Part shown: in pieces, positions 1 to 64,000 of the stretch
How the letters are laid out: the number at the start of each line of letters is the position of its first letter
Numbering within the stretch: the first letter of the stretch is position 1
Virus record (IMG/VR): IMGVR_UViG_3300028394_000055
Location: 1-64,000 of that record
DNA from: a virus
Reading direction: 5' to 3' (one strand)
Length of the DNA stretch: 64,000 bases
Made by a program: the position numbers and the translations under genes
Notes under the pieces: model-generated
Told to the model about the DNA's origin: nothing
Seen by the model: only the letters and a program-made list of their open reading frames with translations
Databases searched by the model: none

Positions 1-1713
1 CAATTACCTATACAATCAGGTGTCGGAAAAACTGCATTTATTTCTACAGGTAGTAATGGAAATCTTTTACAATATAATTTTAGTTCATCAACTAGTACTG
101 CAACCTGGGTATCTACTACTTCATTATATGTCGGATATTCTACTTCATTGGCAGGCGGCACTCTTCAATCAATACATTATCAATCTAGTACTGGTACTAC
201 ATCATTCTTAGCAGCGTCTACTAGTGGATGGATATTATCAACTAACGGAACAGGTGCTGCTCCTACCTGGATTAACCCTTCTACTCTTTCTCCAGGAGGT
301 CTTACAGTTCAGGCAAATGTTTCGGCATTTGAATATGTAGTAGGAGTAGGTGCGGCTGGATCAGCACAAACAGCTTACATTGCTACAACCAGTAGTGGTC
401 AATTTGGATTTAATGCTAGTACGGGATTTGTGGGGTTGGGAACAACTAGTCCTGTATCTAAACTAACCGTTGTCGAAACAGGTGGGTTAGCAAGTCAAAT
501 AAGAATTGAAGGTCATGAAAATTCAGGTATTGCAATAGTTACTCCCACATACGCCCAACCTGGTTTTGTAGGATATGACGGCAGCGGCAATATTGGTATA
601 AAACAAAATAATCAAACTAAAGGACTATACTTTAGCAATTATTTAGGTCCTAATCGTATATATATTACCGCCAATGGTGGTATAAGTTTTAATGGAACTT
701 CTAACTACGGATCACAATATCAAATATTACAAAGTAATGGTGATTTGCCACCAACCTGGATAAGTGTAGGTGCATTAACTGCTGTTAGTTCTGCAACACA
801 GGTTAATACTGTAGCAACTACAACTAATGCTGTATACTATCCAACATTTGTCAGTGCTAATAATAGTAGCCCTACTGCAATGGCGGAGTATACTACGAGT
901 AGTTTTACAATTAATCCAAATACTGGTTTCCTCGGTGTTAATCTAAGTTCAAATCCAAACACTGGGATGTCAAATATATTCGGTGTGGGCGGAAGTATAG
1001 TAGCAGGCATAGCAGTAAGTACAGCAGGTACCGTTTTATTACAAGGAAAGTATGGTGCAGGAGCTCTTACTACATTTGGAACTGAATATAGTAGTGGTGG
1101 TCCTGTATTGGGATGCTATGTATATCCGTCAAACGCTGCTGCCGGAGCATTCTTAAGTTCTTATGCATCATCGATAAGTAGAGGTGCATACACTATTGCA
1201 GGTGGAACGCATAACTGGTATGTTGGTGCAAGTCAAGCAATAGCCGTTGGTAGTGCGGTAACAATGACCAATCCTATGATATTAAATGCTAGTGGTTTGC
1301 AAGCAATTAGCTTAGGAGTAGGAACAGCACCAAGTGGTACAACAGGTGAAATACGTGCAACAAATGAAATTACAGCATATTATAGTTCTGATGCTAGATT
1401 AAAAGAAAATATTACACCTATTGAAGATCCTATCAAAATGTTGGAGCAAATACGTGGAGTATATTTTGATTGGACTGATGAACATATTGAACGCCGCGGC
1501 GGAGAAGATGGATATTTTGTACGCAAACACGATATTGGAGTCATAGCACAAGAAGTTGAAGCAATTTTACCAGAAATTGTAGCCACTAGAGAAGATGGCT
1601 TCAAAGCAGTTAAATACGAGAAGATGGTTCCTTTGTTAATTGAAACAATAAAGGCACAGCAAAGGCAAATTGACCAGATTCAGGCCAGCCTGGCAAAACT
1701 GGTCAATAAATAG
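1..1713 (+). CDS. Tail fibre/spike with C-terminal intramolecular chaperone (peptidase S74-like); 5'-truncated by window edge
   Basis: Frame is open from base 1; Gly/Ser/Thr-rich; C-terminal SDARLKENI...GVIAQEVEAILPEIV...LLIETIK followed by a coiled coil. Confidence 0.9.
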   Translation, partial: QLPIQSGVGKTAFISTGSNGNLLQYNFSSSTSTATWVSTTSLYVGYSTSLAGGTLQSIHYQSSTGTTSFLAASTSGWILSTNGTGAAPTWINPSTLSPGGLTVQANVSAFEYVVGVGAAGSAQTAYIATTSSGQFGFNASTGFVGLGTTSPVSKLTVVETGGLASQIRIEGHENSGIAIVTPTYAQPGFVGYDGSGNIGIKQNNQTKGLYFSNYLGPNRIYITANGGISFNGTSNYGSQYQILQSNGDLPPTWISVGALTAVSSATQVNTVATTTNAVYYPTFVSANNSSPTAMAEYTTSSFTINPNTGFLGVNLSSNPNTGMSNIFGVGGSIVAGIAVSTAGTVLLQGKYGAGALTTFGTEYSSGGPVLGCYVYPSNAAAGAFLSSYASSISRGAYTIAGGTHNWYVGASQAIAVGSAVTMTNPMILNASGLQAISLGVGTAPSGTTGEIRATNEITAYYSSDARLKENITPIEDPIKMLEQIRGVYFDWTDEHIERRGGEDGYFVRKHDIGVIAQEVEAILPEIVATREDGFKAVKYEKMVPLLIETIKAQQRQIDQIQASLAKLVNK

Positions 1714-1733
1714 GAGGCCGATAGAGGAAAATT

Positions 1734-1961
1734 ATGGCAACAGCGTTACCAGGTACAGGCAGTCCAATATCATTTGGACAAGTTAATAGGGTGTTTACAA
1801 ATAAAACCCCCGGTGTGGCTCCGGATGCACCCGGCGGCGGGCAAAATATCAAACTTAGTTCTGTATTAGGTAGTAATTCGACATATACTATTAATCAAAC
1901 TGCTGGCACACAAATTAAATTTGCAGCAACATTCGGCGGAAAAATAGGACCCTATGCATAA
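1734..1961 (+). CDS. Small tail-fibre-associated hypothetical protein
   Basis: 75-aa ORF with GAGG RBS directly after the fibre gene. Confidence 0.65.
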   Translation: MATALPGTGSPISFGQVNRVFTNKTPGVAPDAPGGGQNIKLSSVLGSNSTYTINQTAGTQIKFAATFGGKIGPYA

Positions 1962-1964
1962 ACT

Positions 1965-2435
1965 ATGAAACAAGAACAAATCAAAGATGTATTATCCAGC
2001 ATCAACTCAGGACCCAGTAAATGGGAATTGGATACCATTATATGGAATGATCGATTATCTAATCCAGAAATTCTAATAAATTTTTTATTAAGAATACAAG
2101 AATTACAAGCAATTAAAAAAAGATCTGCATCTCTTCAACAAGAATTAGATTTTTTATTAGATCTATTAGACGATATAGAAGACACCGATGTTGAAGTATT
2201 GATTAATAGAACTGATAACGATGCTCGAGATGCATTTATTGAAGAATTAGCAAAGGTTAGTGCAATTGAAGTATTAACTGGCGGAAAATTATCATTTGAA
2301 ACTATGAATACTGCTTGCAAACTCAGCCCTAATGACTTTATACTATGTGCTAAACGTACTCAAGATTTGATCAATGCTATTCAGGGATTGGCAATCAAAG
2401 GTGAAACACTTAGTAATGATGTTGCAGGCGCATGA
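1965..2435 (+). CDS. Hypothetical protein
   Basis: 156-aa ORF; ATGA overlap with next gene. Confidence 0.7.
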   Translation: MKQEQIKDVLSSINSGPSKWELDTIIWNDRLSNPEILINFLLRIQELQAIKKRSASLQQELDFLLDLLDDIEDTDVEVLINRTDNDARDAFIEELAKVSAIEVLTGGKLSFETMNTACKLSPNDFILCAKRTQDLINAIQGLAIKGETLSNDVAGA

Positions 2436-3085
2436 AAAAGAAATCAGTATTTTCAACAAGTAAATGGTCAAGTAAAAAAGGTAAATTAGCAGTCTGTATC
2501 CCATGTAGGGATACGTTGCATTCTGCCCATGCTATGGCGTTGGTTGAACTAGTTAAGTTTAACACTATGAATGATATAGACACTCATGTCTTTATGGATG
2601 CTAGTACTATATTGCTTACACAACGAGAACGGCTTGCTACTATGGCAGTTGATCTAGGAGCAGAATATACCTTATGGTTAGATAGTGATATGGTATTTCC
2701 TGCTACGACTGCTGTTCGATTACTAATGCATGAGGAAGATATTGTAGCAGCAAACTACATTCGCCGTCAATTACCGGCTAAAGGTGTAGCATACGAAACT
2801 ATTGGTGACTGGGAAAATCCTTTAGATTTTGATATATATGATGGATTAGTTCCTGTTGAGGGTGTGGGCATGGGCTGTATGTTAATGAAAACAGAAATAT
2901 TTACTGAATTACCCAAACCTTGGTTTGATTTTCAATGGAGTCCTCAATCAAATGATTTTTTAGGTGAAGATATGATATTATGCCAAAAAATTTCAAATAC
3001 AGGACGTACAATCAAAATTGATACTGTACTCAGTCAAGAAATGCGCCATTTAGGTACATGGGCATTTGGACCAGATTTAATATGA
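2432..3085 (+). CDS. GT-A fold (family 2-like) glycosyltransferase
   Basis: LAVCIP start, WLDSDMVF DxD motif, GMGCML, GEDM..C motif. Confidence 0.8.
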   Translation: MKKKSVFSTSKWSSKKGKLAVCIPCRDTLHSAHAMALVELVKFNTMNDIDTHVFMDASTILLTQRERLATMAVDLGAEYTLWLDSDMVFPATTAVRLLMHEEDIVAANYIRRQLPAKGVAYETIGDWENPLDFDIYDGLVPVEGVGMGCMLMKTEIFTELPKPWFDFQWSPQSNDFLGEDMILCQKISNTGRTIKIDTVLSQEMRHLGTWAFGPDLI

Positions 3086-3699
3086 CATTTTTAGTAAATT
3101 CAAATGTAATACATGCACCCGCGTATGTACATGACATTGAAGATACAGTTATTAATGATTTAATTTTTGGACCAAAGTTTCCGTGGTATTGGCAAGACTG
3201 TCAAATACCAAGAGATGATGAAACACTAAAGAATGAAGTTCCGATAGAAATACGTGATAATATAAAATTTTATAATGGTCCATATTTAAGTAATATATTA
3301 TTAAAACGTGCTGAATTAGAAACAGAAAAACATACTGAACGTCCGAATGATCACTATAGTATATATTGGAGAATGTTTTTAGAAATATTTCATAGATTTA
3401 CTATTGAAAATAATATAAAATATACAAATATATTTCGAGCAAACTTAAATCTAACTTGGCATAGCAGTAACCTACATACGGCTCCTCACTTAGATCACGA
3501 GTGGCCACATAATAATTTTATTATGTATTTGAATGATTGTGTAGATGGCGAAACTATAATATGGCCCGATAATTTTTTAACCAGTTATATTATTCCGTGT
3601 GTAAAACATACAGCAGTAACGTTTAAGCAGAATTGGCATGCACAAAGATATCCAGCGCCTGGAACAAAACGAATTTCGTTTGTTCTAACTTATATATAA
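3082..3699 (+). CDS. 2OG-Fe(II) oxygenase superfamily protein
   Basis: PHLDH (HxD), IMYLN..GET, distal WH and R-x-S; start placed at ATGA overlap 3082. Confidence 0.75.
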   Translation: MTFLVNSNVIHAPAYVHDIEDTVINDLIFGPKFPWYWQDCQIPRDDETLKNEVPIEIRDNIKFYNGPYLSNILLKRAELETEKHTERPNDHYSIYWRMFLEIFHRFTIENNIKYTNIFRANLNLTWHSSNLHTAPHLDHEWPHNNFIMYLNDCVDGETIIWPDNFLTSYIIPCVKHTAVTFKQNWHAQRYPAPGTKRISFVLTYI

Positions 3700-4140
3700 T
3701 TATAGTAGATCTAATAATAATTCAAGTTTAGCCTGAATAATTTTATTGCTAAAAGAATTCTTTACACCTCTATGTAAAGGTTTAGGCCATTGATCATAAC
3801 TTGACCAAGCATATCCTGCATGTTCGTCATTTAATGCAGGAATAAACTCTCGATCAACAAGTAATACATATGTGTTATATTGAAAATTTTGATCATTACT
3901 TACAAATAATTCTAACGGAATTACTTTTCTAATTGTGGGCGTTTTTCCTACCTCTTCTGCAATTTCTCGTTTTAGGGCATCAAATGGAGTAGTATCGTTG
4001 GGTTCTTTTTTGCCGCCAACAAATCCCCAAGTACCTGCTGTTTTAGCCTGTGTTCTTGATAGTAATAAAAAGCGTTTAGTATCTTTTGCTAGAAATAAAC
4101 CGCCACTGCAAATAATTTGATTTAAAGTATTAGACGCCAT
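3700..4140 (-). CDS. NUDIX hydrolase
   Basis: Nudix box GGKKEPNDTTPFDALKREIAEEVG. Confidence 0.9.
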   Translation of the reverse strand: MASNTLNQIICSGGLFLAKDTKRFLLLSRTQAKTAGTWGFVGGKKEPNDTTPFDALKREIAEEVGKTPTIRKVIPLELFVSNDQNFQYNTYVLLVDREFIPALNDEHAGYAWSSYDQWPKPLHRGVKNSFSNKIIQAKLELLLDLL

Positions 4141-5534
4141 AATTGAGGATCATATATACCTTCATAACTCTTACTCCATGCACTATTTTCCCATTTGTAT
4201 TGAGTATTAGTATATGAATTAGTTATGTAAATTACCCCAGAATGTGTTGCTGAACTGAAAATAATATTCCATGCGGTGCCATTCCATTCTATTATATCAT
4301 TAGCAAATGCTTGAAAGTCTGATTGATCAATATTTTTCCATACAATAGAACCAAAAAACCCTGGCTGACCAAATAGAGGATTAATATCTTCTAAAATTAA
4401 ATATCGTGTACCCGCAGCAACACTAGTAGGATTATATGTGTCTGGATTTATTACAGCATCTACACTACCTCTACCAACAGGATTGTATATACTAGTAATT
4501 GTAGTATTACTAGGTATAGTATCCGGATCTATGTTTAAACGCATGGCAAAGTCATCACTTGGATCAAGACTAATATGTGCTACGACTTCATTATTATCTG
4601 CTTGTGCAAATCTTAACTGACTTAGTCCTGCTCTAAATTTTCCAGGATATAAATCTAATATTTTTAACCAAGAAGCAATATTTTTAGGAGATGTTACATC
4701 TATATTATCACCTTGTCCGTTGGGATTTATTAATCTTGCAGTATTGTTTAATACTAATAAACTAAAATTACCCGGGGTAACAGTTATAGTAGTATCAGGA
4801 GATATATTTGCAAATACACTTGATGCTCCTTCAATATCATATTTGGCTGCAATCGCACCTTGTGCAGTTTCAGAAAATATATTAGATATAATTTTAGTAA
4901 TAACACCCAATTTCTTAACTTTAGCAGGAGGCGTGATCCATATAGGCGTATGAAAAGTTAAATTCATTATATCAATATCTTCAGTTGCTCCTTGGGGTAT
5001 TTGACGACTAGACCATGTAATATTATCTAATGTAACTACACTAAGACTAGTCCAGTCAACATAATTATCTGTTGTTTGTATTTCAAAACTAGGGTTGAAA
5101 AAGACAATCAATTGTTCCCATATTTGTAATTTTTGATCAGTATTTGATGACCAAATATCCGCTGATAATGTTAGTTTAAACGGACTTGGCATTATACGTT
5201 CAATGGTGTAGTTGCTGCCTTGGGTGTTTAAATATTGATTATTATTTTCGTCAAAAGCACGTTCTTTTATGTTAATTTTACTAATAAATGTTGGATCTTG
5301 AAGTCGATCTCGGTCAAAATTTAACTCTTTTACATAGCAGGCAATAAATGGCGCACTAGGGATAGTATTCTCACTATTCTTCTTAAGTATTTGACCAACT
5401 TGTCTGGTCATATCTCCATACCTAACAGGAACCTGCACAATATTACCTTTAGAATCTTTGTATCCAAAGTTGCTTAGTATCTGAATAAATTGTGCAAGGT
5501 ATCTACGTACCTGACCGTCATAAAAATAGTCCAT
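4122..5534 (-). CDS. Tail sheath stabiliser/terminator protein (T4 gp15-like)
   Basis: YFYDGQVRRY..F, VPVRYG, P.PF.L...IW...QI.EQ..FFNP motifs; adjacent to neck genes. Confidence 0.7.
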   Translation of the reverse strand: MDYFYDGQVRRYLAQFIQILSNFGYKDSKGNIVQVPVRYGDMTRQVGQILKKNSENTIPSAPFIACYVKELNFDRDRLQDPTFISKINIKERAFDENNNQYLNTQGSNYTIERIMPSPFKLTLSADIWSSNTDQKLQIWEQLIVFFNPSFEIQTTDNYVDWTSLSVVTLDNITWSSRQIPQGATEDIDIMNLTFHTPIWITPPAKVKKLGVITKIISNIFSETAQGAIAAKYDIEGASSVFANISPDTTITVTPGNFSLLVLNNTARLINPNGQGDNIDVTSPKNIASWLKILDLYPGKFRAGLSQLRFAQADNNEVVAHISLDPSDDFAMRLNIDPDTIPSNTTITSIYNPVGRGSVDAVINPDTYNPTSVAAGTRYLILEDINPLFGQPGFFGSIVWKNIDQSDFQAFANDIIEWNGTAWNIIFSSATHSGVIYITNSYTNTQYKWENSAWSKSYEGIYDPQLWRLIL

Positions 5535-5535
5535 A

Positions 5536-6729
5536 TTAATTGTCTGCTCTTGGTTTTAGTACTTTGCTTAATGCTTGTTTTTCTACAACAACTTCACCTG
5601 CAATGGTTGCTGTATTTGTATTATTAATAAAACTTGATTTAAGTTTTCTTCTTACTAGTAATGGGTTATCAGTTTGTGTTTCACCTAATGTGCTAGTGGT
5701 CATCCTTACATTGTCTTCATACTTAATCCAATGTAATCCATCGTATCTAAATAATCTATTAGGTAAGTAATCTGTTCTTAAAAAGAATTGGCCTTCAATT
5801 GCAGTACTAGGAAATGTAATACCAAAACCATATGGTATTCCATCTGGAGGTATACCGTCACCTGTTAAGTATCCTATATAATAATTTTTATTAGGTGTTG
5901 CTAACATTGCACTAGCATCAAGTAATTCAGAACTAGCATCTATGTTTTCTATAGATGTGTCTTCTGGTGTTGCAAGTCCGTTAGTAGCAGTGCTAACAGG
6001 GACTACATAAAATTGTTCAGTTTTATATCCACTTTTTTCAACATCTGCCTGGGCCTGCTGAATAATTTGATTATTAATTTCTAAATTTTTCTTATAAGTT
6101 GATAGCATGTCACGTAATGTACTACCGTCTTCTGCTCCGCTATCGGCATCAAGTATTTCTTTAAATTCCTGACTATCAACAAGTGGAGAACATTTTGCTC
6201 TAATTAAATGAGGATACCAAGTTTGACTGTAACCACTAGAAGGGCGTGTTACTTCTGATACCACATAAAATCTTCTTAATGCTACAAGACTATCATCAAG
6301 GGCATATTCATCTTTTAAGTGGGGTAATTCTATAACATCACCTGCCATTATCTTTCTCCCCAATGCATCAACATTACCTTTAAGATGAAAGTTAATCATG
6401 ATATTATCATTGTTTAAAAACAATCCAAACTGACTTAAATTGAAGTCAAGATCTTGCATAGTATAGATGCCACGAATAACATACACATCTGGAGAATAAT
6501 GACGATCTCTATTTTCCATAAACAATAAGTCCTGTATCCCTAGTTCAGGAATAGCATTGGAATTATTAGGAACAGTGGGTGTGCTGGCTCCTTCTTCGGG
6601 ATTCATTGGACCTAGATATTTGTGTATAAACACATCTGTCCCGCCCACTTGGAATTCTTCGTTAATTATACGATCTATAAATCTATAATCATTGCCCTTT
6701 TCCGGGCGGTACATTGAAAGTCTTGGCAT
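5536..6729 (-). CDS. Neck protein (T4 gp14-like)
   Basis: LSQFGLFL...GDVIELPH motif; context between gp15-like and gp13-like genes. Confidence 0.6.
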   Translation of the reverse strand: MPRLSMYRPEKGNDYRFIDRIINEEFQVGGTDVFIHKYLGPMNPEEGASTPTVPNNSNAIPELGIQDLLFMENRDRHYSPDVYVIRGIYTMQDLDFNLSQFGLFLNNDNIMINFHLKGNVDALGRKIMAGDVIELPHLKDEYALDDSLVALRRFYVVSEVTRPSSGYSQTWYPHLIRAKCSPLVDSQEFKEILDADSGAEDGSTLRDMLSTYKKNLEINNQIIQQAQADVEKSGYKTEQFYVVPVSTATNGLATPEDTSIENIDASSELLDASAMLATPNKNYYIGYLTGDGIPPDGIPYGFGITFPSTAIEGQFFLRTDYLPNRLFRYDGLHWIKYEDNVRMTTSTLGETQTDNPLLVRRKLKSSFINNTNTATIAGEVVVEKQALSKVLKPRADN

Positions 6730-6730
6730 A

Positions 6731-6757
6731 GTATTCTATTTATCGCTAAATATTAGT
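6731..6757. promoter_or_regulatory. Back-to-back late promoters (TAAATA on both strands)
   Basis: CAT-agtattc-TATTTA-tcgc-TAAATA-ttagt-ATG between the two divergent neck genes. Confidence 0.65.
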
Positions 6758-7516
6758 ATGACTGAGAACGAAAACGAACGCCAAAAAATAGTAGAATACG
6801 TCAAAACAATGTTAGGTTCGGGCATGGTTGATGTTGAACTTGATCCTGTACATTATAATACTGCTATTGATAGGGCATTGGCTAAATTCCGCCAACGCAG
6901 CAGCAATGCCGCCGAAGAAAGTTTTGGATTTTTAACATTGGAATTAGACCAAAATGAATATACACTTCCTCGAGAAGTAACTAATGTACGTCAGATTTTC
7001 CGTCGTAGCATTGGTAGTAGAAGTGGTGGCGGGCAGGGCGGCTCACTATACGAGCCATTTAATCTAGCATATTCTAATACATATTTACTAACTTCGAGTA
7101 ATATGGGAGGATTGGCAACATATTATGCTTTTGCTAGTTATCAAAAGTTAGTAGGTAAGATGTTTGGTAGCGAAATTAACTTTACATTTAATAAAACTAC
7201 TAAAAAACTTACTATAATGCAACGTCCAAGGGCGGAAGAAGAAGTCATGCTGTGGTTATATAACTATCGCCCAGATTTTAATTTAATGCAAGATCAGTTT
7301 GCGGGACAATGGCTTAAAGATTATTCATTAGCAACCGCTAAACTTATGTTAGGCGAGGCTCGTGAAAAGTTTGCCAGTATTGCTGCACCATCCGGGACCA
7401 CACAATTAAACGGTGCCTCCTTAAAAGGTGAAGGCAAGGCTGAAATTGAAAATCTTGAACTTGACCTAGTAAATTACAAAGACGGCGGCACTCCGTTGAC
7501 ATTTGTAATCGGCTAA
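6758..7516 (+). CDS. Neck protein (T4 gp13-like)
   Basis: LG..VDVELD...IDRAL; WLKDYSLA..K..LGEAR.KF..APSG...LNG; start moved to ATG 6758. Confidence 0.75.
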   Translation: MTENENERQKIVEYVKTMLGSGMVDVELDPVHYNTAIDRALAKFRQRSSNAAEESFGFLTLELDQNEYTLPREVTNVRQIFRRSIGSRSGGGQGGSLYEPFNLAYSNTYLLTSSNMGGLATYYAFASYQKLVGKMFGSEINFTFNKTTKKLTIMQRPRAEEEVMLWLYNYRPDFNLMQDQFAGQWLKDYSLATAKLMLGEAREKFASIAAPSGTTQLNGASLKGEGKAEIENLELDLVNYKDGGTPLTFVIG

Positions 7517-7574
7517 TAAAAATATTGACATTGTAGTCTAAATGTAATAAATTGTAGTATTACTTGGGGATGCT

Positions 7575-8201
7575 ATGATCATAGGTTTTGTAGGGTTAAT
7601 TGGCGCAGGCAAAGATACTGCCGCTGATTATTTGGTTAATACACACGGGTTTAGGCGAGATAGTTTTGCCAATACACTTAAAGATGCTGTTTCAGCCGTA
7701 TTTGGATGGGATCGAACTCTACTCGAAGGCCGCACAACAGAAGCCCGAGAATGGCGTGAACAACCCGATGAATGGTGGAGCAATCGACTAGGTAAACCTA
7801 TTACTCCACGCTGGGTTTTACAATATTGGGGCACAGAAGTTTGCCGCCATGGATTCCACGATGATATATGGATTGCCAGTTTAGAAAATAAGATGCGTAA
7901 AACTGGCGATAATATTGTTATTAGTGATGTTCGATTTCCCAATGAAATTAAAGCAATTCACAATGCTGGCGGAAAAGTTATCCGTATTAAACGAGGAGAC
8001 GATCCAAAATGGTTTGACGCCGCTATTGCTTTTAATCGAGGACCTGATGGAAATTCTAGATGGGCCCTTAGTAAACAAAAATTAGAAAAAATGAATATCC
8101 ATGCAAGTGAATATTCATGGGCAGGCAGCAACATTGATCACATGGTTTACAATGATACTACAATTGATTCACTGTTTTTACAAATAAAAAATCTATTATA
8201 G
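7575..8201 (+). CDS. Deoxynucleoside monophosphate kinase (T4 gp1-like)
   Basis: GLIGAGKDT P-loop, FA..LK, TPR..LQ..GTE, ISDVRFPNE, HASE. Confidence 0.9.
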   Translation: MIIGFVGLIGAGKDTAADYLVNTHGFRRDSFANTLKDAVSAVFGWDRTLLEGRTTEAREWREQPDEWWSNRLGKPITPRWVLQYWGTEVCRHGFHDDIWIASLENKMRKTGDNIVISDVRFPNEIKAIHNAGGKVIRIKRGDDPKWFDAAIAFNRGPDGNSRWALSKQKLEKMNIHASEYSWAGSNIDHMVYNDTTIDSLFLQIKNLL

Positions 8202-8534
8202 TCGATCAGGAATAAGATCCCCTTGCCGCCAAGTCAGTTTAAGTTTGTGTAGTATGCGTTGACAGTTGGCACATACTGTTTTAAGATTGGTATATCTACA
8301 ATTAGTTGGATTTCCATCAATGTAGAATACATTAAATTGTTCAATATATTTAGAAGTAAAACCACATTTATCGCATGCGGTTTTCTTTTTGTAGCCTGCT
8401 TTTTCCCATAGTGGAATTCCTTCCTTACGATGACTAGCACAATGGTCACATTTTGATCTATAAAATGTACGACCTTCTTTATAGTAGTTTATAGCAACAG
8501 GTCTTTGACCACATTCTTTACAAAGATTTCTCAT
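8196..8534 (-). CDS. Zn-binding HNH-like protein (degenerate active site)
   Basis: Four CxxC pairs; IDGNPTN...NLKTVCANC HNH-like tail. Confidence 0.65.
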   Translation of the reverse strand: MRNLCKECGQRPVAINYYKEGRTFYRSKCDHCASHRKEGIPLWEKAGYKKKTACDKCGFTSKYIEQFNVFYIDGNPTNCRYTNLKTVCANCQRILHKLKLTWRQGDLIPDRL

Positions 8535-8632
8535 TTACGCCCTTTTCACCGCCCTTTTCATTTGTATTTAACCCCGTATTTTTTCATATACCTGCTAAAT
8601 AAATGAAGCAATCCAATTAGGAGATAGTATAT

Positions 8633-11578
8633 ATGGCAACATTGAATTCACCAGGCGTAAGCGTATCAGTTATCGACGAGAGTTTTTATACCCCGTCTGC
8701 ACCGGGTACCGTACCTATGATATTTATAGCGTCTGCACAAGACAAAACAAATCCAAGCGGCACAACCGCTTTAGGAACCACAGCGGCTAATGCTGGCAAA
8801 GTATGGTTAATGACTGGCCAACGTGATCTAACAGACACGTTTGGTACTCCACATTTCTATACCGATGCTAGTTCAAATCCGTTGCATGGTGACGAATTAA
8901 ATGAATATGGTTTACAAGCAGCATACAGTTTACTAGGAGTTAGTAGCCGTGCATATGTTGTAAGAGCAAATATTGATACAACACAATTACTTCCACGTTC
9001 AAGCGTGCCTAAGGGTGCTCCGACTAATGGACAACTTTGGGTAGACACTGCATCTACTGTGTTTGGTATTAAAGAATGGGATAATACTAAAAAAACTTTT
9101 ACAGTTAAAACTCCTTTAGTACTAGATGATGCCGCTATTGGTACTATTAATTTATCTGGCAGCGACCCTAGTAATACTATTGGTCAACCTGGCGATTATT
9201 GCATGGTTTTATCAGTTAGCAAAGGAATCAAACTGTACTACAAGGGTAGTGGTTTTTCATGGATAGAAGTTAAAAACCCATTTGATGGTGGTAAGAATTT
9301 ACAAATAAGTGAACACTATAACTATCCTGTATTCACTGTAGATAAAAGTGTTTGGATTACAACTACAACTCCTACTGACGGAGCAAATTGGAAAGTAAAA
9401 CGTTATAGCAGTGCAACAAAAAGTTGGAGCACTATACCAGCACCAATTTATAGTATTTTGCCGGCTGCAACTTATGCATATGACTCAACTGGAGGCAAGT
9501 CTATTCCTGCTGGAGCAATATTTGTAGAACCAAATATTGAAAATGGTAATGATTCGATGGCAGATTTTAAAATATGGACACGTAGTAAAACTGGTCCTAC
9601 TGTTATTACTGGTACTGCTGCTATAGATCAAGCAGTAGCAGGTACATATACATTTAATATTAGGGAAACTATTGCAGGTAGTGGTGCTTGGAGTTCATCA
9701 AGAGTAGTTACATGGAATCCAAATGATAATACAAAAACTATTGCATCTTATATTCCAGCAGCCCTAGCAGCAGCAGGCTTAACAAATGTTTCAGCAACTT
9801 ACGACCCTGAATCATTTAAATTAACATTTACTCATAGACTAGGTGGCGATATTGAAATTAATGATGTAGCAGATTCTCCTGTTCAATCATCTGGATTTAG
9901 CAACTCTATTGCTGGTGTATATACTGCACCGGGTGGAGATACTGATTATGAATATCTATTAACTAACTGGAGACTTGCAACATATAAATCAAGTATAAAT
10001 GCACCATATAATGTTCCTGCAGATGGACAATTATGGTACAGTTCTATACATGATGAAGTTGACATTATGGTTCATGATGGAGCAAATGGTTGGGTTGGTT
10101 ATAGAACCAAATACGGCTCTACAGATGAAAATGGTCCTATTGTAGCAGCAACCGAACCGGCTTTACAAAGTGGCGGTGGCGCCCTAGTTGATAAAGATAT
10201 TTGGATTGATACTTCTGATATGGGTATGTATGGTAAAAACATATATGTTTACAGTGTGGCCAACGGTTGGGTCAAACAAGATGTTACAGACCAATCAACA
10301 CCTGACGGTTGGTTATTTGCTGACGCTCGTGCTGGAACATCTGGCGGTACTGCTACTATTCCACCAGCTGGAACAATTAAACAACTATTATCAAGTAACT
10401 TCTTAGATCCAGATGCACCTGATCCTGCTATCTATCCAGCAGGTATGCATTTGTTTAACACCCGTCGTAGCGGATTTAATGTCAAGATGTACATGTCTGG
10501 ATATATTGACAAGTATGCAAACGGTGGAATAAATCCTCGTTTCCCACACAGTAGTGGTGAATCAATGGCTTCATACCAAACAGATCGTTGGGTAAGTCAA
10601 CACAATGTAGCGGCAGACGGTTCTGGTGTATTTGGTCGACATGCTCAGAGAGCACAGATTGTTGCAGCATTTAAATCAACTATTGATACAAACTCTGCAA
10701 TCAGAGATACAGATACCGTTGTGTTTAACTTAATTGCAACTCCTGGCTATCCTGAAGCAATTCAAAACATGGTTGGATTTAATACTGATCGTGGTATTAC
10801 AGCATTTGTTGTTGGTGATACACCGTTCCGTTTAGAGCCAAACGGCACAGCATTAAATGCATATGGTCTAAACACAAACAAAGCACTTGATAATAATGAT
10901 GATGGTGCGGTTACATATGACGAATTTATGGCCATGTATTACCCAAGTGGTTATACAAACGATAATACAGGTAACTATATTGTTGTTCCACCAAGCCACA
11001 TGATGTTGCGTACCATCATTAACAGTGATGCTAAGAGTTTCCAATGGTTTGCCCCAGCAGGAACACGTCGTGGCGGAGTTGATAATGCTACAGCAGTAGG
11101 TTATATTACTGAAGAAGGCGAATTTAAAGCCACAGCATTATATCAAAGTTTAAGAGATGTATTGAGCGAAGTTAAAATTAATCCTATTGCATCACTAACA
11201 GGTGTAGGTTTAGTAGCATATGGTCAACGTACTCGTGCTAAAAATGATAGTAGTTTAGATAGAATTAATGTTGCTCGTTTAGTTTGCTATCTACGTCGCC
11301 AGTTAGATATTCTTGCAAGACCATTCTTATTTGAACCTAACGATGCACAGACTCGTCGTGAAATTAAAGCAGCAGCAGAAAGTCTAATGCTTGAATTGGT
11401 GGGATCACGTGCATTGTATGATTTTGTTGTAGTTTGCGACGAAACTAACAATACACCTTCGAGAATTGATCGCAGCGAATTATATATGGATATCGCTATT
11501 GAACCTGTAAAAGCAGTTGAGTTTATTTATATTCCTCTAAGACTGAAAAATACTGGTGATATCAAAGCCGGTTTATAA
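8633..11578 (+). CDS. Contractile tail sheath protein (T4 gp18-like)
   Basis: SPGVSVSVIDES, WFAPAG..RG, INPI, RINVARL, FEPND..TR, CDETNNT, PVKAVEFIYI. Confidence 0.95.
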   Translation: MATLNSPGVSVSVIDESFYTPSAPGTVPMIFIASAQDKTNPSGTTALGTTAANAGKVWLMTGQRDLTDTFGTPHFYTDASSNPLHGDELNEYGLQAAYSLLGVSSRAYVVRANIDTTQLLPRSSVPKGAPTNGQLWVDTASTVFGIKEWDNTKKTFTVKTPLVLDDAAIGTINLSGSDPSNTIGQPGDYCMVLSVSKGIKLYYKGSGFSWIEVKNPFDGGKNLQISEHYNYPVFTVDKSVWITTTTPTDGANWKVKRYSSATKSWSTIPAPIYSILPAATYAYDSTGGKSIPAGAIFVEPNIENGNDSMADFKIWTRSKTGPTVITGTAAIDQAVAGTYTFNIRETIAGSGAWSSSRVVTWNPNDNTKTIASYIPAALAAAGLTNVSATYDPESFKLTFTHRLGGDIEINDVADSPVQSSGFSNSIAGVYTAPGGDTDYEYLLTNWRLATYKSSINAPYNVPADGQLWYSSIHDEVDIMVHDGANGWVGYRTKYGSTDENGPIVAATEPALQSGGGALVDKDIWIDTSDMGMYGKNIYVYSVANGWVKQDVTDQSTPDGWLFADARAGTSGGTATIPPAGTIKQLLSSNFLDPDAPDPAIYPAGMHLFNTRRSGFNVKMYMSGYIDKYANGGINPRFPHSSGESMASYQTDRWVSQHNVAADGSGVFGRHAQRAQIVAAFKSTIDTNSAIRDTDTVVFNLIATPGYPEAIQNMVGFNTDRGITAFVVGDTPFRLEPNGTALNAYGLNTNKALDNNDDGAVTYDEFMAMYYPSGYTNDNTGNYIVVPPSHMMLRTIINSDAKSFQWFAPAGTRRGGVDNATAVGYITEEGEFKATALYQSLRDVLSEVKINPIASLTGVGLVAYGQRTRAKNDSSLDRINVARLVCYLRRQLDILARPFLFEPNDAQTRREIKAAAESLMLELVGSRALYDFVVVCDETNNTPSRIDRSELYMDIAIEPVKAVEFIYIPLRLKNTGDIKAGL

Positions 11579-11610
11579 TAGGTAAATAACATAGATTAAG
11601 GAGCATTTAT

Positions 11611-12258
11611 ATGCCAATTGCAAGTTTAAATAGATTTACAGTACCATTAGCAGGGTCACAGTCAGCAGCTACTCAGGGACTGTTAATGCCAAAACTAGCG
11701 TATCGCTTTCGCGTTACGTTAGATCAATTTGGAGTAGCAGGCACACCAACTACAGAATTAACCAAACAGGTTATGACTGTAAGTCGTCCTGAACTTACAT
11801 TTGATGACATGACTTTAGATGTTTACAACAGCAGAGTTAAAATGCTCGGTAAACACAAGTGGGGCGATCCGAAACTAAAAATACGTGATGATGCCAGTGG
11901 AGTGGTTAGCAAGAAAGTCGGCGAACAGTTACAGAAACAGTTTGACTTCTTTGAGCAAGCAGGTGCGGCATCAGGTATTGATTACAAATTCAGAATGCGT
12001 GTAGAAATACTTGACGGTGGTAACGGCGCTTACGAGCCTGTAACACTAGAAAGTTTTGAATATCTAGGGTGTTTTGTTAAAGCGGTAACATACTCAGGTG
12101 GCGATTATGCTAAGAACGATCCATTAGAAATTGAGATGACAATCTCTATTGATAACGCAATCCAATTAGAAGCACCTGGTGGAACAGCCAGCGGCATTGG
12201 CTTAGATATTGGTCGTGTTGTAAGACCACCGACAGCACAGGGATTAACAACAGGTTAA
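11611..12258 (+). CDS. Tail tube protein (T4 gp19-like)
   Basis: Follows sheath; PKL.YRFRV, GK.KW, EILDG, GCF motifs; strong AAGGAG RBS. Confidence 0.85.
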   Translation: MPIASLNRFTVPLAGSQSAATQGLLMPKLAYRFRVTLDQFGVAGTPTTELTKQVMTVSRPELTFDDMTLDVYNSRVKMLGKHKWGDPKLKIRDDASGVVSKKVGEQLQKQFDFFEQAGAASGIDYKFRMRVEILDGGNGAYEPVTLESFEYLGCFVKAVTYSGGDYAKNDPLEIEMTISIDNAIQLEAPGGTASGIGLDIGRVVRPPTAQGLTTG

Positions 12259-12274
12259 TCACATTAACTAAATT

Positions 12275-12308
12275 AGAAAACCCTGGTTTAATAGCCAGGT
12301 TTTTCTTT
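12275..12308 (+). terminator. Intrinsic terminator after tail tube
   Basis: AGAAAACCCTGG...CCAGGTTTTTCTTT stem with T-tract. Confidence 0.7.
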
Positions 12309-12322
12309 GGCTAAATATTATT

Positions 12323-13564
12323 ATGAGCGACGGAAATGCATTTAACAACTTTTTAACTGGTAAGGGATATGGTCCTATAATGAAGGACTATCAGCATGCC
12401 AGCGGTTTGTATGTCGACAGTACATATGCTAGAGCCCCTAAAATGGGGTTTTTGTATTTTGTAGAATTAGATATCAATCGTTCTGGTATAAGTCCAGAAT
12501 ACGATTGGTGGGCAAATAACGATTGGTTAGATGTAGGATTGCTTGCTAAAAAAGCAGATCTTCCTAAATTTACAATTGCTAATGAAACATTAAATCAATA
12601 TAATAGAAAAACACAAGTTGCTACTAAAATTACCTATAACAATGTTAGTATAGAGTTCCATGACGATAACAGTGATATTACACATAATATGTGGGTAAAT
12701 TATTATAAGAATTATGTTAATGATAGCAATTTAAATGCTCGGGCATTTAGTGATACAAAATATTCAGAAAGTGATTATAGATATGGATTATATGATAATG
12801 GCAAATTGACTCCGTTTTTTAATCAAATACGTTTATATGTTTTACATCAACATCAATTTACTAGATATACTTTAGTTAATCCTAAAATTATTAATTGGGA
12901 TCATGATGCAATTGATCAAGAAGGTACTAAAATTTTAAAAAATAAAATGACACTTGCATACGAAAGTGTTATATATGATGGTGGGATTATTCAACCTACT
13001 CAAAATCCACCGGGATTTGCAACACAGTATTATGACACCGAGCCAAGTCCCTATAATGTTGCAGGGTTACTCGATTCGCCTGTATACGATCCCAGAGGAG
13101 AATCGTCATTTGACGCAGAAACTGGTCAACCGGTATTTAAAACTCCACCCAGACAAGGTAATCCAGGGTTTGATCAACGAGGTAAAGATACTGTATTTGG
13201 AACACCTCCTAGACAGGGTAATCCTGGCTACGACCAGCGTGGAAACTCTAGAGCCTATGGAGTAATTAGACCACAAACAGCAGGATTACTTCAACAACTT
13301 GGAACAATACTTGCTAAAAATTATATAAATCAAAGTGGACTAACAAGACAAAAAGCCACTGTATACAATATTGCTGGCAGTGTAATGGGACAAATAGGCA
13401 GTGGTCCGGGAAAATATGCAAGCCCACCAAGCGAAGAAGATCAACCGGGTGTTTTTACATTACCCGGTGGCGTTGGTATCAATATATTTAAGGGATTTAA
13501 TACAACAGTAGATGGGAAGATCAGAGCAAATCCTGCTGCAATATTATTTCCGCCTAGAGGTTAA
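12323..13564 (+). CDS. Tail-tube-like baseplate protein (gp48/gp54-like)
   Basis: ADLPKF...NQYNRK......Y..V.I.FHDD tube-fold motifs; 20-aa tandem repeat in C-terminal half. Confidence 0.55.
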   Translation: MSDGNAFNNFLTGKGYGPIMKDYQHASGLYVDSTYARAPKMGFLYFVELDINRSGISPEYDWWANNDWLDVGLLAKKADLPKFTIANETLNQYNRKTQVATKITYNNVSIEFHDDNSDITHNMWVNYYKNYVNDSNLNARAFSDTKYSESDYRYGLYDNGKLTPFFNQIRLYVLHQHQFTRYTLVNPKIINWDHDAIDQEGTKILKNKMTLAYESVIYDGGIIQPTQNPPGFATQYYDTEPSPYNVAGLLDSPVYDPRGESSFDAETGQPVFKTPPRQGNPGFDQRGKDTVFGTPPRQGNPGYDQRGNSRAYGVIRPQTAGLLQQLGTILAKNYINQSGLTRQKATVYNIAGSVMGQIGSGPGKYASPPSEEDQPGVFTLPGGVGINIFKGFNTTVDGKIRANPAAILFPPRG

Positions 13565-13566
13565 AA

Positions 13567-14139
13567 ATGGCTCAACGATTTACTAATGTGCCGCCCGCTG
13601 AACAAGCAGAATATAATTCAACAGTTCAAGCGTTTGATAATTATCAAACATCTTCAATAGAAATTAGTTCATTGGTACTAGCCGCCATGAAAAGTTATTT
13701 TGTTAATAGAGGGTTTGGAGATGTTTCAGCAGAATCTATTGCTATAACCATTATAACTCAGGCCAAACAAGATGGGTACAATCCCATGCAAATATTAGAT
13801 ACATTAAGGGGATTAAGTAATGTTGAGTTATCAGGGCTTGTATCTGAAATATTAAATTATAATAGATTTAAAACAAGTTCATTGGGTTATGCTCAAACAT
13901 TTAAACCTAATCTACAAATACAACGAAATATTATAGACGGTTATATACCATTTATTCCAAATCCTCCACCGCCACCTCCTGTACGTAGTACAATTATATT
14001 AACTGATGAAAATGGAGAAGATATAACAGACGAACTCGGCGATATTTTAACAACAGAAGAATTTGGCCCAGAAGCCTTACTTGATGAAAATAATATGGTA
14101 TTAACTGATGAAAATAATGATTTATTAATAACAGAATAA
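13567..14139 (+). CDS. Putative virion protein with Pro linker and acidic LxDE/LxTE repeats
   Basis: 190-aa ORF within the tail operon. Confidence 0.55.
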   Translation: MAQRFTNVPPAEQAEYNSTVQAFDNYQTSSIEISSLVLAAMKSYFVNRGFGDVSAESIAITIITQAKQDGYNPMQILDTLRGLSNVELSGLVSEILNYNRFKTSSLGYAQTFKPNLQIQRNIIDGYIPFIPNPPPPPPVRSTIILTDENGEDITDELGDILTTEEFGPEALLDENNMVLTDENNDLLITE

Positions 14140-14170
14140 ATAAAGAATAAATAAAATGGAATAAACAATA

Positions 14171-14902
14171 ATGCCAAATATTACAACATTAGCAACGGTA
14201 TCAAATATAACATCTTCTACAACTTTTGTTGTAATTAATACCGGTCTTACACGTAGATATTCTTATCAAGATTTAAAAAATAAATTAACAAATGATGGAT
14301 TAGGTGGTGGTGCTGGTGCATTATCTAATCTATCAGATGTTACATTTACTACTCCTACATCAGGACAAGTTTTAAAATATAATGGAGCAAAGTGGGTTAA
14401 TGGTACTGGTGGCGAGATATACACATTAAATACCGCAACTGGCTCAGTACTGGGAGGAGTTAAAATTGGTACTGGTATATCAATCACTGGCGATGGTACT
14501 ATTAGTGCAGCAGGTGGTAGTACTCCGTCTCGTAGTTCTGCATCAGTTACTAGTGCAAGTTTAAATACTGGTACAAGTGGAAATTATGAAATAACAGGGT
14601 TTAAAGGATACGGTTTACTATCTATTCAAACAAGTGTAGCAGCATGGGTAACAGTGTATTCAAGTGTTGCCGCTCGAACAGCAGATTCTGCAAGGATTAT
14701 AACAGCAGACCCTAATCCAGGTAGCGGAGTTATTGCTGAAGTAATTAACACAAGTGGAACAACCCAATACTTTAGTCCTGCTCTAATAGGATATAGTAGT
14801 GAAAATGTACCCTCGGCTTCTATTCCGATTAAAATTTATAATAACGGTGATAATTCTGCGGCAATAACAGTAACACTAAAGTTAATTCAATTAGAGGCTT
14901 AA
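14171..14902 (+). CDS. Putative tail fibre/adaptor protein
   Basis: LSDV...GQVLKYNG..WVN and AT..VLGGVKIG fibre-type motifs. Confidence 0.6.
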   Translation: MPNITTLATVSNITSSTTFVVINTGLTRRYSYQDLKNKLTNDGLGGGAGALSNLSDVTFTTPTSGQVLKYNGAKWVNGTGGEIYTLNTATGSVLGGVKIGTGISITGDGTISAAGGSTPSRSSASVTSASLNTGTSGNYEITGFKGYGLLSIQTSVAAWVTVYSSVAARTADSARIITADPNPGSGVIAEVINTSGTTQYFSPALIGYSSENVPSASIPIKIYNNGDNSAAITVTLKLIQLEA

Positions 14903-14906
14903 TTTT

Positions 14907-17639
14907 ATGCATCTACCATTAGGTCCAAATGGATTACCTTTAGCAAACCTAGGTAATCCGTTATTTGAAGGCAACCGAAGATTTGTTGTAACTCTTAAAA
15001 ATTGGGAAGACAACGAAAGTTTATATTTGGATATGGAAACTTTAGGTGGACCATTACATATACCTAACAGAGTGGTTGAATGTTTAGATCGGAGACCATT
15101 AGAAAGAAATACCGATTATCTTTTAACATATGAAGAAGCCGTAGCATTATCCCATGATCCGAGAGTTTCTGCTGTTGAATTAAATCCTACTGATAGGAAG
15201 ATATCAATAACACGGCATAATTGGGCAACTACTTCAACTTTTAGTAAGGCATTTGCCCTTACCGGTACTGATAAAGATTGGGGATTATTTAGAACAAGAG
15301 CAAAAGTTAATCCTAATAATTGGGGTGGTGGATTATATACTCTGAACACCACTACTGTTTTATCAGATGCTTCGGGGAAAAATGTAGATGTAGTTATAGT
15401 GGACGGGGGACTACCATATCCTGTAACACTAGAATACGCACAAAATCCAGATGGTACTGGATATCCTAGAATGGTACAATATAATTGGAGGAATTACACT
15501 TTTCAAAATTATAGTTATGAAACTCATGAAAACGGTCACCAAGCACATACATCTGGAACAGTAGCAGGTAATACTCAGGGTCATGCTCGTGATTCTAATA
15601 TATATAATCTTACATATAACGATGGAATTGTACCAGTTACAAATTTTCATCAACGTAAACCTGTTAATCCTTTAACAGGATTTAAAAATCCCACAATAAC
15701 AAACAACAGTTGGGGATATTCAAGCAGTATTACTTATAGTGATTTAAAATCATTTACATCAAGAATTCATTATAGAGGAGTTGATTATTATCCCGTTAGT
15801 GGTAGTCTAGGTACCTATGTATGGAATGATGCAGATATTCAAAGTTATGGAATACCTCGACTATTTGGTAATGGATTTCCTGCGAGAGATTCAGGAACAG
15901 ATGCTAATTTTATTGATGCTGCTAAGGCAGGAGTTATTAATGTATGTTCAGCTGGAAACAGTTTTTTTCATATAGCCAAACCTAGTTCTAATCCAAATGA
16001 TGATTATAATAATTATGCAGTATACGACGGTAATGTTGTCTATTATCATAGAGGATCTAGTCCGGGTTCTGCGGATGAAGCAGCTAGCTCCAACTACAGT
16101 TTAGATTATTCTCCTATATGTGTTGGTGCCGCCGGAGCAGTAAAAACAGGACCAACAAGTAGTCTTACCATTAACTATGTATTTGGTCTTGGAGGAGGCT
16201 ATACAGGGTTACTGTCAACTGATTATAAATCAGAATTTTCAAACTATGGACCACGAGTCGATGTATTTGCTCCAGGAGAATGTACATTAAGTGTAATTGA
16301 TACTACTTCTTATGCATCAGGAGTCGTTAATGATCCACGAGCAGCAACATTAGGAATTACAGATACCTATAATAAATTTGGCAGAGATGCAGGCACTAGT
16401 ATGTCATGTCCGCATGTTTGTGGAGTACTAGCATGTGTATTAGAAAAATATCCAAGGATGCGTCAACCTGAAATTCGTAAATGGATAGCATCTGTATCGT
16501 TACCTACTTTAGGTAGCACTACTGGCGGCGCCGGAGATGGCACCGATGCGGGATTTCTATCTTGGTCAACTTCTAGTAATCAAAATATGATATTTCAACA
16601 AGGAACACGAGTAAAGGAAGCAGAAGTTGGAGGATTATATCCTACTCCCTATCCTATAGCAAATTCTAGTTATAGAAGAACTAGCGGACAAGTATGGCCA
16701 AGAACTTCGACTCTTTTTGCATACAATAATAAAGCAACCTTATCGTTAACTTCAGATAAAATGAACTTAACTACTGGCGAGTCCGCTACAATTAGTTTAG
16801 CAACAACAAATTTACCTAATGGTACCCTTGTTTCTTATATTATTTCAGCTAGAATGTTAATAAGCTCAACTTTAGTAGAAACCAACGCAGTTTCAGGAGT
16901 TGCTACTGCTAGTAGTTTTATGACTGGATCAATTACAGGCTTTAAAACATCTCCAAACACTGGTAATAGAATTACTACCACAGGTTCTGGTATAGGAACA
17001 AGAACTTCAATTACAAATAGTTTGCTAGGTGCAGCATCACTAACTGCATCAACTACTCCGAGTAGCGGAAGCGTTGATGATGGATATTGGACATTAAGTT
17101 TGCCTTTTAGTATCACATTTGATGGTACTAGTTATTCTTCAGTATACGTAGGAACAAATGGTTATATAACATTTGGTAGTGGATCAACCGCGTTTCAGTC
17201 TATTAGTAGCAGTAATCCAATATACCCAAAAATATTAATATCTGCAGCAGATCACTCAACTCAACGTATATATTATGGTATAGAAGGTTCTTCTCCTAAT
17301 AGAACATATAGAGTAAGAGTGGAAGGATCTACTGGATACTCTGGCACCATAGGATCCCCTACTAAACTTTATGAGGCAATATTTTATGAAAATACTCCTA
17401 ATCAGATAGATATTCAAATGGGAGTAAATAATGCTTGGGGCATACAAGGAGCAGCATATACTTTCTTACCCGGTGACATAAATAATGACCCGCTAACTGG
17501 AGTGTTTACTGTTGATGCCAACGGTGCTGCCATTCTTCCGTATCCTTTAACAATAACGACTGGTAATTCATATGAGTTGTATGTACGCACAGGCACATTT
17601 CCGGCTGCGTCAGTGAAAATAATAGTTAATCAGCACTAA
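14907..17639 (+). CDS. Subtilisin-like serine protease (peptidase S8) with C-terminal beta-rich extension
   Basis: VVIVDGG (Asp), HQAHTSGTVAG (His), SAGN (oxyanion Asn), GTSMSCPHV (Ser). Confidence 0.9.
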   Translation: MHLPLGPNGLPLANLGNPLFEGNRRFVVTLKNWEDNESLYLDMETLGGPLHIPNRVVECLDRRPLERNTDYLLTYEEAVALSHDPRVSAVELNPTDRKISITRHNWATTSTFSKAFALTGTDKDWGLFRTRAKVNPNNWGGGLYTLNTTTVLSDASGKNVDVVIVDGGLPYPVTLEYAQNPDGTGYPRMVQYNWRNYTFQNYSYETHENGHQAHTSGTVAGNTQGHARDSNIYNLTYNDGIVPVTNFHQRKPVNPLTGFKNPTITNNSWGYSSSITYSDLKSFTSRIHYRGVDYYPVSGSLGTYVWNDADIQSYGIPRLFGNGFPARDSGTDANFIDAAKAGVINVCSAGNSFFHIAKPSSNPNDDYNNYAVYDGNVVYYHRGSSPGSADEAASSNYSLDYSPICVGAAGAVKTGPTSSLTINYVFGLGGGYTGLLSTDYKSEFSNYGPRVDVFAPGECTLSVIDTTSYASGVVNDPRAATLGITDTYNKFGRDAGTSMSCPHVCGVLACVLEKYPRMRQPEIRKWIASVSLPTLGSTTGGAGDGTDAGFLSWSTSSNQNMIFQQGTRVKEAEVGGLYPTPYPIANSSYRRTSGQVWPRTSTLFAYNNKATLSLTSDKMNLTTGESATISLATTNLPNGTLVSYIISARMLISSTLVETNAVSGVATASSFMTGSITGFKTSPNTGNRITTTGSGIGTRTSITNSLLGAASLTASTTPSSGSVDDGYWTLSLPFSITFDGTSYSSVYVGTNGYITFGSGSTAFQSISSSNPIYPKILISAADHSTQRIYYGIEGSSPNRTYRVRVEGSTGYSGTIGSPTKLYEAIFYENTPNQIDIQMGVNNAWGIQGAAYTFLPGDINNDPLTGVFTVDANGAAILPYPLTITTGNSYELYVRTGTFPAASVKIIVNQH

Positions 17640-17643
17640 TGCT

Positions 17644-18087
17644 ATGAGTTTAAAATTTGCTCAAAGTGTCTATCAGGTAAAAAATCTTGAAAAATATATT
17701 GGGACAAAACCCCCCTATTGCAGAAGCAGTTGGGAAACAACATTCTGCATGTTTTGTGATAATAATCCTAGTGTACAACAATGGGCTAGCGAACCTGTAA
17801 AGATACCATACAGAGATCCGCTAACAGGAAAGCCCACTGTTTATGTTCCTGATTTTTTAATTTCTTATATTGATAAGAATATGAAAAAACATGCAGAACT
17901 TATAGAAATTAAACCTGCTAATCAAATGCTAATAGAAAAAGTTGGTAAAAACGCCTACAATCAAGCACAATACGTTAAGAATATGGCCAAGTGGGCTGCT
18001 GCTAATAAATGGGCACAACAGCAAGGATTAAAGTTTAGGGTAATTAACGAGCACGATATTTTTTCCAACACTAAAAAAACGAAATAA
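17644..18087 (+). CDS. Head completion nuclease (T4 gp4/TnsA-like)
   Basis: RSSWE..F..FCD....WASE...IPY.......Y.PDF...EIKP...KW.AA. Confidence 0.85.
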   Translation: MSLKFAQSVYQVKNLEKYIGTKPPYCRSSWETTFCMFCDNNPSVQQWASEPVKIPYRDPLTGKPTVYVPDFLISYIDKNMKKHAELIEIKPANQMLIEKVGKNAYNQAQYVKNMAKWAAANKWAQQQGLKFRVINEHDIFSNTKKTK

Positions 18088-18095
18088 GTAATGTT

Positions 18096-18578
18096 ATGAC
18101 TAAAAAACTTGAAGACCTGCTTAACATTGATTCAGTTGAAGAACCTATAATAGTTCCAACTAGTGTAGATGCCGAACCTGTAACTACTATTAATTTACAA
18201 GATAAATTAGAAGAATTTGATAAAATTGCCGCAGCATTACCACAAGTAAAAGGGCTAGGGGATATTAGTGATAGTGAGTTTGATGCCCTTGCTGCCAAGG
18301 CAGAACAATCATATGATGATTTAATGGACTTGGGTATGAATGTAGAAGCACGTCATGGTGCAAAAATGTTTGAAGTTGCTGCTAATATGCTTAATGCGGC
18401 AATTACTGCTAAAAGTGCTAAAATTGACAAGAAATTGAAGATGATTGATCTTCAGATCAAGAAACTAGCCATTGATAAAAAGAACGGTGACAAGAACGGT
18501 GACACTATAGAAGGCGAAGGCTATATTGTTACAGACCGTAATAGTATCCTGGAAAAACTTAAGAATATGAATAAATAA
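18096..18578 (+). CDS. Hypothetical protein, possibly terminase small subunit
   Basis: Helical 160-aa ORF ending in DRNSILEKLK, near gp4-like and terminase genes. Confidence 0.4.
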   Translation: MTKKLEDLLNIDSVEEPIIVPTSVDAEPVTTINLQDKLEEFDKIAAALPQVKGLGDISDSEFDALAAKAEQSYDDLMDLGMNVEARHGAKMFEVAANMLNAAITAKSAKIDKKLKMIDLQIKKLAIDKKNGDKNGDTIEGEGYIVTDRNSILEKLKNMNK

Positions 18579-18582
18579 TACT

Positions 18583-19152
18583 ATGAAAACATTTACTCAA
18601 TACCTATCCGAGTCAACTAAAAAGTATGACTTCCGTGTGAAAGTTGCTGGGGAGTTTACAACTGAGCAAGAATCTTCAATGAAATCATTGTTGAGCAAAT
18701 TTGCAGTTAGCGGCTTTAAGAAGACCGGTACTACTCCCATCCAAACATTACCATTAGACTTTCCTCAAGTTAAAAACTGTGAAGTGAATATCTATGAAGT
18801 AAGTTTAGATTACCCTACAACACAACAAGAACTAACAGAATACCTAAGTTCATCATTGGGGGTAAACAAGAGCCATCTTGTAGTACGTAGTCCATTTGAA
18901 CATACTGAAGAATACCAACATAATGATCCAAAGCGTGAAGGTGCATTGTTAAACGATGTGAATTATTCAGAAGCAGGTGATCCTAAATTTGAAGATTACT
19001 ATGGTGATAAGTACAATAGTGGTTTTGTTAAAGAATTAAATGATATTCTTAAACTCCAACGTAAAGCACGTGGTGAAGAGATACCAACTGAAGGTGCCGC
19101 TAAGTTTAACACTGATAGCCCAGCAGGTACACAAAGTCCAATAAGGAAATAA
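18583..19152 (+). CDS. Putative head/virion protein
   Basis: N-terminus MKTFTQYLSES resembles a protease-cleaved propeptide; TAAATA upstream. Confidence 0.5.
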   Translation: MKTFTQYLSESTKKYDFRVKVAGEFTTEQESSMKSLLSKFAVSGFKKTGTTPIQTLPLDFPQVKNCEVNIYEVSLDYPTTQQELTEYLSSSLGVNKSHLVVRSPFEHTEEYQHNDPKREGALLNDVNYSEAGDPKFEDYYGDKYNSGFVKELNDILKLQRKARGEEIPTEGAAKFNTDSPAGTQSPIRK

Positions 19153-19154
19153 TT

Positions 19155-19943
19155 ATGCAAATGATCGATGTAATGAAACGTTTAGCAGAGTTGGATAGTA
19201 AAAATCCTAGCATTGTTAAAGAAAACCAACAAGTAGAAGAATGTGGTATTATGCCTGAAATGGGTATGATGGGCGGCATGCCCGAGCGTCCTCCAATGCC
19301 AGCAAGCATCAATATGACAGCAGGTAGCGGTGATGAACTAAGCGACATGCTAGCAACTATTATGCAACTAGCAGGAAGAAAAGCACCAGGTGCTGAAGAG
19401 CCAATGGGTGCCGAACCGGCAATAGCATTAACTGCTGAACCAGAAATGGGCGGCGGCGATCCTGCATCTGATATGCGTTCCATGATTGATAAATTAAATC
19501 CTATGGATGGCGACGATCAGGGCCCGGACCAGGGAGGCGATGATGTTAGCGTAGCACACGGCGACTTTGACAATGACGGCGATCACGACATGGATGATCA
19601 CAAAGCAGAAAAAGATGAAGAAGAAACAGATGAAGGTCAGTACGATAATAGTCCATCTGATCCACGTAAGCCTCCTCCATTTGGTGCTAATCAGTTTGCA
19701 AATCAAGAAAATCAACCTGGCCAAGGTGATAGAATGGATGGCAATATGCCTAAGGCCACAATGGAACAACAATTGATGGCTGATTATAAAAAGTTTGTAA
19801 ATGAAGGCGAAGGAAAGACCATGAGTCGTGCAGCCAAAGGCAATGAAAAGTATGGTAAAGATGGTATGAAGGCACTGGCCAAATCTGGTAAAGAGGGAAA
19901 AGATCTTGATAAAATAAGAGACAAGTACAACAAGTACGATTAA
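19155..19943 (+). CDS. Acidic low-complexity putative internal head/scaffold protein
   Basis: Asp/Glu/Met-rich; several hydrophobic-x-E segments. Confidence 0.5.
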   Translation: MQMIDVMKRLAELDSKNPSIVKENQQVEECGIMPEMGMMGGMPERPPMPASINMTAGSGDELSDMLATIMQLAGRKAPGAEEPMGAEPAIALTAEPEMGGGDPASDMRSMIDKLNPMDGDDQGPDQGGDDVSVAHGDFDNDGDHDMDDHKAEKDEEETDEGQYDNSPSDPRKPPPFGANQFANQENQPGQGDRMDGNMPKATMEQQLMADYKKFVNEGEGKTMSRAAKGNEKYGKDGMKALAKSGKEGKDLDKIRDKYNKYD

Positions 19944-19961
19944 TAGTTAATAGCAAATCCG

Positions 19962-19989
19962 AATAGCCTCTTCGGAGGCTATTTTTTTT
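19962..19989 (+). terminator. Intrinsic terminator
   Basis: AATAGCCTC-TTCG-GAGGCTATT followed by a T-run. Confidence 0.9.
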
Positions 19990-20003
19990 ATTAAATATGC
20001 TCT

Positions 20004-20885
20004 ATGATACCGTTATATAAAAATAATTATGTTAGAACATCCGGCCACGGCACCTCTTTTACTGTAGAAATAGATCCGCTTTTTTCCAAAGTTGATAATT
20101 TTTATGTTGAAAGTTGTAAAGCGGCTAAAGAATTATACGATCTTAAACAAGGAAAATTTCATATACTTTATAGTGGGGGACTCGATAGCGAGCATTGTTT
20201 AAGTGTTTTTTTATCTTTAGGGATGGATGTAACTCCTGTTATTGTAAAATTAAATTCCGATTATAATTATCACGATATTAAATATGCTTTTGATTTTTGC
20301 AAATCAAAAAATATTAAGCCATTAATTATAGATATTGATTTTGATAAATTTGTAGAATCGGGGCAAATCTTCGATATATGTACAAAAATGAAATCAAGTG
20401 CGTTTGGAAGAGCACCAATAGCGTATGCTGCGGGACTATTAGATGGCACCGTAATTTCAGGAGACGGTGAACCATACGTTAAAAAAAATGAAGAAGATAA
20501 CATTTGGTATCTAACTGAAGAAGAAAATGATTTTTCTATATATAATTATTTTAAATTATATGGTATACATGGCACAACGCATTACAGTAGATTTACTCCA
20601 GAAATGTTTGCAGCCTTTATGATAGATCCAAGAATGGTAGAACTAGCAAATAATCAACATGTAGGAAAATTAAGCACATATTCGAGTAGAACAATTATCT
20701 ACAATAGATACAGTAATTTTGATCTGCAGCCGAGAACTAAGTATACTGGATTTGAAAAAATAATAGGGCACGATAATTTTAAAAATCACCCTGTTCTTGA
20801 AGAAATTGAAAAATTTGGAAAAAGCCATCAAGGAAATTATAAAATAAGTTATCAAGAATTTATGAAGAATTTTTATTTTCCTTAA
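20004..20885 (+). CDS. PP-loop (adenine nucleotide alpha-hydrolase-like) protein
   Basis: ILYSGGLDSE motif. Confidence 0.6.
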   Translation: MIPLYKNNYVRTSGHGTSFTVEIDPLFSKVDNFYVESCKAAKELYDLKQGKFHILYSGGLDSEHCLSVFLSLGMDVTPVIVKLNSDYNYHDIKYAFDFCKSKNIKPLIIDIDFDKFVESGQIFDICTKMKSSAFGRAPIAYAAGLLDGTVISGDGEPYVKKNEEDNIWYLTEEENDFSIYNYFKLYGIHGTTHYSRFTPEMFAAFMIDPRMVELANNQHVGKLSTYSSRTIIYNRYSNFDLQPRTKYTGFEKIIGHDNFKNHPVLEEIEKFGKSHQGNYKISYQEFMKNFYFP

Positions 20886-21702
20886 CCCATTTGCCAAAAT
20901 GAACACAATGATCTTCGTATCGATTCATTGGTTTTATTAATGGAAAATAATTACCTTTTTGCAATTCAGTAGTAGCAACATCTTCTTTAAATACCTGCTC
21001 AAGGGTTTCAAATAGATATCTCCTATCTGGACTTACAGATGGATCGTAATAAAATTGTGTAATCCATTTATAGCCATATTCGCTATTATAGTCGTCTGGA
21101 ATAACTGTATTAACCATTACAGCACCCGAAGCACCGTATTCAACAAATGTAAAAGGAAAAATATATAACCACCATCCACCGGGATGATGTTGTAATATCC
21201 AACCGTCTCCTTGATCTAATTTAATATCTTCTAAATTAATTTGCTGAGATAAAAACGGATGAATTCCGTTTTTGGAAACATGAAGTAAATCGGCTTCGGC
21301 GTCCATTAACCATAACCAACTACCTTTGCTTTCTCCTTGATATGAGTGACTATATACTAGATTTTTTTCTTTTTCTAAGTCATCAACCCATCGGTGATTG
21401 GGCTCTTGAAAATTTTTAAATACCAGTCCAGAACGTCCAACTGTAGCGTTGCCACATTGTAATTTTTTTGGATTATTAATAGGAGTACCATCTGCACTCC
21501 ATTTAAAATTATGAAATTTACAAGTTATATCTGTTACTTGATCACCTGTTGAATGCAATGGATACATCCTGTGAGGACAAAATCTATGAAATAAATTTGC
21601 TGTATTGTTGGTATAATTTAGAATATATTCTGGTAATACAAAATTACTATTCTTAGCAGATGATATATGTGCTAATATTTTTGGAGGATTATTGAATAAC
21701 AT
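20860..21702 (-). CDS. Rieske [2Fe-2S] oxygenase-like protein
   Basis: CPHR...CKFHNFKWSADG Rieske motif; ADLLHV..IHP and ED in a catalytic-type domain. Confidence 0.75.
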   Translation of the reverse strand: MLFNNPPKILAHISSAKNSNFVLPEYILNYTNNTANLFHRFCPHRMYPLHSTGDQVTDITCKFHNFKWSADGTPINNPKKLQCGNATVGRSGLVFKNFQEPNHRWVDDLEKEKNLVYSHSYQGESKGSWLWLMDAEADLLHVSKNGIHPFLSQQINLEDIKLDQGDGWILQHHPGGWWLYIFPFTFVEYGASGAVMVNTVIPDDYNSEYGYKWITQFYYDPSVSPDRRYLFETLEQVFKEDVATTELQKGNYFPLIKPMNRYEDHCVHFGKWVKENKNSS

Positions 21703-21747
21703 AATATATTTATTTTACACTATTAATTAGAAATAGTAAATAAGATT

Positions 21748-23334
21748 ATGGGATCAAAAAACTTAGACGGGCAACTGGTAAAACGAGCCCACGCAACACA
21801 AAAATTTACAGAGCAAGATTTATTAGACCTCGCCTCTTGTCAAGATCCAATTGACGGCCCACACTACTTCTTAGAACATTTTTTCTATATTCAACATCCT
21901 ACTAAAGGTAAGTTATTATACGAACCTTTTGAATACCAAAAAAGATTAATTGATAGTTATCATCAAAATAGATTCAACGTAAATCTACTACCTCGTCAAA
22001 CTGGTAAGACAACTACAGCAGCAGGATATCTACTCTGGTTTGCTATGTTTGTGCCTGATAGTACTATTCTAATTGCAGCACACAAATATACAGGTGCTCA
22101 AGAAATTATGAATCGTATTAGATATGCGTATGAATTATGTCCTGACATGATTCGTGCAGGTGCTACAAGTTATAATAAACAAAGCATTGAATTTGAAAAT
22201 GGATCACGTATTGTTGCACAGACAACCACTGAAACAACCGGTCGTGGTATGTCATTATCATTACTATACGCTGATGAGTTCGCATTCGTTCCGCCTAACG
22301 TAGCCAGTGAATTTTGGACTTCAATATCACCTACGCTAGCAACTGGTGGTAAGGCAATTATTACATCAACTCCTAATAGTGATGAAGATCAATTTGCACA
22401 AATATGGAAAGAAGCCAACTATAAGTTTGACGAGTTTGGTGAAGAACAACGGGTAGGACGTAATGGATTCTTTCCATTTAGAGCATTTTGGCATGAGCAT
22501 CCAGACCGTGATGAAGAATGGGCAGCAACTGAACGTAGCCGTATCGGTGAAGAACGATTTAAACGAGAACACGATTGTGAATTCTTAGTCTATGACGAAA
22601 CACTGGTCAGCAGTATGAAAATGGCTGAGATGGTGGGAGATGAACCTAGTATGCGTATGGGCCAATGTCGTTGGTATAAAAAAATAAATCCAATGAGTAC
22701 CTATATGATAGCATTAGATCCTAGTCTAGGTACGGGCGGAGACCCTGCTGCAATTCAAATAGTTGAAATACCTAGTTTTGAACAAGTAGGTGAGTGGCAG
22801 CATAATTTAACAATTGTACAATCACAAGTCAGAATTCTTAGAGATATTTGTAATTACATTAATGATGAATGTGCAGCAAAAGGTGTACAATCTAGTATCT
22901 ATTACAGCATAGAAAATAATAGTGTAGGTGAAGCGGCACTAGTAGCACTTGAAGAAATAGGTGAAGAAAGTGTGCCGGGATTATTTCTCAGTGAGCCTAT
23001 TAAGAAAGGACATGTACGCCGCTTCCGTAAGGGATTTAACACCACACATTCTAGTAAAATTAATGCTTGTGCCAAGTTAAAATACCTATTAGAAAGTGAT
23101 AGATTACGCATACATTCTAAACCATTTATTAGTGAATTAAAAACTTACATTGCTAAAGGTATGAGTTTTGAAGCCAAAGTAGGGCATCATGATGACCTTG
23201 TTAGCAGTATGTTATTGGCAATACGTATGATATTGGTGCTACAAGAATGGGATCCTGCTATATATGACCGTATGCGTGAGGAAAGAGATGACGAATTTCT
23301 CATGCCCATGCCCATATATATTAGTCAGCATTAA
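21748..23334 (+). CDS. terL: Terminase large subunit (T4 gp17-like)
   Basis: YQK Q-motif, PRQTGKTT Walker A, LYADEFAF Walker B, ITSTPN, DPSLG.G.D, HDDLV nuclease motifs. Confidence 0.95.
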   Translation: MGSKNLDGQLVKRAHATQKFTEQDLLDLASCQDPIDGPHYFLEHFFYIQHPTKGKLLYEPFEYQKRLIDSYHQNRFNVNLLPRQTGKTTTAAGYLLWFAMFVPDSTILIAAHKYTGAQEIMNRIRYAYELCPDMIRAGATSYNKQSIEFENGSRIVAQTTTETTGRGMSLSLLYADEFAFVPPNVASEFWTSISPTLATGGKAIITSTPNSDEDQFAQIWKEANYKFDEFGEEQRVGRNGFFPFRAFWHEHPDRDEEWAATERSRIGEERFKREHDCEFLVYDETLVSSMKMAEMVGDEPSMRMGQCRWYKKINPMSTYMIALDPSLGTGGDPAAIQIVEIPSFEQVGEWQHNLTIVQSQVRILRDICNYINDECAAKGVQSSIYYSIENNSVGEAALVALEEIGEESVPGLFLSEPIKKGHVRRFRKGFNTTHSSKINACAKLKYLLESDRLRIHSKPFISELKTYIAKGMSFEAKVGHHDDLVSSMLLAIRMILVLQEWDPAIYDRMREERDDEFLMPMPIYISQH

Positions 23335-23346
23335 ATAAATAACAAT

Positions 23347-26217
23347 ATGAAACCTATACAAATTATCAGCCAAGACCTTTTTGACAAAGTACGCAGTCGT
23401 TTTACCAATTTAGAAATGGGTGACGAAACTGGTGCAGTTACCATTGACCCAGCACAAGCACGTTTCTTTGATTTTGACTTTGTTAATGAAGGTGTTAATC
23501 TTGGTCGTGTTAGCATCAGTTTAAACGATCTCGGCAGTTTAAAAATCTATTACAGCCAAGGTATTACAGAAAATCAAGACGATGTTGCTACACAAATGTG
23601 GTTTAATTTCCTTAAAGAAATGAGACTATTTTCTATGCGTAGATTGCTGAGATTTGACACAAGAGACATTGCTAAGAATAATTTAGATAAGAACGATTTT
23701 CAACATTTGGCCGCAACACAAGGCCCTAAGGAAGAACCAGATATGAATACTATGAACGAAAATAAAAAAACTAAAAACAATAGACAAGCAGGCACTATTA
23801 ATGAAAATGATCCTTTAAACAAATTTCGTCAGCGTGTTCAAAGTCAAGGTTTTACTGATAGCCCAGAAGAAAGAAATGCTGATCGTTTAGAACGCAAACG
23901 CCGTCATAATGAGAAATTAGATAAAATGCACGCCGACTTTATGAATCGTGGTAGCCTTGGCGGCGGACCACTTAGCGGCCCTAGCGACCTTGACAAAGCC
24001 CATACTCAACACGAAATTGATGTTTTAGCATATAGACTTGAGCGAATGAAACGAGATGACGACCAATATGATACAACTGCTGACATGTTAAGAGATCGTA
24101 TCAACAGAATGCAATATGCAAATCAAAGAGATGTCGATCCTGAACAATTAGCAGCCATTTCTAATATCAAATACGAACCTAGAAAGAAAACTGAAGGAAG
24201 CGGCCAAGCCAAGACTGATGACAAGTTATTGGCATACTATGCAAAACTCAAAGCAGAAAAAGAAAAACAAAAACAACAAGGTGCTGCGGCCGACGATAAT
24301 AAAATGAACGAATCACGTTGGAACCACAAGAGTTCCAGCAAAACCAGCCGTGCTGTACAAGGCAAAACAGAAGTTATTGTACGTCACGCAAAAGCAGTAG
24401 AAGAAACATATCCAGGCGCACGTAGCCAAAGCAAAAACATCAAGGCAATCTTTATACAAAACCACGATGGCGAACGTTTCAAGTATCCATTTATACATAC
24501 AGCAGGTGCGTTTGCAATGGCACAACACGTAGATCATGGTGGTGTTCCACATGATCCAGCAGGCAAAGCAATTATTAAAATGAGTGAGAATATTGCGAAG
24601 TTAGGCGAATTCCAACGACATATACAACGTAGTTCCTTGCACGCCGATGCACATGGGATTGCGGAACGAGCCATAGGCCACATGAACGAACTTAAAGCAC
24701 GAGTAGCAGCACTTGGAAAACGTCACCACTATCAAGCATGGAGAGAAGATTTTGAAATGGCAAGTCAAGGCGGCGGAGCACCAGAAGAAATGGTCCTTGA
24801 CGCAGTAACATTAGAAGATTATAAAAGTAAATTTACAGAAATAAATTTCCAAGAAGAACTAACTAGTTTCTTCCCACTACTACACAGCATCATGAGTGAG
24901 ACTAACGCAGTTGATCTTGAAGAATATGTTGGAGAAGCAGCAGCACCTTGGGAAGATGAAGATAAAGAAGATGATAAAAAAGACGAACCTACAAATACCA
25001 AAGGCTCAGATGGTGCAGAGCACGGCGGTCATTCTAGAGCAAGACATTTAGCAAGACAGGCAATTCCAAAAGAAAAATCAGCAGCAGAAAGTATTGATAC
25101 ATTTGAAGAATGGGCAGAAGCAACAGAACAAGGCAAACTTACAGACGATCAAATAATGGAATTAAAACAGGCATTAAGTGATTTACAAGCATCAGGCAAT
25201 CCTTTACAATTAGGTCCAGACGGACAAACAGCAATACAATTTTTTAGTGAGTTAGGTTTAGATGACGCCGATCTTAAAGATAAATTAGAAGCAGCAACTC
25301 AATTAGATCCATCAGGCGACGGTATTGAAATTATGAAATTATGGGCTCAAGAAAGTTATCCAGAATTATTAGTAGCATTGGGCATGAGTGGTACTGGTGA
25401 AGAGCCTCCACCCGAGGCAGCACCTCCTGCACCTGAGGCGGGCGCTGCACCTGCACCGGCAGCACCTCCTGCACCTGAAGTTCCAGTAGCAGAAGGTAAG
25501 AGCAGTATGGTTCAAGAAGTAGCCAAGATTGTTAAGAGTTTTTACAATCAATCCAACGAAAGCGTTGGTCCATTCCGTGCTCCAGAGAACATTGCATTGG
25601 ATTGCAAAAAACAAGTTACTGAAAAGTTCGGAGAAAAAGCAGGCGAACAAGCATACGAAATGGCAGAGGCATTTATTAATAAACTAACACAAGAATGGCA
25701 CCAAAAACATGGCAGTATAAAACACAAACCAGTAGACCAAGGTGATGGTTTAAGTGTTGATGGTTTGAAAGAAATCTTAGGCAGAATTAAACAAAAGGTG
25801 GAAGGCATTGGACAACCTGAAATGGAAGAAAAAGATGATTGGCATCCATCAAAACATGTAACCGATCCACAAAAACAAAAAGAACTTGAACCGCATAATA
25901 AGAATGTGCATCGCGACAGTTATGCTGACCGCGCAGCATATTTAGATGCTGCTGGTGTTAAACGTGACCAAGAACAACATGAAGACGGTCCAAAGGCAAG
26001 TGAAGTACCAGCATGGAAACGTAAAGAGCAAGGTAAGGCACCATTGACTACTCAAGACTTAGAAAAAGAACGCGACCAAAGTAGAACAACTCAGAAAGGT
26101 TTAGATGCCCACGCAGACAAAATGGGCGTAGGTCAGAAGCATCAACATGAAAGTGCTGAATTAGCAAGTATTAGAAAATTAGCCGGTCTTGGTGAGGGTT
26201 CTGGTCCTAAAGTTTGA
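23347..26217 (+). CDS. Large putative head-associated protein with modular insertions
   Basis: 956-aa ORF after terL with TAAATA upstream; acidic and Pro-Ala segments; ends ESAELASIRKLAGL. Confidence 0.6.
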   Translation: MKPIQIISQDLFDKVRSRFTNLEMGDETGAVTIDPAQARFFDFDFVNEGVNLGRVSISLNDLGSLKIYYSQGITENQDDVATQMWFNFLKEMRLFSMRRLLRFDTRDIAKNNLDKNDFQHLAATQGPKEEPDMNTMNENKKTKNNRQAGTINENDPLNKFRQRVQSQGFTDSPEERNADRLERKRRHNEKLDKMHADFMNRGSLGGGPLSGPSDLDKAHTQHEIDVLAYRLERMKRDDDQYDTTADMLRDRINRMQYANQRDVDPEQLAAISNIKYEPRKKTEGSGQAKTDDKLLAYYAKLKAEKEKQKQQGAAADDNKMNESRWNHKSSSKTSRAVQGKTEVIVRHAKAVEETYPGARSQSKNIKAIFIQNHDGERFKYPFIHTAGAFAMAQHVDHGGVPHDPAGKAIIKMSENIAKLGEFQRHIQRSSLHADAHGIAERAIGHMNELKARVAALGKRHHYQAWREDFEMASQGGGAPEEMVLDAVTLEDYKSKFTEINFQEELTSFFPLLHSIMSETNAVDLEEYVGEAAAPWEDEDKEDDKKDEPTNTKGSDGAEHGGHSRARHLARQAIPKEKSAAESIDTFEEWAEATEQGKLTDDQIMELKQALSDLQASGNPLQLGPDGQTAIQFFSELGLDDADLKDKLEAATQLDPSGDGIEIMKLWAQESYPELLVALGMSGTGEEPPPEAAPPAPEAGAAPAPAAPPAPEVPVAEGKSSMVQEVAKIVKSFYNQSNESVGPFRAPENIALDCKKQVTEKFGEKAGEQAYEMAEAFINKLTQEWHQKHGSIKHKPVDQGDGLSVDGLKEILGRIKQKVEGIGQPEMEEKDDWHPSKHVTDPQKQKELEPHNKNVHRDSYADRAAYLDAAGVKRDQEQHEDGPKASEVPAWKRKEQGKAPLTTQDLEKERDQSRTTQKGLDAHADKMGVGQKHQHESAELASIRKLAGLGEGSGPKV

Positions 26218-26942
26218 TGTTTAATATATTACGTTCAGTCCCTGAGCAAGATAAGATAGGCAAGGTTGAGTTCTACGGTTGGGATAGCCTTGAAAATTTT
26301 GAAAATAATCGAATTAAACAATCCATATACTGGACTTATCATACTAAGGAAATACAGTATACACTTAACAGCCACGGGTATCGTGCGGCTGAGTTTAACT
26401 CTATAGATTGGGCTAACAGCATATTAGTGTTTGGCTGTAGTTTTATTTTTGGGGTTGGAGTAGATGATATTGACACATTACCATCCCGCCTTAATAGCCT
26501 TGTAGATTATCCTGTAGTCAATATGGGTATTGCTGGTGGCAGTGCCATGCACATGTGGGCCTTGACTACCCAACTAGTTGATCACAACATAACACCCAAA
26601 GCCTGCGTGTATATATGGCCAGGCCTTAGCAGGGTAGCCTGCTTTGAAGCGAATAACTTGCACAGATGCTGGGGCCCTTGGACTACACCTGACACGGGTA
26701 ATTTGGGCCCTTGGAATTATGAGCATCACGGTAACGCCTACTTCAATTTAACCAAGGCCAGCGTCATGCAACAGTGGCCTAATGTACAACAGCAGCATTG
26801 GACTTGGAATGATTACACTTATAAGATTGGGGGTAAATTCACAGGCCCGTTACTAACCTGTTATGATAAGGGGCGTGATTTAACACACCCTGGGCCTGTT
26901 AGTTTAGATAACTGGGCTCATTTAATATATGAAAAATTATAA
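26217..26942 (+). CDS. SGNH-like hypothetical protein
   Basis: NSHGYR, FGCSFIFGVG, NMGIAGGS, D.THPG motifs. Confidence 0.6.
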   Translation: MFNILRSVPEQDKIGKVEFYGWDSLENFENNRIKQSIYWTYHTKEIQYTLNSHGYRAAEFNSIDWANSILVFGCSFIFGVGVDDIDTLPSRLNSLVDYPVVNMGIAGGSAMHMWALTTQLVDHNITPKACVYIWPGLSRVACFEANNLHRCWGPWTTPDTGNLGPWNYEHHGNAYFNLTKASVMQQWPNVQQQHWTWNDYTYKIGGKFTGPLLTCYDKGRDLTHPGPVSLDNWAHLIYEKL

Positions 26943-26988
26943 GATTATACAAGATAACAGAATTGGCAAAAATAAGCAGCCATCGAGG

Positions 26989-27070
26989 TTGCGATGATAA
27001 ATAAAACTGTGTATAGTTAATGCTATGCACAGTTTTTCTTTTAGTCAGTTGGCTTTAAGAAAGCGGCATG
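26989..27070 (+). promoter_or_regulatory. SSB promoter and structured leader
   Basis: TTGCGA-17-TATAGT with TAAATA in the spacer; stem AAACTGTGTATAG/CTATGCACAGTTT. Confidence 0.5.
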
Positions 27071-27095
27071 ATACATTTTATAAAGGCAAAACATT

Positions 27096-28091
27096 ATGGC
27101 AACATTAGCAGAAATTAGAGCAAAACTTCAAGCAAGTTCTCAACAAAACACCGGTGGCTCAGCAGGTGGAGACAACGCAATTTACCCCCATTGGAATATG
27201 CCAGAAGGTTCAACTACCACAGTTCGATTCCTACCTGACCAAGATCCAAACAACACATTCTTCTGGATTGAACGTGCAATGATCAAATTGCCCTTCGCTG
27301 GAATTAAAGGTGAAACAAATAGCAAACCTGTTACTGTACAAGTTCCTTGTATGGAAATGTGGGGCGAAACATGTCCAGTATTGACAGAAGTCCGTCCATG
27401 GTTCAAAGACAAGTCTTTGGAAGATATGGGTCGTAAGTACTGGAAAAAGAAATCTTACTTGTTCCAAGGGTTTGTCGGTGACAGCAAACTACAAGAAGAT
27501 GGAAAATTACCTGAGAATCCAATCCGTCGTTTCATTATCGGATCACAAATTTTTAACATTGTTAAGAATGCGTTGATGGATGCTGAGATCGAAGAATTGC
27601 CAACTGACTATGTTCGTGGCTTGGATTTCAAGATTGCTAAAACTAGCAAAGGTGGATACGCTGACTATTCTACATCAACTTGGGCTCGTCGCGAACGTGC
27701 TCTTGCTGAGGCAGAACAAGCAGCAATTAAACAATATGGTTTATTTGATTTGAAATCGTATTTGCCTAAGAAGCCAGGTGAAGTTGAACTCAAGGTTATC
27801 GCAGAAATGTTTGCAGCATCAGTTGATGGTGAAGCATATGATGGCGATCGTTGGGGTCAATACTTCAAACCAGCAGGCTTTGGTGGTAGTGGTTCGGCAA
27901 CTGGTAGCGCCAGTACAGCAGCGCCAAAAGCAGCACCAGCAGCAAAAATTGAGGAAGATGACATCCCTTTTGAACCTGCGGCAGCAACACCCGCTAAAGT
28001 GGTTGCAGAAGAAGCACCAAAGAACGAAGCAGGATCACGTGCAGCAGATATTATTGCAATGATTCGTAATCGTAACGCAGCCACAAACTAA
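27096..28091 (+). CDS. Single-stranded DNA-binding protein (T4 gp32-like)
   Basis: VRFLPD, C.E..GETCPV, G.DF.I.K...GGYADYSTS.W; DDIPF acidic tail. Confidence 0.9.
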   Translation: MATLAEIRAKLQASSQQNTGGSAGGDNAIYPHWNMPEGSTTTVRFLPDQDPNNTFFWIERAMIKLPFAGIKGETNSKPVTVQVPCMEMWGETCPVLTEVRPWFKDKSLEDMGRKYWKKKSYLFQGFVGDSKLQEDGKLPENPIRRFIIGSQIFNIVKNALMDAEIEELPTDYVRGLDFKIAKTSKGGYADYSTSTWARRERALAEAEQAAIKQYGLFDLKSYLPKKPGEVELKVIAEMFAASVDGEAYDGDRWGQYFKPAGFGGSGSATGSASTAAPKAAPAAKIEEDDIPFEPAAATPAKVVAEEAPKNEAGSRAADIIAMIRNRNAATN

Positions 28092-28101
28092 GGAGTAACA
28101 A

Positions 28102-29160
28102 ATGGGAAAAGCATTTGATATTTCTAAGTTTAGAAAGTCAATTACTAAGTCCATTGATGGTCTTGGTATTGGCTTTAATGATCCAACTGATTGGATCTCA
28201 ACTGGTAACTATGCTCTTAACTATCTTATCTCTGGGGACTTCTTTAGGGGAGTCCCCCTTGGTAAAGTTACAGTATTTGCCGGTGAAAGTGGTGCTGGAA
28301 AGAGTTATATTTGCTCTGGAAACATTATCCGTCACGCACAAGAACAAGGCATTTTTGTTATCTTAGTTGATAGCGAAAACGCTCTTGATGAAAAGTGGTT
28401 GTTGGATTTAGGTGTTAATACCAGTGAAGATAAACTGCTTAAACTCAATATGGCTATGATTGATGATGTGGCAAAAACCATATCGGAATTCATGAAAGAA
28501 TATAAATTAATGCCTGAAGAAAGTCGTCCTAAGATTTTGTTTGTCATTGATAGTTTAGGTATGTTGCTTACTCCAACTGATGTAAATCAGTTTGAAGCAG
28601 GTGAAATGAAAGGTGACATGGGTCGTAAGCCTAAAGCACTTACATCACTTGTTCGTAACTGTGTTAATATGTTTGGCTCGTGGAATGTTGGTATGGTTTG
28701 TACAAATCACACATACGCAAGTCAGGACATGTTTGATCCAGATGATAAAATTTCAGGTGGTCAAGGCTTCATCTACGCTAGTTCTATTGTAGTTGCTATG
28801 CGTAAATTGAAACTAAAAACCGACGAAGATGGTAATAAAACTACCACCGTAAATGGTATTCGTTCAGCCTGTAAGATTATGAAAACCCGCTATTCTAAAC
28901 CTTTTGAATCAGTACAAGTTGAGATTCCATACTCAACAGGTATGAGTCCATTTAGTGGTTTAGTTGATTTGTTTGAAGCCAAAGGTAAGTTAAAGAAAGA
29001 AGGCAATAGTCTTGTTTATACAACCAAGGATGGCGAGATCATCAAGCAATTCCGCAAAGCATGGAATAGTAATGACAAAGACGGTTTAACCGTAATTATG
29101 GCTGAGTGGGATGATAGTATTATTATGCCTGTAGAGGCAGTGGAAACAGAGGAAGCATAA
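28102..29160 (+). CDS. uvsX: RecA-like recombinase UvsX
   Basis: GESGAGKS Walker A, DSENA, IDSLG, NHTY, SGG. Confidence 0.92.
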   Translation: MGKAFDISKFRKSITKSIDGLGIGFNDPTDWISTGNYALNYLISGDFFRGVPLGKVTVFAGESGAGKSYICSGNIIRHAQEQGIFVILVDSENALDEKWLLDLGVNTSEDKLLKLNMAMIDDVAKTISEFMKEYKLMPEESRPKILFVIDSLGMLLTPTDVNQFEAGEMKGDMGRKPKALTSLVRNCVNMFGSWNVGMVCTNHTYASQDMFDPDDKISGGQGFIYASSIVVAMRKLKLKTDEDGNKTTTVNGIRSACKIMKTRYSKPFESVQVEIPYSTGMSPFSGLVDLFEAKGKLKKEGNSLVYTTKDGEIIKQFRKAWNSNDKDGLTVIMAEWDDSIIMPVEAVETEEA

Positions 29161-29161
29161 T

Positions 29162-29407
29162 ATGGAAGAAGATCAAATTATCGGTGTATGGGACACTTTT
29201 AAGGACTATATCCCCGAGAAAAATCGTGAAACAGCAGCAACACATTTTGTAGATTTTCTAATTGCACAAGATGTAGAGTTGTCAGTTCTTGAGTCAGTTA
29301 TGGGTTTTGATTCACATCTTGATTCTGCAATACAACTTATTGTAGATGAATTCAATGAAGAAAATCAGATAGACGAAGACGATATTTACGACGAAGACGA
29401 GGAGTAA
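29162..29407 (+). CDS. Small acidic hypothetical protein
   Basis: 81-aa ORF between uvsX and the uvsY-like gene. Confidence 0.65.
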   Translation: MEEDQIIGVWDTFKDYIPEKNRETAATHFVDFLIAQDVELSVLESVMGFDSHLDSAIQLIVDEFNEENQIDEDDIYDEDEE

Positions 29408-29409
29408 TT

Positions 29410-29865
29410 GTGAATTGGTACAGCAAAGTAAGCAAAGATATTGCTCACTTGCCAGGCTGTATTGATTACTATTACCTTGAATTAGACTCAGCAAGAGCAG
29501 AGGTTAAAATCCACGGAAACGTGGAAAAATCCTCTGCTGCTTTGCCTGGTATTGTTGCTCATCGATTTAATCAACTTCAAGAAATTGAAGGCATCTTAGA
29601 ATATCTAAACATTGAACTACGCCGTCTGCGTTCCAAAACTTTTAAGAAATATTTGGAAAACTATCAACGTGCTCTCAGCAGTAGAGACGTGGAAAAGTAT
29701 GTAGAAGGCGAAGCAGATGTGGTTGATATGGAAAAGATCATCAATGAGTTTGCACTACTACGCAATCAATGGCTAGGTATCATCAAGGGCTTAGATATCA
29801 AGCAATGGCAACTAAGTAATATTATCAAACTCCGAACAGCGGGTATGGAAGACGTTGTTATTTGA
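29410..29865 (+). CDS. uvsY: Recombination mediator UvsY-like
   Basis: Helical; YVEGEADV and KQWQLSNIIKLR..G C-terminus; context. Confidence 0.7.
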   Translation: MNWYSKVSKDIAHLPGCIDYYYLELDSARAEVKIHGNVEKSSAALPGIVAHRFNQLQEIEGILEYLNIELRRLRSKTFKKYLENYQRALSSRDVEKYVEGEADVVDMEKIINEFALLRNQWLGIIKGLDIKQWQLSNIIKLRTAGMEDVVI

Positions 29866-29905
29866 CACAGAAGGACTTGAGTCCTTTTGTGTTTTGTAGT
29901 ATAAT
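29866..29905 (+). promoter_or_regulatory. Hairpin/terminator overlapping a sigma70 promoter
   Basis: ACACAGAAGGAC-TTGA-GTCCTTTTGTGT stem; TTGAGT-17-TATAAT ending 6 nt before ATG 29912. Confidence 0.6.
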
Positions 29906-29911
29906 AATTGT

Positions 29912-31084
29912 ATGTATATTGAAGATCTACTCCCAACTTTATATCTGTCAGTTAAAACCAATCGTTATGATTCAACATTGATACAGAGTTTCTACGAGCA
30001 GGTAAATTACAGAAATTTAGGTTTTACAGAAAAACAATCTGTCATAATGCTAAAAATTTCAAAAACATACAAGCAACAAATCAATGCCCATTTAGGCAAA
30101 GATATAACAGCATTGTTGGACAATCCAAAATTTAAATTTAGTATCAGAACTATCAGTATGGTAAAACATATATCCACACATATTTCTGAAAGAATTATTA
30201 AAGTCAAGTTTCCTTATGAGGAAACACTTGTAAATGAGATTAAAAAAGTAAGAGGTGAGTTTTTACAAGCAGAATGGCAGTCCGATGACAAATTATGGAT
30301 TTTTTCTCTGGAAGATAAAGTTATAAATTTCTTTTCATCTTGGATTGAAAATTATAATTTCACAGCCGATGACGAATTTAAAAATTTTATTATTCAAATT
30401 GAGGCCATAACTTCAAATATTGAAAAACATATCCCCATGCTTATGTATGATGGCAAAAATACCAAATATTCCAACGTACATAGTAGTGTTCCGACGCTTA
30501 CCAGTAACGATATTTTGACATCTATATTTGAAGCAAGACGTGCTGGCATTACTACATGGGATAATAATGTTAATAATGAATTGGATAATTGTAATAAAAA
30601 TGAAATAGTCAAAAATTTCATAAAATCTGACCCATCCGACAATTTTTCCATAAATTTGGAAGAAAATTCAATTTTAGATTTAAAATCAATTGTGAAAAAT
30701 TTGTTGCCTTGTATTGTAACCGTGCCCGGTGGCAATGAATTAACTAAAATGCAACAGGCATTAGAATTATTAAAAGACATTGGTATTGAAAATCATGAAA
30801 TTAGCGTTTTGTTCCGGTTACCCAGCGATACTGGTGGAGATTTTAACAAATTTGTCAAAGAAGAAAAATTAAATTCTCCCATATCTGAAAAAACTAAAGT
30901 GGTAGTCCTTAGTGGAAAACTTCCTAAGACTATATTTGATTCTGAATTGAAATTTAATTGTGTTTTAAACTTTAATTTTTACAATGTGCATTATACTCTT
31001 GCTAATTTCATGAAAAACAGGCATAATGTTATTAACGTGTTAGCAGATAAAAAAACAAAGAGCCCGCAAATTGAGTACATGTAA
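29912..31084 (+). CDS. Hypothetical protein with HARP-like segment
   Basis: IKVKFPYEETLVNEIKK...W.SDDKLWIF; immediately upstream of the UvsW-like gene. Confidence 0.5.
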   Translation: MYIEDLLPTLYLSVKTNRYDSTLIQSFYEQVNYRNLGFTEKQSVIMLKISKTYKQQINAHLGKDITALLDNPKFKFSIRTISMVKHISTHISERIIKVKFPYEETLVNEIKKVRGEFLQAEWQSDDKLWIFSLEDKVINFFSSWIENYNFTADDEFKNFIIQIEAITSNIEKHIPMLMYDGKNTKYSNVHSSVPTLTSNDILTSIFEARRAGITTWDNNVNNELDNCNKNEIVKNFIKSDPSDNFSINLEENSILDLKSIVKNLLPCIVTVPGGNELTKMQQALELLKDIGIENHEISVLFRLPSDTGGDFNKFVKEEKLNSPISEKTKVVVLSGKLPKTIFDSELKFNCVLNFNFYNVHYTLANFMKNRHNVINVLADKKTKSPQIEYM

Positions 31085-32525
31085 AGTTATTATTAAAGAT
31101 GAAGTTAATGTTAAGATTGAAAATTTAGATCTCGACATTCGTAAGGCTCTGGTTAAAAAATTCAAGTACGAAGACCCTACTGCCCGCTTCAGACCCAGCT
31201 TCAAATTGGGTCGATGGGACGGTAGCATCAGTTTCTTTGGTCTTGGTGGATCGACTTATCTCAGTATGTTGGGTCCGGTGTTAGAGTACATTGAAAGTAA
31301 GAATTATTGCATTGAAGTTGAAGATCAACGTGTTCCAACTACCCTGGAATTTAGTGAGATTTTTGAGGATTTTTGGGGTGAAAAAACATGGCCTTTAGGA
31401 CATCGTTTTGCAGGTCATCTTATTCGATTACGAAATGACCAAGTTGATGTTATTAATAAGTTTTTAGAAAATCCTCAATGTCTCCAAGAAATTGCCACTG
31501 GTTTTGGTAAGACAATTACCACCGCAACTTTGGCGAAAATTTGTGAAAAATACGGTCGAACAATAACCATTGTTCCTAACAAAAGTCTAGTGGAACAAAC
31601 TGAAGAAGACTTTGTTAACGTTGGTTTAGACGTTGGTGTATACTACGGAGATAGAAAAAATCTCAACAAAACACATACAATCTGCACTTGGCAAAGTTTA
31701 AATATTTGGGATAAAAAAAGTAAAAATGATGACGAAATTTTACAAATTTCTGAGTTTTTAGCAGACGTAAGAACTGTCATGGTTGATGAGGTACATATGG
31801 CCAAAGCCGATGTATTGAAGAAATTACTCACACAGAATCTAAGTCATGTGCCAATCCGTTGGGGGTTGACCGGAACTATTCCAAAAGCAGAACATGAGTA
31901 TCAAGCATTACGTGCAAGCCTAGGAGAAGTGGTAAATGTGGTAAAAGCACATGAATTGCAAGAAGCGGGTATATTAAGCAATTGTCATGTGAATGTTGTA
32001 CAAACAGCAGAGTGGAAAGAATTTGGAAGTTATGCAGAAGAATTGAAATATCTTGTTACTGATAGCACAAGGATGACACATATCAGTAATATGATTCGTA
32101 ATATTGCAGCATCGGGAAATACCTTAGTCTTGGTTAATAGAATTGACTCAGGTAAATTTATTATCGAACAAATACCAGAAGCGGTGTTTGTTTCAGGTCA
32201 GGTTAAAACTAAAGACAGGAAAGAAGAGTATGATGAGATTAGAACAAGTGATAACAAGATTATTGTGGCGACTTTTGGTGTGGCCGCTGTGGGTATTAAT
32301 ATTCCTCGTATTTTTAATCTGGTTCTTTTGGAACCCGGAAAAAGCTTTGTTAGAGTTATACAATCGATTGGACGCGGTATTCGAAAAGCAGACGACAAAG
32401 ACTTCGTACAGATCTGGGATATAACCGCAGCCAGCAAATACGCTAAAAGACACTTGACAGAAAGAAAGAGGTTTTATAAAGAAGCCAAATACCCATTTAA
32501 CATTGAGAAAGTAAAATATATATAA
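31071..32525 (+). CDS. uvsW: SF2 DNA helicase UvsW-like
   Basis: WDG, ATGFGKT, DEVH, GLTGT, QSIGRGIR motifs. Confidence 0.9.
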   Translation: MSTCKVIIKDEVNVKIENLDLDIRKALVKKFKYEDPTARFRPSFKLGRWDGSISFFGLGGSTYLSMLGPVLEYIESKNYCIEVEDQRVPTTLEFSEIFEDFWGEKTWPLGHRFAGHLIRLRNDQVDVINKFLENPQCLQEIATGFGKTITTATLAKICEKYGRTITIVPNKSLVEQTEEDFVNVGLDVGVYYGDRKNLNKTHTICTWQSLNIWDKKSKNDDEILQISEFLADVRTVMVDEVHMAKADVLKKLLTQNLSHVPIRWGLTGTIPKAEHEYQALRASLGEVVNVVKAHELQEAGILSNCHVNVVQTAEWKEFGSYAEELKYLVTDSTRMTHISNMIRNIAASGNTLVLVNRIDSGKFIIEQIPEAVFVSGQVKTKDRKEEYDEIRTSDNKIIVATFGVAAVGINIPRIFNLVLLEPGKSFVRVIQSIGRGIRKADDKDFVQIWDITAASKYAKRHLTERKRFYKEAKYPFNIEKVKYI

Positions 32526-33028
32526 TGCAGATCTTGACACTAAACAATGAGATATTTTATCTCAACGAACTACCAGAAGAAGTAGATGACGATTTGAGAT
32601 TCGCAGTATTGGATAATAGTGATAGTAGTAACCCGGACTATTTTTTTATTCCACTAATATTCCTTGAGTCATTTACTGGCCCAGCAGCAGTATTAAAAAT
32701 AGGTAAACATGAACTTACTATGCCATTAGATTGGTGTGCTATTGTTGGTGATCCCGAAGGACCTGATATGGAAGTGCTGCCATTAACTAGTTTAAATGAT
32801 CGCGGTTTCAAAACATTCTGCTTTAATCCATTAAGTAGCTTTAGACCCGAATTTCATGAGATTGATATCATCGATGTCTATCAAGATGTTAAATGGTATT
32901 TTCCAAAGATGAAACCGGGACAATTATTATGTACACCATTAGAGCCAGGCCCAAAACCTACCTGTGCATATTTTGTTAAAGAAGTTAGTCGTCAAAGTGA
33001 ATTAGTGGATTATACAAGGTGCTGGTAA
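32525..33028 (+). CDS. Hypothetical protein
   Basis: 167-aa ORF with TAATG overlap. Confidence 0.7.
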   Translation: MQILTLNNEIFYLNELPEEVDDDLRFAVLDNSDSSNPDYFFIPLIFLESFTGPAAVLKIGKHELTMPLDWCAIVGDPEGPDMEVLPLTSLNDRGFKTFCFNPLSSFRPEFHEIDIIDVYQDVKWYFPKMKPGQLLCTPLEPGPKPTCAYFVKEVSRQSELVDYTRCW

Positions 33029-33029
33029 C

Positions 33030-33314
33030 ATGGGAAATCTTAAGCCTGGTGCTGTGTACACTTACACACAAAGAAATGGGATAACTTATGCAGAAGAATT
33101 CGGATCTAATGAAAATATTGCAGTAGGATGGAAATGGGATAACCGAACTAGTGACGGTAGACCACTGCACGATCATATAATGGATGATAAACTGTGGGGA
33201 GATATACGTAGAGAATCTAAGACCAATCCGGCTTTACATAATGCATTAGAACGTGTTAAAATAATATACTACCTAAGCAAAGATAAAGACAATATTAATC
33301 ATCATCCGGTATAA
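33030..33314 (+). CDS. Hypothetical protein
   Basis: 94-aa ORF within the operon. Confidence 0.65.
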   Translation: MGNLKPGAVYTYTQRNGITYAEEFGSNENIAVGWKWDNRTSDGRPLHDHIMDDKLWGDIRRESKTNPALHNALERVKIIYYLSKDKDNINHHPV

Positions 33315-33316
33315 TT

Positions 33317-33775
33317 ATGGCACTTGATATTAAGCGAGAACTTAAAGCAGTAGATCAAAAGACCTACAACTTTTATGATAATCTCACAGACGAAGAAAAG
33401 AAAGCATTTAGCCCTTATATCTTAATGAGATATACCGCTAGTGTACAGATGCCTGATAGGGACATACAAGAATGGTACGTTGAAATGACCAACGAAATGG
33501 TTAATAAAAATCACTGGGATCTTAGTAAGAAACATAAAGCATTATTGTGGAAATTGTTTGCTGCAACTGGAACTGGAGTTAACTGCTATCACCCATATCT
33601 AGCAGCAGGAAAAAAAGAAAAAGCAAATAAGATTGAACGACTATTATGCGAACTATATCCAGCAATGAAAATGAGTGATATTAAATTAATGGCTTCTATG
33701 ATGGAGAAAAAAGACAAAGAAGAACTCTTTGATAAAATGGGGTTTGATAAAAAGCAACGGAAAGACTACGAATGA
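33317..33775 (+). CDS. Possible clamp-loader small subunit (T4 gp62-like)
   Basis: EKKAFSPYILMRY motif and size; replication context. Confidence 0.4.
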   Translation: MALDIKRELKAVDQKTYNFYDNLTDEEKKAFSPYILMRYTASVQMPDRDIQEWYVEMTNEMVNKNHWDLSKKHKALLWKLFAATGTGVNCYHPYLAAGKKEKANKIERLLCELYPAMKMSDIKLMASMMEKKDKEELFDKMGFDKKQRKDYE

Positions 33776-34467
33776 TAGCATTGGTGGAACAACCATATAC
33801 TTGCGTACATTGCGGTAAGAGTTTTATGAAAGATAAAACTCTAGTAGCGCATATGTGCGAACGTAAACGTCGTGCTCTACAAAAAGATGAGAAACGTGTC
33901 CAAGCGGGTTTCATGGCATTTAATCGCTTTTGGCAATTGACACAAAATGCCAAGAAATCTAAATCATATGACGACTTTGCTGACAGCAGTTACTATAATG
34001 CCTTTGTAAAATTTGGTAGTTTTATTAATAATGTTAATCCATTATATCCAACTAAATTTGTAGATTATGTAATCAAAAGTGGCGTTAAATTGGACCACTG
34101 GTGCAGAGATGAAATGTATGAAAAATACCTATTTGATATACTAAAAGTTGAACCAGTGGAAAGTGCTGTACAAAGAAGTCTACAAACTATGATGGAATGG
34201 GGTGACTCACATAATGCAAATTTTGCACATTACTTTTCTTATGTTAGTCTAAACAAAGCGGTGCATGATATACTTAATGGTCATATTAGTTTTTGGATTA
34301 TAATGAATAGCAATACAGGCAAAACAATGATTGCCAACATGAGTGATGAACAATTGGTCATGATTGCTCCAGTATTTGATGTGCCATTTTGGATGAAGAA
34401 ATTTAAACAAAGCCCGGCGGATGTTGCACTGGTAAAAGAAATATGTTCGGAGGCAGGAATAAAATGA
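33772..34467 (+). CDS. Hypothetical protein with N-terminal C2H2/C2HC-type zinc finger
   Basis: YTCVHCGKSFMKDKTLVAHMC. Confidence 0.65.
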   Translation: MIALVEQPYTCVHCGKSFMKDKTLVAHMCERKRRALQKDEKRVQAGFMAFNRFWQLTQNAKKSKSYDDFADSSYYNAFVKFGSFINNVNPLYPTKFVDYVIKSGVKLDHWCRDEMYEKYLFDILKVEPVESAVQRSLQTMMEWGDSHNANFAHYFSYVSLNKAVHDILNGHISFWIIMNSNTGKTMIANMSDEQLVMIAPVFDVPFWMKKFKQSPADVALVKEICSEAGIK

Positions 34468-34853
34468 GTCAAGAAAATATTAAAAAATTTCTACAGTATC
34501 ATCATATACAAGTTATTGATGATAACAAACGTGCCCATAAAATGACACGTATGCATGTGAAATATTTTAACAACCCTGCTGACTATAACGAATTAACAGC
34601 AATGAATGCTATGAATTTTGAAACTGAAAGATTACTGACAGTGGAAATTGCAGAGAGTGAGTTAGAACGTATCGCAGATATCGAAGCAGAAGTTTTTAAT
34701 AACTTACATGAGCGTGGTCATTATAGAATGTTTGAACATATGACTGAATTAAAAGAACGTGAAAAGTATATTAAGAACAAATATCCAGCAGTAAAGAAAG
34801 CCTACGAACATTATAGCCTACTGTTAAAACTAGCAGAGAGCGGCGAACTATGA
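34464..34853 (+). CDS. Hypothetical protein
   Basis: ATGA overlaps at both ends. Confidence 0.65.
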   Translation: MSQENIKKFLQYHHIQVIDDNKRAHKMTRMHVKYFNNPADYNELTAMNAMNFETERLLTVEIAESELERIADIEAEVFNNLHERGHYRMFEHMTELKEREKYIKNKYPAVKKAYEHYSLLLKLAESGEL

Positions 34854-35023
34854 AAATACCAAAAGAAGGAAGTAGGTGGGCCACTATTACCGAAACATTT
34901 GTTGTACTACATACAATTGAATTAAACGGGCATATGTGGATTCATTATAGACTAGAATCTAGTGATCGAGAATATAGTTGCTATGTGGAAAGTTTCTTAG
35001 AAAGATTTACACCCGTATTATGA
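34850..35023 (+). CDS. 57-aa hypothetical protein (not in ORF track)
   Basis: MKIPKEGSRW...FLERFTPVL; ATGA overlaps at both ends. Confidence 0.65.
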   Translation: MKIPKEGSRWATITETFVVLHTIELNGHMWIHYRLESSDREYSCYVESFLERFTPVL

Positions 35024-35547
35024 AACAAAAGTTTATTGACCTATATATGGACTGGGCTACTCGTACTGCCCAACTTAGCCATGCCCGACGATTACAGGTA
35101 GGTGCGGTCATTGTCAAGGACGACAGTGTGATCAGTTATGGATATAATGGTATGCCCGCAGGTTGGGATAACAACTGCGAGAATAAAGAATATATGGGCG
35201 GTAGTGCCGGTGGTTGGCTCGATCCTGAAGAGATTTACGAACAGTGGCCATTTGAAGAAACCGTAGTAGTCGCAAACGATAATGAAAGTTTTGAAACTAC
35301 TCGTCGATATAAACTAAAAACTAAACCAGAGGTATTACATGCAGAATCTAATGCAATTGCAAAATTGGCGAAGTCTAATAACAGTGGGGCTGGGGCTGAC
35401 TTATTTGTTACTCACGGTCCTTGCCTCGAGTGTGCCAAGCTCATTCATCAGTCAGGTATTAGTCGGGTATGGTATAGTAAAAACTATAGAGATGATGCGG
35501 GAATCAAATTCTTAGTCATGTCGGGTGTAAAGGTTGAACAAATATAA
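35020..35547 (+). CDS. dCMP deaminase
   Basis: VGAVIV..GYNG, HAESNAI, PCLECAK. Confidence 0.92.
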   Translation: MKQKFIDLYMDWATRTAQLSHARRLQVGAVIVKDDSVISYGYNGMPAGWDNNCENKEYMGGSAGGWLDPEEIYEQWPFEETVVVANDNESFETTRRYKLKTKPEVLHAESNAIAKLAKSNNSGAGADLFVTHGPCLECAKLIHQSGISRVWYSKNYRDDAGIKFLVMSGVKVEQI

Positions 35548-36122
35548 TGGACATAGATATAGACTTTCCTGATAGAAAGAAAATACTTGATATAATCAAG
35601 CATATTCCAGCACGTCTCGAAGATGGAAAGAAACATAACACAGGTGTGTATTGTCACGAAATTCCTTACAACCCATTAACTGATACCGCCAGTATTGATT
35701 ATAAATCTGCAGAGGAACGTGGATACTTTAAGATCGATTTCTTAAATGTTGGTGCTTATGTTGGTGTCCGAGATGAACTACATCTTACTCAATTACTTGA
35801 CACAGAACCATTATGGGATTTACTATACGAGAAAGATGTATGTAATCAACTGTTCCATATTAATGGATATCACAATTTATTAAATGAATTGAGACCTAAA
35901 AGTATATTAGAACTAGCCATAGTCCTTGCCATGATCAGACCTGGTAAGAAACATCTCATTCCAATATGCAAGGACAAGGGATTCCAATCCATCAATGATG
36001 AAATATGGATTAAAAGTGAAGATTCCTATTTCTTTAAGAAGGCTCATGCTGTTTCCTATGCTAGTGTTATTGTGGTACAGTTGAATCTAATATGTGAACA
36101 ACTTAGTTACGGATATTCTTAG
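35547..36122 (+). CDS. Miniature DNA polymerase III alpha (DnaE)-like protein
   Basis: DIDIDF, KHNTGVY, GYFKIDFL, LAMIRPG, YFFKKAHAVSY. Confidence 0.75.
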   Translation: MDIDIDFPDRKKILDIIKHIPARLEDGKKHNTGVYCHEIPYNPLTDTASIDYKSAEERGYFKIDFLNVGAYVGVRDELHLTQLLDTEPLWDLLYEKDVCNQLFHINGYHNLLNELRPKSILELAIVLAMIRPGKKHLIPICKDKGFQSINDEIWIKSEDSYFFKKAHAVSYASVIVVQLNLICEQLSYGYS

Positions 36123-36480
36123 GATTTCTGACTAGTTGTATTGATTTTCTTTTTATTCTTTTCTCGGCAATTTCACGTAGATTAACTATGGGTCCAAACA
36201 TTATTTCAACATCCTTACTGTTGAATGTCTTTATGTAACTTCTAAAAACTTGCATCTCCCTTTTTAAAAATATATTGATTGGTATTTTACGATTGCTTTC
36301 CCACCACCATACTTCACCTAATTCTAAAAAAGATTTACGCTGAGTTTCATTGATTATCATGGCCAAATCATACATGCTGGTCACATATTCATCACAATTG
36401 ATAATGATACCCACATACTCTTTGTCGTTAGACTTTAGGCATGATACAAAGGGAAAGTTGTCCTGAAACTGGTTACTCAT
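36103..36480 (-). CDS. Hypothetical protein
   Basis: 125-aa ORF with WWWESNRKIPINIFL. Confidence 0.65.
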   Translation of the reverse strand: MSNQFQDNFPFVSCLKSNDKEYVGIIINCDEYVTSMYDLAMIINETQRKSFLELGEVWWWESNRKIPINIFLKREMQVFRSYIKTFNSKDVEIMFGPIVNLREIAEKRIKRKSIQLVRNPKNIRN

Positions 36481-36501
36481 TAGGGTTTAAATAAATACAT
36501 T

Positions 36502-37335
36502 ATGCAAATTTTACCAATCTATTTATACGCAAACAAACTCGATGTAACACTAGATTTGGACGCTACAATCAGGGGAGTAAATCAGGTTATGTATCAACGA
36601 GACCTAACAATACAAAAAGGGATCAGAAATCAAATTAGGATCCAATTTAAAAATAGCGACCAAAAACGTGTGTCTGTTGCTACTACACAAACTGTTATCT
36701 TCAGTATGTTTGATGCTATAAATCAACGTATGATGGTGGAGAAAGTACTGGAAGTATTACCTGAAACTACTAGCACTAAAGGTATGGCACTGCTTACCCT
36801 AGACGAAAGCGATACACTAGATTTAGATAAATCCAGTTATACCTACAGCGTAAAATTGAGAACACTAGACGGAACTTATATTCCTGCTTATTCTAATACT
36901 TACTATGGTATGAATGGTACATTACATGTGGCTAATGATGTATTTCCTGTGTTGAAAGATAGTACTAAAATTACTAGTTTCCTTCCTACATATAATTCAT
37001 CCACTCGTTTGTATGAATATAAAAGCGGAAATATATATGCTAATTCAGAATATAACGGAAACTCCGGACTGCATACTGTTGCACTTTATATGACTGCATA
37101 CAAAGGATTGGTGCTTATACAAGGCACTTTGGATAATAATCCAACTGATGATCGCAGTTACTATACTATCAACACCAAAGTATATGCTGGCTTTACTGGT
37201 ATTGATCATGCTAACTTTAATGGCGTATATACCTATATCCGAATTGTATACATCCCCGCTAAAGGACCTATTGACCCAAATAACGATAATCCTAATTTCT
37301 TCGGATCTTTTGACAAAGTACTATATAGAAGTTAA
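36502..37335 (+). CDS. Putative virion structural protein
   Basis: Beta-rich 277-aa ORF; TAAATA 4 nt before ATG. Confidence 0.55.
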   Translation: MQILPIYLYANKLDVTLDLDATIRGVNQVMYQRDLTIQKGIRNQIRIQFKNSDQKRVSVATTQTVIFSMFDAINQRMMVEKVLEVLPETTSTKGMALLTLDESDTLDLDKSSYTYSVKLRTLDGTYIPAYSNTYYGMNGTLHVANDVFPVLKDSTKITSFLPTYNSSTRLYEYKSGNIYANSEYNGNSGLHTVALYMTAYKGLVLIQGTLDNNPTDDRSYYTINTKVYAGFTGIDHANFNGVYTYIRIVYIPAKGPIDPNNDNPNFFGSFDKVLYRS

Positions 37336-37338
37336 AAT
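37310..37338 (+). promoter_or_regulatory. sigma70 promoter of primase (probably leaderless)
   Basis: TTGACA-17-TAAAAT ending 5 nt before ATG 37344. Confidence 0.7.
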
Positions 37339-37343
37339 AGTGC

Positions 37344-38345
37344 ATGACTGAAATTCAGGCTGCACTACAGGCTCTACTACCACCTAATCGAAAACTTACA
37401 TCCGGAGGCTGGGTAAGTTTTAATGCCGTCTGCTGCCATAATAGGGGCGATCGCCCAGATACTAAAAAACGTGGCGGCGTTCTATTCACCGATGAAGGAT
37501 TTACTTATCATTGTTTCAACTGTGGATTTAAAGCAGGGTGGAGTCCGGGCAAACTACTCAGTGCCAATACTAAATCATTATTCAAATGGTGTGGTATGGG
37601 CGACTCTGATATAAGCCGATTGGGTTTGATAACACTGAAGTTTAAAGAAGATCAACCCCAAACTAAAAAGGCATTAAATTTTGTACTAGAGGAACGACCA
37701 TTGCCGGAAGGCGCCATGCTACTCAAAGAGTGGGCACTGGCAGTTTGGAAGCCCGGCGCCGAAGAAGACATGATTCGAGTGTTTGAATACCTAGTGAGCA
37801 GAGGTATGGATCTAGATTGGTATGATTGGATGTGGACTCCTGCTCCTGGATACAAAGATCGATTGCTTATACCTTTCTATCAGGATGGCAAGGTGGTAGG
37901 ATATACTGGTCGTAAGATCACTGAGGGTAAACCTAAATATCTTACAGATAGTCAAAACGGCTACGTGTTTAACCTAGATAGACAGACCTATGATAGGTCA
38001 TGTGTTATAGTAGTAGAAGGACAGTTTGATGCTATTGCTATAGATGGTGTGGCCATAATGACTAATGACCCTAACGAAACTCAATGCGCTAGATTAAATG
38101 CTTTGGGTAAACAAGTTATTGTGGTACCAGATAGAGATCGCCCTGGCGCTAAACTAATAAAGGCAGCACTGGCAAATGGGTGGGATGTGAGCTTACCACC
38201 TTGGGAAGATGATATTAAAGACGTTGCTGATGCTGTGAAGCGATATGGTAGAGTTTATACACTAACCACAATCTTACACTACCTCGAAACAAATAAGATA
38301 AAAATACAACTACTACAGAAAAAATTAGAGGCGCTAAATGAATAA
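37344..38345 (+). CDS. DNA primase (T4 gp61-like)
   Basis: Zn ribbon (CCH...HCFNC), TOPRIM VVEGQFDA, PDRD, KDVAD. Confidence 0.9.
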   Translation: MTEIQAALQALLPPNRKLTSGGWVSFNAVCCHNRGDRPDTKKRGGVLFTDEGFTYHCFNCGFKAGWSPGKLLSANTKSLFKWCGMGDSDISRLGLITLKFKEDQPQTKKALNFVLEERPLPEGAMLLKEWALAVWKPGAEEDMIRVFEYLVSRGMDLDWYDWMWTPAPGYKDRLLIPFYQDGKVVGYTGRKITEGKPKYLTDSQNGYVFNLDRQTYDRSCVIVVEGQFDAIAIDGVAIMTNDPNETQCARLNALGKQVIVVPDRDRPGAKLIKAALANGWDVSLPPWEDDIKDVADAVKRYGRVYTLTTILHYLETNKIKIQLLQKKLEALNE

Positions 38346-39822
38346 AAAAGAAAAACAACCAAAACCAAACTATAATGCAGAGATGCAGAAACTATATTTG
38401 GAAATGTTTATGTCAGATGCTGAAACTTTTGTACGCTGCCAAAATATCTTTGATCCATTGAATTTTGATCAACGCTTCCAGGATACAGCAGAATTCATTA
38501 CCAAATACGTTGATGAATATAAGATCATGCCCGAGGTGGCAATTGTTAATGCAAGTTGTAGATCTGAACTGCAATCTATACAATTACCCAAAGAAAACTA
38601 TGAATGGCTGATGGACGAGTTTGAAAACTTTAGTAGACATAAAGCACTTGAACGTGCCATCATTGAGAGTGCCGATCTGCTGGAAGCAGGTGACTATGGA
38701 CCAGTTGAGAAACTGATCAAAGACGCTATACAGATATCACTGAACAAGGATATGGGTACAGATTACTTTGAAGATCCAAGAGCACGACTTACTAAACTTA
38801 AAGACGGTAATGGTCAAATATCCACAGGTTGGCCCAGCATTGATCGCAAGTTGTATGGTGGATTCAATAGAGGTGAACTCAACATCTTCTGTGCAGGATC
38901 AGGTGGTGGTAAAAGTTTGTTTCTTGCAAATTTAGGCGTGAACTGGGCACAACAAGGTCTTAATGTATTGTATCTAACTTTCGAATTGGCAGAAGGATTA
39001 GTATCAATGCGTATAGATAGCATGATGACAGGTATTGGTACTAGAGAGATCTTTAAAAGCCTTGACGAGGTTGAACTTAAAGTAAAAATACTAGGAAAAA
39101 AATCTGGTAACTTGCAAATCAAATATATGCCCAGTGGTAAGAACTGTAATGACATTAGGGCATATCTAAAAGAATATCAGGTTAAGAAAGGATGTAAACC
39201 TGACGTTATCTTAATTGACTATTTGGACTTGATGATGCCATTATCAGTTAAAGTTAGTCCAAGTGATTTGTTTGTTAAAGACAAATATGTAAGTGAAGAG
39301 ATTCGCAATCTAGCAATGGAAACACAATGTATTACTGTTACTGCTAGTCAATTGAATCGTAGTGCTGTTGAAGAAATTGAGTTTGATCATAGTCATATCT
39401 CAGGGGGACTTAGTAAGATCATGACAGCGGATAATGTGATCGGCATCTTTACAAGTAGAGCAATGAAAGAACGTGGACGTTATCAAATACAGTTTATGAA
39501 GACACGTAGTTCAAGCGGTGTTGGACAGAAAGTTGACTTGGAGTTTAATGTTGATACCCTACGCATTACTGATCTAGGTGAAGATAGCGATAGTATTAGT
39601 TTTAGTCAGGGCGGTGGACAATCTAATGCTAGCGGTGGTAGTTCTATGATGAATGGGTTTAAACGTACTAGTACAGTATCTACTTCAACTGAAGAACCAG
39701 TTAAATGGGAAAGGCCTACACCTGCTGAAGGGTGGAGTATCGATAAACCTAATCGAACTCCTATTAAGGTAGCCGGCGACATCCGCAGTATGCTTAGTTC
39801 TTTAAATAGCGAAAAGGACTAA
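38338..39822 (+). CDS. Replicative DnaB-like helicase (T4 gp41-like)
   Basis: GSGGGKS, IDYLDLM, TASQLNR, KTR motifs. Confidence 0.92.
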   Translation: MNKKEKQPKPNYNAEMQKLYLEMFMSDAETFVRCQNIFDPLNFDQRFQDTAEFITKYVDEYKIMPEVAIVNASCRSELQSIQLPKENYEWLMDEFENFSRHKALERAIIESADLLEAGDYGPVEKLIKDAIQISLNKDMGTDYFEDPRARLTKLKDGNGQISTGWPSIDRKLYGGFNRGELNIFCAGSGGGKSLFLANLGVNWAQQGLNVLYLTFELAEGLVSMRIDSMMTGIGTREIFKSLDEVELKVKILGKKSGNLQIKYMPSGKNCNDIRAYLKEYQVKKGCKPDVILIDYLDLMMPLSVKVSPSDLFVKDKYVSEEIRNLAMETQCITVTASQLNRSAVEEIEFDHSHISGGLSKIMTADNVIGIFTSRAMKERGRYQIQFMKTRSSSGVGQKVDLEFNVDTLRITDLGEDSDSISFSQGGGQSNASGGSSMMNGFKRTSTVSTSTEEPVKWERPTPAEGWSIDKPNRTPIKVAGDIRSMLSSLNSEKD

Positions 39823-39826
39823 CATA

Positions 39827-40624
39827 GTGAAAACATATGTGGTAAAATTCTGGGGAGGAGCAGGCGGTCATTTTATACAAGAACTTATATTATGTTGCGA
39901 AACTCAGACAGACAAAATTCTAGATTACCCACAAGGTCATGCACATACATTTTTAGGTGAATGGATTAATGAAAATATAGAAAATGCTAAAGAAACCTCT
40001 GATCAGCAACAATTAAAAAAGAATAGTGATTATGATTTTATTATTATTCACGGCGGAAACCCCGACCATATAAAACGTATATATAATAGAGATCCAAAAA
40101 ATTTTAGCATGATTAGAGTAGTTGTAGAAAATATACTTGATGTGGCTCTTTCCGAATATAATCATTTTTATAAGAATCAATATATAGAACCATATAATAA
40201 AGATTATGGACTATTTGAACATTATCAAAGACTGGTAAAAAATAATGTAATTGATAAACAACAAGACTCGATTGAAATGCCCATATGGAAAGATATGTCT
40301 ACAGACAATATAGTGCATATACTTAAAGAAACAACGTTAAAAACATATAATAATAGAGATGATCTAATTAATAAAAAAAATCAATTTACAGAACTTAAAA
40401 AAGAAATAAGTTACGAAGAACTAACAATTAAAGAAATCATGTTTGGTAGTCCAAAAGTTTTAGAAATAATTTCAAAAGTGGTGGGTAAACCCATTACATC
40501 TGCTATGAAAATTAATTTTGACAGATATCATAAAGCCCAGATTGAATTACATCAAATGTATCCCGCTTATACAATTTTGCGGGATACATTTGATCAGTGG
40601 AATCTAGAAATTAAAACCAACTAG
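39827..40624 (+). CDS. Hypothetical protein, paralogue family A (possibly sulfotransferase-like)
   Basis: VKFWGGAGGHFI ... GHAH. Confidence 0.55.
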   Translation: MKTYVVKFWGGAGGHFIQELILCCETQTDKILDYPQGHAHTFLGEWINENIENAKETSDQQQLKKNSDYDFIIIHGGNPDHIKRIYNRDPKNFSMIRVVVENILDVALSEYNHFYKNQYIEPYNKDYGLFEHYQRLVKNNVIDKQQDSIEMPIWKDMSTDNIVHILKETTLKTYNNRDDLINKKNQFTELKKEISYEELTIKEIMFGSPKVLEIISKVVGKPITSAMKINFDRYHKAQIELHQMYPAYTILRDTFDQWNLEIKTN

Positions 40625-41171
40625 ATATTTGCTGTTTGCTTGAATCGGCAATGATCCTATGCCACTGATCCACTTCAGTTAACCCAAATACTATCTCAGG
40701 ACTGGCAGGAATAAAACTCCAACTATGATTAATGGTCCACGGATCTTCACCTAATATTTCACCCTCTATATGCCCGGGCAACCAACGTGTGAATCCCGCT
40801 ACTGCCCTAAAATAAGTAGGACCTTCATTCTTACTAATGGCTGTTAATACTGATATATCACTACTGATTCCAATTTGATCCGTTATCTTATTTGTTGTGG
40901 GACTGAACCAATCTAATGTGTGTATGACGTGTATACGGTTGGTGCTTTCGTGTCCCCCATTATATAACGCTTGATCATTATCCGCTTGTAATCCCACATT
41001 CTTCATGACAGTATTAAATGTTATAGCATCTGAATAAGGCTTGTTGACCTGTAGTCCAATAGCACCCGAACTGTCGTGATCTATAACTAATATAGAACCC
41101 CTACGCAATGTAGACTCCATTCTTTTAGGATGGGCCGCTAACAAATGCCCTTTGTAATTTTGCTCAATCAT
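40611..41171 (-). CDS. YqgE/AlgH (DUF179) family protein
   Basis: G.LL.A.P, DH...GAIGL.VNKP, YNGG, AGF..W.PG..EGEI, SW...PA. Confidence 0.8.
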   Translation of the reverse strand: MIEQNYKGHLLAAHPKRMESTLRRGSILVIDHDSSGAIGLQVNKPYSDAITFNTVMKNVGLQADNDQALYNGGHESTNRIHVIHTLDWFSPTTNKITDQIGISSDISVLTAISKNEGPTYFRAVAGFTRWLPGHIEGEILGEDPWTINHSWSFIPASPEIVFGLTEVDQWHRIIADSSKQQISSWF

Positions 41172-41200
41172 ACAGATATTTAACTGATAAATAACTTGTT

Positions 41201-41890
41201 ATGACTATACTTGACTTTAAATTGGGATTTGAACCACATCAAACACTAAACACTAAATTGTGGAAAGGTGATCAACTACAACCCGAGATTGAATCAGCCT
41301 TGATTAAAGTGGCTAAAGACTTTAAGAAATTTATTGGCGTACCATTTGATGTGGTAGATGTACGTGTTACTGGTGGACAGGTCAGTTACTACTATACAGA
41401 ACATAGCGATTTGGATCTGCATCTTATAGCAGATTATTCCTCTGTTACTTGCGATAGAGAAGCCGCTGAACTGTTTGATGCTAAACGATTACTATACAAA
41501 GCCAAATACGATGTTACAGTTAAAGGCATACCCGTAGAACTATATGTGGAAGATCTGGATCATCCCGCTGTTAGTGCCGCTTATAGTGTGATGAAAAGAA
41601 CTTGGATTACTCATCCAAAAAAAGATATCGGACCCTTTGATGTTAACGAAATAGAACGTATGTCACATATATGGTCCACTGTGATAGGCTACAGTTTAGA
41701 GTCAAATAATGTCGAAACTGCTAAAAAAACTATGAATTTATTACGTAAATTCCGTCATTTAGGCCTCAAATCAGGCGGAGAATATTCTACGGCTAATCTA
41801 GTATATAAAACACTACGTAACAGTGATCTTATTCGTAATCTACAAAATTATATAGATCAAGCACATGATCATAATTTGAGCGTGAGATAG
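41201..41890 (+). CDS. Pol-beta superfamily nucleotidyltransferase-like protein
   Basis: VTGG...YYTEHSDLDLH (DxD) plus a third acidic strand VELYVED. Confidence 0.65.
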   Translation: MTILDFKLGFEPHQTLNTKLWKGDQLQPEIESALIKVAKDFKKFIGVPFDVVDVRVTGGQVSYYYTEHSDLDLHLIADYSSVTCDREAAELFDAKRLLYKAKYDVTVKGIPVELYVEDLDHPAVSAAYSVMKRTWITHPKKDIGPFDVNEIERMSHIWSTVIGYSLESNNVETAKKTMNLLRKFRHLGLKSGGEYSTANLVYKTLRNSDLIRNLQNYIDQAHDHNLSVR

Positions 41891-41953
41891 ATTGAAGACG
41901 CTTACCTCGCGAAGCGAAAGCGCAAAAAAATTATTCTAGGCTATTAAAACCCA

Positions 41954-42502
41954 CTATAATAGTTCAACTATAAGTCTACGTGTATTCATAGCATGATCTA
42001 TCCTAGCCTGTAGATCCAATTGCAATTGCTCTATAGTAACATCCAAGGTTAATCCCACTTTGAAGGCTAATCCACCGGCAGCAGACCACGAATCACAATT
42101 ATCCACCCTGTCATCAACTAATATATCATTGGGCTGACAATGCTTATATTTGTCCTCACTATAGGGACCAAAATGCACTGCTATATCGGGAAAATACTTT
42201 TTAACCCACTCGATCTTATCATAGAACGTCCAGGGCACATCATTGTTATGGGGTATAGCCGTTAAAAATAATAACTCCCAACCTAATCGGTCTCTATACT
42301 CTCGCGCTATATCCACTAATTCATTAGCACGGGACATTAGGGGTAAGTTTAAAAATATATGTGGATCACTACGTAACTTGTCCCAATCAACAGCATTATA
42401 TCTTTGTTTTGGATCAAAACAATCATATCCTATTACACGTACAGCGTTGGCCCGCCAATCCGCTACTACTCCATCCATGTCTAAATATATTGTATTGGTC
42501 AT
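41954..42502 (-). CDS. HAD-family 5'(3')-deoxyribonucleotidase
   Basis: YLDMDGVVAD, LTA, K..W, ILVDDR. Confidence 0.85.
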   Translation of the reverse strand: MTNTIYLDMDGVVADWRANAVRVIGYDCFDPKQRYNAVDWDKLRSDPHIFLNLPLMSRANELVDIAREYRDRLGWELLFLTAIPHNNDVPWTFYDKIEWVKKYFPDIAVHFGPYSEDKYKHCQPNDILVDDRVDNCDSWSAAGGLAFKVGLTLDVTIEQLQLDLQARIDHAMNTRRLIVELL

Positions 42503-43248
42503 ATTATTGATTCCATTGCCTTATTACGCTGATCTACATATCTCTTATAATTATCTCTAACCTGTGGATCTACATGGCTAACTTGAGTATATTCAATCAG
42601 TTGATCCAATACTAGCCACGAATCTACCCCTATAGGGGTGTATATGTCACTGTAATTGATTACTAGTTGATTGGGGGTGGATGTTCTATTATAATTGATA
42701 AACTTCCAATAATTTGGATCATTTAACATCCATTTGTGTGTAAGTGCTACCATACGGCGACTTTCTTCACCACTGATATTGTCGATTGAACCTTTTAACC
42801 AATCAAAACCTATGGCCTCTAGATATATGCCCTTGAACTTATCTTCTGCACCACTGGTGAATTTATCCCAGGGCCAATCTCTATAATCTATTGATTGCTG
42901 GTCTACATATTTGTGTAAATTTAGAATTTTCTGCTCTCCAACTCTAAAGTCATCCACAATATTCTTTTGAAAATTATTGTAGGCAATTTCTTCTAAATCA
43001 TCAGCATTGATGACTATTATTATATACTTTATTTCGGGCCGAATTACTTCAGGCAATTGATGCCAACTGCGATACTTTGAACCAGTATAATAAAAAAAAC
43101 TTCCTGGATTGTTATTTTGAAAATCATGAGCCGAATTGTTACTATATTCAACAGGTGCAGGGTCTACTAGTAATCCATATAATATGGTCATTATGAATCT
43201 ACCACAAGAACCTGGTAAAAAATGAACACTATATTGAAACTTGCTCAT
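42499..43248 (-). CDS. Hypothetical protein, paralogue family A
   Basis: YSVHFLPGSCGRFIMTILYGLL ... SAHDFQ. Confidence 0.6.
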   Translation of the reverse strand: MSKFQYSVHFLPGSCGRFIMTILYGLLVDPAPVEYSNNSAHDFQNNNPGSFFYYTGSKYRSWHQLPEVIRPEIKYIIIVINADDLEEIAYNNFQKNIVDDFRVGEQKILNLHKYVDQQSIDYRDWPWDKFTSGAEDKFKGIYLEAIGFDWLKGSIDNISGEESRRMVALTHKWMLNDPNYWKFINYNRTSTPNQLVINYSDIYTPIGVDSWLVLDQLIEYTQVSHVDPQVRDNYKRYVDQRNKAMESII

Positions 43249-43993
43249 GATGTTCTACTGCTTGATTACGCTGACTTACATATTGCCTATAATTACTTAA
43301 CACTATTGGATTTACATCTTTAACTTGAGCATACTTTACTAATTGATCTAATGCAATCCATGAATCACTGCCAGTTGCTCGAAATATATCACCATACTCA
43401 ATAACTAATAAGTTTTTAGCAGTGATCTGTATTGGATCTAAAAATGCATTAACTTTTGGATCATTTAACATCCATTCGTACATCTGCTCTTCCATTGCTT
43501 GTTGTTCATCTACTGTAAGATCATCTGTTGAGTTTTTAACCCACTTGATGCCTGTAGCCTCTTGATATAAATCACGAAATATCTTTAGTGCATTATTTTC
43601 ATATCGTTCTATGTCCCAATTTGAATAATCTATATTTTTATTGTTTAGATAGTTTTTTAAATTTTTTCTTTTCTTTTCAATATTTTGAACATTGTATATG
43701 ATGTTTTTGTACATCATATTTCTGGCTATTTCTTTTAATAAACTGGAATTATAACTGATTATGATGTATTTGGTGTCAGGAGAAAAATTTTTGGGAAAAT
43801 CATGCCAGGTGGCAATCCCTTCAACAAAATAATAAAAACGATTTGGATTACAACTTTGAAAATCATGTGCTGAATTATGTGTGTATTTGATTTCTATCGG
43901 ATCTCTTAATAAACCATCTAAGATGGTCATTATAAATCTACCACTGGCCCCCGCTGGAAAATATACACTATACTTTACTTGTTGATTATTCAT
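43229..43993 (-). CDS. Hypothetical protein, paralogue family A (tandem duplicate)
   Basis: YSVYFPAGASGRFIMTILDGLL ... SAHDFQ. Confidence 0.6.
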   Translation of the reverse strand: MNNQQVKYSVYFPAGASGRFIMTILDGLLRDPIEIKYTHNSAHDFQSCNPNRFYYFVEGIATWHDFPKNFSPDTKYIIISYNSSLLKEIARNMMYKNIIYNVQNIEKKRKNLKNYLNNKNIDYSNWDIERYENNALKIFRDLYQEATGIKWVKNSTDDLTVDEQQAMEEQMYEWMLNDPKVNAFLDPIQITAKNLLVIEYGDIFRATGSDSWIALDQLVKYAQVKDVNPIVLSNYRQYVSQRNQAVEHHEQVSI

Positions 43994-44426
43994 AACTGTA
44001 ATTTACACTGTCCTCATTGACGTTTAATACGCTGGCACCATTACGTAAATGAAATACTCGAGCCATCTCAGTGGGTGGACTTAATGTTACATACTTCTTT
44101 ATATAACTCCTACTACTCTCTATGTGCCGTTTTGCCGCAACTATTAACTTCCTGCCTGCTCCTTGTTGATAACTCCATATGGTGTAGAACACTGCTACAC
44201 TGGGCTTATACGATGCAAACTCTAATAACTCTTCTCGACTTCTGGGCACTGCGTCTCTATATAATACACATACTACTGCTGTGGGCTTACCATACTCATC
44301 ACTGGCAACTATGATTTCACTGACTTCACTGACCCGAAAATCAGCACTAATTTCCGGACGTACTGGATCATCCTTTATTAAGACTAATAATGGATCTGAT
44401 AATGAATTGATGGTGTGTAATGACAT
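43986..44426 (-). CDS. GNAT/malonyl-CoA-decarboxylase-like fold protein
   Basis: AVFYTIWS...GAGRKLI...YVTLSP. Confidence 0.5.
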   Translation of the reverse strand: MSLHTINSLSDPLLVLIKDDPVRPEISADFRVSEVSEIIVASDEYGKPTAVVCVLYRDAVPRSREELLEFASYKPSVAVFYTIWSYQQGAGRKLIVAAKRHIESSRSYIKKYVTLSPPTEMARVFHLRNGASVLNVNEDSVNYSYE

Positions 44427-44517
44427 AATACACGTACTTATCTAAATTGGTGGAAAAATGTGTATATATAGGTCAACAACTATATACACAGTGAATGATA
44501 CATTGTATACTATGTGT

Positions 44518-44742
44518 ATGAACAATACAAATAAAACTTTTATCAGTCTTACCAATAGTACTCCAGCACATAGAGGTAATCGAATTGCTATAGCTAACGA
44601 ACTGGTGGTCACTGTACATAACGCTTTGGCTACTAGAGAAGATGGATTGACCGAAATGGTTACTTATGTGTTTTGCCCTCCTCACGGTACTTGGGAAGTG
44701 AGCGAAACTTACGAAGAAGTTATGGCGCAATTGACGACATAA
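44518..44742 (+). CDS. Small FlbD-like protein
   Basis: FISLT...I..ELVVTV...EVSETYEEV pattern; TATACT 6 nt before ATG. Confidence 0.45.
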   Translation: MNNTNKTFISLTNSTPAHRGNRIAIANELVVTVHNALATREDGLTEMVTYVFCPPHGTWEVSETYEEVMAQLTT

Positions 44743-44744
44743 CT

Positions 44745-45011
44745 ATGTCATTGTGCTATGCTTGTAGATCTACTATAGACAGTTTGGCTATACGTTGCCC
44801 TTACTGTACTAGTGAGGTGGCGGCATATTCAGGTAATCAACCTACAATATCAAAATTGATTACAATACCTAGACAAGTATCAAAAACAGAATTAACTTTC
44901 CAAACAATATCGGCTATTGTGATCGCTGCTGGAGTTTCATGGGTTTTCCACTCTTGGTATTGCTTTTGTATTTTGATCTTTATTATAGTGTGGATGAATT
45001 TAACAGAATAA
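44745..45011 (+). CDS. Zn-ribbon membrane protein
   Basis: CxxC...CxxC followed by hydrophobic C-terminal helices. Confidence 0.55.
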   Translation: MSLCYACRSTIDSLAIRCPYCTSEVAAYSGNQPTISKLITIPRQVSKTELTFQTISAIVIAAGVSWVFHSWYCFCILIFIIVWMNLTE

Positions 45012-45196
45012 CAGCCCGAGACCTATATAGCAATACAAAAAAATTGCCGCGCAAAATTTTAGAGAGTTGGAGATCTCGGCCCCTGGTGATCTAGTCTAAC
45101 TCGACTTTTTTAGGGGGTGAAAATCGCTTGCTCAAACTTGCTTGCTAGGGCTTGCGGGCAGAGACACCACCTGGTGCCCCACCACCACCCCACCGG

Positions 45197-45466
45197 TCAG
45201 GCATCTTCAAGATCGAAAGTTTGCTCCGGTTGAGTCAATTCTGAATCACCGTAGACATCAAAGCCTTCAGCCTCCAGTTGATCGCAAGCCTCGTAGAATA
45301 GTTGTTGGACCATGCGTACCTTAGCGGCTATCAGCGTGTCCTTCTTACGCTTACGCCCGCTACCTACCTTGTAGACTACAGCGTAGTGATCAGCGCAGTA
45401 ACTACGACCCTCTAGTGCAGGATGTGTACAGCGTGGGCCTGAGCCTATGTATGTGCATGTAGTCAT
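45197..45466 (-). CDS. Small Cys/His protein (GcrA C-terminal-like motif)
   Basis: C..IG...C.HP..EGRSYCADHY..VY. Confidence 0.5.
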   Translation of the reverse strand: MTTCTYIGSGPRCTHPALEGRSYCADHYAVVYKVGSGRKRKKDTLIAAKVRMVQQLFYEACDQLEAEGFDVYGDSELTQPEQTFDLEDA

Positions 45467-45714
45467 TAGTCTTCCGTCCTTGCTTTGATTACCAGTTCGA
45501 TCATGTCCTTGCGCTGTTCTTCAGTCATGTCCACCCACATCTCTACAGCAGTGGCCACACCGGACTCAACACCGTCTCGGTAGTGTAGTAGATTACTACA
45601 CATCATCATAGCAAAGATACACCAGAACTCCCAGGTGTCTATGGTATGGCCCATGGCCACTAGGGCCAAGCCCAGTGTAGTGGCTATGGCCAATCGTTGT
45701 AGTGTTTCGTTCAT
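45466..45714 (-). CDS. Small membrane protein
   Basis: Two hydrophobic segments; TAATG overlaps. Confidence 0.55.
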   Translation of the reverse strand: MNETLQRLAIATTLGLALVAMGHTIDTWEFWCIFAMMMCSNLLHYRDGVESGVATAVEMWVDMTEEQRKDMIELVIKARTED

Positions 45715-46583
45715 TAGCGTTTCATACAAGTGGTCTTTACCATTGCGGTCCAGTTGTTGGGGAAGCCTTTGCGTAGGTCAGCGATCTTCAACACCATACG
45801 CAGGCTCAGTTCACGTAGACGATCTTGATTCTGTTCTACGAACTCAATCAGTTCGTCCTCTACACAGGGTTGGAACTCATAGCGTTCCAGCATCTGTCCT
45901 TGCTTGACCACTTGCCGGATACGTAGGATCTTCTCACGATTGGTATCCATTTGGAGATCAATGTAGTGGCAACGGCTTTCCAATGCATCCAAGTGATCGC
46001 GTAGTTTCTTTGATCGTACGTGTTCGAACTTGATGTTAGTGATAAAGATAGCAGCACCTTTGAACTCAAAGCGATCTGGGATACCTTCACTACGCAGGAT
46101 GCGACTGTCAGTGTTCCAGCTGATGAACCTGCGACTACCGCTGTCCAAAGCACCCTTAAGGATGTTGAGGCTCAGGTCTTCCATAAGGATTGAGTCACAG
46201 TCGTCAAAGACCACAACGTTGCCTTCAGCGGCAAACTCATAGAGTTTAGAGTAGAGTCCGATGCTGGACATGGCACCCTTGACTACTTCGAACTTGGGTT
46301 TCTTCTCTGCTAGGATGTTGAACAGTTCGCTTTTTAGCAGGACCTTCTCAACGCCGAAGCTTTTGCCCACACCTGGAGGGCCACTGACAATCATAGCACG
46401 GATCTGTCCGTCTTTGACTGCCTTGGTCATCAGGTCCAGGATCTCAAAGCGTTCGCCCAGTCGTTGGTAGATCTGCTCGTCTGTTTCTTTAGCCACAGCG
46501 GCTTCGGTACGACGGATTGCATCTGTGTCGAACTCTAGTACTGTAGCGCCTTTGCTGGGTTTCTGTGATGCTTTGGTTGCCAT
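45714..46583 (-). CDS. AAA+/P-loop ATPase
   Basis: GPPGVGKS Walker A, VVFDDCD Walker B, FITN sensor, ALESR arginine finger. Confidence 0.85.
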   Translation of the reverse strand: MATKASQKPSKGATVLEFDTDAIRRTEAAVAKETDEQIYQRLGERFEILDLMTKAVKDGQIRAMIVSGPPGVGKSFGVEKVLLKSELFNILAEKKPKFEVVKGAMSSIGLYSKLYEFAAEGNVVVFDDCDSILMEDLSLNILKGALDSGSRRFISWNTDSRILRSEGIPDRFEFKGAAIFITNIKFEHVRSKKLRDHLDALESRCHYIDLQMDTNREKILRIRQVVKQGQMLERYEFQPCVEDELIEFVEQNQDRLRELSLRMVLKIADLRKGFPNNWTAMVKTTCMKR

Positions 46584-46641
46584 GTCTTGCCTTTCTGTTT
46601 AAAAGTGTTATTGTAACAGGGAGTTGCCTCCCTGTCTATGT

Positions 46642-46986
46642 TCAATCTGCCCGACCGCCTGCGTAGGCTGTGACACCCAGTCGTTCTTTCAAAATCTTTG
46701 CAGCCGCCGATGCACCTGCTTCTTTCACTGACATGCTCTGGGTACCGTGACCACTTGGGTTCCACCATTGCAGGCCGCCACCGTAGGCTTTCTTAAAGCC
46801 TGCTTTGATCAATGCGCGGCCCAGTTTGGTTGAGCCTTTCTCGTAGACGTTAACCCAGGCAAAGCCGCAGTACCAATCTTCACCGTGTTTGGTGATGTAG
46901 TCCTGAGCGGCCTGGGCGGCGGCTTGTTGGGCTTCGCGGATAGCGTCGTTGACGATCTTCTGTACTTGAGTTGCTGTGAGTCCCAT
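46642..46986 (-). CDS. Hypothetical early protein (CGFAWV motif)
   Basis: Own promoter and AAGGAG RBS. Confidence 0.75.
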   Translation of the reverse strand: MGLTATQVQKIVNDAIREAQQAAAQAAQDYITKHGEDWYCGFAWVNVYEKGSTKLGRALIKAGFKKAYGGGLQWWNPSGHGTQSMSVKEAGASAAAKILKERLGVTAYAGGRAD

Positions 46987-47060
46987 TTAGTGCTCCTTAG
47001 TGTGTAAGTAAGTATTATAAGCGAGAACAGCACACTTGTCAAGTGTGCTAGTAATAACCC

Positions 47061-47231
47061 TTAGGCTGTCTGGGTCTCTACAAATTGCATAAGTTCCTCG
47101 TATGTAAGTTCGTATGCATTTGCAAGTTCCGCGTCCAATTCCTCAAAATTGTCCCCTAAATAGTTAATAGTTTGTACTAGGGACATTCCGCTGTCTTTTG
47201 CAAACTGTGCAACAATTACTAAGTGTTTCAT
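47061..47231 (-). CDS. 56-aa hypothetical early protein (not in ORF track)
   Basis: MKHLVIVAQF...VETQTA; own promoter and AAGGA RBS. Confidence 0.65.
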   Translation of the reverse strand: MKHLVIVAQFAKDSGMSLVQTINYLGDNFEELDAELANAYELTYEELMQFVETQTA

Positions 47232-47268
47232 ATGTGTTCCTTTTTGTTTATGTGTGTATTATAGCAGT

Positions 47269-47436
47269 TTAGTCTGCTGCTGTCAAGTCTTTTTGTGTAA
47301 AGTTAAACAGTTTGTTGTATGTAGCAACCAACTCGTCGTCGGTCATTTTATAGCAAACACTATTTGTATCGTATTCCATTTTAATATTATACATCATTTG
47401 CCAACGTGTTAGTCCGTTACTTAATACTTTTCTCAT
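47269..47436 (-). CDS. 55-aa hypothetical early protein (not in ORF track)
   Basis: MRKVLSNGLT...KDLTAAD; own promoter and AAGGA RBS. Confidence 0.6.
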   Translation of the reverse strand: MRKVLSNGLTRWQMMYNIKMEYDTNSVCYKMTDDELVATYNKLFNFTQKDLTAAD

Positions 47437-47522
47437 TATGTTCCTTTTTGTTTAAGTGTGTATTATAACGCAAAAAAGCACATTTGTCAAATGTGCTGTT
47501 AATAACCCTGAGGGCAGTGTGG

Positions 47523-47693
47523 TTATTTCTTGGTCGTTGGAGCCTGCTGTATCTGCACACAGGTGCCTTTGAATTGCTGTTTCTGCAGGTCTTGTAGTGC
47601 GGCTTGACACACCGCCTGCTGTTCAAACTGCCCTATGTAGGTCACGCTGGGTGCTGTGGTTCCTATGCCGATGAGTGCTATTGCCCAGAACAT
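47523..47693 (-). CDS. 56-aa putative exported/membrane peptide (not in ORF track)
   Basis: MFWAIALIGIG...C...C; AAGGA RBS. Confidence 0.55.
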   Translation of the reverse strand: MFWAIALIGIGTTAPSVTYIGQFEQQAVCQAALQDLQKQQFKGTCVQIQQAPTTKK

Positions 47694-47694
47694 A

Positions 47695-47925
47695 TCAATC
47701 CTTCTTGGTTAGGGCGGCCTTGAACAGGGTGGCCTTGAACAGGATGCCGCATAGGAACTGGATGCCCCAAGCCTGTAGCCACGTGACTTCTTTAACGCCA
47801 TCTACAGCACCTACCAAGCATCCATTCCACAGCATCATCACGGGCCAGGATAGCACAAAGGATAGGAACAGCAGGGTGGCAACGCCGACTACCATTGCGG
47901 TGAGTGCTACAATTACGTCTTTCAT
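47695..47925 (-). CDS. Small membrane protein
   Basis: Hydrophobic; LWN...VTWLQAWGI; GAGG RBS. Confidence 0.7.
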   Translation of the reverse strand: MKDVIVALTAMVVGVATLLFLSFVLSWPVMMLWNGCLVGAVDGVKEVTWLQAWGIQFLCGILFKATLFKAALTKKD

Positions 47926-47934
47926 ATTGACCTC

Positions 47935-48036
47935 TTACAAAAATATGTACACGATGGCATAACCTACGGGCAACAGGCAAAGTGTTCCCACAGTTAGAAC
48001 AATGGCAAAATCTAGTGTGTCTTTTAACAGTTGCAT
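47935..48036 (-). CDS. 33-aa single-TM peptide (not in ORF track)
   Basis: MQLLKDTLDFAIVLTVGTLCLLPVGYAIVYIFL; own promoter and AGGAG RBS. Confidence 0.55.
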   Translation of the reverse strand: MQLLKDTLDFAIVLTVGTLCLLPVGYAIVYIFL

Positions 48037-48064
48037 CTCTATCTCCTAAAAATGTATTATAACA

Positions 48065-48283
48065 CTAAATGCGGAATTGGTCAAGCATTTCTTTTGCCTC
48101 ATTGACCTCAGTGATCTCATCGGCAAAGGCCATGATCATCAACTGGATCAGTGATCGGCACTCAAGACGTTCTGCCCGGGGCAGGGTAGCGATGAATGCT
48201 TCCACAGCATTGTATTCCTCCAAGGACCACATGATGTCGCATAGGGCCTTTTGCTTGTGGGTTAGTCCAGTAATTAGTTTCAT
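48065..48283 (-). CDS. Hypothetical early protein
   Basis: Own promoter and AGGAG RBS. Confidence 0.7.
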   Translation of the reverse strand: MKLITGLTHKQKALCDIMWSLEEYNAVEAFIATLPRAERLECRSLIQLMIMAFADEITEVNEAKEMLDQFRI

Positions 48284-48323
48284 CGTCGTCTCCTAAAATT
48301 GTATTATAGCAGGGTTCTAGGGT

Positions 48324-48518
48324 TCAGTCAACCGGTTTGAATGTCCGGCCTTTTAGGTCAAGTACCAAGGGTGTCTTGAACTTGAACACTTGGTTTGATC
48401 CTTGTGGCACGTAGGCCAAGGCACTTGCACTTCGTTCTCCGGGCTTGCCCTTGAAGATGTAGATGTGATTGCCACCTTGCCCATCGGGCCACCGGGTGGT
48501 CTCTTGTAGGACGATCAC
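48324..48518 (-). CDS. Hypothetical early protein
   Basis: GTGA overlap with upstream gene. Confidence 0.6.
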   Translation of the reverse strand: MIVLQETTRWPDGQGGNHIYIFKGKPGERSASALAYVPQGSNQVFKFKTPLVLDLKGRTFKPVD

Positions 48519-48736
48519 AGGGCACCGGCCTTGCGGAACATGTCCATGAACGCCGTGTTGATCAAGTCCATCTCCTCTTGCTCTACGTAGAAGTCCGTGG
48601 TGGGATCGTAGTACATGCCTTCCTTGTTGTCGTAGTACAGAACACGACCTGAGAAGTTGAACGGACCTTCCAGTCCCTTGCGGGGACCATACTTGTCACG
48701 CATACGATCTACGGTGTCCATTACGCGATATCCCAT
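48515..48736 (-). CDS. Hypothetical early protein (YYD..EG.YYDP motif)
   Basis: Own promoter and AAGGAG RBS. Confidence 0.75.
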   Translation of the reverse strand: MGYRVMDTVDRMRDKYGPRKGLEGPFNFSGRVLYYDNKEGMYYDPTTDFYVEQEEMDLINTAFMDMFRKAGAL

Positions 48737-48772
48737 GCTGTGCTCCTTAGTGTGTAAGTATGTATTATAAGG

Positions 48773-48949
48773 TCAAACACCCACTATGTCAACCAGTTCT
48801 TCCCAGGCTTCTTCGATGGTGTCAAAGCCGCAGACATCATAGGATCCATCGTAGAGTCGAACATAGAACTTGCCGTTGCCCGGACTGGCTTCTGTATCCA
48901 AGCCCGCTTCGCCCACGCTGGGGATAACTCGCATGGTCTGATCAGTCAT
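48773..48949 (-). CDS. Hypothetical early protein
   Basis: Start moved to ATGA overlap (MTDQTM...). Confidence 0.6.
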   Translation of the reverse strand: MTDQTMRVIPSVGEAGLDTEASPGNGKFYVRLYDGSYDVCGFDTIEEAWEELVDIVGV

Positions 48950-49305
48950 ACAGCCGCCTTGGCAAAGTAGCGATAGGGCAAGCCAACCAGGTAGCAGAGG
49001 AACTCGTCGTCCCCATTCGAACCTTCTGCCTCGTGGATCCAACGCAGGGCCATCTCACGGTCCTTAGCACCGCAGGCCATTACGGATTGGATCCGCATCT
49101 CAAAGGCGTGTGCGGCTTTTTCCTCTGCGGCCTTACGCAGGAGTTCATTGTCAGCGATGATGACCTGCAGACGATCCAAGTCTGCTTCAATCTCTGCTTC
49201 AGTGCAGAGGTCCAAGCGGATGTGACGTGGGCGGAAGCCGTGTGCGTCCTTGTACATATCCCAGAAGATGCTCTGTAGTTCTTCCATGCGGGTCATTGTT
49301 TCCAT
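48946..49305 (-). CDS. Hypothetical early protein (DMYKDAHGFRPR motif)
   Basis: Start moved to the ATG after GGAG RBS; own promoter. Confidence 0.75.
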   Translation of the reverse strand: METMTRMEELQSIFWDMYKDAHGFRPRHIRLDLCTEAEIEADLDRLQVIIADNELLRKAAEEKAAHAFEMRIQSVMACGAKDREMALRWIHEAEGSNGDDEFLCYLVGLPYRYFAKAAV

Positions 49306-49378
49306 AGTGTGCTCCAGTGTGTTGCTGTTCATGTGTGTATTATAGCAGGAAACAATGCCCTTGTCAACCAAAGGGTCT

Positions 49379-49612
49379 TTACAGATTCTCACCAGAGACC
49401 GTATCAATGGCACCAGTGTAGACAGCAACGACGCCGTTGCCTTCCTCAAGCCAGCCATTTATGTTCCAGACGTCACGATGTCGATTGTAGGATTCCACCC
49501 ACATGAGTGCATCCTCACGGGTGTCGAACTCTTCCTCTCCGAGCACCTTGTGATCATTCACATGACCGGCATAGATAGGGTAGATTTGAACATTGTGTAC
49601 GATTGCCATCAT
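49379..49612 (-). CDS. Hypothetical early protein downstream of the structured RNA
   Basis: GGAG RBS abuts the 3' arm of the ncRNA stem. Confidence 0.65.
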   Translation of the reverse strand: MMAIVHNVQIYPIYAGHVNDHKVLGEEEFDTREDALMWVESYNRHRDVWNINGWLEEGNGVVAVYTGAIDTVSGENL

Positions 49613-49618
49613 GTGCTC

Positions 49619-49830
49619 CAGTTAGGAAAAAGTTAGAGGAACTTTGCTGATCAATTCTGAGCTAGCTACTCTCAGATCAATCGCCGTCATTACTGCCTGC
49701 CTATTTCGTCTGCTTCTCCTTGCGGATTGCCATCTTGTAAGTGGAGGAGTAGCCTGCTAAGGCGGGGCTCAAACCCATAATCCCATCACTCACCTAACGA
49801 TGCAGGTAACCTCTAACTCTTTCCTAACTG
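49619..49830 (-). ncRNA. Putative 212-nt structured RNA of unknown class
   Basis: 21-bp terminal inverted repeat with one G-U pair on the minus strand; internal hairpins; no ORF of 60 aa or more; directly behind a perfect sigma70 promoter. Confidence 0.7.
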
Positions 49831-49873
49831 TCTATGTGTGTATTATAACGCACATAGACAGCCTTGTCAACCT

Positions 49874-50137
49874 TTATTTGTCACTGCCCCAATCTTTTTT
49901 CTCACCAAACGATTCATTGTCGTTGAAGCCTGCGGTGTAGGCTGTGATCTCAGCGGCAGTCATGTTCTCCAAGTCCACACGAGGTGTGGTGCTTGTGGCA
50001 CCTTCAAAGTAGTGCGGATGATATCCACGACCGTAGTAACTGTCGGCACTGCCCCGATCATAGGGGCCACCATGCCGTGGGTCATAGTTAGGTTGGCTGG
50101 TGTGGTTACCAGCCACTGCGTCCATATATGAGGCCAT
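49874..50137 (-). CDS. Hypothetical early protein (HGGPYDRGSADSYY motif)
   Basis: AAGGAG RBS before MASYM. Confidence 0.75.
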   Translation of the reverse strand: MASYMDAVAGNHTSQPNYDPRHGGPYDRGSADSYYGRGYHPHYFEGATSTTPRVDLENMTAAEITAYTAGFNDNESFGEKKDWGSDK

Positions 50138-50147
50138 TGTCTGCTCC

Positions 50148-50348
50148 TTAGTAAGATTGGTGACTGTGACCAATGCGGTACATCACAGTGGGCACATTCT
50201 CTTCTGTGTCCGGTGTGTAAGGCTCTGGCAACATGATCGTTGCGAATTCGCCATAGCAGTAATAACCGCTTTCGGTCACTACCAACTCTGCGTCGCCGGG
50301 CAAACGGCTCAATGCCTCTATCATCGCTGCTACTGTTATTACTGTCAT
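50148..50348 (-). CDS. Hypothetical early protein
   Basis: Own promoter and AGGAG RBS. Confidence 0.7.
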   Translation of the reverse strand: MTVITVAAMIEALSRLPGDAELVVTESGYYCYGEFATIMLPEPYTPDTEENVPTVMYRIGHSHQSY

Positions 50349-50409
50349 CTTCTGCTCCTAGTGTGTGTTGCTGTCTATGTGTGTATTATAGCAGGATCCT
50401 AAGACCCTG

Positions 50410-50619
50410 TCAACCGGAAGTGTATTCTCTAACCCACTCAAATTGGCTAGCCACCGCAAGGGCCGGCACCCACTTGAACTCAGAGCGCTTGCCATACATC
50501 TTGTCAAAGTCCAAGCAGACCAAGACCCAACCTGGCTCAGGGCTGAAGCCCACGGTCTCTGCAGTCCGAACGATTTCAACGATCCTACCGTCTCTCATCT
50601 TTGCTACTTTGATCATCAT
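50410..50619 (-). CDS. Hypothetical early protein
   Basis: Start moved to MMIKV after AAGGAG; own promoter. Confidence 0.7.
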   Translation of the reverse strand: MMIKVAKMRDGRIVEIVRTAETVGFSPEPGWVLVCLDFDKMYGKRSEFKWVPALAVASQFEWVREYTSG

Positions 50620-50681
50620 GTGCTCCTTGCTGTCTATGTGTGTATTATAGCAGGTTTGGAGAACCCTGTCAACCTCTAAGG

Positions 50682-51032
50682 TTATCGGCAATCAATGTAA
50701 GCAGATTGGATCCATTGACCCCAAGGGTTACGAACCCAACCACGCTGTTCAAAGGGCATGGTTCCAGGAGGGCATTGAACGAACCCTTGCGGTGCTTGTG
50801 GTTGAACATAGACTTGGGGTTGTTGTTGAATTACAACAGGTTCCTGACGATTGGCATTAGCGATCGCTGCACCAAAGATGCCGCCGATGATCAAGGGCAC
50901 TAGGACGTCTCCGCCGGTCTGAACTCGCTCAACGATCACGGTGCGTGGCTGATGGCGGTATTCACGGTAGTAGTCTGCTTGAGCAGCACCGACTAAGGTT
51001 AATCCGATTGCAAGGGCGATGATCTGTTTCAT
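50682..51032 (-). CDS. Exported glycine-zipper-type protein
   Basis: Signal peptide (AQA), LIIGGIFGAAIA segment, Gln/Pro linker. Confidence 0.65.
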   Translation of the reverse strand: MKQIIALAIGLTLVGAAQADYYREYRHQPRTVIVERVQTGGDVLVPLIIGGIFGAAIANANRQEPVVIQQQPQVYVQPQAPQGFVQCPPGTMPFEQRGWVRNPWGQWIQSAYIDCR

Positions 51033-51107
51033 AGTGTTCTCCGTTGTATGCTATTATTATAGTCTCAAAGTATTTACCTGTCAACCTGTAGGGTCTTTCA
51101 AAAGAGG

Positions 51108-51210
51108 TTGACAACCATAGATGAACCCCGTACACTTTGGGCATACGGGGTTCTGGGGGTTTGCCCGGGACACTACCCCCGGGACTTTTGTCCAGTACGC
51201 GATGCTGGAC
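51108..51210 (+). promoter_or_regulatory. Divergent plus-strand sigma70 promoter with three hairpins
   Basis: TTGACA-17-TACACT at 51108-51136; stems GAACCCCGTA/TACGGGGTTC, CCCGGG/CCCGGG, GTCCAG/CTGGAC. Confidence 0.55.
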
Positions 51211-51223
51211 TTCGGAGCGTTCT

Positions 51224-51499
51224 TTAGACTAGGCCAAGAGCCATTGCCCGGTAACCGGCTGCGATCAACTTGCGTGAAGGCTGTCCGATTACGTATTCTT
51301 TAACTTCTACGTGATTACCAGCGACACGAGTGTTACCGTACACTGCAAAGCCAGCAGCACGGATGCGGCTAACTTCAGCACTGATGTTCTTGATACCGAA
51401 ACGCTTCTCTGCTTGGCTAGCGGTAACAGACTCTCCGGACTTCAATGCGCTGAATAGTTTGTGGGTCTTGGTGCCCTGGTTGATGTTATAAGTTGTCAT
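51224..51499 (-). CDS. Winged helix-turn-helix DNA-binding protein
   Basis: L..L.SGESVTASQAEKRFGIKNISAEVSRIR..GF.V pattern. Confidence 0.65.
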   Translation of the reverse strand: MTTYNINQGTKTHKLFSALKSGESVTASQAEKRFGIKNISAEVSRIRAAGFAVYGNTRVAGNHVEVKEYVIGQPSRKLIAAGYRAMALGLV

Positions 51500-51547
51500 T
51501 TGTTTTCCTTAATGTTATACTGTTCACACAGTTACAACAATATTACA

Positions 51548-51805
51548 TTAATCCTTGATCAATGTCAATGTCCTTTGGAACTTCTTGGCTGGTTTCTTTT
51601 TGCCAAACTCTTGATCAGTGTAGAACTCAATCAACCTACGCTGAATCATAGTCAGCAAGTCACCGTGCTCGTTGTCAATGATGAACCTAACAGGGCAATG
51701 AGCCCAAGACTTACGTGCTTGGAACTCTGCAAACCACTGTCGGTGTTGTTTGGATTGGGCGTCAAACACTACCCATTGTCTGCCATATAACGAAAGCCTA
51801 CTCAT
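51548..51805 (-). CDS. Hypothetical early protein
   Basis: AGGAG RBS. Confidence 0.7.
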   Translation of the reverse strand: MSRLSLYGRQWVVFDAQSKQHRQWFAEFQARKSWAHCPVRFIIDNEHGDLLTMIQRRLIEFYTDQEFGKKKPAKKFQRTLTLIKD

Positions 51806-51819
51806 TGTGTCTCCTAGTG

Positions 51820-51876
51820 TCTTAGTTAAACAGAGTACTCATTTTCTTCGATGCCCGGCACTCTGTTTAACTAAGA
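51820..51876 (-). promoter_or_regulatory. Long intergenic stem-loop (possible RNase III site)
   Basis: 17-bp perfect inverted repeat TCTTAGTTAAACAGAGT/ACTCTGTTTAACTAAGA. Confidence 0.6.
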
Positions 51877-51908
51877 GGGGCATATAGCCCCAATACCCCG
51901 CTATTAGA

Positions 51909-52298
51909 TTAGTAGGGTGCGTCTTCCATCTGGGCAACGATCGCTGCCTTGGAGACAGTGCTCTTAGGAGCGGCCTTGACCTTAGCCTTGATGGATTCCA
52001 TCGTAGGTTTGGCCTTAGCAGCCTTAGGAGCCTTGGCGGGCTTAACGGCACGCTTGTCTACAGCCTCGAACAATGCTGCTTCAACTTCGGCATTGGTAAC
52101 GCCGTTTTGAGTAGCGAAGTCAATGCTCATAAGATACGCAATGGCATCTTCTTTAGTCATTGGCTCTTTGAGCTCGATGATGTCAATGTCCTTGTGACCA
52201 TTCTTGGCCAAGACCTTGACGCGAAGAGCATCATTAGCGAAACGAACTTTGAACTCACCGTTGAGACGGGAAACACCTGCATGTGTAAAAACTGACAT
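51909..52298 (-). CDS. Hypothetical protein with Lys/Ala-rich (histone-like) tail
   Basis: KPAKAPKAAKAKP; start moved to MSVFTH after GAGG. Confidence 0.7.
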   Translation of the reverse strand: MSVFTHAGVSRLNGEFKVRFANDALRVKVLAKNGHKDIDIIELKEPMTKEDAIAYLMSIDFATQNGVTNAEVEAALFEAVDKRAVKPAKAPKAAKAKPTMESIKAKVKAAPKSTVSKAAIVAQMEDAPY

Positions 52299-52394
52299 AA
52301 TAAACCTCTTTCTCTGTGTGTAAAAATATGGATGCATAATTGCGTGTCCATATGTTAATTATACAACGGTTATGGTCCGTTGTCAACCATTATT

Positions 52395-52577
52395 TTAAGA
52401 ATTTATTGTTTCGAATGGGCTCAGCTCCTCCTGTGGCGTATCTGCCACAAAGTTGCTTTCGATCCAACCATATACAATCTCTATAGGGCACTCTAATTGA
52501 ACTGCAATGCTACGGGCACTGAACCCTGCAATGTACATCTGCTCAATGTCGTATGATAGTTCGCTCATCTTACTCAT
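52395..52577 (-). CDS. Small HTH-like protein
   Basis: GFSARSIAVQLECPIEIVYGW. Confidence 0.55.
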   Translation of the reverse strand: MSKMSELSYDIEQMYIAGFSARSIAVQLECPIEIVYGWIESNFVADTPQEELSPFETINS

Positions 52578-52782
52578 CGTAGGCCTCCTCGCCCATTTCG
52601 GTTACTGTTTCTTCAAACACCCGAACATCAACGATGCGGGCTGTTTGATCTTCATTGCTAACACCTTCAAAGGCATCTCGGAAACTTTGGCACTCTGCCA
52701 AGAAGTTGAAAACATCTTGTCGATCCCAAGTGCCCGGCACTTCCAATACCTGTACCAGTTCTGTGCGTACTGTGACTTTCAT
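52570..52782 (-). CDS. Hypothetical early protein
   Basis: ATGA overlap with upstream gene. Confidence 0.65.
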   Translation of the reverse strand: MKVTVRTELVQVLEVPGTWDRQDVFNFLAECQSFRDAFEGVSNEDQTARIVDVRVFEETVTEMGEEAYDE

Positions 52783-53246
52783 GCTGTTTCCTTTTCTAAT
52801 GCTTCTGTTAATAGTGTCAAACGCTTGCTCAAAGGCGTGCTTGTGTATGTGTCACCACAATACCAAACACCGTCCTTGATAATGTAGTAGTACTCAGCAC
52901 CACAGCCGTCTGCTTGCTCCAGGAACTCTTCGAAGGTGTGTGCTACTTGGAACTCAGTACCAGTCTCGCCGCGGTCACGTGCGTAGAACGTGCAGTAGCC
53001 TGCTTCTTTGGCTGCTTCGTATGCCAACTTGTCTAATTCGCTAGTGTGTGGGCTGAACGGATGTGCTTCACCAATTACCCGGCCCAACGAACTCATGTCG
53101 CCTAATGCTACAAGGTTGTTGGCTCGAGCACTGTCGTAATGCTCTTGGAGGATTGCTCCGTTGTGTGCGAGATAGCCATCCCAGTGGCAATAAACGCTTT
53201 TGACCTTGTCACCGTGCATGACTCCAATGCGTGATCGTGTTCCCAT
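52779..53246 (-). CDS. Hypothetical protein (MGTRSRIG...YCHWDGY motif)
   Basis: Own promoter and GGAG RBS. Confidence 0.8.
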   Translation of the reverse strand: MGTRSRIGVMHGDKVKSVYCHWDGYLAHNGAILQEHYDSARANNLVALGDMSSLGRVIGEAHPFSPHTSELDKLAYEAAKEAGYCTFYARDRGETGTEFQVAHTFEEFLEQADGCGAEYYYIIKDGVWYCGDTYTSTPLSKRLTLLTEALEKETA

Positions 53247-53309
53247 AGTGTGCTCCAGTTAGTGTGTGTAAGTGTATATTATAACAGGGTTCTTAGGCCC
53301 TGTCAACCA

Positions 53310-53519
53310 TTATTTGAAATAAACTACCAAATTCCGTGTAGCAGTCTTTACGAATGCACAGTTGCCATCTACCGTGTGCTTGGGGTTGTTCATTACTTTA
53401 TTGTATATAATTTTGACACTGCGAGCGCTTTGCTCGGGTGTAGTGTACTTGCCCTGGCACCCGCACATACAGCCGCGGTTGCCGCTATAAACTTCCTCTA
53501 CGTTGGCTAGTGTAAACAT
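53310..53519 (-). CDS. Hypothetical early protein (GCMCGC motif)
   Basis: Own promoter and AAGGAG RBS. Confidence 0.7.
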   Translation of the reverse strand: MFTLANVEEVYSGNRGCMCGCQGKYTTPEQSARSVKIIYNKVMNNPKHTVDGNCAFVKTATRNLVVYFK

Positions 53520-53604
53520 GAACGCTCCTTAGTGTGTAAGCATTAATTATAACAAGGTTTTACCACTTTGTCAACCAACCCTACACACCGTAGGGTCTTT
53601 GTTG

Positions 53605-53952
53605 TTAATCTACAACAACCAGTTGTCCGAACTTAGCAGTCCAACTCTTGAGGAACTTTGGACCCACATCACATGACACATAGTCATTGCCCTGCATACC
53701 CTGCTCGCTATAACTGACATCCAAGCCCAACTTGTGCTCGACTAGGAAGTTGGTCACATCTTCAAAGAACTGACCATCTGTGTAGATCAAACCGTCTTTG
53801 CGTGTATCCCAAGTCTCGGTGTTGAAGTAGATACGCAGTTCGCCAAAGTCTAGTTCGTCACTGACATAGCCCAACTGCATATCAACGATCTCTACAGCCT
53901 TTCGGGCTCGACTCCAGTAGCCATCGCCTTTGGTGTTGAAAATTACTGTCAT
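53605..53952 (-). CDS. Hypothetical early protein (YSEQGMQ motif)
   Basis: Own promoter and AAGGAG RBS. Confidence 0.75.
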   Translation of the reverse strand: MTVIFNTKGDGYWSRARKAVEIVDMQLGYVSDELDFGELRIYFNTETWDTRKDGLIYTDGQFFEDVTNFLVEHKLGLDVSYSEQGMQGNDYVSCDVGPKFLKSWTAKFGQLVVVD

Positions 53953-54052
53953 TGCTGCTCCTTAGTGTGTAAGCATGTATTATAGCACCAAATAGAAACC
54001 CTGTCAACCGTAGGGTTATTTGGTTAGGATCTTGACCATCCACTCAATTGCA

Positions 54053-54544
54053 TCACTCATTTTCGTTCTCCTCTTCTTGCTCTGCTTCGTACTCTGCTAC
54101 AGACTCGCTGATGCCAAAGGTCTCATCCAAGTCATCGGGTAGCAGGGCTTCGATCTCCTCGGCACTCATGTCACCATATTCATAGTAGTCATCATCACCG
54201 TTCTCCCACTTGCCGCAGAAGGCCATACCAGGTTCGTAGTAGTAGGCCAGTATCTTGAAGCCCTGCTCCATCAACTGCTCATAGGCACTAGTAGGGGGAG
54301 CCCAGGCACTATCAAAGTTGAACACAACACCATTGGCATCCTGCTCTACCATGTGAGCATCTTCACCGCCCACATCCCACTTGGTGCCCCAGTTCTGGAC
54401 ACACCAATTGTAGTCCCACTCACCGTTGGGGAATGGTACGAACTCTTGTAAGAACCTGCCTGCTTGATAGGCCGTCTTAGCCCGCTCAATCATAGCAGGG
54501 TCGTTGTGGCTGATGTTCAGCGTGTTATTGCACCAATTTGGCAT
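54053..54544 (-). CDS. DUF1281/YubB ferredoxin-like fold protein
   Basis: MPNWCNN, NWGTKWD, FDSAWAPP, YYEPGMAFCG. Confidence 0.75.
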   Translation of the reverse strand: MPNWCNNTLNISHNDPAMIERAKTAYQAGRFLQEFVPFPNGEWDYNWCVQNWGTKWDVGGEDAHMVEQDANGVVFNFDSAWAPPTSAYEQLMEQGFKILAYYYEPGMAFCGKWENGDDDYYEYGDMSAEEIEALLPDDLDETFGISESVAEYEAEQEEENENE

Positions 54545-54545
54545 G

Positions 54546-54818
54546 TTATTCTCCAGTGTAATATTCGTAAAAGGATTCTTTAACAGCGGGATCCAACCGG
54601 ATCAACTCTGTTACACATTGATTCAAGTAGTCCTGCTTCTTACGCAGTTCTACACCACGTACCTCGCCATCACAGGTCAAGTTCTCTGGGCTTAGGTCTG
54701 CATCCAACGATTGGGCAACCCGCCGGCGACCTGAGGCACTCTGCACCTCAAACTGCTCACCTTTGAAGATAGCGTTCCAACGGTTCTTCTGCTCTACATA
54801 GGCTGTCAATGCTTTCAT
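54546..54818 (-). CDS. Hypothetical early protein (LSPENLTCDGE motif)
   Basis: Own promoter and AAGGAG RBS. Confidence 0.75.
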   Translation of the reverse strand: MKALTAYVEQKNRWNAIFKGEQFEVQSASGRRRVAQSLDADLSPENLTCDGEVRGVELRKKQDYLNQCVTELIRLDPAVKESFYEYYTGE

Positions 54819-54876
54819 CTCTGCTCCTTAGTGTGTAAGTAAGTATTATAGCAGGGGATTGCTCCCCTGTCAACCA

Positions 54877-55161
54877 TTACATTGTGTGAAACAGTTCGCG
54901 ACTCGGGTCGTTGCAGGTTCCCTGGCACTCACGGCGGATCTCAACTTCCTTACCAGTCAAACAGTTCTTCACAGTCACAAGCTGGCGACCGTTGAATGCG
55001 GCAACCTGCTTGACGAACTCTTTCTGCTTGCGTTTGGGCAATAGGCGCAACATCTCCTGCGCCATCTGGTTGGTGTAGCCTGCTGTGAATGCGGCACCTT
55101 GCTCGCTGAACATGAGGTTCAGTTCTTCTTTGAGTGCAGTTTGATTGTCTGTGGTAAACAT
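54877..55161 (-). CDS. Hypothetical early protein
   Basis: Own promoter and AAGGAG RBS. Confidence 0.7.
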   Translation of the reverse strand: MFTTDNQTALKEELNLMFSEQGAAFTAGYTNQMAQEMLRLLPKRKQKEFVKQVAAFNGRQLVTVKNCLTGKEVEIRRECQGTCNDPSRELFHTM

Positions 55162-55212
55162 GAGTGCTCCTTAGTGTGTAAGCAGTAATTATAACAAGGT
55201 TTTACCAGTCTG

Positions 55213-55461
55213 TCAAGCCAGTGCTCGGAATAACCCTACAGCCATTGTGGCTAATGCTGCAACGTTAACTGCCATCTGTGGCTTATTTGCCACACGTATG
55301 GTCCATGTCAAGAACAATATAGTTCCCACAGCAAAGGCCGCAATGTTCCAAACGTCCTTATGATAGGCACTGCCCATGGTGTTGAGTACGTGCCCTGCTG
55401 TGATAAAGAACGCCCCTGTCCATTGTAGTACTTCGTCTTTGTTAATATTAAGCACAGGCAT
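55213..55461 (-). CDS. Small multi-TM membrane protein
   Basis: Three hydrophobic helices; its stop codon lies in the next -35 box. Confidence 0.65.
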   Translation of the reverse strand: MPVLNINKDEVLQWTGAFFITAGHVLNTMGSAYHKDVWNIAAFAVGTILFLTWTIRVANKPQMAVNVAALATMAVGLFRALA

Positions 55462-55822
55462 TCTCTCGGTCAACCTGATCGCTTAACTCAGCAAACTTCT
55501 TGCTCATACGATATACTTGACTCTTAGCCTCAGTCATAGCCTCAGCAATGAAGTCCTCGGCAGTCCCGTCAGTAAGCACCTCACGGGCATCTTCGTATAA
55601 GCATCCGCCCAAATAGGCACTGCCAAGTTCGAGCCCTTCGACGAGTACACGTACCCGCAACATGAACCATTCGTAGGTCCCGTTGTCAATCTTACGGAGG
55701 ATCTCGTCCATGTCGTCTGATTCGAAGTGATCCCTGGGGTTAAAGTCTTCATAGGTCTTATCCACAATAACGGTGTAGCCGTCACGTTCAAACTCAGCGA
55801 TTGTGTCGTAATATTGTGTCAT
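55448..55822 (-). CDS. Hypothetical early protein (YLGGCLY motif)
   Basis: TAATG overlap. Confidence 0.7.
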   Translation of the reverse strand: MTQYYDTIAEFERDGYTVIVDKTYEDFNPRDHFESDDMDEILRKIDNGTYEWFMLRVRVLVEGLELGSAYLGGCLYEDAREVLTDGTAEDFIAEAMTEAKSQVYRMSKKFAELSDQVDRENACA

Positions 55823-56109
55823 TATGCCAATTCCTTTTCAACGATGGTGAGCATGTTAGCAGGCACTCTCCACATGCCAGTGGTTGTGCATACTGTGACA
55901 AACTTGATAGCGATCTTCATCACGGTGCCCTGCATAGTGCGGCCTGTCTTAGAACTAGTGAAACTGACCTCGTCGCCGTAGCGTAGGCTTCGTTTGGTGT
56001 TTTCACGCAGGCGTGCTTGTGCAAAGCGGACAGCGTCCACAATGCTAACCAGTTGAGCGTTGGTAAAGCCACCCTGCAGGATCTCAGTGTTAATCTGCGT
56101 AATATTCAT
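55822..56109 (-). CDS. Hypothetical early protein (SH3-like C-terminus)
   Basis: GDEVSF...G.V.KI..K.V.V....G.WRVP; own promoter. Confidence 0.7.
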   Translation of the reverse strand: MNITQINTEILQGGFTNAQLVSIVDAVRFAQARLRENTKRSLRYGDEVSFTSSKTGRTMQGTVMKIAIKFVTVCTTTGMWRVPANMLTIVEKELA

Positions 56110-56161
56110 CTCATGCTCCTTAGTGTGTAAGTAAGTATTATAACGCCGTTAGGCACTCTTG

Positions 56162-56401
56162 TCAACCTAAAACTATCACGCGGCGAGCACCTTCGAAGTC
56201 GCCTTCTTCTTCGTACATCTCGTCCTCGTCTAAGAGCCGGTCCATACGGTGATATTCACTGTACTTGACCATGCCCTCTAATACGCTGCCTACTTTGGGG
56301 GCAACCTCTGTGCGCCAGTGATCGCCATAGTTATAACTGAAGTGAACTTCAGCATTGGGATCTAAATCCATCAATTGCTCGATTAGTTGAAAGACTTGCA
56401 T
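56162..56401 (-). CDS. Hypothetical early protein
   Basis: Own promoter and AAGGAG RBS. Confidence 0.7.
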   Translation of the reverse strand: MQVFQLIEQLMDLDPNAEVHFSYNYGDHWRTEVAPKVGSVLEGMVKYSEYHRMDRLLDEDEMYEEEGDFEGARRVIVLG

Positions 56402-56481
56402 CTCATGCTCCTTAGTGTGTAAGCGTTAATTATACAATGGTTTTACCACTAGGTCAACCAAAGACCCTACAATGCCTAGGG

Positions 56482-56697
56482 TTAATACTTGACCACGCGA
56501 TCCACTTGTGTCAAGTAAGCCCATGAGTCATCGTAGTCAATGCCCGGGAGTCCATTCTTGATATCCTCATCTACGCCCGTTACAGTAACAGTCTTTGGGC
56601 TACCCGTGCCAAAGTTATCACGCACACGCACGATGGATCCCTCGCGAATGTCGCTGAGCATGACTCGCTTGAGAACTGTTGAGTATTGTGTAAACAT
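56482..56697 (-). CDS. Hypothetical early protein
   Basis: AAGGAG RBS. Confidence 0.7.
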   Translation of the reverse strand: MFTQYSTVLKRVMLSDIREGSIVRVRDNFGTGSPKTVTVTGVDEDIKNGLPGIDYDDSWAYLTQVDRVVKY

Positions 56698-56708
56698 AAG
56701 TGCTCCTT

Positions 56709-56921
56709 TTAGCAGTCAGCGTCAAAGTCTGCCCACTCTTGGGCTTCATCGGGCTGACCGTCATCATCTTCTTCTTCGAAGCGCTCGCTCAACTCGTTGG
56801 CATCCAGCAGGTCTTCAACTTCGCTTTCGCTCATGAAACCCATGCACATGTCAACCACTTGCTCATGAGTGATCATACCCTGATCTAGCAAGTCGTATAG
56901 TCTCTCTCTGGCTTTAGTCAT
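56709..56921 (-). CDS. Highly acidic small protein
   Basis: Start moved to MTKARE after AAGGAG; tail DDGQPDEAQEWADFDADC. Confidence 0.7.
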   Translation of the reverse strand: MTKARERLYDLLDQGMITHEQVVDMCMGFMSESEVEDLLDANELSERFEEEDDDGQPDEAQEWADFDADC

Positions 56922-56968
56922 CTCATGCTCCTTAGTGTCTATGCGTGTATTATAGCGGACATCCGCCA

Positions 56969-57313
56969 CTATGTCAAGTCGCCGCGAATGTCCGTGTTCA
57001 GCGCAGGGTTAATCAAGCGACGCAGTTCAACTTCCCGCTTGTGAGCAGCAGCCTTACCACGTATGATCTCATGCACACGAATCTCAATCTCGCTCTTGTC
57101 ATTCAAAGAGCGCAAAGCCACGCACAGGGCCCAGTCCTTGTTCTCAGTCTTGGCACGATAGAAGTGCTTGGCTGCACGAGCACGAACTGACTTCAATACA
57201 GTGGTCTCTGTCTTAGCAGTGACACCAATGTAGTTGAGGCCGTTGACCACTAGTTCATACACTATGTGATTGCGGTCTACACGCTTCTTACGAGTAACAG
57301 TTTCTTTGTTCAT
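56969..57313 (-). CDS. GIY-YIG-like protein
   Basis: HIVYEL....NYIGVT...R...H, E..L...LN; ATG 6 nt after TATAAT. Confidence 0.6.
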   Translation of the reverse strand: MNKETVTRKKRVDRNHIVYELVVNGLNYIGVTAKTETTVLKSVRARAAKHFYRAKTENKDWALCVALRSLNDKSEIEIRVHEIIRGKAAAHKREVELRRLINPALNTDIRGDLT

Positions 57314-58149
57314 GTATGTATTATAACAAGGTTTTACCACTTTGTCAATAACTTTCTTTCTGTAGGGTTATTCGTTGTTTTCCCACAACATGACCGGCAC
57401 TCCTGTGAAACTTAACATAATGCCAAAAGAAAACCCTATTACCACAAGGGTCTTAGGGTCTCTTAGTCAGTACATTCAGCAAGTCTCTGTCGTACTGCCC
57501 GATCAGCTTGTTCCAATGTAGTCTCCTACACGTGCCTTTACCACCGGATGTTTACGTGGTCACTGATTCAACTCCAGTAGCATATAGTCTATGACTGTAC
57601 TCAATACCGCTTATAGAACTCCCAGGCATCCGGCCCCTGTTCTAGGTCACTGTATCTATCCTGGCGTTTACGGTTTATATATACACTACCCACAGTGGAG
57701 TTATACTCTACGAGTACATGTCTTAGCATACATGTATATAGTATAACATACTCTCACACTTTGGACAACACATGATCTCGTGTGTGTTGCACTAGTACAA
57801 CATTGACTACACAGTAGTTATACACGTAGATTACCGTGGCAGAATCGTCACGAAACGATGCAAAAACGGTCTAATTAGAGTGGAAATTGTCCCGATCTCC
57901 ACCATTTTCACACTGAATCATAGTGATTTTTATAGTGTTTTTAGAATGGAACAGGGTGGGGATGAGAGGCTATCGTAAGATACTCTACCATACTTTCACA
58001 GTAGTCTCACAGTGTTTTCATAGTGTAATACCAAAGTAGATTTAGAGGCTATACCAAAGTAAATCTCAACCTTAGACTACGGTCCAGAGGACCCCTGAAG
58101 GGGAGGATCGACTTCTATATAGGTGTTTGTTTTGAGTGTCGGCCCCTAT

Positions 58150-58215
58150 AGCGGGGTATTTGGCACTAGGCCTACAGCGGGGTATTTGGCACTAGGCCTA
58201 CAGCGGGGTATTTGG
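58150..58215 (+). repeat. 26-bp tandem repeat (2.5 copies)
   Basis: AGCGGGGTATTTGGCACTAGGCCTAC x2 plus AGCGGGGTATTTGG. Confidence 0.9.
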
Positions 58216-58400
58216 TATATAGTGTATATACACAGTGGTGATCACGCTGTGCATATACTCAATTCAAAGAGTGTTCCAGCGGGGTATTCATTACCAGTTA
58301 AGTCTATGGCATATATGGTAAGCAATGCCCAAGATGATCATAGGTCCGCTAATGGCGAGTAGTTCTAGCATGTTATATTCTCCTTATATTCAAGTAGTAT

Positions 58401-59006
58401 TTAACGCCAAGGGGGTCCAGCCACCCAGCCCACCAAACTTGCACGTTGTCCTGTAAGTAAGGGAGTAACGCGATGCATCTGGAAACTGGGGAATACATGT
58501 AAAGCGCCCTGTTCTCTGCCCGCTAGATGTGTTTCCTCATGTCCCAGCATCATTTCCAGATCGCATCCTGTATACAGTGTAGGGTCAGTCAGTTGTAGAC
58601 TAAAGCTAAGTTTTCTATTGTGCATACCTTTGTAGTACCACATATCCACATGTGATTCATTAGCATCGTTAGGATGTAGATATTCTGTATATTGTAAGCA
58701 TTCTATGTAGTCCAAATCGTATTTAAAAGCCTGTTCATTAACGGTCATTATTTGGTCAGTCAATCGTTTGTATATCCATTGTGTATCGATATTACCGCTA
58801 TCAAACCAACGTATAGTACTTCTTCTTATATTATTATCAATGCTATCAGTTCTACCCACACGGGCGGGTATTCTAGGATATTGTTCAGCCAGTTGTTGGA
58901 TTGTTTGGCATTCCATTGGAGTAAACGCTGGATTAAGGGTAACCCAGGGATTGTGGGTAGTTTGTTTAAGATACCATTGTGAGTGGAAGTAGTTGTTCAT
59001 AGTCAA
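58401..59006 (-). CDS. 2OG-Fe(II) oxygenase (prolyl-hydroxylase/PKHD-type)
   Basis: HVD, RKLS.SLQL, Y.G.DL, FPSF..HRVTP...G.R.SLVGW. Confidence 0.85.
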   Translation of the reverse strand: MTMNNYFHSQWYLKQTTHNPWVTLNPAFTPMECQTIQQLAEQYPRIPARVGRTDSIDNNIRRSTIRWFDSGNIDTQWIYKRLTDQIMTVNEQAFKYDLDYIECLQYTEYLHPNDANESHVDMWYYKGMHNRKLSFSLQLTDPTLYTGCDLEMMLGHEETHLAGREQGALHVFPSFQMHRVTPLLTGQRASLVGWVAGPPWR

Positions 59007-59012
59007 GTGTGT

Positions 59013-59810
59013 TCAGTATCGTGAAAAAAAGCCCAGTGGAATACCGTTTGGAAACATAATCTGCGCTGAGCGCTCCGCGCTTGGTTCAGTATTTTTTAAA
59101 GTTATCAGCATTGATTTAGTAAGTTCAACGCCTGCACTAGTAGATTTTCTCCATTCAAGTAACGTATCAGTATGGAAATCTACCTCGGGTATATCAGTAA
59201 ACCTACTCAATTTAGATATAATAATAGAGGGATTCAGTGTAAACATTTCTTTCCAAGTAACATTAATGGAGTTATCATCTGTTACAAAGGTTGAAGAGTC
59301 AAACAAGTAGTTATTAAATCTAAAGTGACCTGCCCAAATTTTTATCAATTTTCCGGGTGGAGTATTAAGTAAATCCATTGATTGGTCAAATCGTTGAGCA
59401 TGTTCATTTTCGTCAAGTCCCCATTTGCCCAACAAGACCAATCCCAAACAAACGCAATCTGTTTGATCAAAGGTAATATTAATAACTTTAGGATATCTAG
59501 TTCTAAGTATGTTCAAATTTACATTTTCCGAGCAAACAAAGTAAGGTGGTTGGGTAATACCTATCAAATCAGGGGAATGCACCAGTTCTACTATGCCCTC
59601 CATTTGATTTTTAAAGGGCATCCATGGCCAAAAAGGTTTTTCGTGCAGCCTATATTCTCTTTTACTGTAATGGCAGTTACCGTGTCGACTGAATTCAAAT
59701 CCATCTTGAGATTTAGTTTTAGCCTGTGTAAGCCATGAAGCAAGGAAATTACCCCCTGTGCCTCCTAAAAACCTCACGGGTATAAATTCAAATTTTATCT
59801 CCTGTGTCAT
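59013..59810 (-). CDS. Hypothetical protein, paralogue family A
   Basis: VRFLGGTGGNFL ... GNCH. Confidence 0.55.
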   Translation of the reverse strand: MTQEIKFEFIPVRFLGGTGGNFLASWLTQAKTKSQDGFEFSRHGNCHYSKREYRLHEKPFWPWMPFKNQMEGIVELVHSPDLIGITQPPYFVCSENVNLNILRTRYPKVINITFDQTDCVCLGLVLLGKWGLDENEHAQRFDQSMDLLNTPPGKLIKIWAGHFRFNNYLFDSSTFVTDDNSINVTWKEMFTLNPSIIISKLSRFTDIPEVDFHTDTLLEWRKSTSAGVELTKSMLITLKNTEPSAERSAQIMFPNGIPLGFFSRY

Positions 59811-60180
59811 GATATTTCTCTTCTATAATAGCACTACCGCAAATCAAATTAATCTCATATTTAATTGTGGCTCTTGCATCGTTTTTCAAGTATACATTTC
59901 GAGCAGCATCTATAAAGGCTTGATCAAAGCAGGCCTTATGTTCACACGCACGTTTGTAGTTCTCTATATGCCACAGTTCTAAATTAGTGGTGTATAGTTC
60001 TTGTTCTTTGTATTTAATTTCTGTTGGCAGGGTTAGTTGTTCGTATATAAGGGCAAGTTCTTCTCGTTCTTTGCGTACATTGGCCAATTTAAATGGATTA
60101 ATGACTTCTTTGAGTTTAATATCTAGGATAGTGATCTTATCGATCAGTTCGCCTACAGATATTGGAGCAAACACTATCAT
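59788..60180 (-). CDS. DUF6165-like protein
   Basis: PISVGELIDKITIL.IK ... N..LW.IE ... AR.VY..ND.RA.IK..IN. Confidence 0.7.
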   Translation of the reverse strand: MIVFAPISVGELIDKITILDIKLKEVINPFKLANVRKEREELALIYEQLTLPTEIKYKEQELYTTNLELWHIENYKRACEHKACFDQAFIDAARNVYLKNDARATIKYEINLICGSAIIEEKYHDTGDKI

Positions 60181-60935
60181 CCCGGAGTACCCACTGTCTT
60201 ATGCTGTGCTGGTAGTGTGGGATTAGCGAGCCAAGTCCACTGTGTGCCAAACACTGGTTGCCAATTCAAGTGGTGTAATGGTATAAAGTATTTGTCTTCG
60301 CCCAATTTCAGTTGATCTGTCATATTAGCAAACACCGAATTAGTCATAATAATGCTCTGAGCGCCTTCGATGATCTTAATCCAATCAAATATGTAGCCAT
60401 CATCGTCGATATTAACTATATCCCAGCCCTCGGGTACTGTGCTAGTGTCAAATGGTGCTGTAAAAGCAGAGGATTTCAAGTGTGTGACCACATAGTTAGG
60501 GTTTTTAACCTTACGATCGTAAAGTGCTTGTTCTCTCTCTGAGTCACGTTTAATACATTCGTTCAAGCGCCATTTCTCTAAGAATGGAACACCTGCCTGT
60601 ACATATTTGTATTGATCAAACGTGGTAAATTGGAAGAAGGGTTCGTTTGAGAATTCAGGGTGGCCAGTTAGGGCATTGTATAAGCAGATAATCTCATCGC
60701 ATTTAAAGTTCTTCAGACGTTCCAAGGGTATATCGTAGAAGAATGGGCCAGCATCAGCAGGAATAGGAATCCATTTAACCCAAGGAGCATAGTGTTTCAT
60801 TTGTTCAACCCAAACATCTGTAATGGGCCAATGGATATCGTATCCTTGTTCTTGATAGTGTAGGGCTATGGGTAGGGCAATAATAATATCACCCAGGCCT
60901 CTACTCTGTATAATTCCTAATCTTTTATTTGCCAT
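60177..60935 (-). CDS. GT-B (family 9/heptosyltransferase-like) glycosyltransferase
   Basis: GLGDIII.LP N-terminal motif; I..A..II..NS. Confidence 0.55.
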   Translation of the reverse strand: MANKRLGIIQSRGLGDIIIALPIALHYQEQGYDIHWPITDVWVEQMKHYAPWVKWIPIPADAGPFFYDIPLERLKNFKCDEIICLYNALTGHPEFSNEPFFQFTTFDQYKYVQAGVPFLEKWRLNECIKRDSEREQALYDRKVKNPNYVVTHLKSSAFTAPFDTSTVPEGWDIVNIDDDGYIFDWIKIIEGAQSIIMTNSVFANMTDQLKLGEDKYFIPLHHLNWQPVFGTQWTWLANPTLPAQHKTVGTPG

Positions 60936-61953
60936 TTTGAGCGTTCCAATCGTTTGTACACATATCGTTAACTAGAGTTTCTAGTGTATGTTTAGGAGTC
61001 CAACCCATTTTTGTACGGGCTTTAGTACTATCACCTAGTAGTGTATTAACATCAGCAGGTCTATAGAATTCTGGGTTAACTTTATATATGGTGTTGCCTG
61101 TATTGAGATCAATGCCTATTTCGTCTGTGCCCTGTCCTTGCCATTGTAAGTTCATACCATGCCATTTAGCCACAAGTTCGCAGAATTCGCGGACGCTATG
61201 TTGTTTACCGGTGCTGAGGATATAGTCATCGGGTTTATCTTGTTGTAGCATAAGCCACATGCCATTGACAAAGTCTTCAGCATGGCCCCAATCTCTAAGG
61301 GCATCAATGTTACCTAGTTCAACGCAAGGTTGTAGGCCAGCACGTACACGGGCCACACCCAGGGTGATCTTACGTGTAACAAATGTTTCGCCTCTACGTG
61401 GGCTTTCGTGATTGAATAGTATACCTGAGCAGCCGTATAGGCCATAACTTTCTCTATAGTTAACAGTAATCCAATGTCCAAACAGTTTGGCTACCCCATA
61501 AGGGCTACGTGGGTAGAATGCAGTAGTTTCCTTTTGTGGAACTTCCTGCACCTGTCCAAACATCTCACTAGTACTTGCTTGATAGAATTTAACATTTTTC
61601 TTTTTGTTCAGTGTACGTATAGCTTCAAGCATACGTAGCACCCCTATAGCATTTGATTCTGCTGTAAGACTGGGTAGAGCAAAACTCACATGTACATGGC
61701 TTTGGGCTGCTAAATTATATACTTCATCGGGTTGAGTTTCTAATAGCACATTCATAATATTACCAGAATCGGTAACATCGCCATAGTGTAGTTTTAGTCT
61801 ATGTCGTATATGTTGTATATTGGGCATAACATCCCAATTAGTTGTTTTACGCACCATACCGTAGACATCGTATCCTTTATTCAGTAGTAGTTCTGCCAAA
61901 TAGGATCCGTCTTGTCCGGTAATACCTGTTATCAATGCTGATTTGTTTGTCAT
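60925..61953 (-). CDS. gmd: GDP-mannose 4,6-dehydratase
   Basis: GITGQDGSYLAE, NLAAQSHV, YQASTSE, PRSPYGVAK, ILFNHESPRRG, RDWGHA. Confidence 0.95.
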   Translation of the reverse strand: MTNKSALITGITGQDGSYLAELLLNKGYDVYGMVRKTTNWDVMPNIQHIRHRLKLHYGDVTDSGNIMNVLLETQPDEVYNLAAQSHVHVSFALPSLTAESNAIGVLRMLEAIRTLNKKKNVKFYQASTSEMFGQVQEVPQKETTAFYPRSPYGVAKLFGHWITVNYRESYGLYGCSGILFNHESPRRGETFVTRKITLGVARVRAGLQPCVELGNIDALRDWGHAEDFVNGMWLMLQQDKPDDYILSTGKQHSVREFCELVAKWHGMNLQWQGQGTDEIGIDLNTGNTIYKVNPEFYRPADVNTLLGDSTKARTKMGWTPKHTLETLVNDMCTNDWNAQNGK

Positions 61954-61978
61954 AGTCACCTTTGTGTGAGATTGTTTT

Positions 61979-62007
61979 ATTATATACGTATTTAATGTTT
62001 AAGTCAA
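61979..62007 (-). promoter_or_regulatory. Dual early/late promoter of the gmd operon
   Basis: TTGACT-17-TATAAT with TAAATA inside the spacer. Confidence 0.65.
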
Positions 62008-62057
62008 TGTTATCAAAAGGATATTGACTAAATATTATATTAATAATATCATACATC

Positions 62058-62855
62058 ATGACTGTAACTACATTAACCACCATCAATTCTAATGATTATA
62101 ATACTGATGTCAATCTAATAGAGGATATACTAGGGTTAGGTGAAAACGGTTGGGGATTGCCGTTAATATCGTCAAACCCCACCCCATCAGGTAGAAAAAT
62201 ATATGCCTCTAGTTATAACAATTTACTCAAAGATATAAACGTAGCGCATTTACATATAACCAACGCCTCTAGTAGCACCGTTGCCGCTACAAGTTCTACA
62301 ACTATTAGAGCCAACTACACCAATGAATTATCCGATATAGTAAATTGGTTGTATGATGACACTAGGAGATATACATGTCATCCACAGCAATATTTTCGAA
62401 TCAACAAAGCGGGTGGTGGAACCACTTCTACACTCATTGCTTCATCGGCTACTAGTATTAGGACATACTCATGGGGTGCCAATGATACCACACAAATATC
62501 GCATGAAGTAACATGTAGATTTCGTAGTAGATTAGCGGCTCGATACTATTTCAATCAAGGTAATTATCTATCTTGGTCGCCGTTTTATACAACTGGATTT
62601 ATAAATGATCTTGATGCCGAGTGGGCTACTTTTATTGATTATCTAGCAGTAAACGGTGTTGTACATTATGGACGAGAAGAATATATAACCGGAGACAGCC
62701 TTGTAGAATACACTAGCGGAACACTATATGTTAGTGTATATGCCAACCGATCCGATGATGAAGCCGCAGTGGATTTCAAAATACTTTATGGTAATGTCGC
62801 AACTCCAAATTTATTAATAACTCCAGCAGTCGGAGTTTACAACATAATATTATAA
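62058..62855 (+). CDS. Putative virion structural protein
   Basis: G....GWG, D...AHLHI, ARYYFNQG motifs. Confidence 0.6.
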   Translation: MTVTTLTTINSNDYNTDVNLIEDILGLGENGWGLPLISSNPTPSGRKIYASSYNNLLKDINVAHLHITNASSSTVAATSSTTIRANYTNELSDIVNWLYDDTRRYTCHPQQYFRINKAGGGTTSTLIASSATSIRTYSWGANDTTQISHEVTCRFRSRLAARYYFNQGNYLSWSPFYTTGFINDLDAEWATFIDYLAVNGVVHYGREEYITGDSLVEYTSGTLYVSVYANRSDDEAAVDFKILYGNVATPNLLITPAVGVYNIIL

Positions 62856-62856
62856 T

Positions 62857-64000
62857 ATGTCTACACCAGCAACCCCAATCACATTCACATTACATAATAA
62901 TAGTACAAGTAGCATTGCTATACGTAGTATAAGTTATGTTGATGCTGCCGAAATTCAACATGTATCAGATTATACAGGTATAGGTGGCACCTCCGGAGAC
63001 ACTCGGGGAGATACAATTGTAAGACATACAAAGTTGTATGAGTATGGTGACTATCTGCAAAAGAATTTTGTAAGAGACACAAAACCTGCAAGTGCAAGAT
63101 ATACCACAATGACTGGTGTGACATTGACAGTTGAAAGCGTATTAAACATACAACCGGGTTGGATTGCTTCGGGAAATGGATTAACTGGAAGATCAGTTGT
63201 AACAGTAACCCCACCTACCACTTTAACACTTGATGGCACATATTCTAGTCCGCCCCCTCCTACAATTGGTGGAACTGTTACTTTTTCTACAACTACCAAG
63301 GCTATTATAGTAAACAATTCCACTAATCTAGGATTAGGTTGGAAAATTATAGGTAATGGTTATGAATTAGCAGACAATGCAATAATCACATCTATAAATG
63401 GTAGCACATTAGAAGTTAATGTGTTATCAGGAACTAATTCGGTAGTAGGAAGTCCCTTTACCTTTTCATCTTCAACAAATTATCTAACACTCAATAACAA
63501 TACAAGTCTTGAAACCGGATTTAGTGCAAAAAACAATGGTTATAATGATACACAAAATATAATATCTGTTTTAATAGATGGTAAAACAGTTCAAATGAGT
63601 GCACCTCCTGGTAGTCTTCCTACAGTGGGTAATCCTATTACGTTCACATCTAATGCAAATCTAGTTGTAATACCAGCCTACAGTGAAGTTACTTTCTCAA
63701 TCAATTATACAAGTGGTGGACCAGTAGGTACAAACTATTATTCAGCGATAACCATAAATGCTACTCAGTTGCCATCCACTCCATTAGTGGGTCATATAGA
63801 TAATTATGTAAATATAGCAACTCCTGCTGCACCCCCTCCTGCACCAGGCTCACCAACTACAACATACACAACAACATATACCGGTGGTGGACAAGGTGGT
63901 AATCGTCAAACTTACGTAACAACCACTTATGGTTATGCAGACGGCTCTACACTCTCCATTACAACTAATGAAAATGGTACTATAACATCACAAAGTTCAA
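62857..64000 (+). CDS. Thr/Ser/Gly-rich putative tail protein, 3'-truncated by window edge (not in ORF track)
   Basis: ATG at 62857; frame appears open to the window end; repeated GW/GF...GNG modules. Confidence 0.7.
   Translation, partial: MSTPATPITFTLHNNSTSSIAIRSISYVDAAEIQHVSDYTGIGGTSGDTRGDTIVRHTKLYEYGDYLQKNFVRDTKPASARYTTMTGVTLTVESVLNIQPGWIASGNGLTGRSVVTVTPPTTLTLDGTYSSPPPPTIGGTVTFSTTTKAIIVNNSTNLGLGWKIIGNGYELADNAIITSINGSTLEVNVLSGTNSVVGSPFTFSSSTNYLTLNNNTSLETGFSAKNNGYNDTQNIISVLIDGKTVQMSAPPGSLPTVGNPITFTSNANLVVIPAYSEVTFSINYTSGGPVGTNYYSAITINATQLPSTPLVGHIDNYVNIATPAAPPPAPGSPTTTYTTTYTGGGQGGNRQTYVTTTYGYADGSTLSITTNENGTITSQSS

Follow-up and report, generated by a model that had tools for sequence, protein, structure and literature searches.

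A dense array of probable PeSL-type promoter cassettes conserved in a clade of uncultured freshwater jumbo phages

Among described systems, those closest to the locus considered here are the PeSL (promoter-early stem-loop) cassettes of T4-type phages, known from RB49/phi1, PST/T4 and nt-1/KVP40 and defined by a sigma70 promoter of consensus sequence with a stem-loop within its spacer or close to it, an upstream stop codon, a Shine-Dalgarno sequence (SD) and an ATG (PMC2839356; PMC4122927). Crossovers between the -10 box and the ATG have been demonstrated experimentally in RB49 (PMC2839356). This phage also has TTGACA-GGGG..CCCC-TATAAT promoters, which resemble promoter P6 of the array described below. 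A further point of comparison is the host-takeover module of SPO1, whose genes form numerous short operons, every one of them headed by a strong host-sigma promoter and provided with a strong ribosome-binding site. The module comprises 24 small early genes lodged in the terminal redundancy (PMC10531801, PMC6873191). By structural genes, the nearest cultured relatives are PA5oct and the Rak2-like jumbo phages CBB and GAP32; PA5oct relies on the host's RNA polymerase for its entire transcription, and its small early genes, which are highly transcribed, lie together in one contiguous block (PMC7318152); CBB and GAP32 repeat a single identical consensus promoter several times near a genome end.

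The window analyzed here is the first 64,000 nucleotides of IMGVR_UViG_3300028394_000055, a 92.6-kb fragment (CheckV 24%) of an uncultured freshwater (lake-water) jumbo or giant myophage. PA5oct (Arenbergviridae) is its nearest cultured relative, with 37% identity between the tail sheaths, and the phage lies outside Straboviridae. An earlier note on this DNA had described 23 minus-strand sigma70 promoters with 17-bp spacers, 18 of them perfect. Our recount agrees: 18 perfect TTGACA-N17-TATAAT sites run from 57348 to 47014 on the minus strand only, joined by three with a one-base mismatch (56457, 48331, 48084) and two matching at 10 of 12 positions (46638, 51568), all 23 lying within 46610-57348 (Table 1). 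The whole record has 19 perfect sites, of which 18 are in the array, all co-oriented with the genes; from (1/4)^12, about 0.001 perfect 12/12 sites would be expected by chance in 10.8 kb. Sites resembling promoters number 50 in the array region versus 16.8 +/- 4.3 in shuffles. These 22-23 host-type promoters serve about 35 unrelated small genes encoding proteins of 33-163 aa.

Table 1. Cassettes and associated features of the array, in window coordinates
Feature	Coordinates	Strand	Content
Compositional island, array plus nrdC.10-like block	45000..58500	-	GC profile, GC3, codon table
Iterons	58145..58288	.	Three tandem 26-bp repeats and a fourth core copy, in a ~1-kb non-coding region (57349-58400) preceding the array
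Cassette 1	56969..57348	-	Perfect P1 57348-57320, TGGTAAAACC-type spacer, leaderless 114-aa gene; protein without match in PHROG and Pfam searches
Cassette 2	56482..56977	-	P2 56977-56949, overlapping gene 1 stop codon; genes 70 and 71 aa, the latter missing in relative L011 (breaks 56705 and 56468)
Cassette 3	56162..56482	-	P3 56457-56429 (TTGACC), hairpin ACCCTA-N7-TAGGGT plus CTTTGG; 79-aa gene ending at TGA within the following -35
Cassette 4	55213..56165	-	P4 56165-56137, genes 95, 124, 82 aa (the last a predicted membrane protein)
Cassette 5	54877..55216	-	P5 55216-55188, TGGTAAAACC spacer, 94-aa gene; HSP versus L011 breaks at 55219
Cassette 6	54053..54873	-	P6 54873-54845, spacer hairpin GGGGAG-loop-CTCCCC, genes 90 and 163 aa
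Cassette 7	53605..54007	-	P7 54007-53979, -35 enclosed by hairpin followed by T-rich run, 115-aa gene
Cassette 8	53310..53574	-	P8 53574-53546, spacer identical to that of P1, upstream hairpin ACCCTA-N7-TAGGGT, 69-aa gene
Cassette 9	52395..53306	-	P9 53306-53278, spacer hairpin, genes 155, 70, 60 aa
Cassette 10	51548..52386	-	P10 52386-52358, spacer hairpin, 59-nt leader, genes 129 aa (Lys/Ala-rich tail) and 85 aa (preceded by terminator-like hairpin 51891-51877)
Cassette 10b	51224..51568	-	Weak promoter 51568-51540 (TTGACA/TAATAT), 91-aa winged-helix protein (Pfam HTH_39); gene block 21-22-23 in this area is the array's best-conserved part
Cassette 11	50682..51084	-	P11 51084-51056, 116-aa gene, signal-peptide-like N-terminus; break versus L011 at 51076
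Cassette 12	50410..50672	-	P12 50672-50644, 69-aa gene
Cassette 13	49874..50413	-	P13 50413-50385, genes 66 and 87 aa; metagenome joint 50393->56983, -35 and spacer foreign
Cassette 14	49379..49870	-	P14 49870-49842, 225-nt putative structured RNA or leader (49836-49612), 77-aa gene
Cassette 15	48773..49367	-	P15 49367-49339, hairpin around -35, genes 119 and 58 aa; metagenome joint 49347->53590
Cassette 16	48324..48792	-	P16 48792-48764, genes 73 and 64 aa; break at 48769
Cassette 17	48065..48331	-	P17 48331-48303 (TTGACT), TTTTAGGAGA leader, 72-aa gene of a family in 51 loci
Cassette 18	47523..48084	-	P18 48084-48056 (TTGACC), genes 33, 76, 56 aa; three small membrane proteins (phrog_2169, membrane protein)
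Cassette 19	47269..47497	-	P19 47490-47462, intrinsic-terminator-like hairpin 47497-47477 centred on -35 with T run after it; AT-rich 55-aa gene, GC3 0.38; own leader type, shared with cassette 20
Cassette 20	47061..47286	-	P20 47286-47258, spacer hairpin, AT-rich 56-aa gene, GC3 0.39
Cassette 21	46642..47042	-	P21 47042-47014, hairpin centred on -35, 114-aa gene
Cassette 22	45197..46638	-	P22 46638-46610 (TAGACA/TACAAT), spacer hairpin, genes 289, 82, 89 aa (the latter two conserved)

The array lies upstream of a T4 nrdC.10 homologue in more than 580 IMG/VR contigs and is a trait conserved throughout a large uncultured clade. Across this clade it is confined to a single strand, with up to 19 perfect promoters for every 10 kb of locus. 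The homologue itself, the 289-aa AAA-like protein of cassette 22, shares 40% identity with nrdC.10 of Acj9 and Aeromonas phage 25 and 49% with PA5oct, and this cassette is a fixed anchor closing the array. The earlier note had overlooked the conservation of the array in this clade.

As that note had stated, the first promoter alone is leaderless, the ATG of P1 being 6 nt past the -10; the remaining leaders are 23-36 nt long, excepting those of P10 and P14 (~230 nt, structured). The predicted P14 RNA (MFE -80 kcal/mol, z -4.4) is 99% identical in relatives L011 and L009 only and matched no family in Rfam. The recurring leaders CTTACACACTAAGGAGC, ACACACATAGACAG, AAACAAAAAGGAACA and TTTTAGGAGA occur 8, 3, 2 and 2 times on the minus strand, reproducing the counts given before, and have no copies elsewhere on that strand; so too the identical spacer AAGTGGTAAAACCTTGT is combined with differing leaders at 57342 (leaderless P1) and 53568 (standard leader). 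Family-wide, 583 distinct modules yield the consensus GG-TTGACA-N17 (central tAAA, TG before -10)-TATAAT-ACAyACAT, with leader G at or below 0.15 up to about +16 and a leader length mode of 25-33 nt. The TGA of the -35 doubles as the upstream gene's stop codon in 93 of 463 modules. The modules also have greater stem-loop potential than shuffles (MFE -9.64 versus -7.20 kcal/mol, Wilcoxon 1e-38), but terminator activity is doubtful for most of these hairpins because only a few have a U-run.

These modules satisfy the sequence-level definition of PeSLs, so the analogy drawn in the earlier note is apt, and the array appears to be a very dense example of such cassettes. The shared features are the consensus sigma70 promoter with 17-bp spacer, a stem-loop, often of the G-run/C-run kind, that lies upstream, overlaps a box or sits between -35 and -10, the preceding gene's stop at the 5' edge with SD and ATG at the 3' edge, clustering in a hyperplastic region rich in small ORFans, and differences between relatives (indels, replacements, displacements) that break in the units. 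However, the phage is not a member of Straboviridae, and its array far surpasses RB49 in density and perfection, with 18 perfect sites in 10.3 kb versus six across the 164 kb of RB49 and 8 PeSLs in ~5 kb where that genome is densest. The units are compact, with the -35 providing the previous stop codon, and have a conserved G-poor leader and a GC3/codon island; the AT-rich upstream tract of PeSLs was not found (AT 0.54-0.56 versus 0.52), and the promoters and terminators of the array are predicted ones. The SPO1 module is likewise an ~11-kb cluster whose small early genes number two to three dozen, are mostly of unknown function and are presumed to redirect the host; it differs in belonging to an unrelated phage (Herelleviridae) of a Gram-positive host, in lying in a terminal redundancy, which is only a candidate location here, and in not being described as a recombination-shuffled cassette library. 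PA5oct, CBB and GAP32 have just 8-13 perfect promoters per 287-378 kb, with at most 4 in ~7 kb, and are not reported to have a dense array.

We consider it likely that the locus is the immediate-early hyperplastic region of the phage, made of PeSL-type cassettes. All units share one layout. The previous gene's stop, often the TGA inside TTGACA, is followed by a sigma70 promoter of consensus sequence. As a rule this promoter has an extended -10 TG and a short stem-loop, placed within the spacer, around the -35 or immediately upstream. Next come a leader of ~25-33 nt, rich in A and C and poor in G, a strong SD and 1-3 small genes. Host sigma70 RNA polymerase would fire every unit upon DNA entry, and host ribosomes with host tRNAs would be able to translate the products immediately, owing to unstructured leaders and to C-ending codons that are presumably host-like. 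The first 30-60 nt are common to all units, which therefore offer homology patches, at which co-infecting related phages may exchange, delete, duplicate and move cassettes, as for PeSLs.

The order and content of the cassettes, conservation of which the earlier note had held to speak against a shufflable library, are both mosaic across relatives, which differ by cassette indels, replacements, duplications and translocations. Hybrid promoters are found in IMG/VR contigs and lake metagenome contigs: the spacer can move with either neighbour, and in some modules it stays with the upstream gene whereas the -10 and leader go with the downstream gene. One metagenome variant (joint 56954->54879) has a compensatory version of the P6 spacer behind the same upstream gene, fused to a different -10, leader and gene. 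The further claim that the repeats serve recombination as well as expression stands only in part. HSP (>=88% identity) breakpoints fall in the module window in 45% of cases versus 15% expected, and upstream HSP boundaries in the spacer or -10 in 27% versus 3% (an 8-fold enrichment), although these counts are phylogenetically non-independent and HSPs necessarily run through any shared module wherever the actual crossover occurred. Promoter junctions are broken about twice as often as promoter-less ones (23% versus 13%; OR 2.0, p 5e-4), yet the latter do carry breakpoints (49/384), and family-level gene adjacency is kept almost equally inside operons (0.289) and across promoters (0.253). Spacers are also highly diverse (515 of 583 distinct), so that contiguous identity is often short. 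These latter points would suit an account in which the modules resemble one another because every gene has been under its own selection for the most powerful promoter, leader and RBS, with the repeats lacking a special role in recombination and shuffling taking place at any gene boundary through ordinary recombination, illegitimate or homologous. Given the breakpoint enrichment in spacer and -10, the excess of broken promoter junctions, the hybrid modules and the RB49 precedent (PMC2839356), we view this account as possible but somewhat unlikely.

The array is also a compositional island, overlooked by the earlier note: GC is 44-51% versus 26-42% in the rest of the record, and GC3 is 0.554 versus 0.243 elsewhere, with C-ending codons preferred. 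This codon composition is a new element beyond the known PeSL features. The AT-rich remainder of the genome may be expressed later, relying on phage tRNAs, as suggested by one relative in which 40 tRNA genes, Leu-taa, Arg-tct and Ile-tat among them, are scattered among perfect sigma70 promoters; no tRNA gene was found in the 92.6-kb fragment. The sharp compositional step and the existence of GC-rich relatives (L052/G001, GC3 ~0.7) could point to 13.5 kb that came recently from a phage of higher GC, or were mistakenly joined to one during assembly, but this is scarcely credible. NCG and GGG codons are not elevated, unlike in the GC-rich relative; dozens of independent contigs, with nrdC.10-like proteins 73-95% identical to the window's, pass in the same way from array through nrdC.10 block into AT-rich backbone, with array GC3 0.45-0.59 versus backbone 0.25-0.46; and the majority of relatives have the same island. 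The recurring junction and shared GC3 split largely refute a foreign origin or chimera.

Full-consensus promoters bind RNA polymerase very tightly, and 22-23 of them per genome copy could sequester the host sigma70 holoenzyme, with the small ORFs secondary. Promoter number and array length are indeed alike in the window and the two relatives measured (18-20 perfect in 10.3-10.6 kb; G006 with 19 in 10.3 kb and G007 with 20 in 10.6 kb), whereas content varies. Nevertheless, behind each promoter come an optimised leader, an SD and a reading frame whose codon usage has been selected; many cargo families persist throughout the clade, and two predicted folds reach pLDDT 95-96, making such a sink quite improbable. 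Placement of the array in a long direct terminal repeat, as a host-takeover module entering the cell first, would be compatible with PeSL-type cassettes but is itself unlikely. For it speak the iteron-bearing non-coding kilobase at the array's upstream edge, the early genes of PA5oct in a 'long DTR' (PMC7318152), the repeated perfect promoters in the CBB terminal repeat and the many long relatives whose contigs stop inside the array. In the likely source sample, array contig word depth is 20.7-25.7 versus 14.2-14.3 on both flanks, with steps at ~45981-46061 and ~58180 (Logan contig break and depth step 58179-58186), though contigs cannot reveal read-start pile-ups. However, the ratio is 1.5-1.8 rather than 2 and confounded by GC bias and cassette-sharing genomes, the nrdC.10-like gene contains the left step, the 26-bp tandem repeats account for the right contig break, X2 and X3 have array pieces many times deeper than the flanks, and the array is internal in the complete 322-kb relative G001.

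As for the cargo, the earlier view of mostly unrelated small genes holds, the 35 proteins forming 35 separate BLAST families. In a PHROG search 24 of them had no match and the others matched families of unknown function; similarity to annotated host-takeover families was not seen. The cargo is presumably accessory and may, we infer, serve host takeover, exclusion or counter-defence. The predicted folds of the 155-aa protein of cassette 9 (pLDDT 96) and the 114-aa protein of cassette 21 (pLDDT 94.6), the latter in 51 loci, have no match in PDB. The array also occurs without its flanks in contigs from an RNA run, and a DNA run gives the same pattern.

Scanning 45.5–58.5 kb of the window, we recovered 18 sites that match TTGACA-17-TATAAT perfectly; they all lie on the minus strand between 57348 and 47014 and are co-oriented with the genes. 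Three further sites are one base off (56457, 48331 and 48084) and two match at 10/12 positions (46638 and 51568). These 18 perfect and five near-perfect sites fully bear out the promoter observation of an earlier note on this sequence, whose counts of repeated leaders and spacers were likewise exact on recount. The scanned region has 50 promoter-like sites as against 16.8 ± 4.3 in shuffles, and all but one of the 19 perfect sites in the entire 92.6-kb record fall within the array. Read on the minus strand, the array comprises 22–23 units, each a promoter with its leader and Shine-Dalgarno (SD) sequence, and ~35 genes of 33–163 aa belonging to 35 different BLAST families; the first promoter, P1, is leaderless.

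To describe the unit more generally, we assembled a set of 583 modules, all distinct, drawn from the window and from 80 related IMG/VR loci. Their consensus is GG-TTGACA-N17-TATAAT-ACAyACAT, with an A-rich centre of the spacer, a TG at −15/−14 in ~60% of the modules, and a leader that is nearly free of G up to the SD and mostly 25–33 nt long; an SD-like motif is present in 468 of the 583 leaders. The modules are flanked upstream by the last part of the preceding gene, and a GG stands before the −35 box: the TGA within TTGACA is itself the stop codon of that gene in 93/463 modules, and in 288/463 the upstream stop lies inside the promoter or at most 12 nt before it. With their consensus promoter, nearly G-free leader and strong SD, the modules are compact, portable expression parts. 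Across the family, the stretch from −25 to the end of the spacer folds more stably than shuffles (MFE −9.64 versus −7.20 kcal/mol, p 1e-38), the effect being moderate. The stem-loops of the window promoters occupy three different places (see table), and a convincing hairpin is absent from P1, P11 and P16. The shape of a hairpin followed by a T-run, terminator-like by sequence, is limited to P19 (47497–47477), P7 and P3. A 140-nt non-coding gap before P11 (51085–51223, minus strand) has a GC-rich hairpin of its own (CCCGGG..CCCGGG at 51164–51183).

Structural features of the promoter array
Feature	Promoters or position	Strand	Remarks
Stem-loop in spacer	P6, P9, P10, P20, P22	−	
Stem-loop around −35	P7, P15, P19, P21	−	
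Stem-loop just upstream	P3, P8	−	
Structured RNA or leader, 225 nt, before the ORF of P14	49612–49836	−	Long closing stem, MFE −80 kcal/mol, z −4.4

In 85/583 modules, four of these in the window, the spacer has the motif TGGTAAAA at a constant offset. The spacer motif TGGTAAAACC is found in the window at 57339, 56448, 55207 and 53565, and once beyond the window at 88273 (plus strand) of the record; its offset between −35 and −10 is fixed, and it is present in 15% of the 583 family modules and in 11/20 of those in one relative (G007). TGGTAAAACC may be an operator to which a DNA-binding protein encoded in the array would bind. The structured RNA after P14 is 99% identical in two relatives, L011 and L009, in surrounding DNA of ~88% identity, and is absent from the other 78 loci; an Rfam search of 45–58.5 kb returned nothing above noise, leaving this RNA without an Rfam family.

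The record itself is rated 24% complete by CheckV, implying a genome of >300 kb. The tail sheath shares 37% identity with its counterpart in Pseudomonas phage PA5oct and 34% with those in GAP32 and CBB, both Rak2-like phages, and the terminase, helicases and sheath match T4-superfamily PHROGs. The 289-aa gene closing the array encodes a homologue of T4 NrdC.10, and this nrdC.10-like protein has >580 relatives in IMG/VR. In the 80 loci fetched, perfect promoters crowd upstream of this gene, reaching 19 per 10 kb on the coding strand and being all but absent from the opposite one, and in whole contigs of two relatives the array forms a single block of 19–20 perfect promoters in 10.3–10.6 kb. The sequencing runs that bear the array are freshwater and lake metagenomes; a megablast of the array against 50,697 GenBank phages gave no match. 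The nrdC.10-like AAA protein (45714–46583, minus strand; phrog_1250) is named “thioredoxin” in the PA5oct-group records MK797984.1 and PP408249.1, probably a name that slipped from the neighbouring nrdC gene. The contigs of long relatives (82–221 kb; L025, L034, L036, L081, L019, L023, L059 and others) often end within the array, as would follow from repeats breaking the assembly or from population microdiversity, and possibly from physical ends.

The closest known likeness is to the promoter-early stem-loops (PeSLs) of T4-type phages, described by Arbiol et al. as strong early promoters of sigma70 consensus, each with a stem-loop that often has a polyG/polyC stretch and lies between −35 and −10 (most commonly), overlaps a box or stands upstream (PMC2839356). 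PeSL units are delimited by the upstream stop codon and by the SD plus ATG (PMC2839356), and are dense in hyperplastic regions, with 8 in ~5 kb (PMC2839356; PMC4122927). The window units are likewise co-oriented sigma70-consensus promoters of early type with a ~17-bp spacer, have a stem-loop in the spacer, at the −35 box or upstream (some units being without one), are bounded by the upstream stop and by SD plus start codon, and cluster in a hyperplastic, small-ORFan region that varies among close relatives. Thus, the analogy drawn at the outset holds for every PeSL sequence feature save the AT-rich upstream tract, which is missing in the window family (AT 0.54–0.56 in the 40 nt upstream versus 0.52 in coding sequence). 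RB49, by comparison, has six perfect consensus promoters in 164 kb, two of them with GGGG-loop-CCCC spacers resembling that of P6, and PA5oct, GAP32 and CBB have 8–13 perfect sites per genome, with at most four in ~7 kb. Given the shared sequence features and these low counts, the window array is, as judged from sequence, an element of the PeSL kind that is much denser and much nearer to perfect, in a different phage lineage. This would carry an architecture so far drawn from a handful of cultured T4-like phages, in unusually pure form, to a large and abundant clade of uncultured freshwater jumbo phages. An integron reading was set aside on anatomy, the units being promoters with leaders and not attC-like sites.

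We then compared the gene-family strings of the array across L009–L013 and 75 further loci. These share a loosely collinear backbone in which numerous genes have been inserted, deleted or replaced; there are also a duplication of family 7 and translocations of families 9, 19, 27 and 33, of the pair 10+31 and of the block 38-39-40. Gene order and content are thus mosaic rather than conserved, which agrees with the shuffling proposed in the earlier note. The note had also proposed that the repeats themselves serve recombination. In PeSLs, crossovers fall between the −10 and the SD/ATG and mini-circles are formed (PMC2839356; PMC4122927). For the window array, the evidence on such a role is divided. 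Against the closest relative, L011, homology blocks end within promoter-leader units at 56468, 55219, 51076, 48769, 47440, 47238 and 47020, and further blocks end at gene ends or within genes. With breakpoint counts that are non-independent events and alignments that by construction extend into any shared module, 45% of distinct HSP ends fall in the unit window (−40 to +65) versus 15% expected and 27% of upstream boundaries fall in the spacer or −10 versus 3% expected (both for HSPs of at least 88% identity), while breakpoints are carried by 70/306 promoter-bearing versus 49/384 promoter-less junctions (OR 2.0, p 5e-4). Hence breakpoints are enriched in the modules, but promoter-less junctions break too, and gene adjacency is no better kept in operons, its family-level conservation being 0.289 within operons versus 0.253 across promoters.

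Profiling ungapped identity around the full set of family-level module pairs gave no useful signal, and close pairs were used instead. In these, spacer identity reaches 70% or more in 34% of pairs that have only the upstream gene in common and in 19% of those that have the downstream gene in common, and the initial 10 transcribed bases track the downstream gene (0.77 versus a baseline of 0.49), indicating that homology can change before the spacer as well as after it. Nine loci have a TGGTAAAACCTTG-type spacer following family 23, and downstream of it come eight different gene families with differing leaders. Hybrid promoters also appear in lake metagenome contigs: one, joining 56954 to 54879, runs from the end of gene 13 and a compensatory variant of the P6 hairpin spacer into the −10, leader and gene of P2, and others join 50393 to 56983, 49347 to 53590 and 49849 to 53997. 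A single back-joint in the source-sample contigs, from 54840 to 46609 (the promoter of gene 37 to the leader of gene 14), is fitted equally well by a mini-circle and by the gene order of a co-occurring relative. On balance, we lean slightly towards a real role of the units in recombination. The array clade offers hundreds of natural variants for testing regulatory repeats as guides of gene exchange.

The array also stands apart in composition. GC rises sharply to 44–51% at ~45.0–58.5 kb, as against 26–42% elsewhere in the record, and GC3 is 0.554 in the 35 genes of this island versus 0.243 in 76 backbone ORFs. The island prefers ATC (0.58 versus 0.11) and AAG (0.62 versus 0.21), and NNC codons in all two-fold Y families (0.60–0.78 versus 0.18–0.30); the backbone is rich in ATA (0.42), AGA (0.39), TTA (0.45), GGA, CCA, TCA, ACA and CAA. 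Plain GC pressure, biased gene conversion and half-ameliorated import could each be considered as sources of a GC-rich island; however, the shift towards C-ending codons comes without a rise in NCG or GGG codons (GCG 0.05 versus 0.06), which argues against all three and for translational selection. The GC3 offset recurs in ~28/38 relatives with enough sequence (array 0.45–0.59 versus backbone 0.25–0.46) and is absent in one sub-clade; since the relatives showing it span 73–95% identity in the nrdC.10-like protein, the split is old and maintained. The only deviants within the island are cassettes 19 and 20 (GC3 0.38 and 0.39) and one 33-aa gene. These two cassettes (47061–47497, minus strand) share a leader of their own, AAACAAAAAGGAACA, and belong to rare families (4–5 loci); a hairpin centred on −35 (AGCACA..TGTGCT) is seen in cassette 19 and likewise in cassette 21, and a spacer hairpin in cassette 20. 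Cassettes 19 and 20 seem to have been acquired recently, together with their own leader.

No tRNA genes were found in the 92.6-kb fragment. A 221-kb relative with the same GC3 split (G002, the contig of L034) has 40, Leu-taa, Arg-tct and Ile-tat among them, and scattered between these genes are eight perfect sigma70 promoters on the plus strand; its array is on the minus strand at the opposite contig end. The regions concerned are 5.6–18.3 kb and 216.8–221.0 kb, so that tRNAs and array would be adjacent and divergent if the contig closes. It has long been proposed that late genes draw on phage tRNAs and early genes on the host tRNA pool, and the stable 30-point GC3 gap together with the near-complete tRNA set of this relative makes a clean natural system for it. 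Codon-usage differences between early and late phage genes are known in general (PMC5683454), and it is the size and sharpness of the split that are unusual here. Tentatively, and with somewhat more doubt than confidence, we suggest that these abundant lake jumbo phages have a genome of two dialects, in which immediate-early cassettes would use host-adapted C-ending codons (GC3 ~0.55) and the rest A/T-ending codons (~0.24–0.4) that need their own ~40 tRNAs, driven by the same consensus promoters. Translation would then be partitioned in time, and the cassettes would be a commons shared near-identically by co-occurring phages with different backbones.

As to later expression, the backbone shows no excess of the T4-type late motif TATAAATA (5 sites versus ~20 expected). 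The arrangement TAAATA-N3-8-ATG occurs 23 times outside the island in the record (e.g., at starts 12323, 21748 and 23347) and never inside, a distribution that weakly supports a T4-like late programme. Contigs from an RNA library (X19) fall on the array and not on its flanks; a reading of these as transcription was rejected because a DNA run (X2) has the same pattern, which points instead to relatives sharing the cassettes.

The cargo yielded few informative matches: in a PHROG scan 24/35 proteins had no match and the remainder fell in families of unknown function, and the PHROG and Pfam scans of all 35 added to these only one winged-helix protein (wHTH, HTH_39; 51224–51499) and a weak DUF1281_C match. 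Several are small membrane proteins, and one (51909–52298) has a Lys/Ala-rich tail. A by-eye guess that gene 1 is GIY-YIG-like was dropped, support from Pfam, PHROG and PDB sequences all being absent, and PDB sequence searches with four cargo proteins found nothing. AlphaFold models of the conserved 114-aa and 155-aa proteins (pLDDT 94.6 and 96.3) had no Foldseek match at E ≤ 0.001 and uninformative best VIA-align Z-scores of 4.9 and 4.2. As a small-gene cluster with many short operons and predicted strong host-sigma promoters and RBSs, the array resembles the host-takeover module of SPO1, which lies in the terminal redundancy and whose products act to shut down replication, transcription or division of the host. 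PA5oct uses the host RNA polymerase throughout (PMC7318152). By likeness to the SPO1 module (PMC10531801) and to the early genes of PA5oct (PMC7318152), the cargo may act in host takeover or counter-defence, making the ~35 ORFans candidates for new host-interaction functions.

Word depth in the likely source run is 20.7–25.7 for array contigs versus 14.2–14.3 for both flanks, a ratio of 1.5–1.8, as might be seen were the array part of a terminal repeat. However, GC bias is uncontrolled in this comparison, array pieces reach many times flank depth in other runs, and in the complete 322-kb relative (G001) the array is internal; we give its location within a terminal repeat a low probability. For the flanking 2OG-Fe oxygenase-like gene upstream (58401–59006), IMG/VR contains no close relatives, which leaves the far array boundary without comparison in relatives. 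Between this gene and the array lies a non-coding stretch of ~1 kb (57349–58400) with three tandem 26-bp repeats and a fourth core copy at 58145–58288, and with several short repeats of CACTGTG type; a metagenome contig break and a depth step fall within it. This iteron-rich kilobase may serve as an origin, in regulation or as a terminus.

Follow-up and report, generated by a model that had tools for sequence, protein, structure and literature searches.

What is the 212-nt folded element that lies between a perfect promoter and the ribosome-binding site (RBS) of a small gene in virus record IMGVR_UViG_3300028394_000055 of IMG/VR, and does it act on that gene or in its own right? The stretch analyzed here, referred to as the window, comprises positions 1 to 64,000 of the record (64,000 nt) and carries the element at 49619-49830 on the minus strand.

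Architecture of the 212-nt element

A sequence-only reading had described the element as an unclassified structured RNA located directly behind a perfect promoter and its leader, and the description was borne out. The promoter (49842-49870, minus strand) consists of TTGACA at 49870-49865, a 17-nt spacer, and TATAAT at 49847-49842; it scores 12/12 against the sigma70 consensus, which is of the Escherichia coli type. The early cassette array contains 23 promoters of this kind, this one included. The 10-nt leader CACACATAGA, read from the sequence at 49831-49840 (minus strand), follows, and transcription probably starts within this leader, a few bases ahead of the element. The RNA has a minimum free energy (MFE) of -78.4 kcal/mol (z = -4.75), and 0/200 shuffled sequences folded as well.

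The two ends of the RNA pair with each other to form a stalk, P1, between a 5′ strand (RNA 1-21; 49810-49830, minus strand) and a 3′ strand (RNA 192-212; 49619-49639, minus strand). As initially claimed, the stalk has 21 pairs with a single G-U among them, located at position 12, the other 20 being Watson-Crick pairs. The arm pattern was found in the window at these two places only, compared to 0.00 expected from 100 shuffles, and the arm sequence does not recur elsewhere in the window or in the 92.6-kb record. The last two to six bases of the leader pair just past the 3′ arm in many relatives, yielding a longer stalk, which is not the case in the window. The 3′ arm runs into the GGAG RBS of the next gene (49619-49616), the final base of P1 being the first G of the RBS. 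The rest of the RBS and an open reading frame (ORF) of 77 amino acids, taken from the ORF list, occupy 49379-49618 (minus strand; ATG at 49612) and share the promoter with the RNA in the window phage. No terminator-like site was found in the window between the RNA and this ORF.

Inside the stalk, the joiner UUA and the 5′ strands of P2 (CCUGC A) and P2a (UCGUU) make up RNA 22-35 (49796-49809, minus strand), P2 pairing with RNA 131-135 and P2a with RNA 121-125; both helices show covariation in the family described below. The joiner AGG and the P3 domain follow (RNA 36-94; 49737-49795, minus strand), where the fold places two small hairpins within the 7-bp helix GUGAGUG/CACUUAC. The next segment (RNA 95-135; 49696-49736, minus strand) contains the joiner J3/4, the P4 hairpin UCC-GCAA-GGA, the joiner GAGAAGC, and the 3′ strands of P2a and P2, which are separated by a bulge of 4 to 5 nt. 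The interior ends with J2/5 (CAGUAAU) and the P5 domain (RNA 136-191; 49640-49695, minus strand), comprising a GAC/GUU helix and the hairpin CUGAG/CUCAG, the loop of which carries the palindrome UAGCUA. Of the inner hairpins proposed from the sequence alone, GUGAGUG/CACUUAC, GCCU/AGGC, UCC-GCAA-GGA, and CUGAG/CUCAG are present in the fold; GGGUU/AGCCC, which would leave a 2-nt loop, gives way to GGGU/GCCC with a 4-nt loop. The opposite strand of the element folds about equally well (z = -5.66); thus, folding alone does not identify the transcribed strand, and comparative data were needed.

A family of RNAs in giant freshwater phages

Homologues were collected with pattern scans and a covariance model, starting from three independent sequence anchors. 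The first scan, using the arm against viral contigs, returned near-identical copies and one with a diverged interior; the second, using the arm-junction word, added seven further interiors; and a 19-base word matched 57 loci in metagenome contigs, from which a covariance model built on nine sequences recovered 57 full-length copies, 39 of them distinct. All three of these scans fixed part of the 5′ arm, and the search was repeated with GTAGGCAGTAATGAC, from the other side of the molecule, which gave 38 model-confirmed copies (26 distinct). Many stalks in the latter set are wholly different in sequence, such as UAUAUUAAAAUGUAUUAAAGG, AUGUAAACACAAUUAUACAGG, and UACUUUAAAACACAUUUGAGG, and still pair with matching partners over the same 21 positions. 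In total, approximately 95 full-length copies were identified, representing 65 distinct sequences of 199 to 273 nt with scores of 80 to 213 bits. Variants other than that of the window differ from it through most of the interior.

The window RNA belongs to this family. It aligned to the model over its full length (model positions 1-213) with 144.7 bits (E ∼3e-48), the window sequence itself being among the nine seeds of model R1, and it possesses P1, P2, and P2a together with the joiners UUA, AGG, GAGAAGC, AGUAAUGAC, and GUU, by which membership was judged. Forcing it into the family consensus structure yields -77.0 kcal/mol versus the MFE of -78.4 kcal/mol, a cost of only 1.4 kcal/mol. The sole joiner that deviates is J3/4, which reads AAGAUG in the window and AUGAAR in the family.

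The RNA was found on contigs of uncultured phages, obtained from lake and other aquatic metagenomes; many of these contigs are 260 to 353 kb long. Two are essentially complete: G001 (353,123 bp, 98% complete) and G005 (346,856 bp, with terminal repeats). Six of the records searched whole carry the RNA, always as a single copy, and two of these six are 98 to 100% complete. The sole exception to single copy that we saw is a tandem pair on contig L162 (80-527, minus strand), where two RNAs that differ in their P3b and P5b hairpins lie 9 nt apart and are followed by tRNA-Asp.

The search for family members among cultured phages and cellular genomes was negative. In INPHARED, neither the window region nor an AT-rich variant had a match by near or distant blastn. 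The nearest cultured relatives by tblastn, PA5oct-type phages, Phosso, and Vibrio phage 2.275.O, are approximately 30% identical over one-fifth of a structural protein; the family model matched the Vibrio phage with a mere fragment of 11.5 bits and PA5oct and Phosso not at all. Of two exact core words searched in 185,579 bacterial and archaeal species genomes (GTDB), one had 0 hits and the other a single match in Calothrix; this match scored 7.5 bits, lacks the core, and was rejected as a chance hit. The 212-nt element is one member of a large, phage-only family without an Rfam entry. We found no paper describing the family in the literature. Fremin et al. (2023; PMC10690425) report 8,495 candidate structured RNAs from IMG/VR, and the family may be among the thousands of these candidates that are unnamed.

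Parts of the window stretch were also found in six metatranscriptome runs, four of which were compared with the window. The element is represented by contigs of three metatranscriptome studies (49570-49849, which differs once from the window; 49577-49833; and 49619-49815); as assembled contigs, they report presence only, rather than ends, strand, or level, and DNA carry-over is possible, and stretches without contig cover carry no meaning. Contigs of run X16 have the 5′ arm of the window and then, from a loose end at 49807, the interior of an L006-type variant, indicating that several variants co-occur in one lake sample.

Covariation defines a conserved core with exchangeable outer hairpins

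The sequence-only reading had proposed a noncoding RNA gene transcribed from the minus strand, to be checked by covariation among homologues, and compensatory changes were found across the helices. In an alignment of 55 sequences, 97.5% of the cells in the core helices P1, P2, and P2a were paired, compared to 42 to 52% when the partners were slid by 1 to 3 columns. Both sides had changed in 20 of the 32 core pairs, and 0/500 shuffles reached any of the five measures used. An earlier set, which was ascertainment-biased, pointed the same way. For P1 in the same 55 members, 97.3% of cells were paired and 15 of the 21 pairs had changes on both sides. Among the P1 cells, G-U (133) outnumbered A-C (17), which indicates that the RNA is read from the strand that the promoter serves. 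RNAalifold, applied to 36 members with like modules, returned 61 pairs, 33 of them with compensatory changes, in support of P1, P2, P2a, and most peripheral helices. The prediction on the same 36 sequences adds a helix between the GAC(N) segment of the invariant AGUAAUGAC and the (N)GUU just ahead of the P1 3′ strand, with covariation in the fourth pair; thus, P5 abuts P1 with zero bases between them. The element is a multihelix, stable-looking noncoding RNA gene.

The stalk is 21 bp long, a length set partly by the model boundaries, and reaches up to 27 bp with its flanks, extending 2 to 6 bp into them in 46/65 variants. Within it, approximately 30 unpaired junction bases are nearly invariant, distributed over the joiners UUA (J1/2), AGG, AUGAAR, GAGAAGC, CAGUAAUGAC, and GUU. 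The segment AGUAAUGA is invariant in the 39-variant alignment, where the G of AGU is conserved at ≥90%, and J2/5 of the family model reads CAGUAAU. The arm of the family consists of P2 (6 bp), a bulge of 3 to 5 nt, and P2a (5 bp), opening into a junction with P3 and P4. P3 is a stem of 7 to 9 bp that is interrupted by an internal loop and ends in a small hairpin with a GACG or GCCG cap. The stem of P4 covaries, its loop being GNRA, UUCG, or another tetraloop in relatives, and some variants carry a large insertion there. P5 combines a large, asymmetric internal loop (GGUAGAsAUAGA) with a terminal hairpin whose loop is often AGACGKU.

P3, P4, and P5 each exist in several unrelated versions that are freely combined, the outer hairpins having been swapped between lineages. 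The P3 module of the window is rare in the family; its versions of P3 and P5 are found again in L155 and L131, the former slightly changed, inside a stalk of unrelated sequence. The P5 stem of L155 reads CUAAU/AUUAG in place of CUGAG/CUCAG, and the loop palindrome UAGCUA is kept.

A kissing contact between the P3b loop (GACG/GCCG) and the P5b loop (..CGU/..CGG) was considered and rejected: by hand count it fits 22 of 33 variants and fails in 11, and relatedness explains the agreement. An unbiased search for stacked, covarying column pairs returned only nested helices and G/U-rich noise, and no pseudoknot or other tertiary pairing had covariation support.

These features bear on whether the core could be a small-molecule aptamer, such as a sponge for a metabolite or nucleotide signal, or a ribozyme. 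Dense, invariant, unpaired, purine-rich joiners at multihelix junctions do resemble the cores of riboswitches and ribozymes, and a stand-alone unit with a strong early promoter would suit such a function. However, the RNA matches no known aptamer or ribozyme class, shows no covariation-backed pseudoknot or other tertiary pairing, and has neither an expression platform nor a candidate ligand in sight, and we consider this explanation very unlikely.

The covariation and copy number together decide a different question, namely whether the element is selfish or neutral DNA or a small protein gene. The 21-bp terminal inverted repeats and the exact position between leader and RBS are what a MITE-like insertion, raised in the sequence-only reading, might look like, and the element contains a 30-codon frame starting with GTG. 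Nevertheless, there is one copy per whole-searched record, the flanks AUAGA and GAGCA are not repeats, leaving no target-site duplication, and the arms covary as RNA does, with G-U on one strand only, as does the interior; these observations exclude a MITE. No RBS precedes the GTG frame, which other module types do not preserve, and no ORF is conserved in the family that could account for its conservation. Both versions of this explanation are refuted by copy number and covariation, and we give them next to no credence.

Genomic context of a free-standing RNA gene

The sequences flanking the RNA differ between phages. In the window lineage, the RNA lies behind a consensus promoter, in some phages immediately and in others separated from it by a conserved leader of approximately 115 nt, and in most of these phages the next cassette promoter is located 3′ of it. 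In L028 and L069, tRNA-Asp starts on the last base of the stalk; in L061, L080, and L035, the RNA is followed by another noncoding block and then by tRNA-Asp; and in the window, the RBS is directly 3′ of the RNA. Three contigs (L088, L063, and L081) carry the window's own RNA variant without the 77-amino-acid gene, the next promoter following at once, and hence the RNA does not serve to regulate that gene. Some sister phages have this gene (49379-49612, minus strand) and others lack it; in those without it, the next cassette promoter lies 1 to 4 nt past the stalk, with the junction exactly at the end of the 21-bp stem. The cis-regulatory switch proposed in the sequence-only reading is thus contradicted: the downstream neighbor varies among promoter, tRNA, other RNA, and RBS, which identifies the element as a free-standing RNA gene rather than a switch for the 77-amino-acid gene, and no terminator or other alternative structure that could serve as an expression platform was found at the RNA.

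In AT-rich lineages, the RNA is located inside a tRNA array, at its head, in a layout resembling an rRNA operon. In G005, the order is two sigma70 promoters, a hairpin, the boxA-like CGTTCTTTAAAAA, a small GCAA hairpin, the RNA, and then tRNAs, of which tRNA-Asp, tRNA-Glu, and tRNA-Tyr begin nine bases past the RNA. The array comprises 22 tRNAs and a predicted tmRNA. A boxA-like sequence, GTTC(T/A/G)TTAA(A/C)AA, is found 45 to 55 nt upstream of the RNA in 18/26 variants of the set obtained with GTAGGCAGTAATGAC. The rRNA operon design serves untranslated transcripts and thus fits a noncoding product.

The same arrangement raises the possibility of a broader cis-acting leader, one that acts on its own transcript only, as an aid to tRNA processing or folding, a 5′ stabilizer or insulator, or an antitermination RNA of the kind of HK022 put or EAR. 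The RNA is always directly behind promoters, at the transcript head, it precedes tRNA-Asp, tRNA-Glu, and tRNA-Tyr in the AT-rich relatives, and no terminator is found 3′ of it. However, many phages of the window group have the RNA by itself between two promoters, where there is no gene for it to control, and the relatives with tRNA arrays already have a boxA-like antitermination signal ahead of it. The roughly 30 invariant unpaired bases and two elaborate arms also exceed the needs of known processing stalks or put RNAs. We regard a cis-acting leader as unlikely.

A second explanation drawn from the context is that the RNA binds or senses tRNA-Asp(GUC), for example, via loops that display the Asp codon GAC(G), as a trans-acting analogue of the T-box specifier. 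A tRNA follows within 400 nt in 25 variants, and in 21 of these the first such tRNA is tRNA-Asp(GTC), across lineages with unrelated stalks and promoters, and GACG is present in two loop motifs, CGACGG (P3b) and AGACGKU (P5b). The window variant and its module relatives, however, lack both loops, and the P3b loop is GCCG instead in many members. No matching changes were seen between position 6 of the P5b loop and position 32 of the tRNA-Asp anticodon loop, the three-base match is weak, and the linkage may reflect inherited gene order. This partnership appears improbable to us.

Comparison with known RNA classes

No match to Rfam 15 was found in the window at the gathering threshold, and a search of 451 bases at E values up to 10 returned only a chance snoRNA (E = 1.7); in the other variants, Rfam matched nothing apart from neighboring tRNAs. 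The element thus remains unclassified, as first described. ARAGORN predicted no tRNA or tmRNA in it, and no tRNA-like module was recognized. By eye, no pairing like the P4 pseudoknot of RNase P RNA was found.

Two of the sequence-only proposals, the retron-like and the 6S-like RNA, concerned known classes in disguise, a wider reading that would make the RNA a retron msr-msd, a 6S RNA, a Y RNA, a fragment of tmRNA or RNase P RNA, or a pRNA of the phi29 type. Retron msr-msd RNAs also have inverted repeats at both ends of a structured noncoding RNA, and repeats of the a1/a2 type are present here as the 21-bp terminal repeats, a feature that is not retron-specific. In contrast to retrons, the next gene in the window encodes the 77-amino-acid protein that sister phages may lack, and reverse transcriptase (PF00078) is absent from G000, G001, G002, G003, and G005, two of which are 98 to 100% complete, whereas control genomes were positive; the retron reading is thereby removed. 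Bacterial Y RNAs (YrlA), which act with Ro60/Rsr, occur in some phages near tRNA genes, and they share with the family their size range and a long stem formed from the two ends, a trait also reminiscent of pRNA. The family differs from Y RNAs in having no Rfam match and no tRNA-like module, and the TROVE/Ro60 domain (PF05731) is absent from five phage records, one of which is 98% complete, although the host may carry a copy; the absence of this protein weakens the Y RNA reading, and the proposed likeness to 6S RNA fails on the Rfam search. As a whole, the known-class reading is largely refuted, and we attach hardly any weight to it.

Three resemblances between core motifs and cellular RNAs were also considered and dropped. 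The combination of GAGAAGC and GUAAU recalls two loops of the GTPase-associated center of 23S rRNA, and AUGGUAG recalls loop E of 5S rRNA, but the secondary-structure contexts differ and no rRNA model matches; likewise, the 5′ and 3′ regions resemble P4 of RNase P RNA, with a different context and no RNase P model match.

Further parallels are found in RNAs that are processed from longer transcripts. Like the family, T4 rnaC and rnaD (species 1 and 2; NC_000866 70908-71171) are phage-encoded, stable, non-tRNA RNAs cotranscribed with a tRNA cluster, and RNase III is known to cleave species 1 RNA. Both T4 RNAs (139 and 119 nt) are located at the cluster tail, and rnaC has a tRNA-like T arm, whereas the family RNA is approximately 210 nt long, lies at the transcript head, and possesses a 21-bp stalk and a different core; the family model, run with filters off on the T4 tRNA cluster, scored at best 4.9 bits, providing no sign of homology with rnaC or rnaD. 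The family RNA is, in kind, to be grouped with the small stable RNAs of phage tRNA clusters, with its own architecture and a far larger comparative base.

Bacterial rRNA operons have tandem promoters, a boxB-boxA leader, and RNase III stalks around 16S and 23S rRNA, an order resembling that in the 347-kb relative, where, as in rRNA operons, the RNA is enclosed by a stalk made of its own flanks and followed by tRNAs. In one relative, TGTTCTTTAACAA matches 12/13 bases of the E. coli boxA. In contrast to an rRNA operon, the enclosed RNA is 210 nt long and matches no rRNA model, and the window copy has no boxA and only a 10-nt leader. RNase III cuts the stalks of rRNA operons as well as the early transcripts of T7. 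The RNase III sites of T7 and T3 are, as in the window, two-turn double-stranded elements between cistrons of an early transcript made by host polymerase; the T7 sites are simple hairpins with an internal loop, whereas the family stem encloses a conserved, folded core of 170 nt that is its main conserved part. P1 has the geometry of an RNase III-type stalk, approximately two helix turns built from flanking sequence, and its 21 bp (27 bp at most with flanks) are kept by covariation. No phage-encoded RNase III was found.

A proposed model for excision and function

The reading that we favor, with a probability of about 0.5, is that the element encodes an early RNA that would be excised by RNase III via its stalk and act in trans through a protein-binding core. 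Host RNA polymerase would make the RNA at the very start of infection, in the window phage from its own consensus sigma70 promoter and in the AT-rich relatives as the first product of an rRNA operon-like tRNA transcript, in which tandem promoters are combined with a hairpin and a boxA-like signal. The two-turn stalk formed from the ends of the RNA itself would serve as a portable processing signal, allowing host RNase III, together with RNase P where a tRNA abuts, to cut the RNA out of whichever transcript contains it; in the window, the cut would also free the downstream mRNA just ahead of its RBS. The excised RNA may then act in trans, its invariant junction core presenting a specific three-dimensional surface to which a conserved partner would bind; the most likely candidate is a host protein acting in RNA metabolism or translation, for which the RNA could be a scaffold or a decoy. 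As a putative RNase III signal, the stalk would resemble those of rRNA operons, T7 early RNA, and T4 species 1 RNA, and the release by RNase III proposed in the sequence-only reading is plausible. The decoy or antitoxin mimic of that reading is a conjecture.

Several observations speak against parts of this model. The phages encode no RNase III of their own. The family member on contig L093 (5034-5232, minus strand) keeps only a few stalk pairs, and the place of its 3′ arm is taken by the -10 box of the next promoter; the stalk is thus not required for the core. The strong linkage to tRNA-Asp could reflect a function tied to the tRNA rather than to a protein. In a distinctly less probable version, which we would call a long shot, the junction core is an active site or ligand pocket, either in a sponge for nucleotide immune signals made in bulk early in infection or in an RNA that recognizes or acts on tRNA-Asp. 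Such an RNA would represent an undescribed kind of phage countermeasure or tRNA-directed RNA.

Under the favored model, a partner that proved to be a host defense or translation factor would make the family a new type of RNA-based takeover tool. The stalk, as a portable module, would allow the RNA to be placed before a tRNA, a promoter, or an mRNA, and giant phages may have copied the cellular rRNA operon design, with tandem promoters, boxA, and a putative processing stalk, for a noncoding RNA of their own. To our knowledge, small stable RNAs of phages have been known since T4 species 1 and 2, and their function is to date unexplained. The family offers a comparative base of at least 65 distinct sequences, with covariation-backed helices, a compact invariant core, and usually a single copy in genomes of approximately 350 kb. 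The cassette of the window lineage is self-contained, with a consensus E. coli-type promoter, and is therefore transferable as is to a laboratory strain, where processing, stability, partners, and structure can be tested without the uncultured host.

Conserved sequences adjacent to the RNA

Additional conserved sequences were observed around the RNA. The tRNA array of G005 (98000-116000; contig L188) has its 22 tRNA genes and the predicted tmRNA, which is of the permuted type (ARAGORN; L188:12822-13311), within 18 kb, interspersed with ORFs for a PNP_UDP_1 phosphorylase-like protein, an RNaseH_like protein (PF04308), a peroxiredoxin, and a Bax-inhibitor-like membrane protein. The noncoding block located between the RNA and tRNA-Asp is approximately 130 nt long, conserved, and starts with AGUUUAGGGUUACUCCAGAACGCAAAGCA (L061:486-616, L080, and L035/L075); in L063 (5759-5773), it lies behind a promoter of its own. 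In L061, L080, and L035, the block folds no better than shuffled sequences (z = 0.17).

The conserved leader of approximately 115 nt between the sigma70 promoter and the RNA (L008:8660-8775, minus strand; also in L009, L018, L023, L046, L056, L057, and L081) includes AUGUAAGAACCCA as well as a hairpin, CGAGUUUAGAGACUCG, and no ORF, and it may represent an additional small RNA. In L072, L038, L068, L078, and L124, the first 60 nt past the stalk comprise GGCAUU, a variable hairpin, and then AUGUAAGUCCAAUC; the word AUGUAAG..CC.A is common to this motif and the leader of approximately 115 nt. Finally, the hairpin ACCCUAC-N5-GUAGGGU, or near variants of it, recurs at unit boundaries, immediately ahead of -35 boxes, in the AT-rich lineages as well as in that of the window (L188:7443-7470 and 7560-7585; the upstream flanks of L055, L069, and L080), and the palindrome had been noted in the window in the sequence-only reading as well. 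This hairpin could act as a protein site or as a terminator lacking a U tract.
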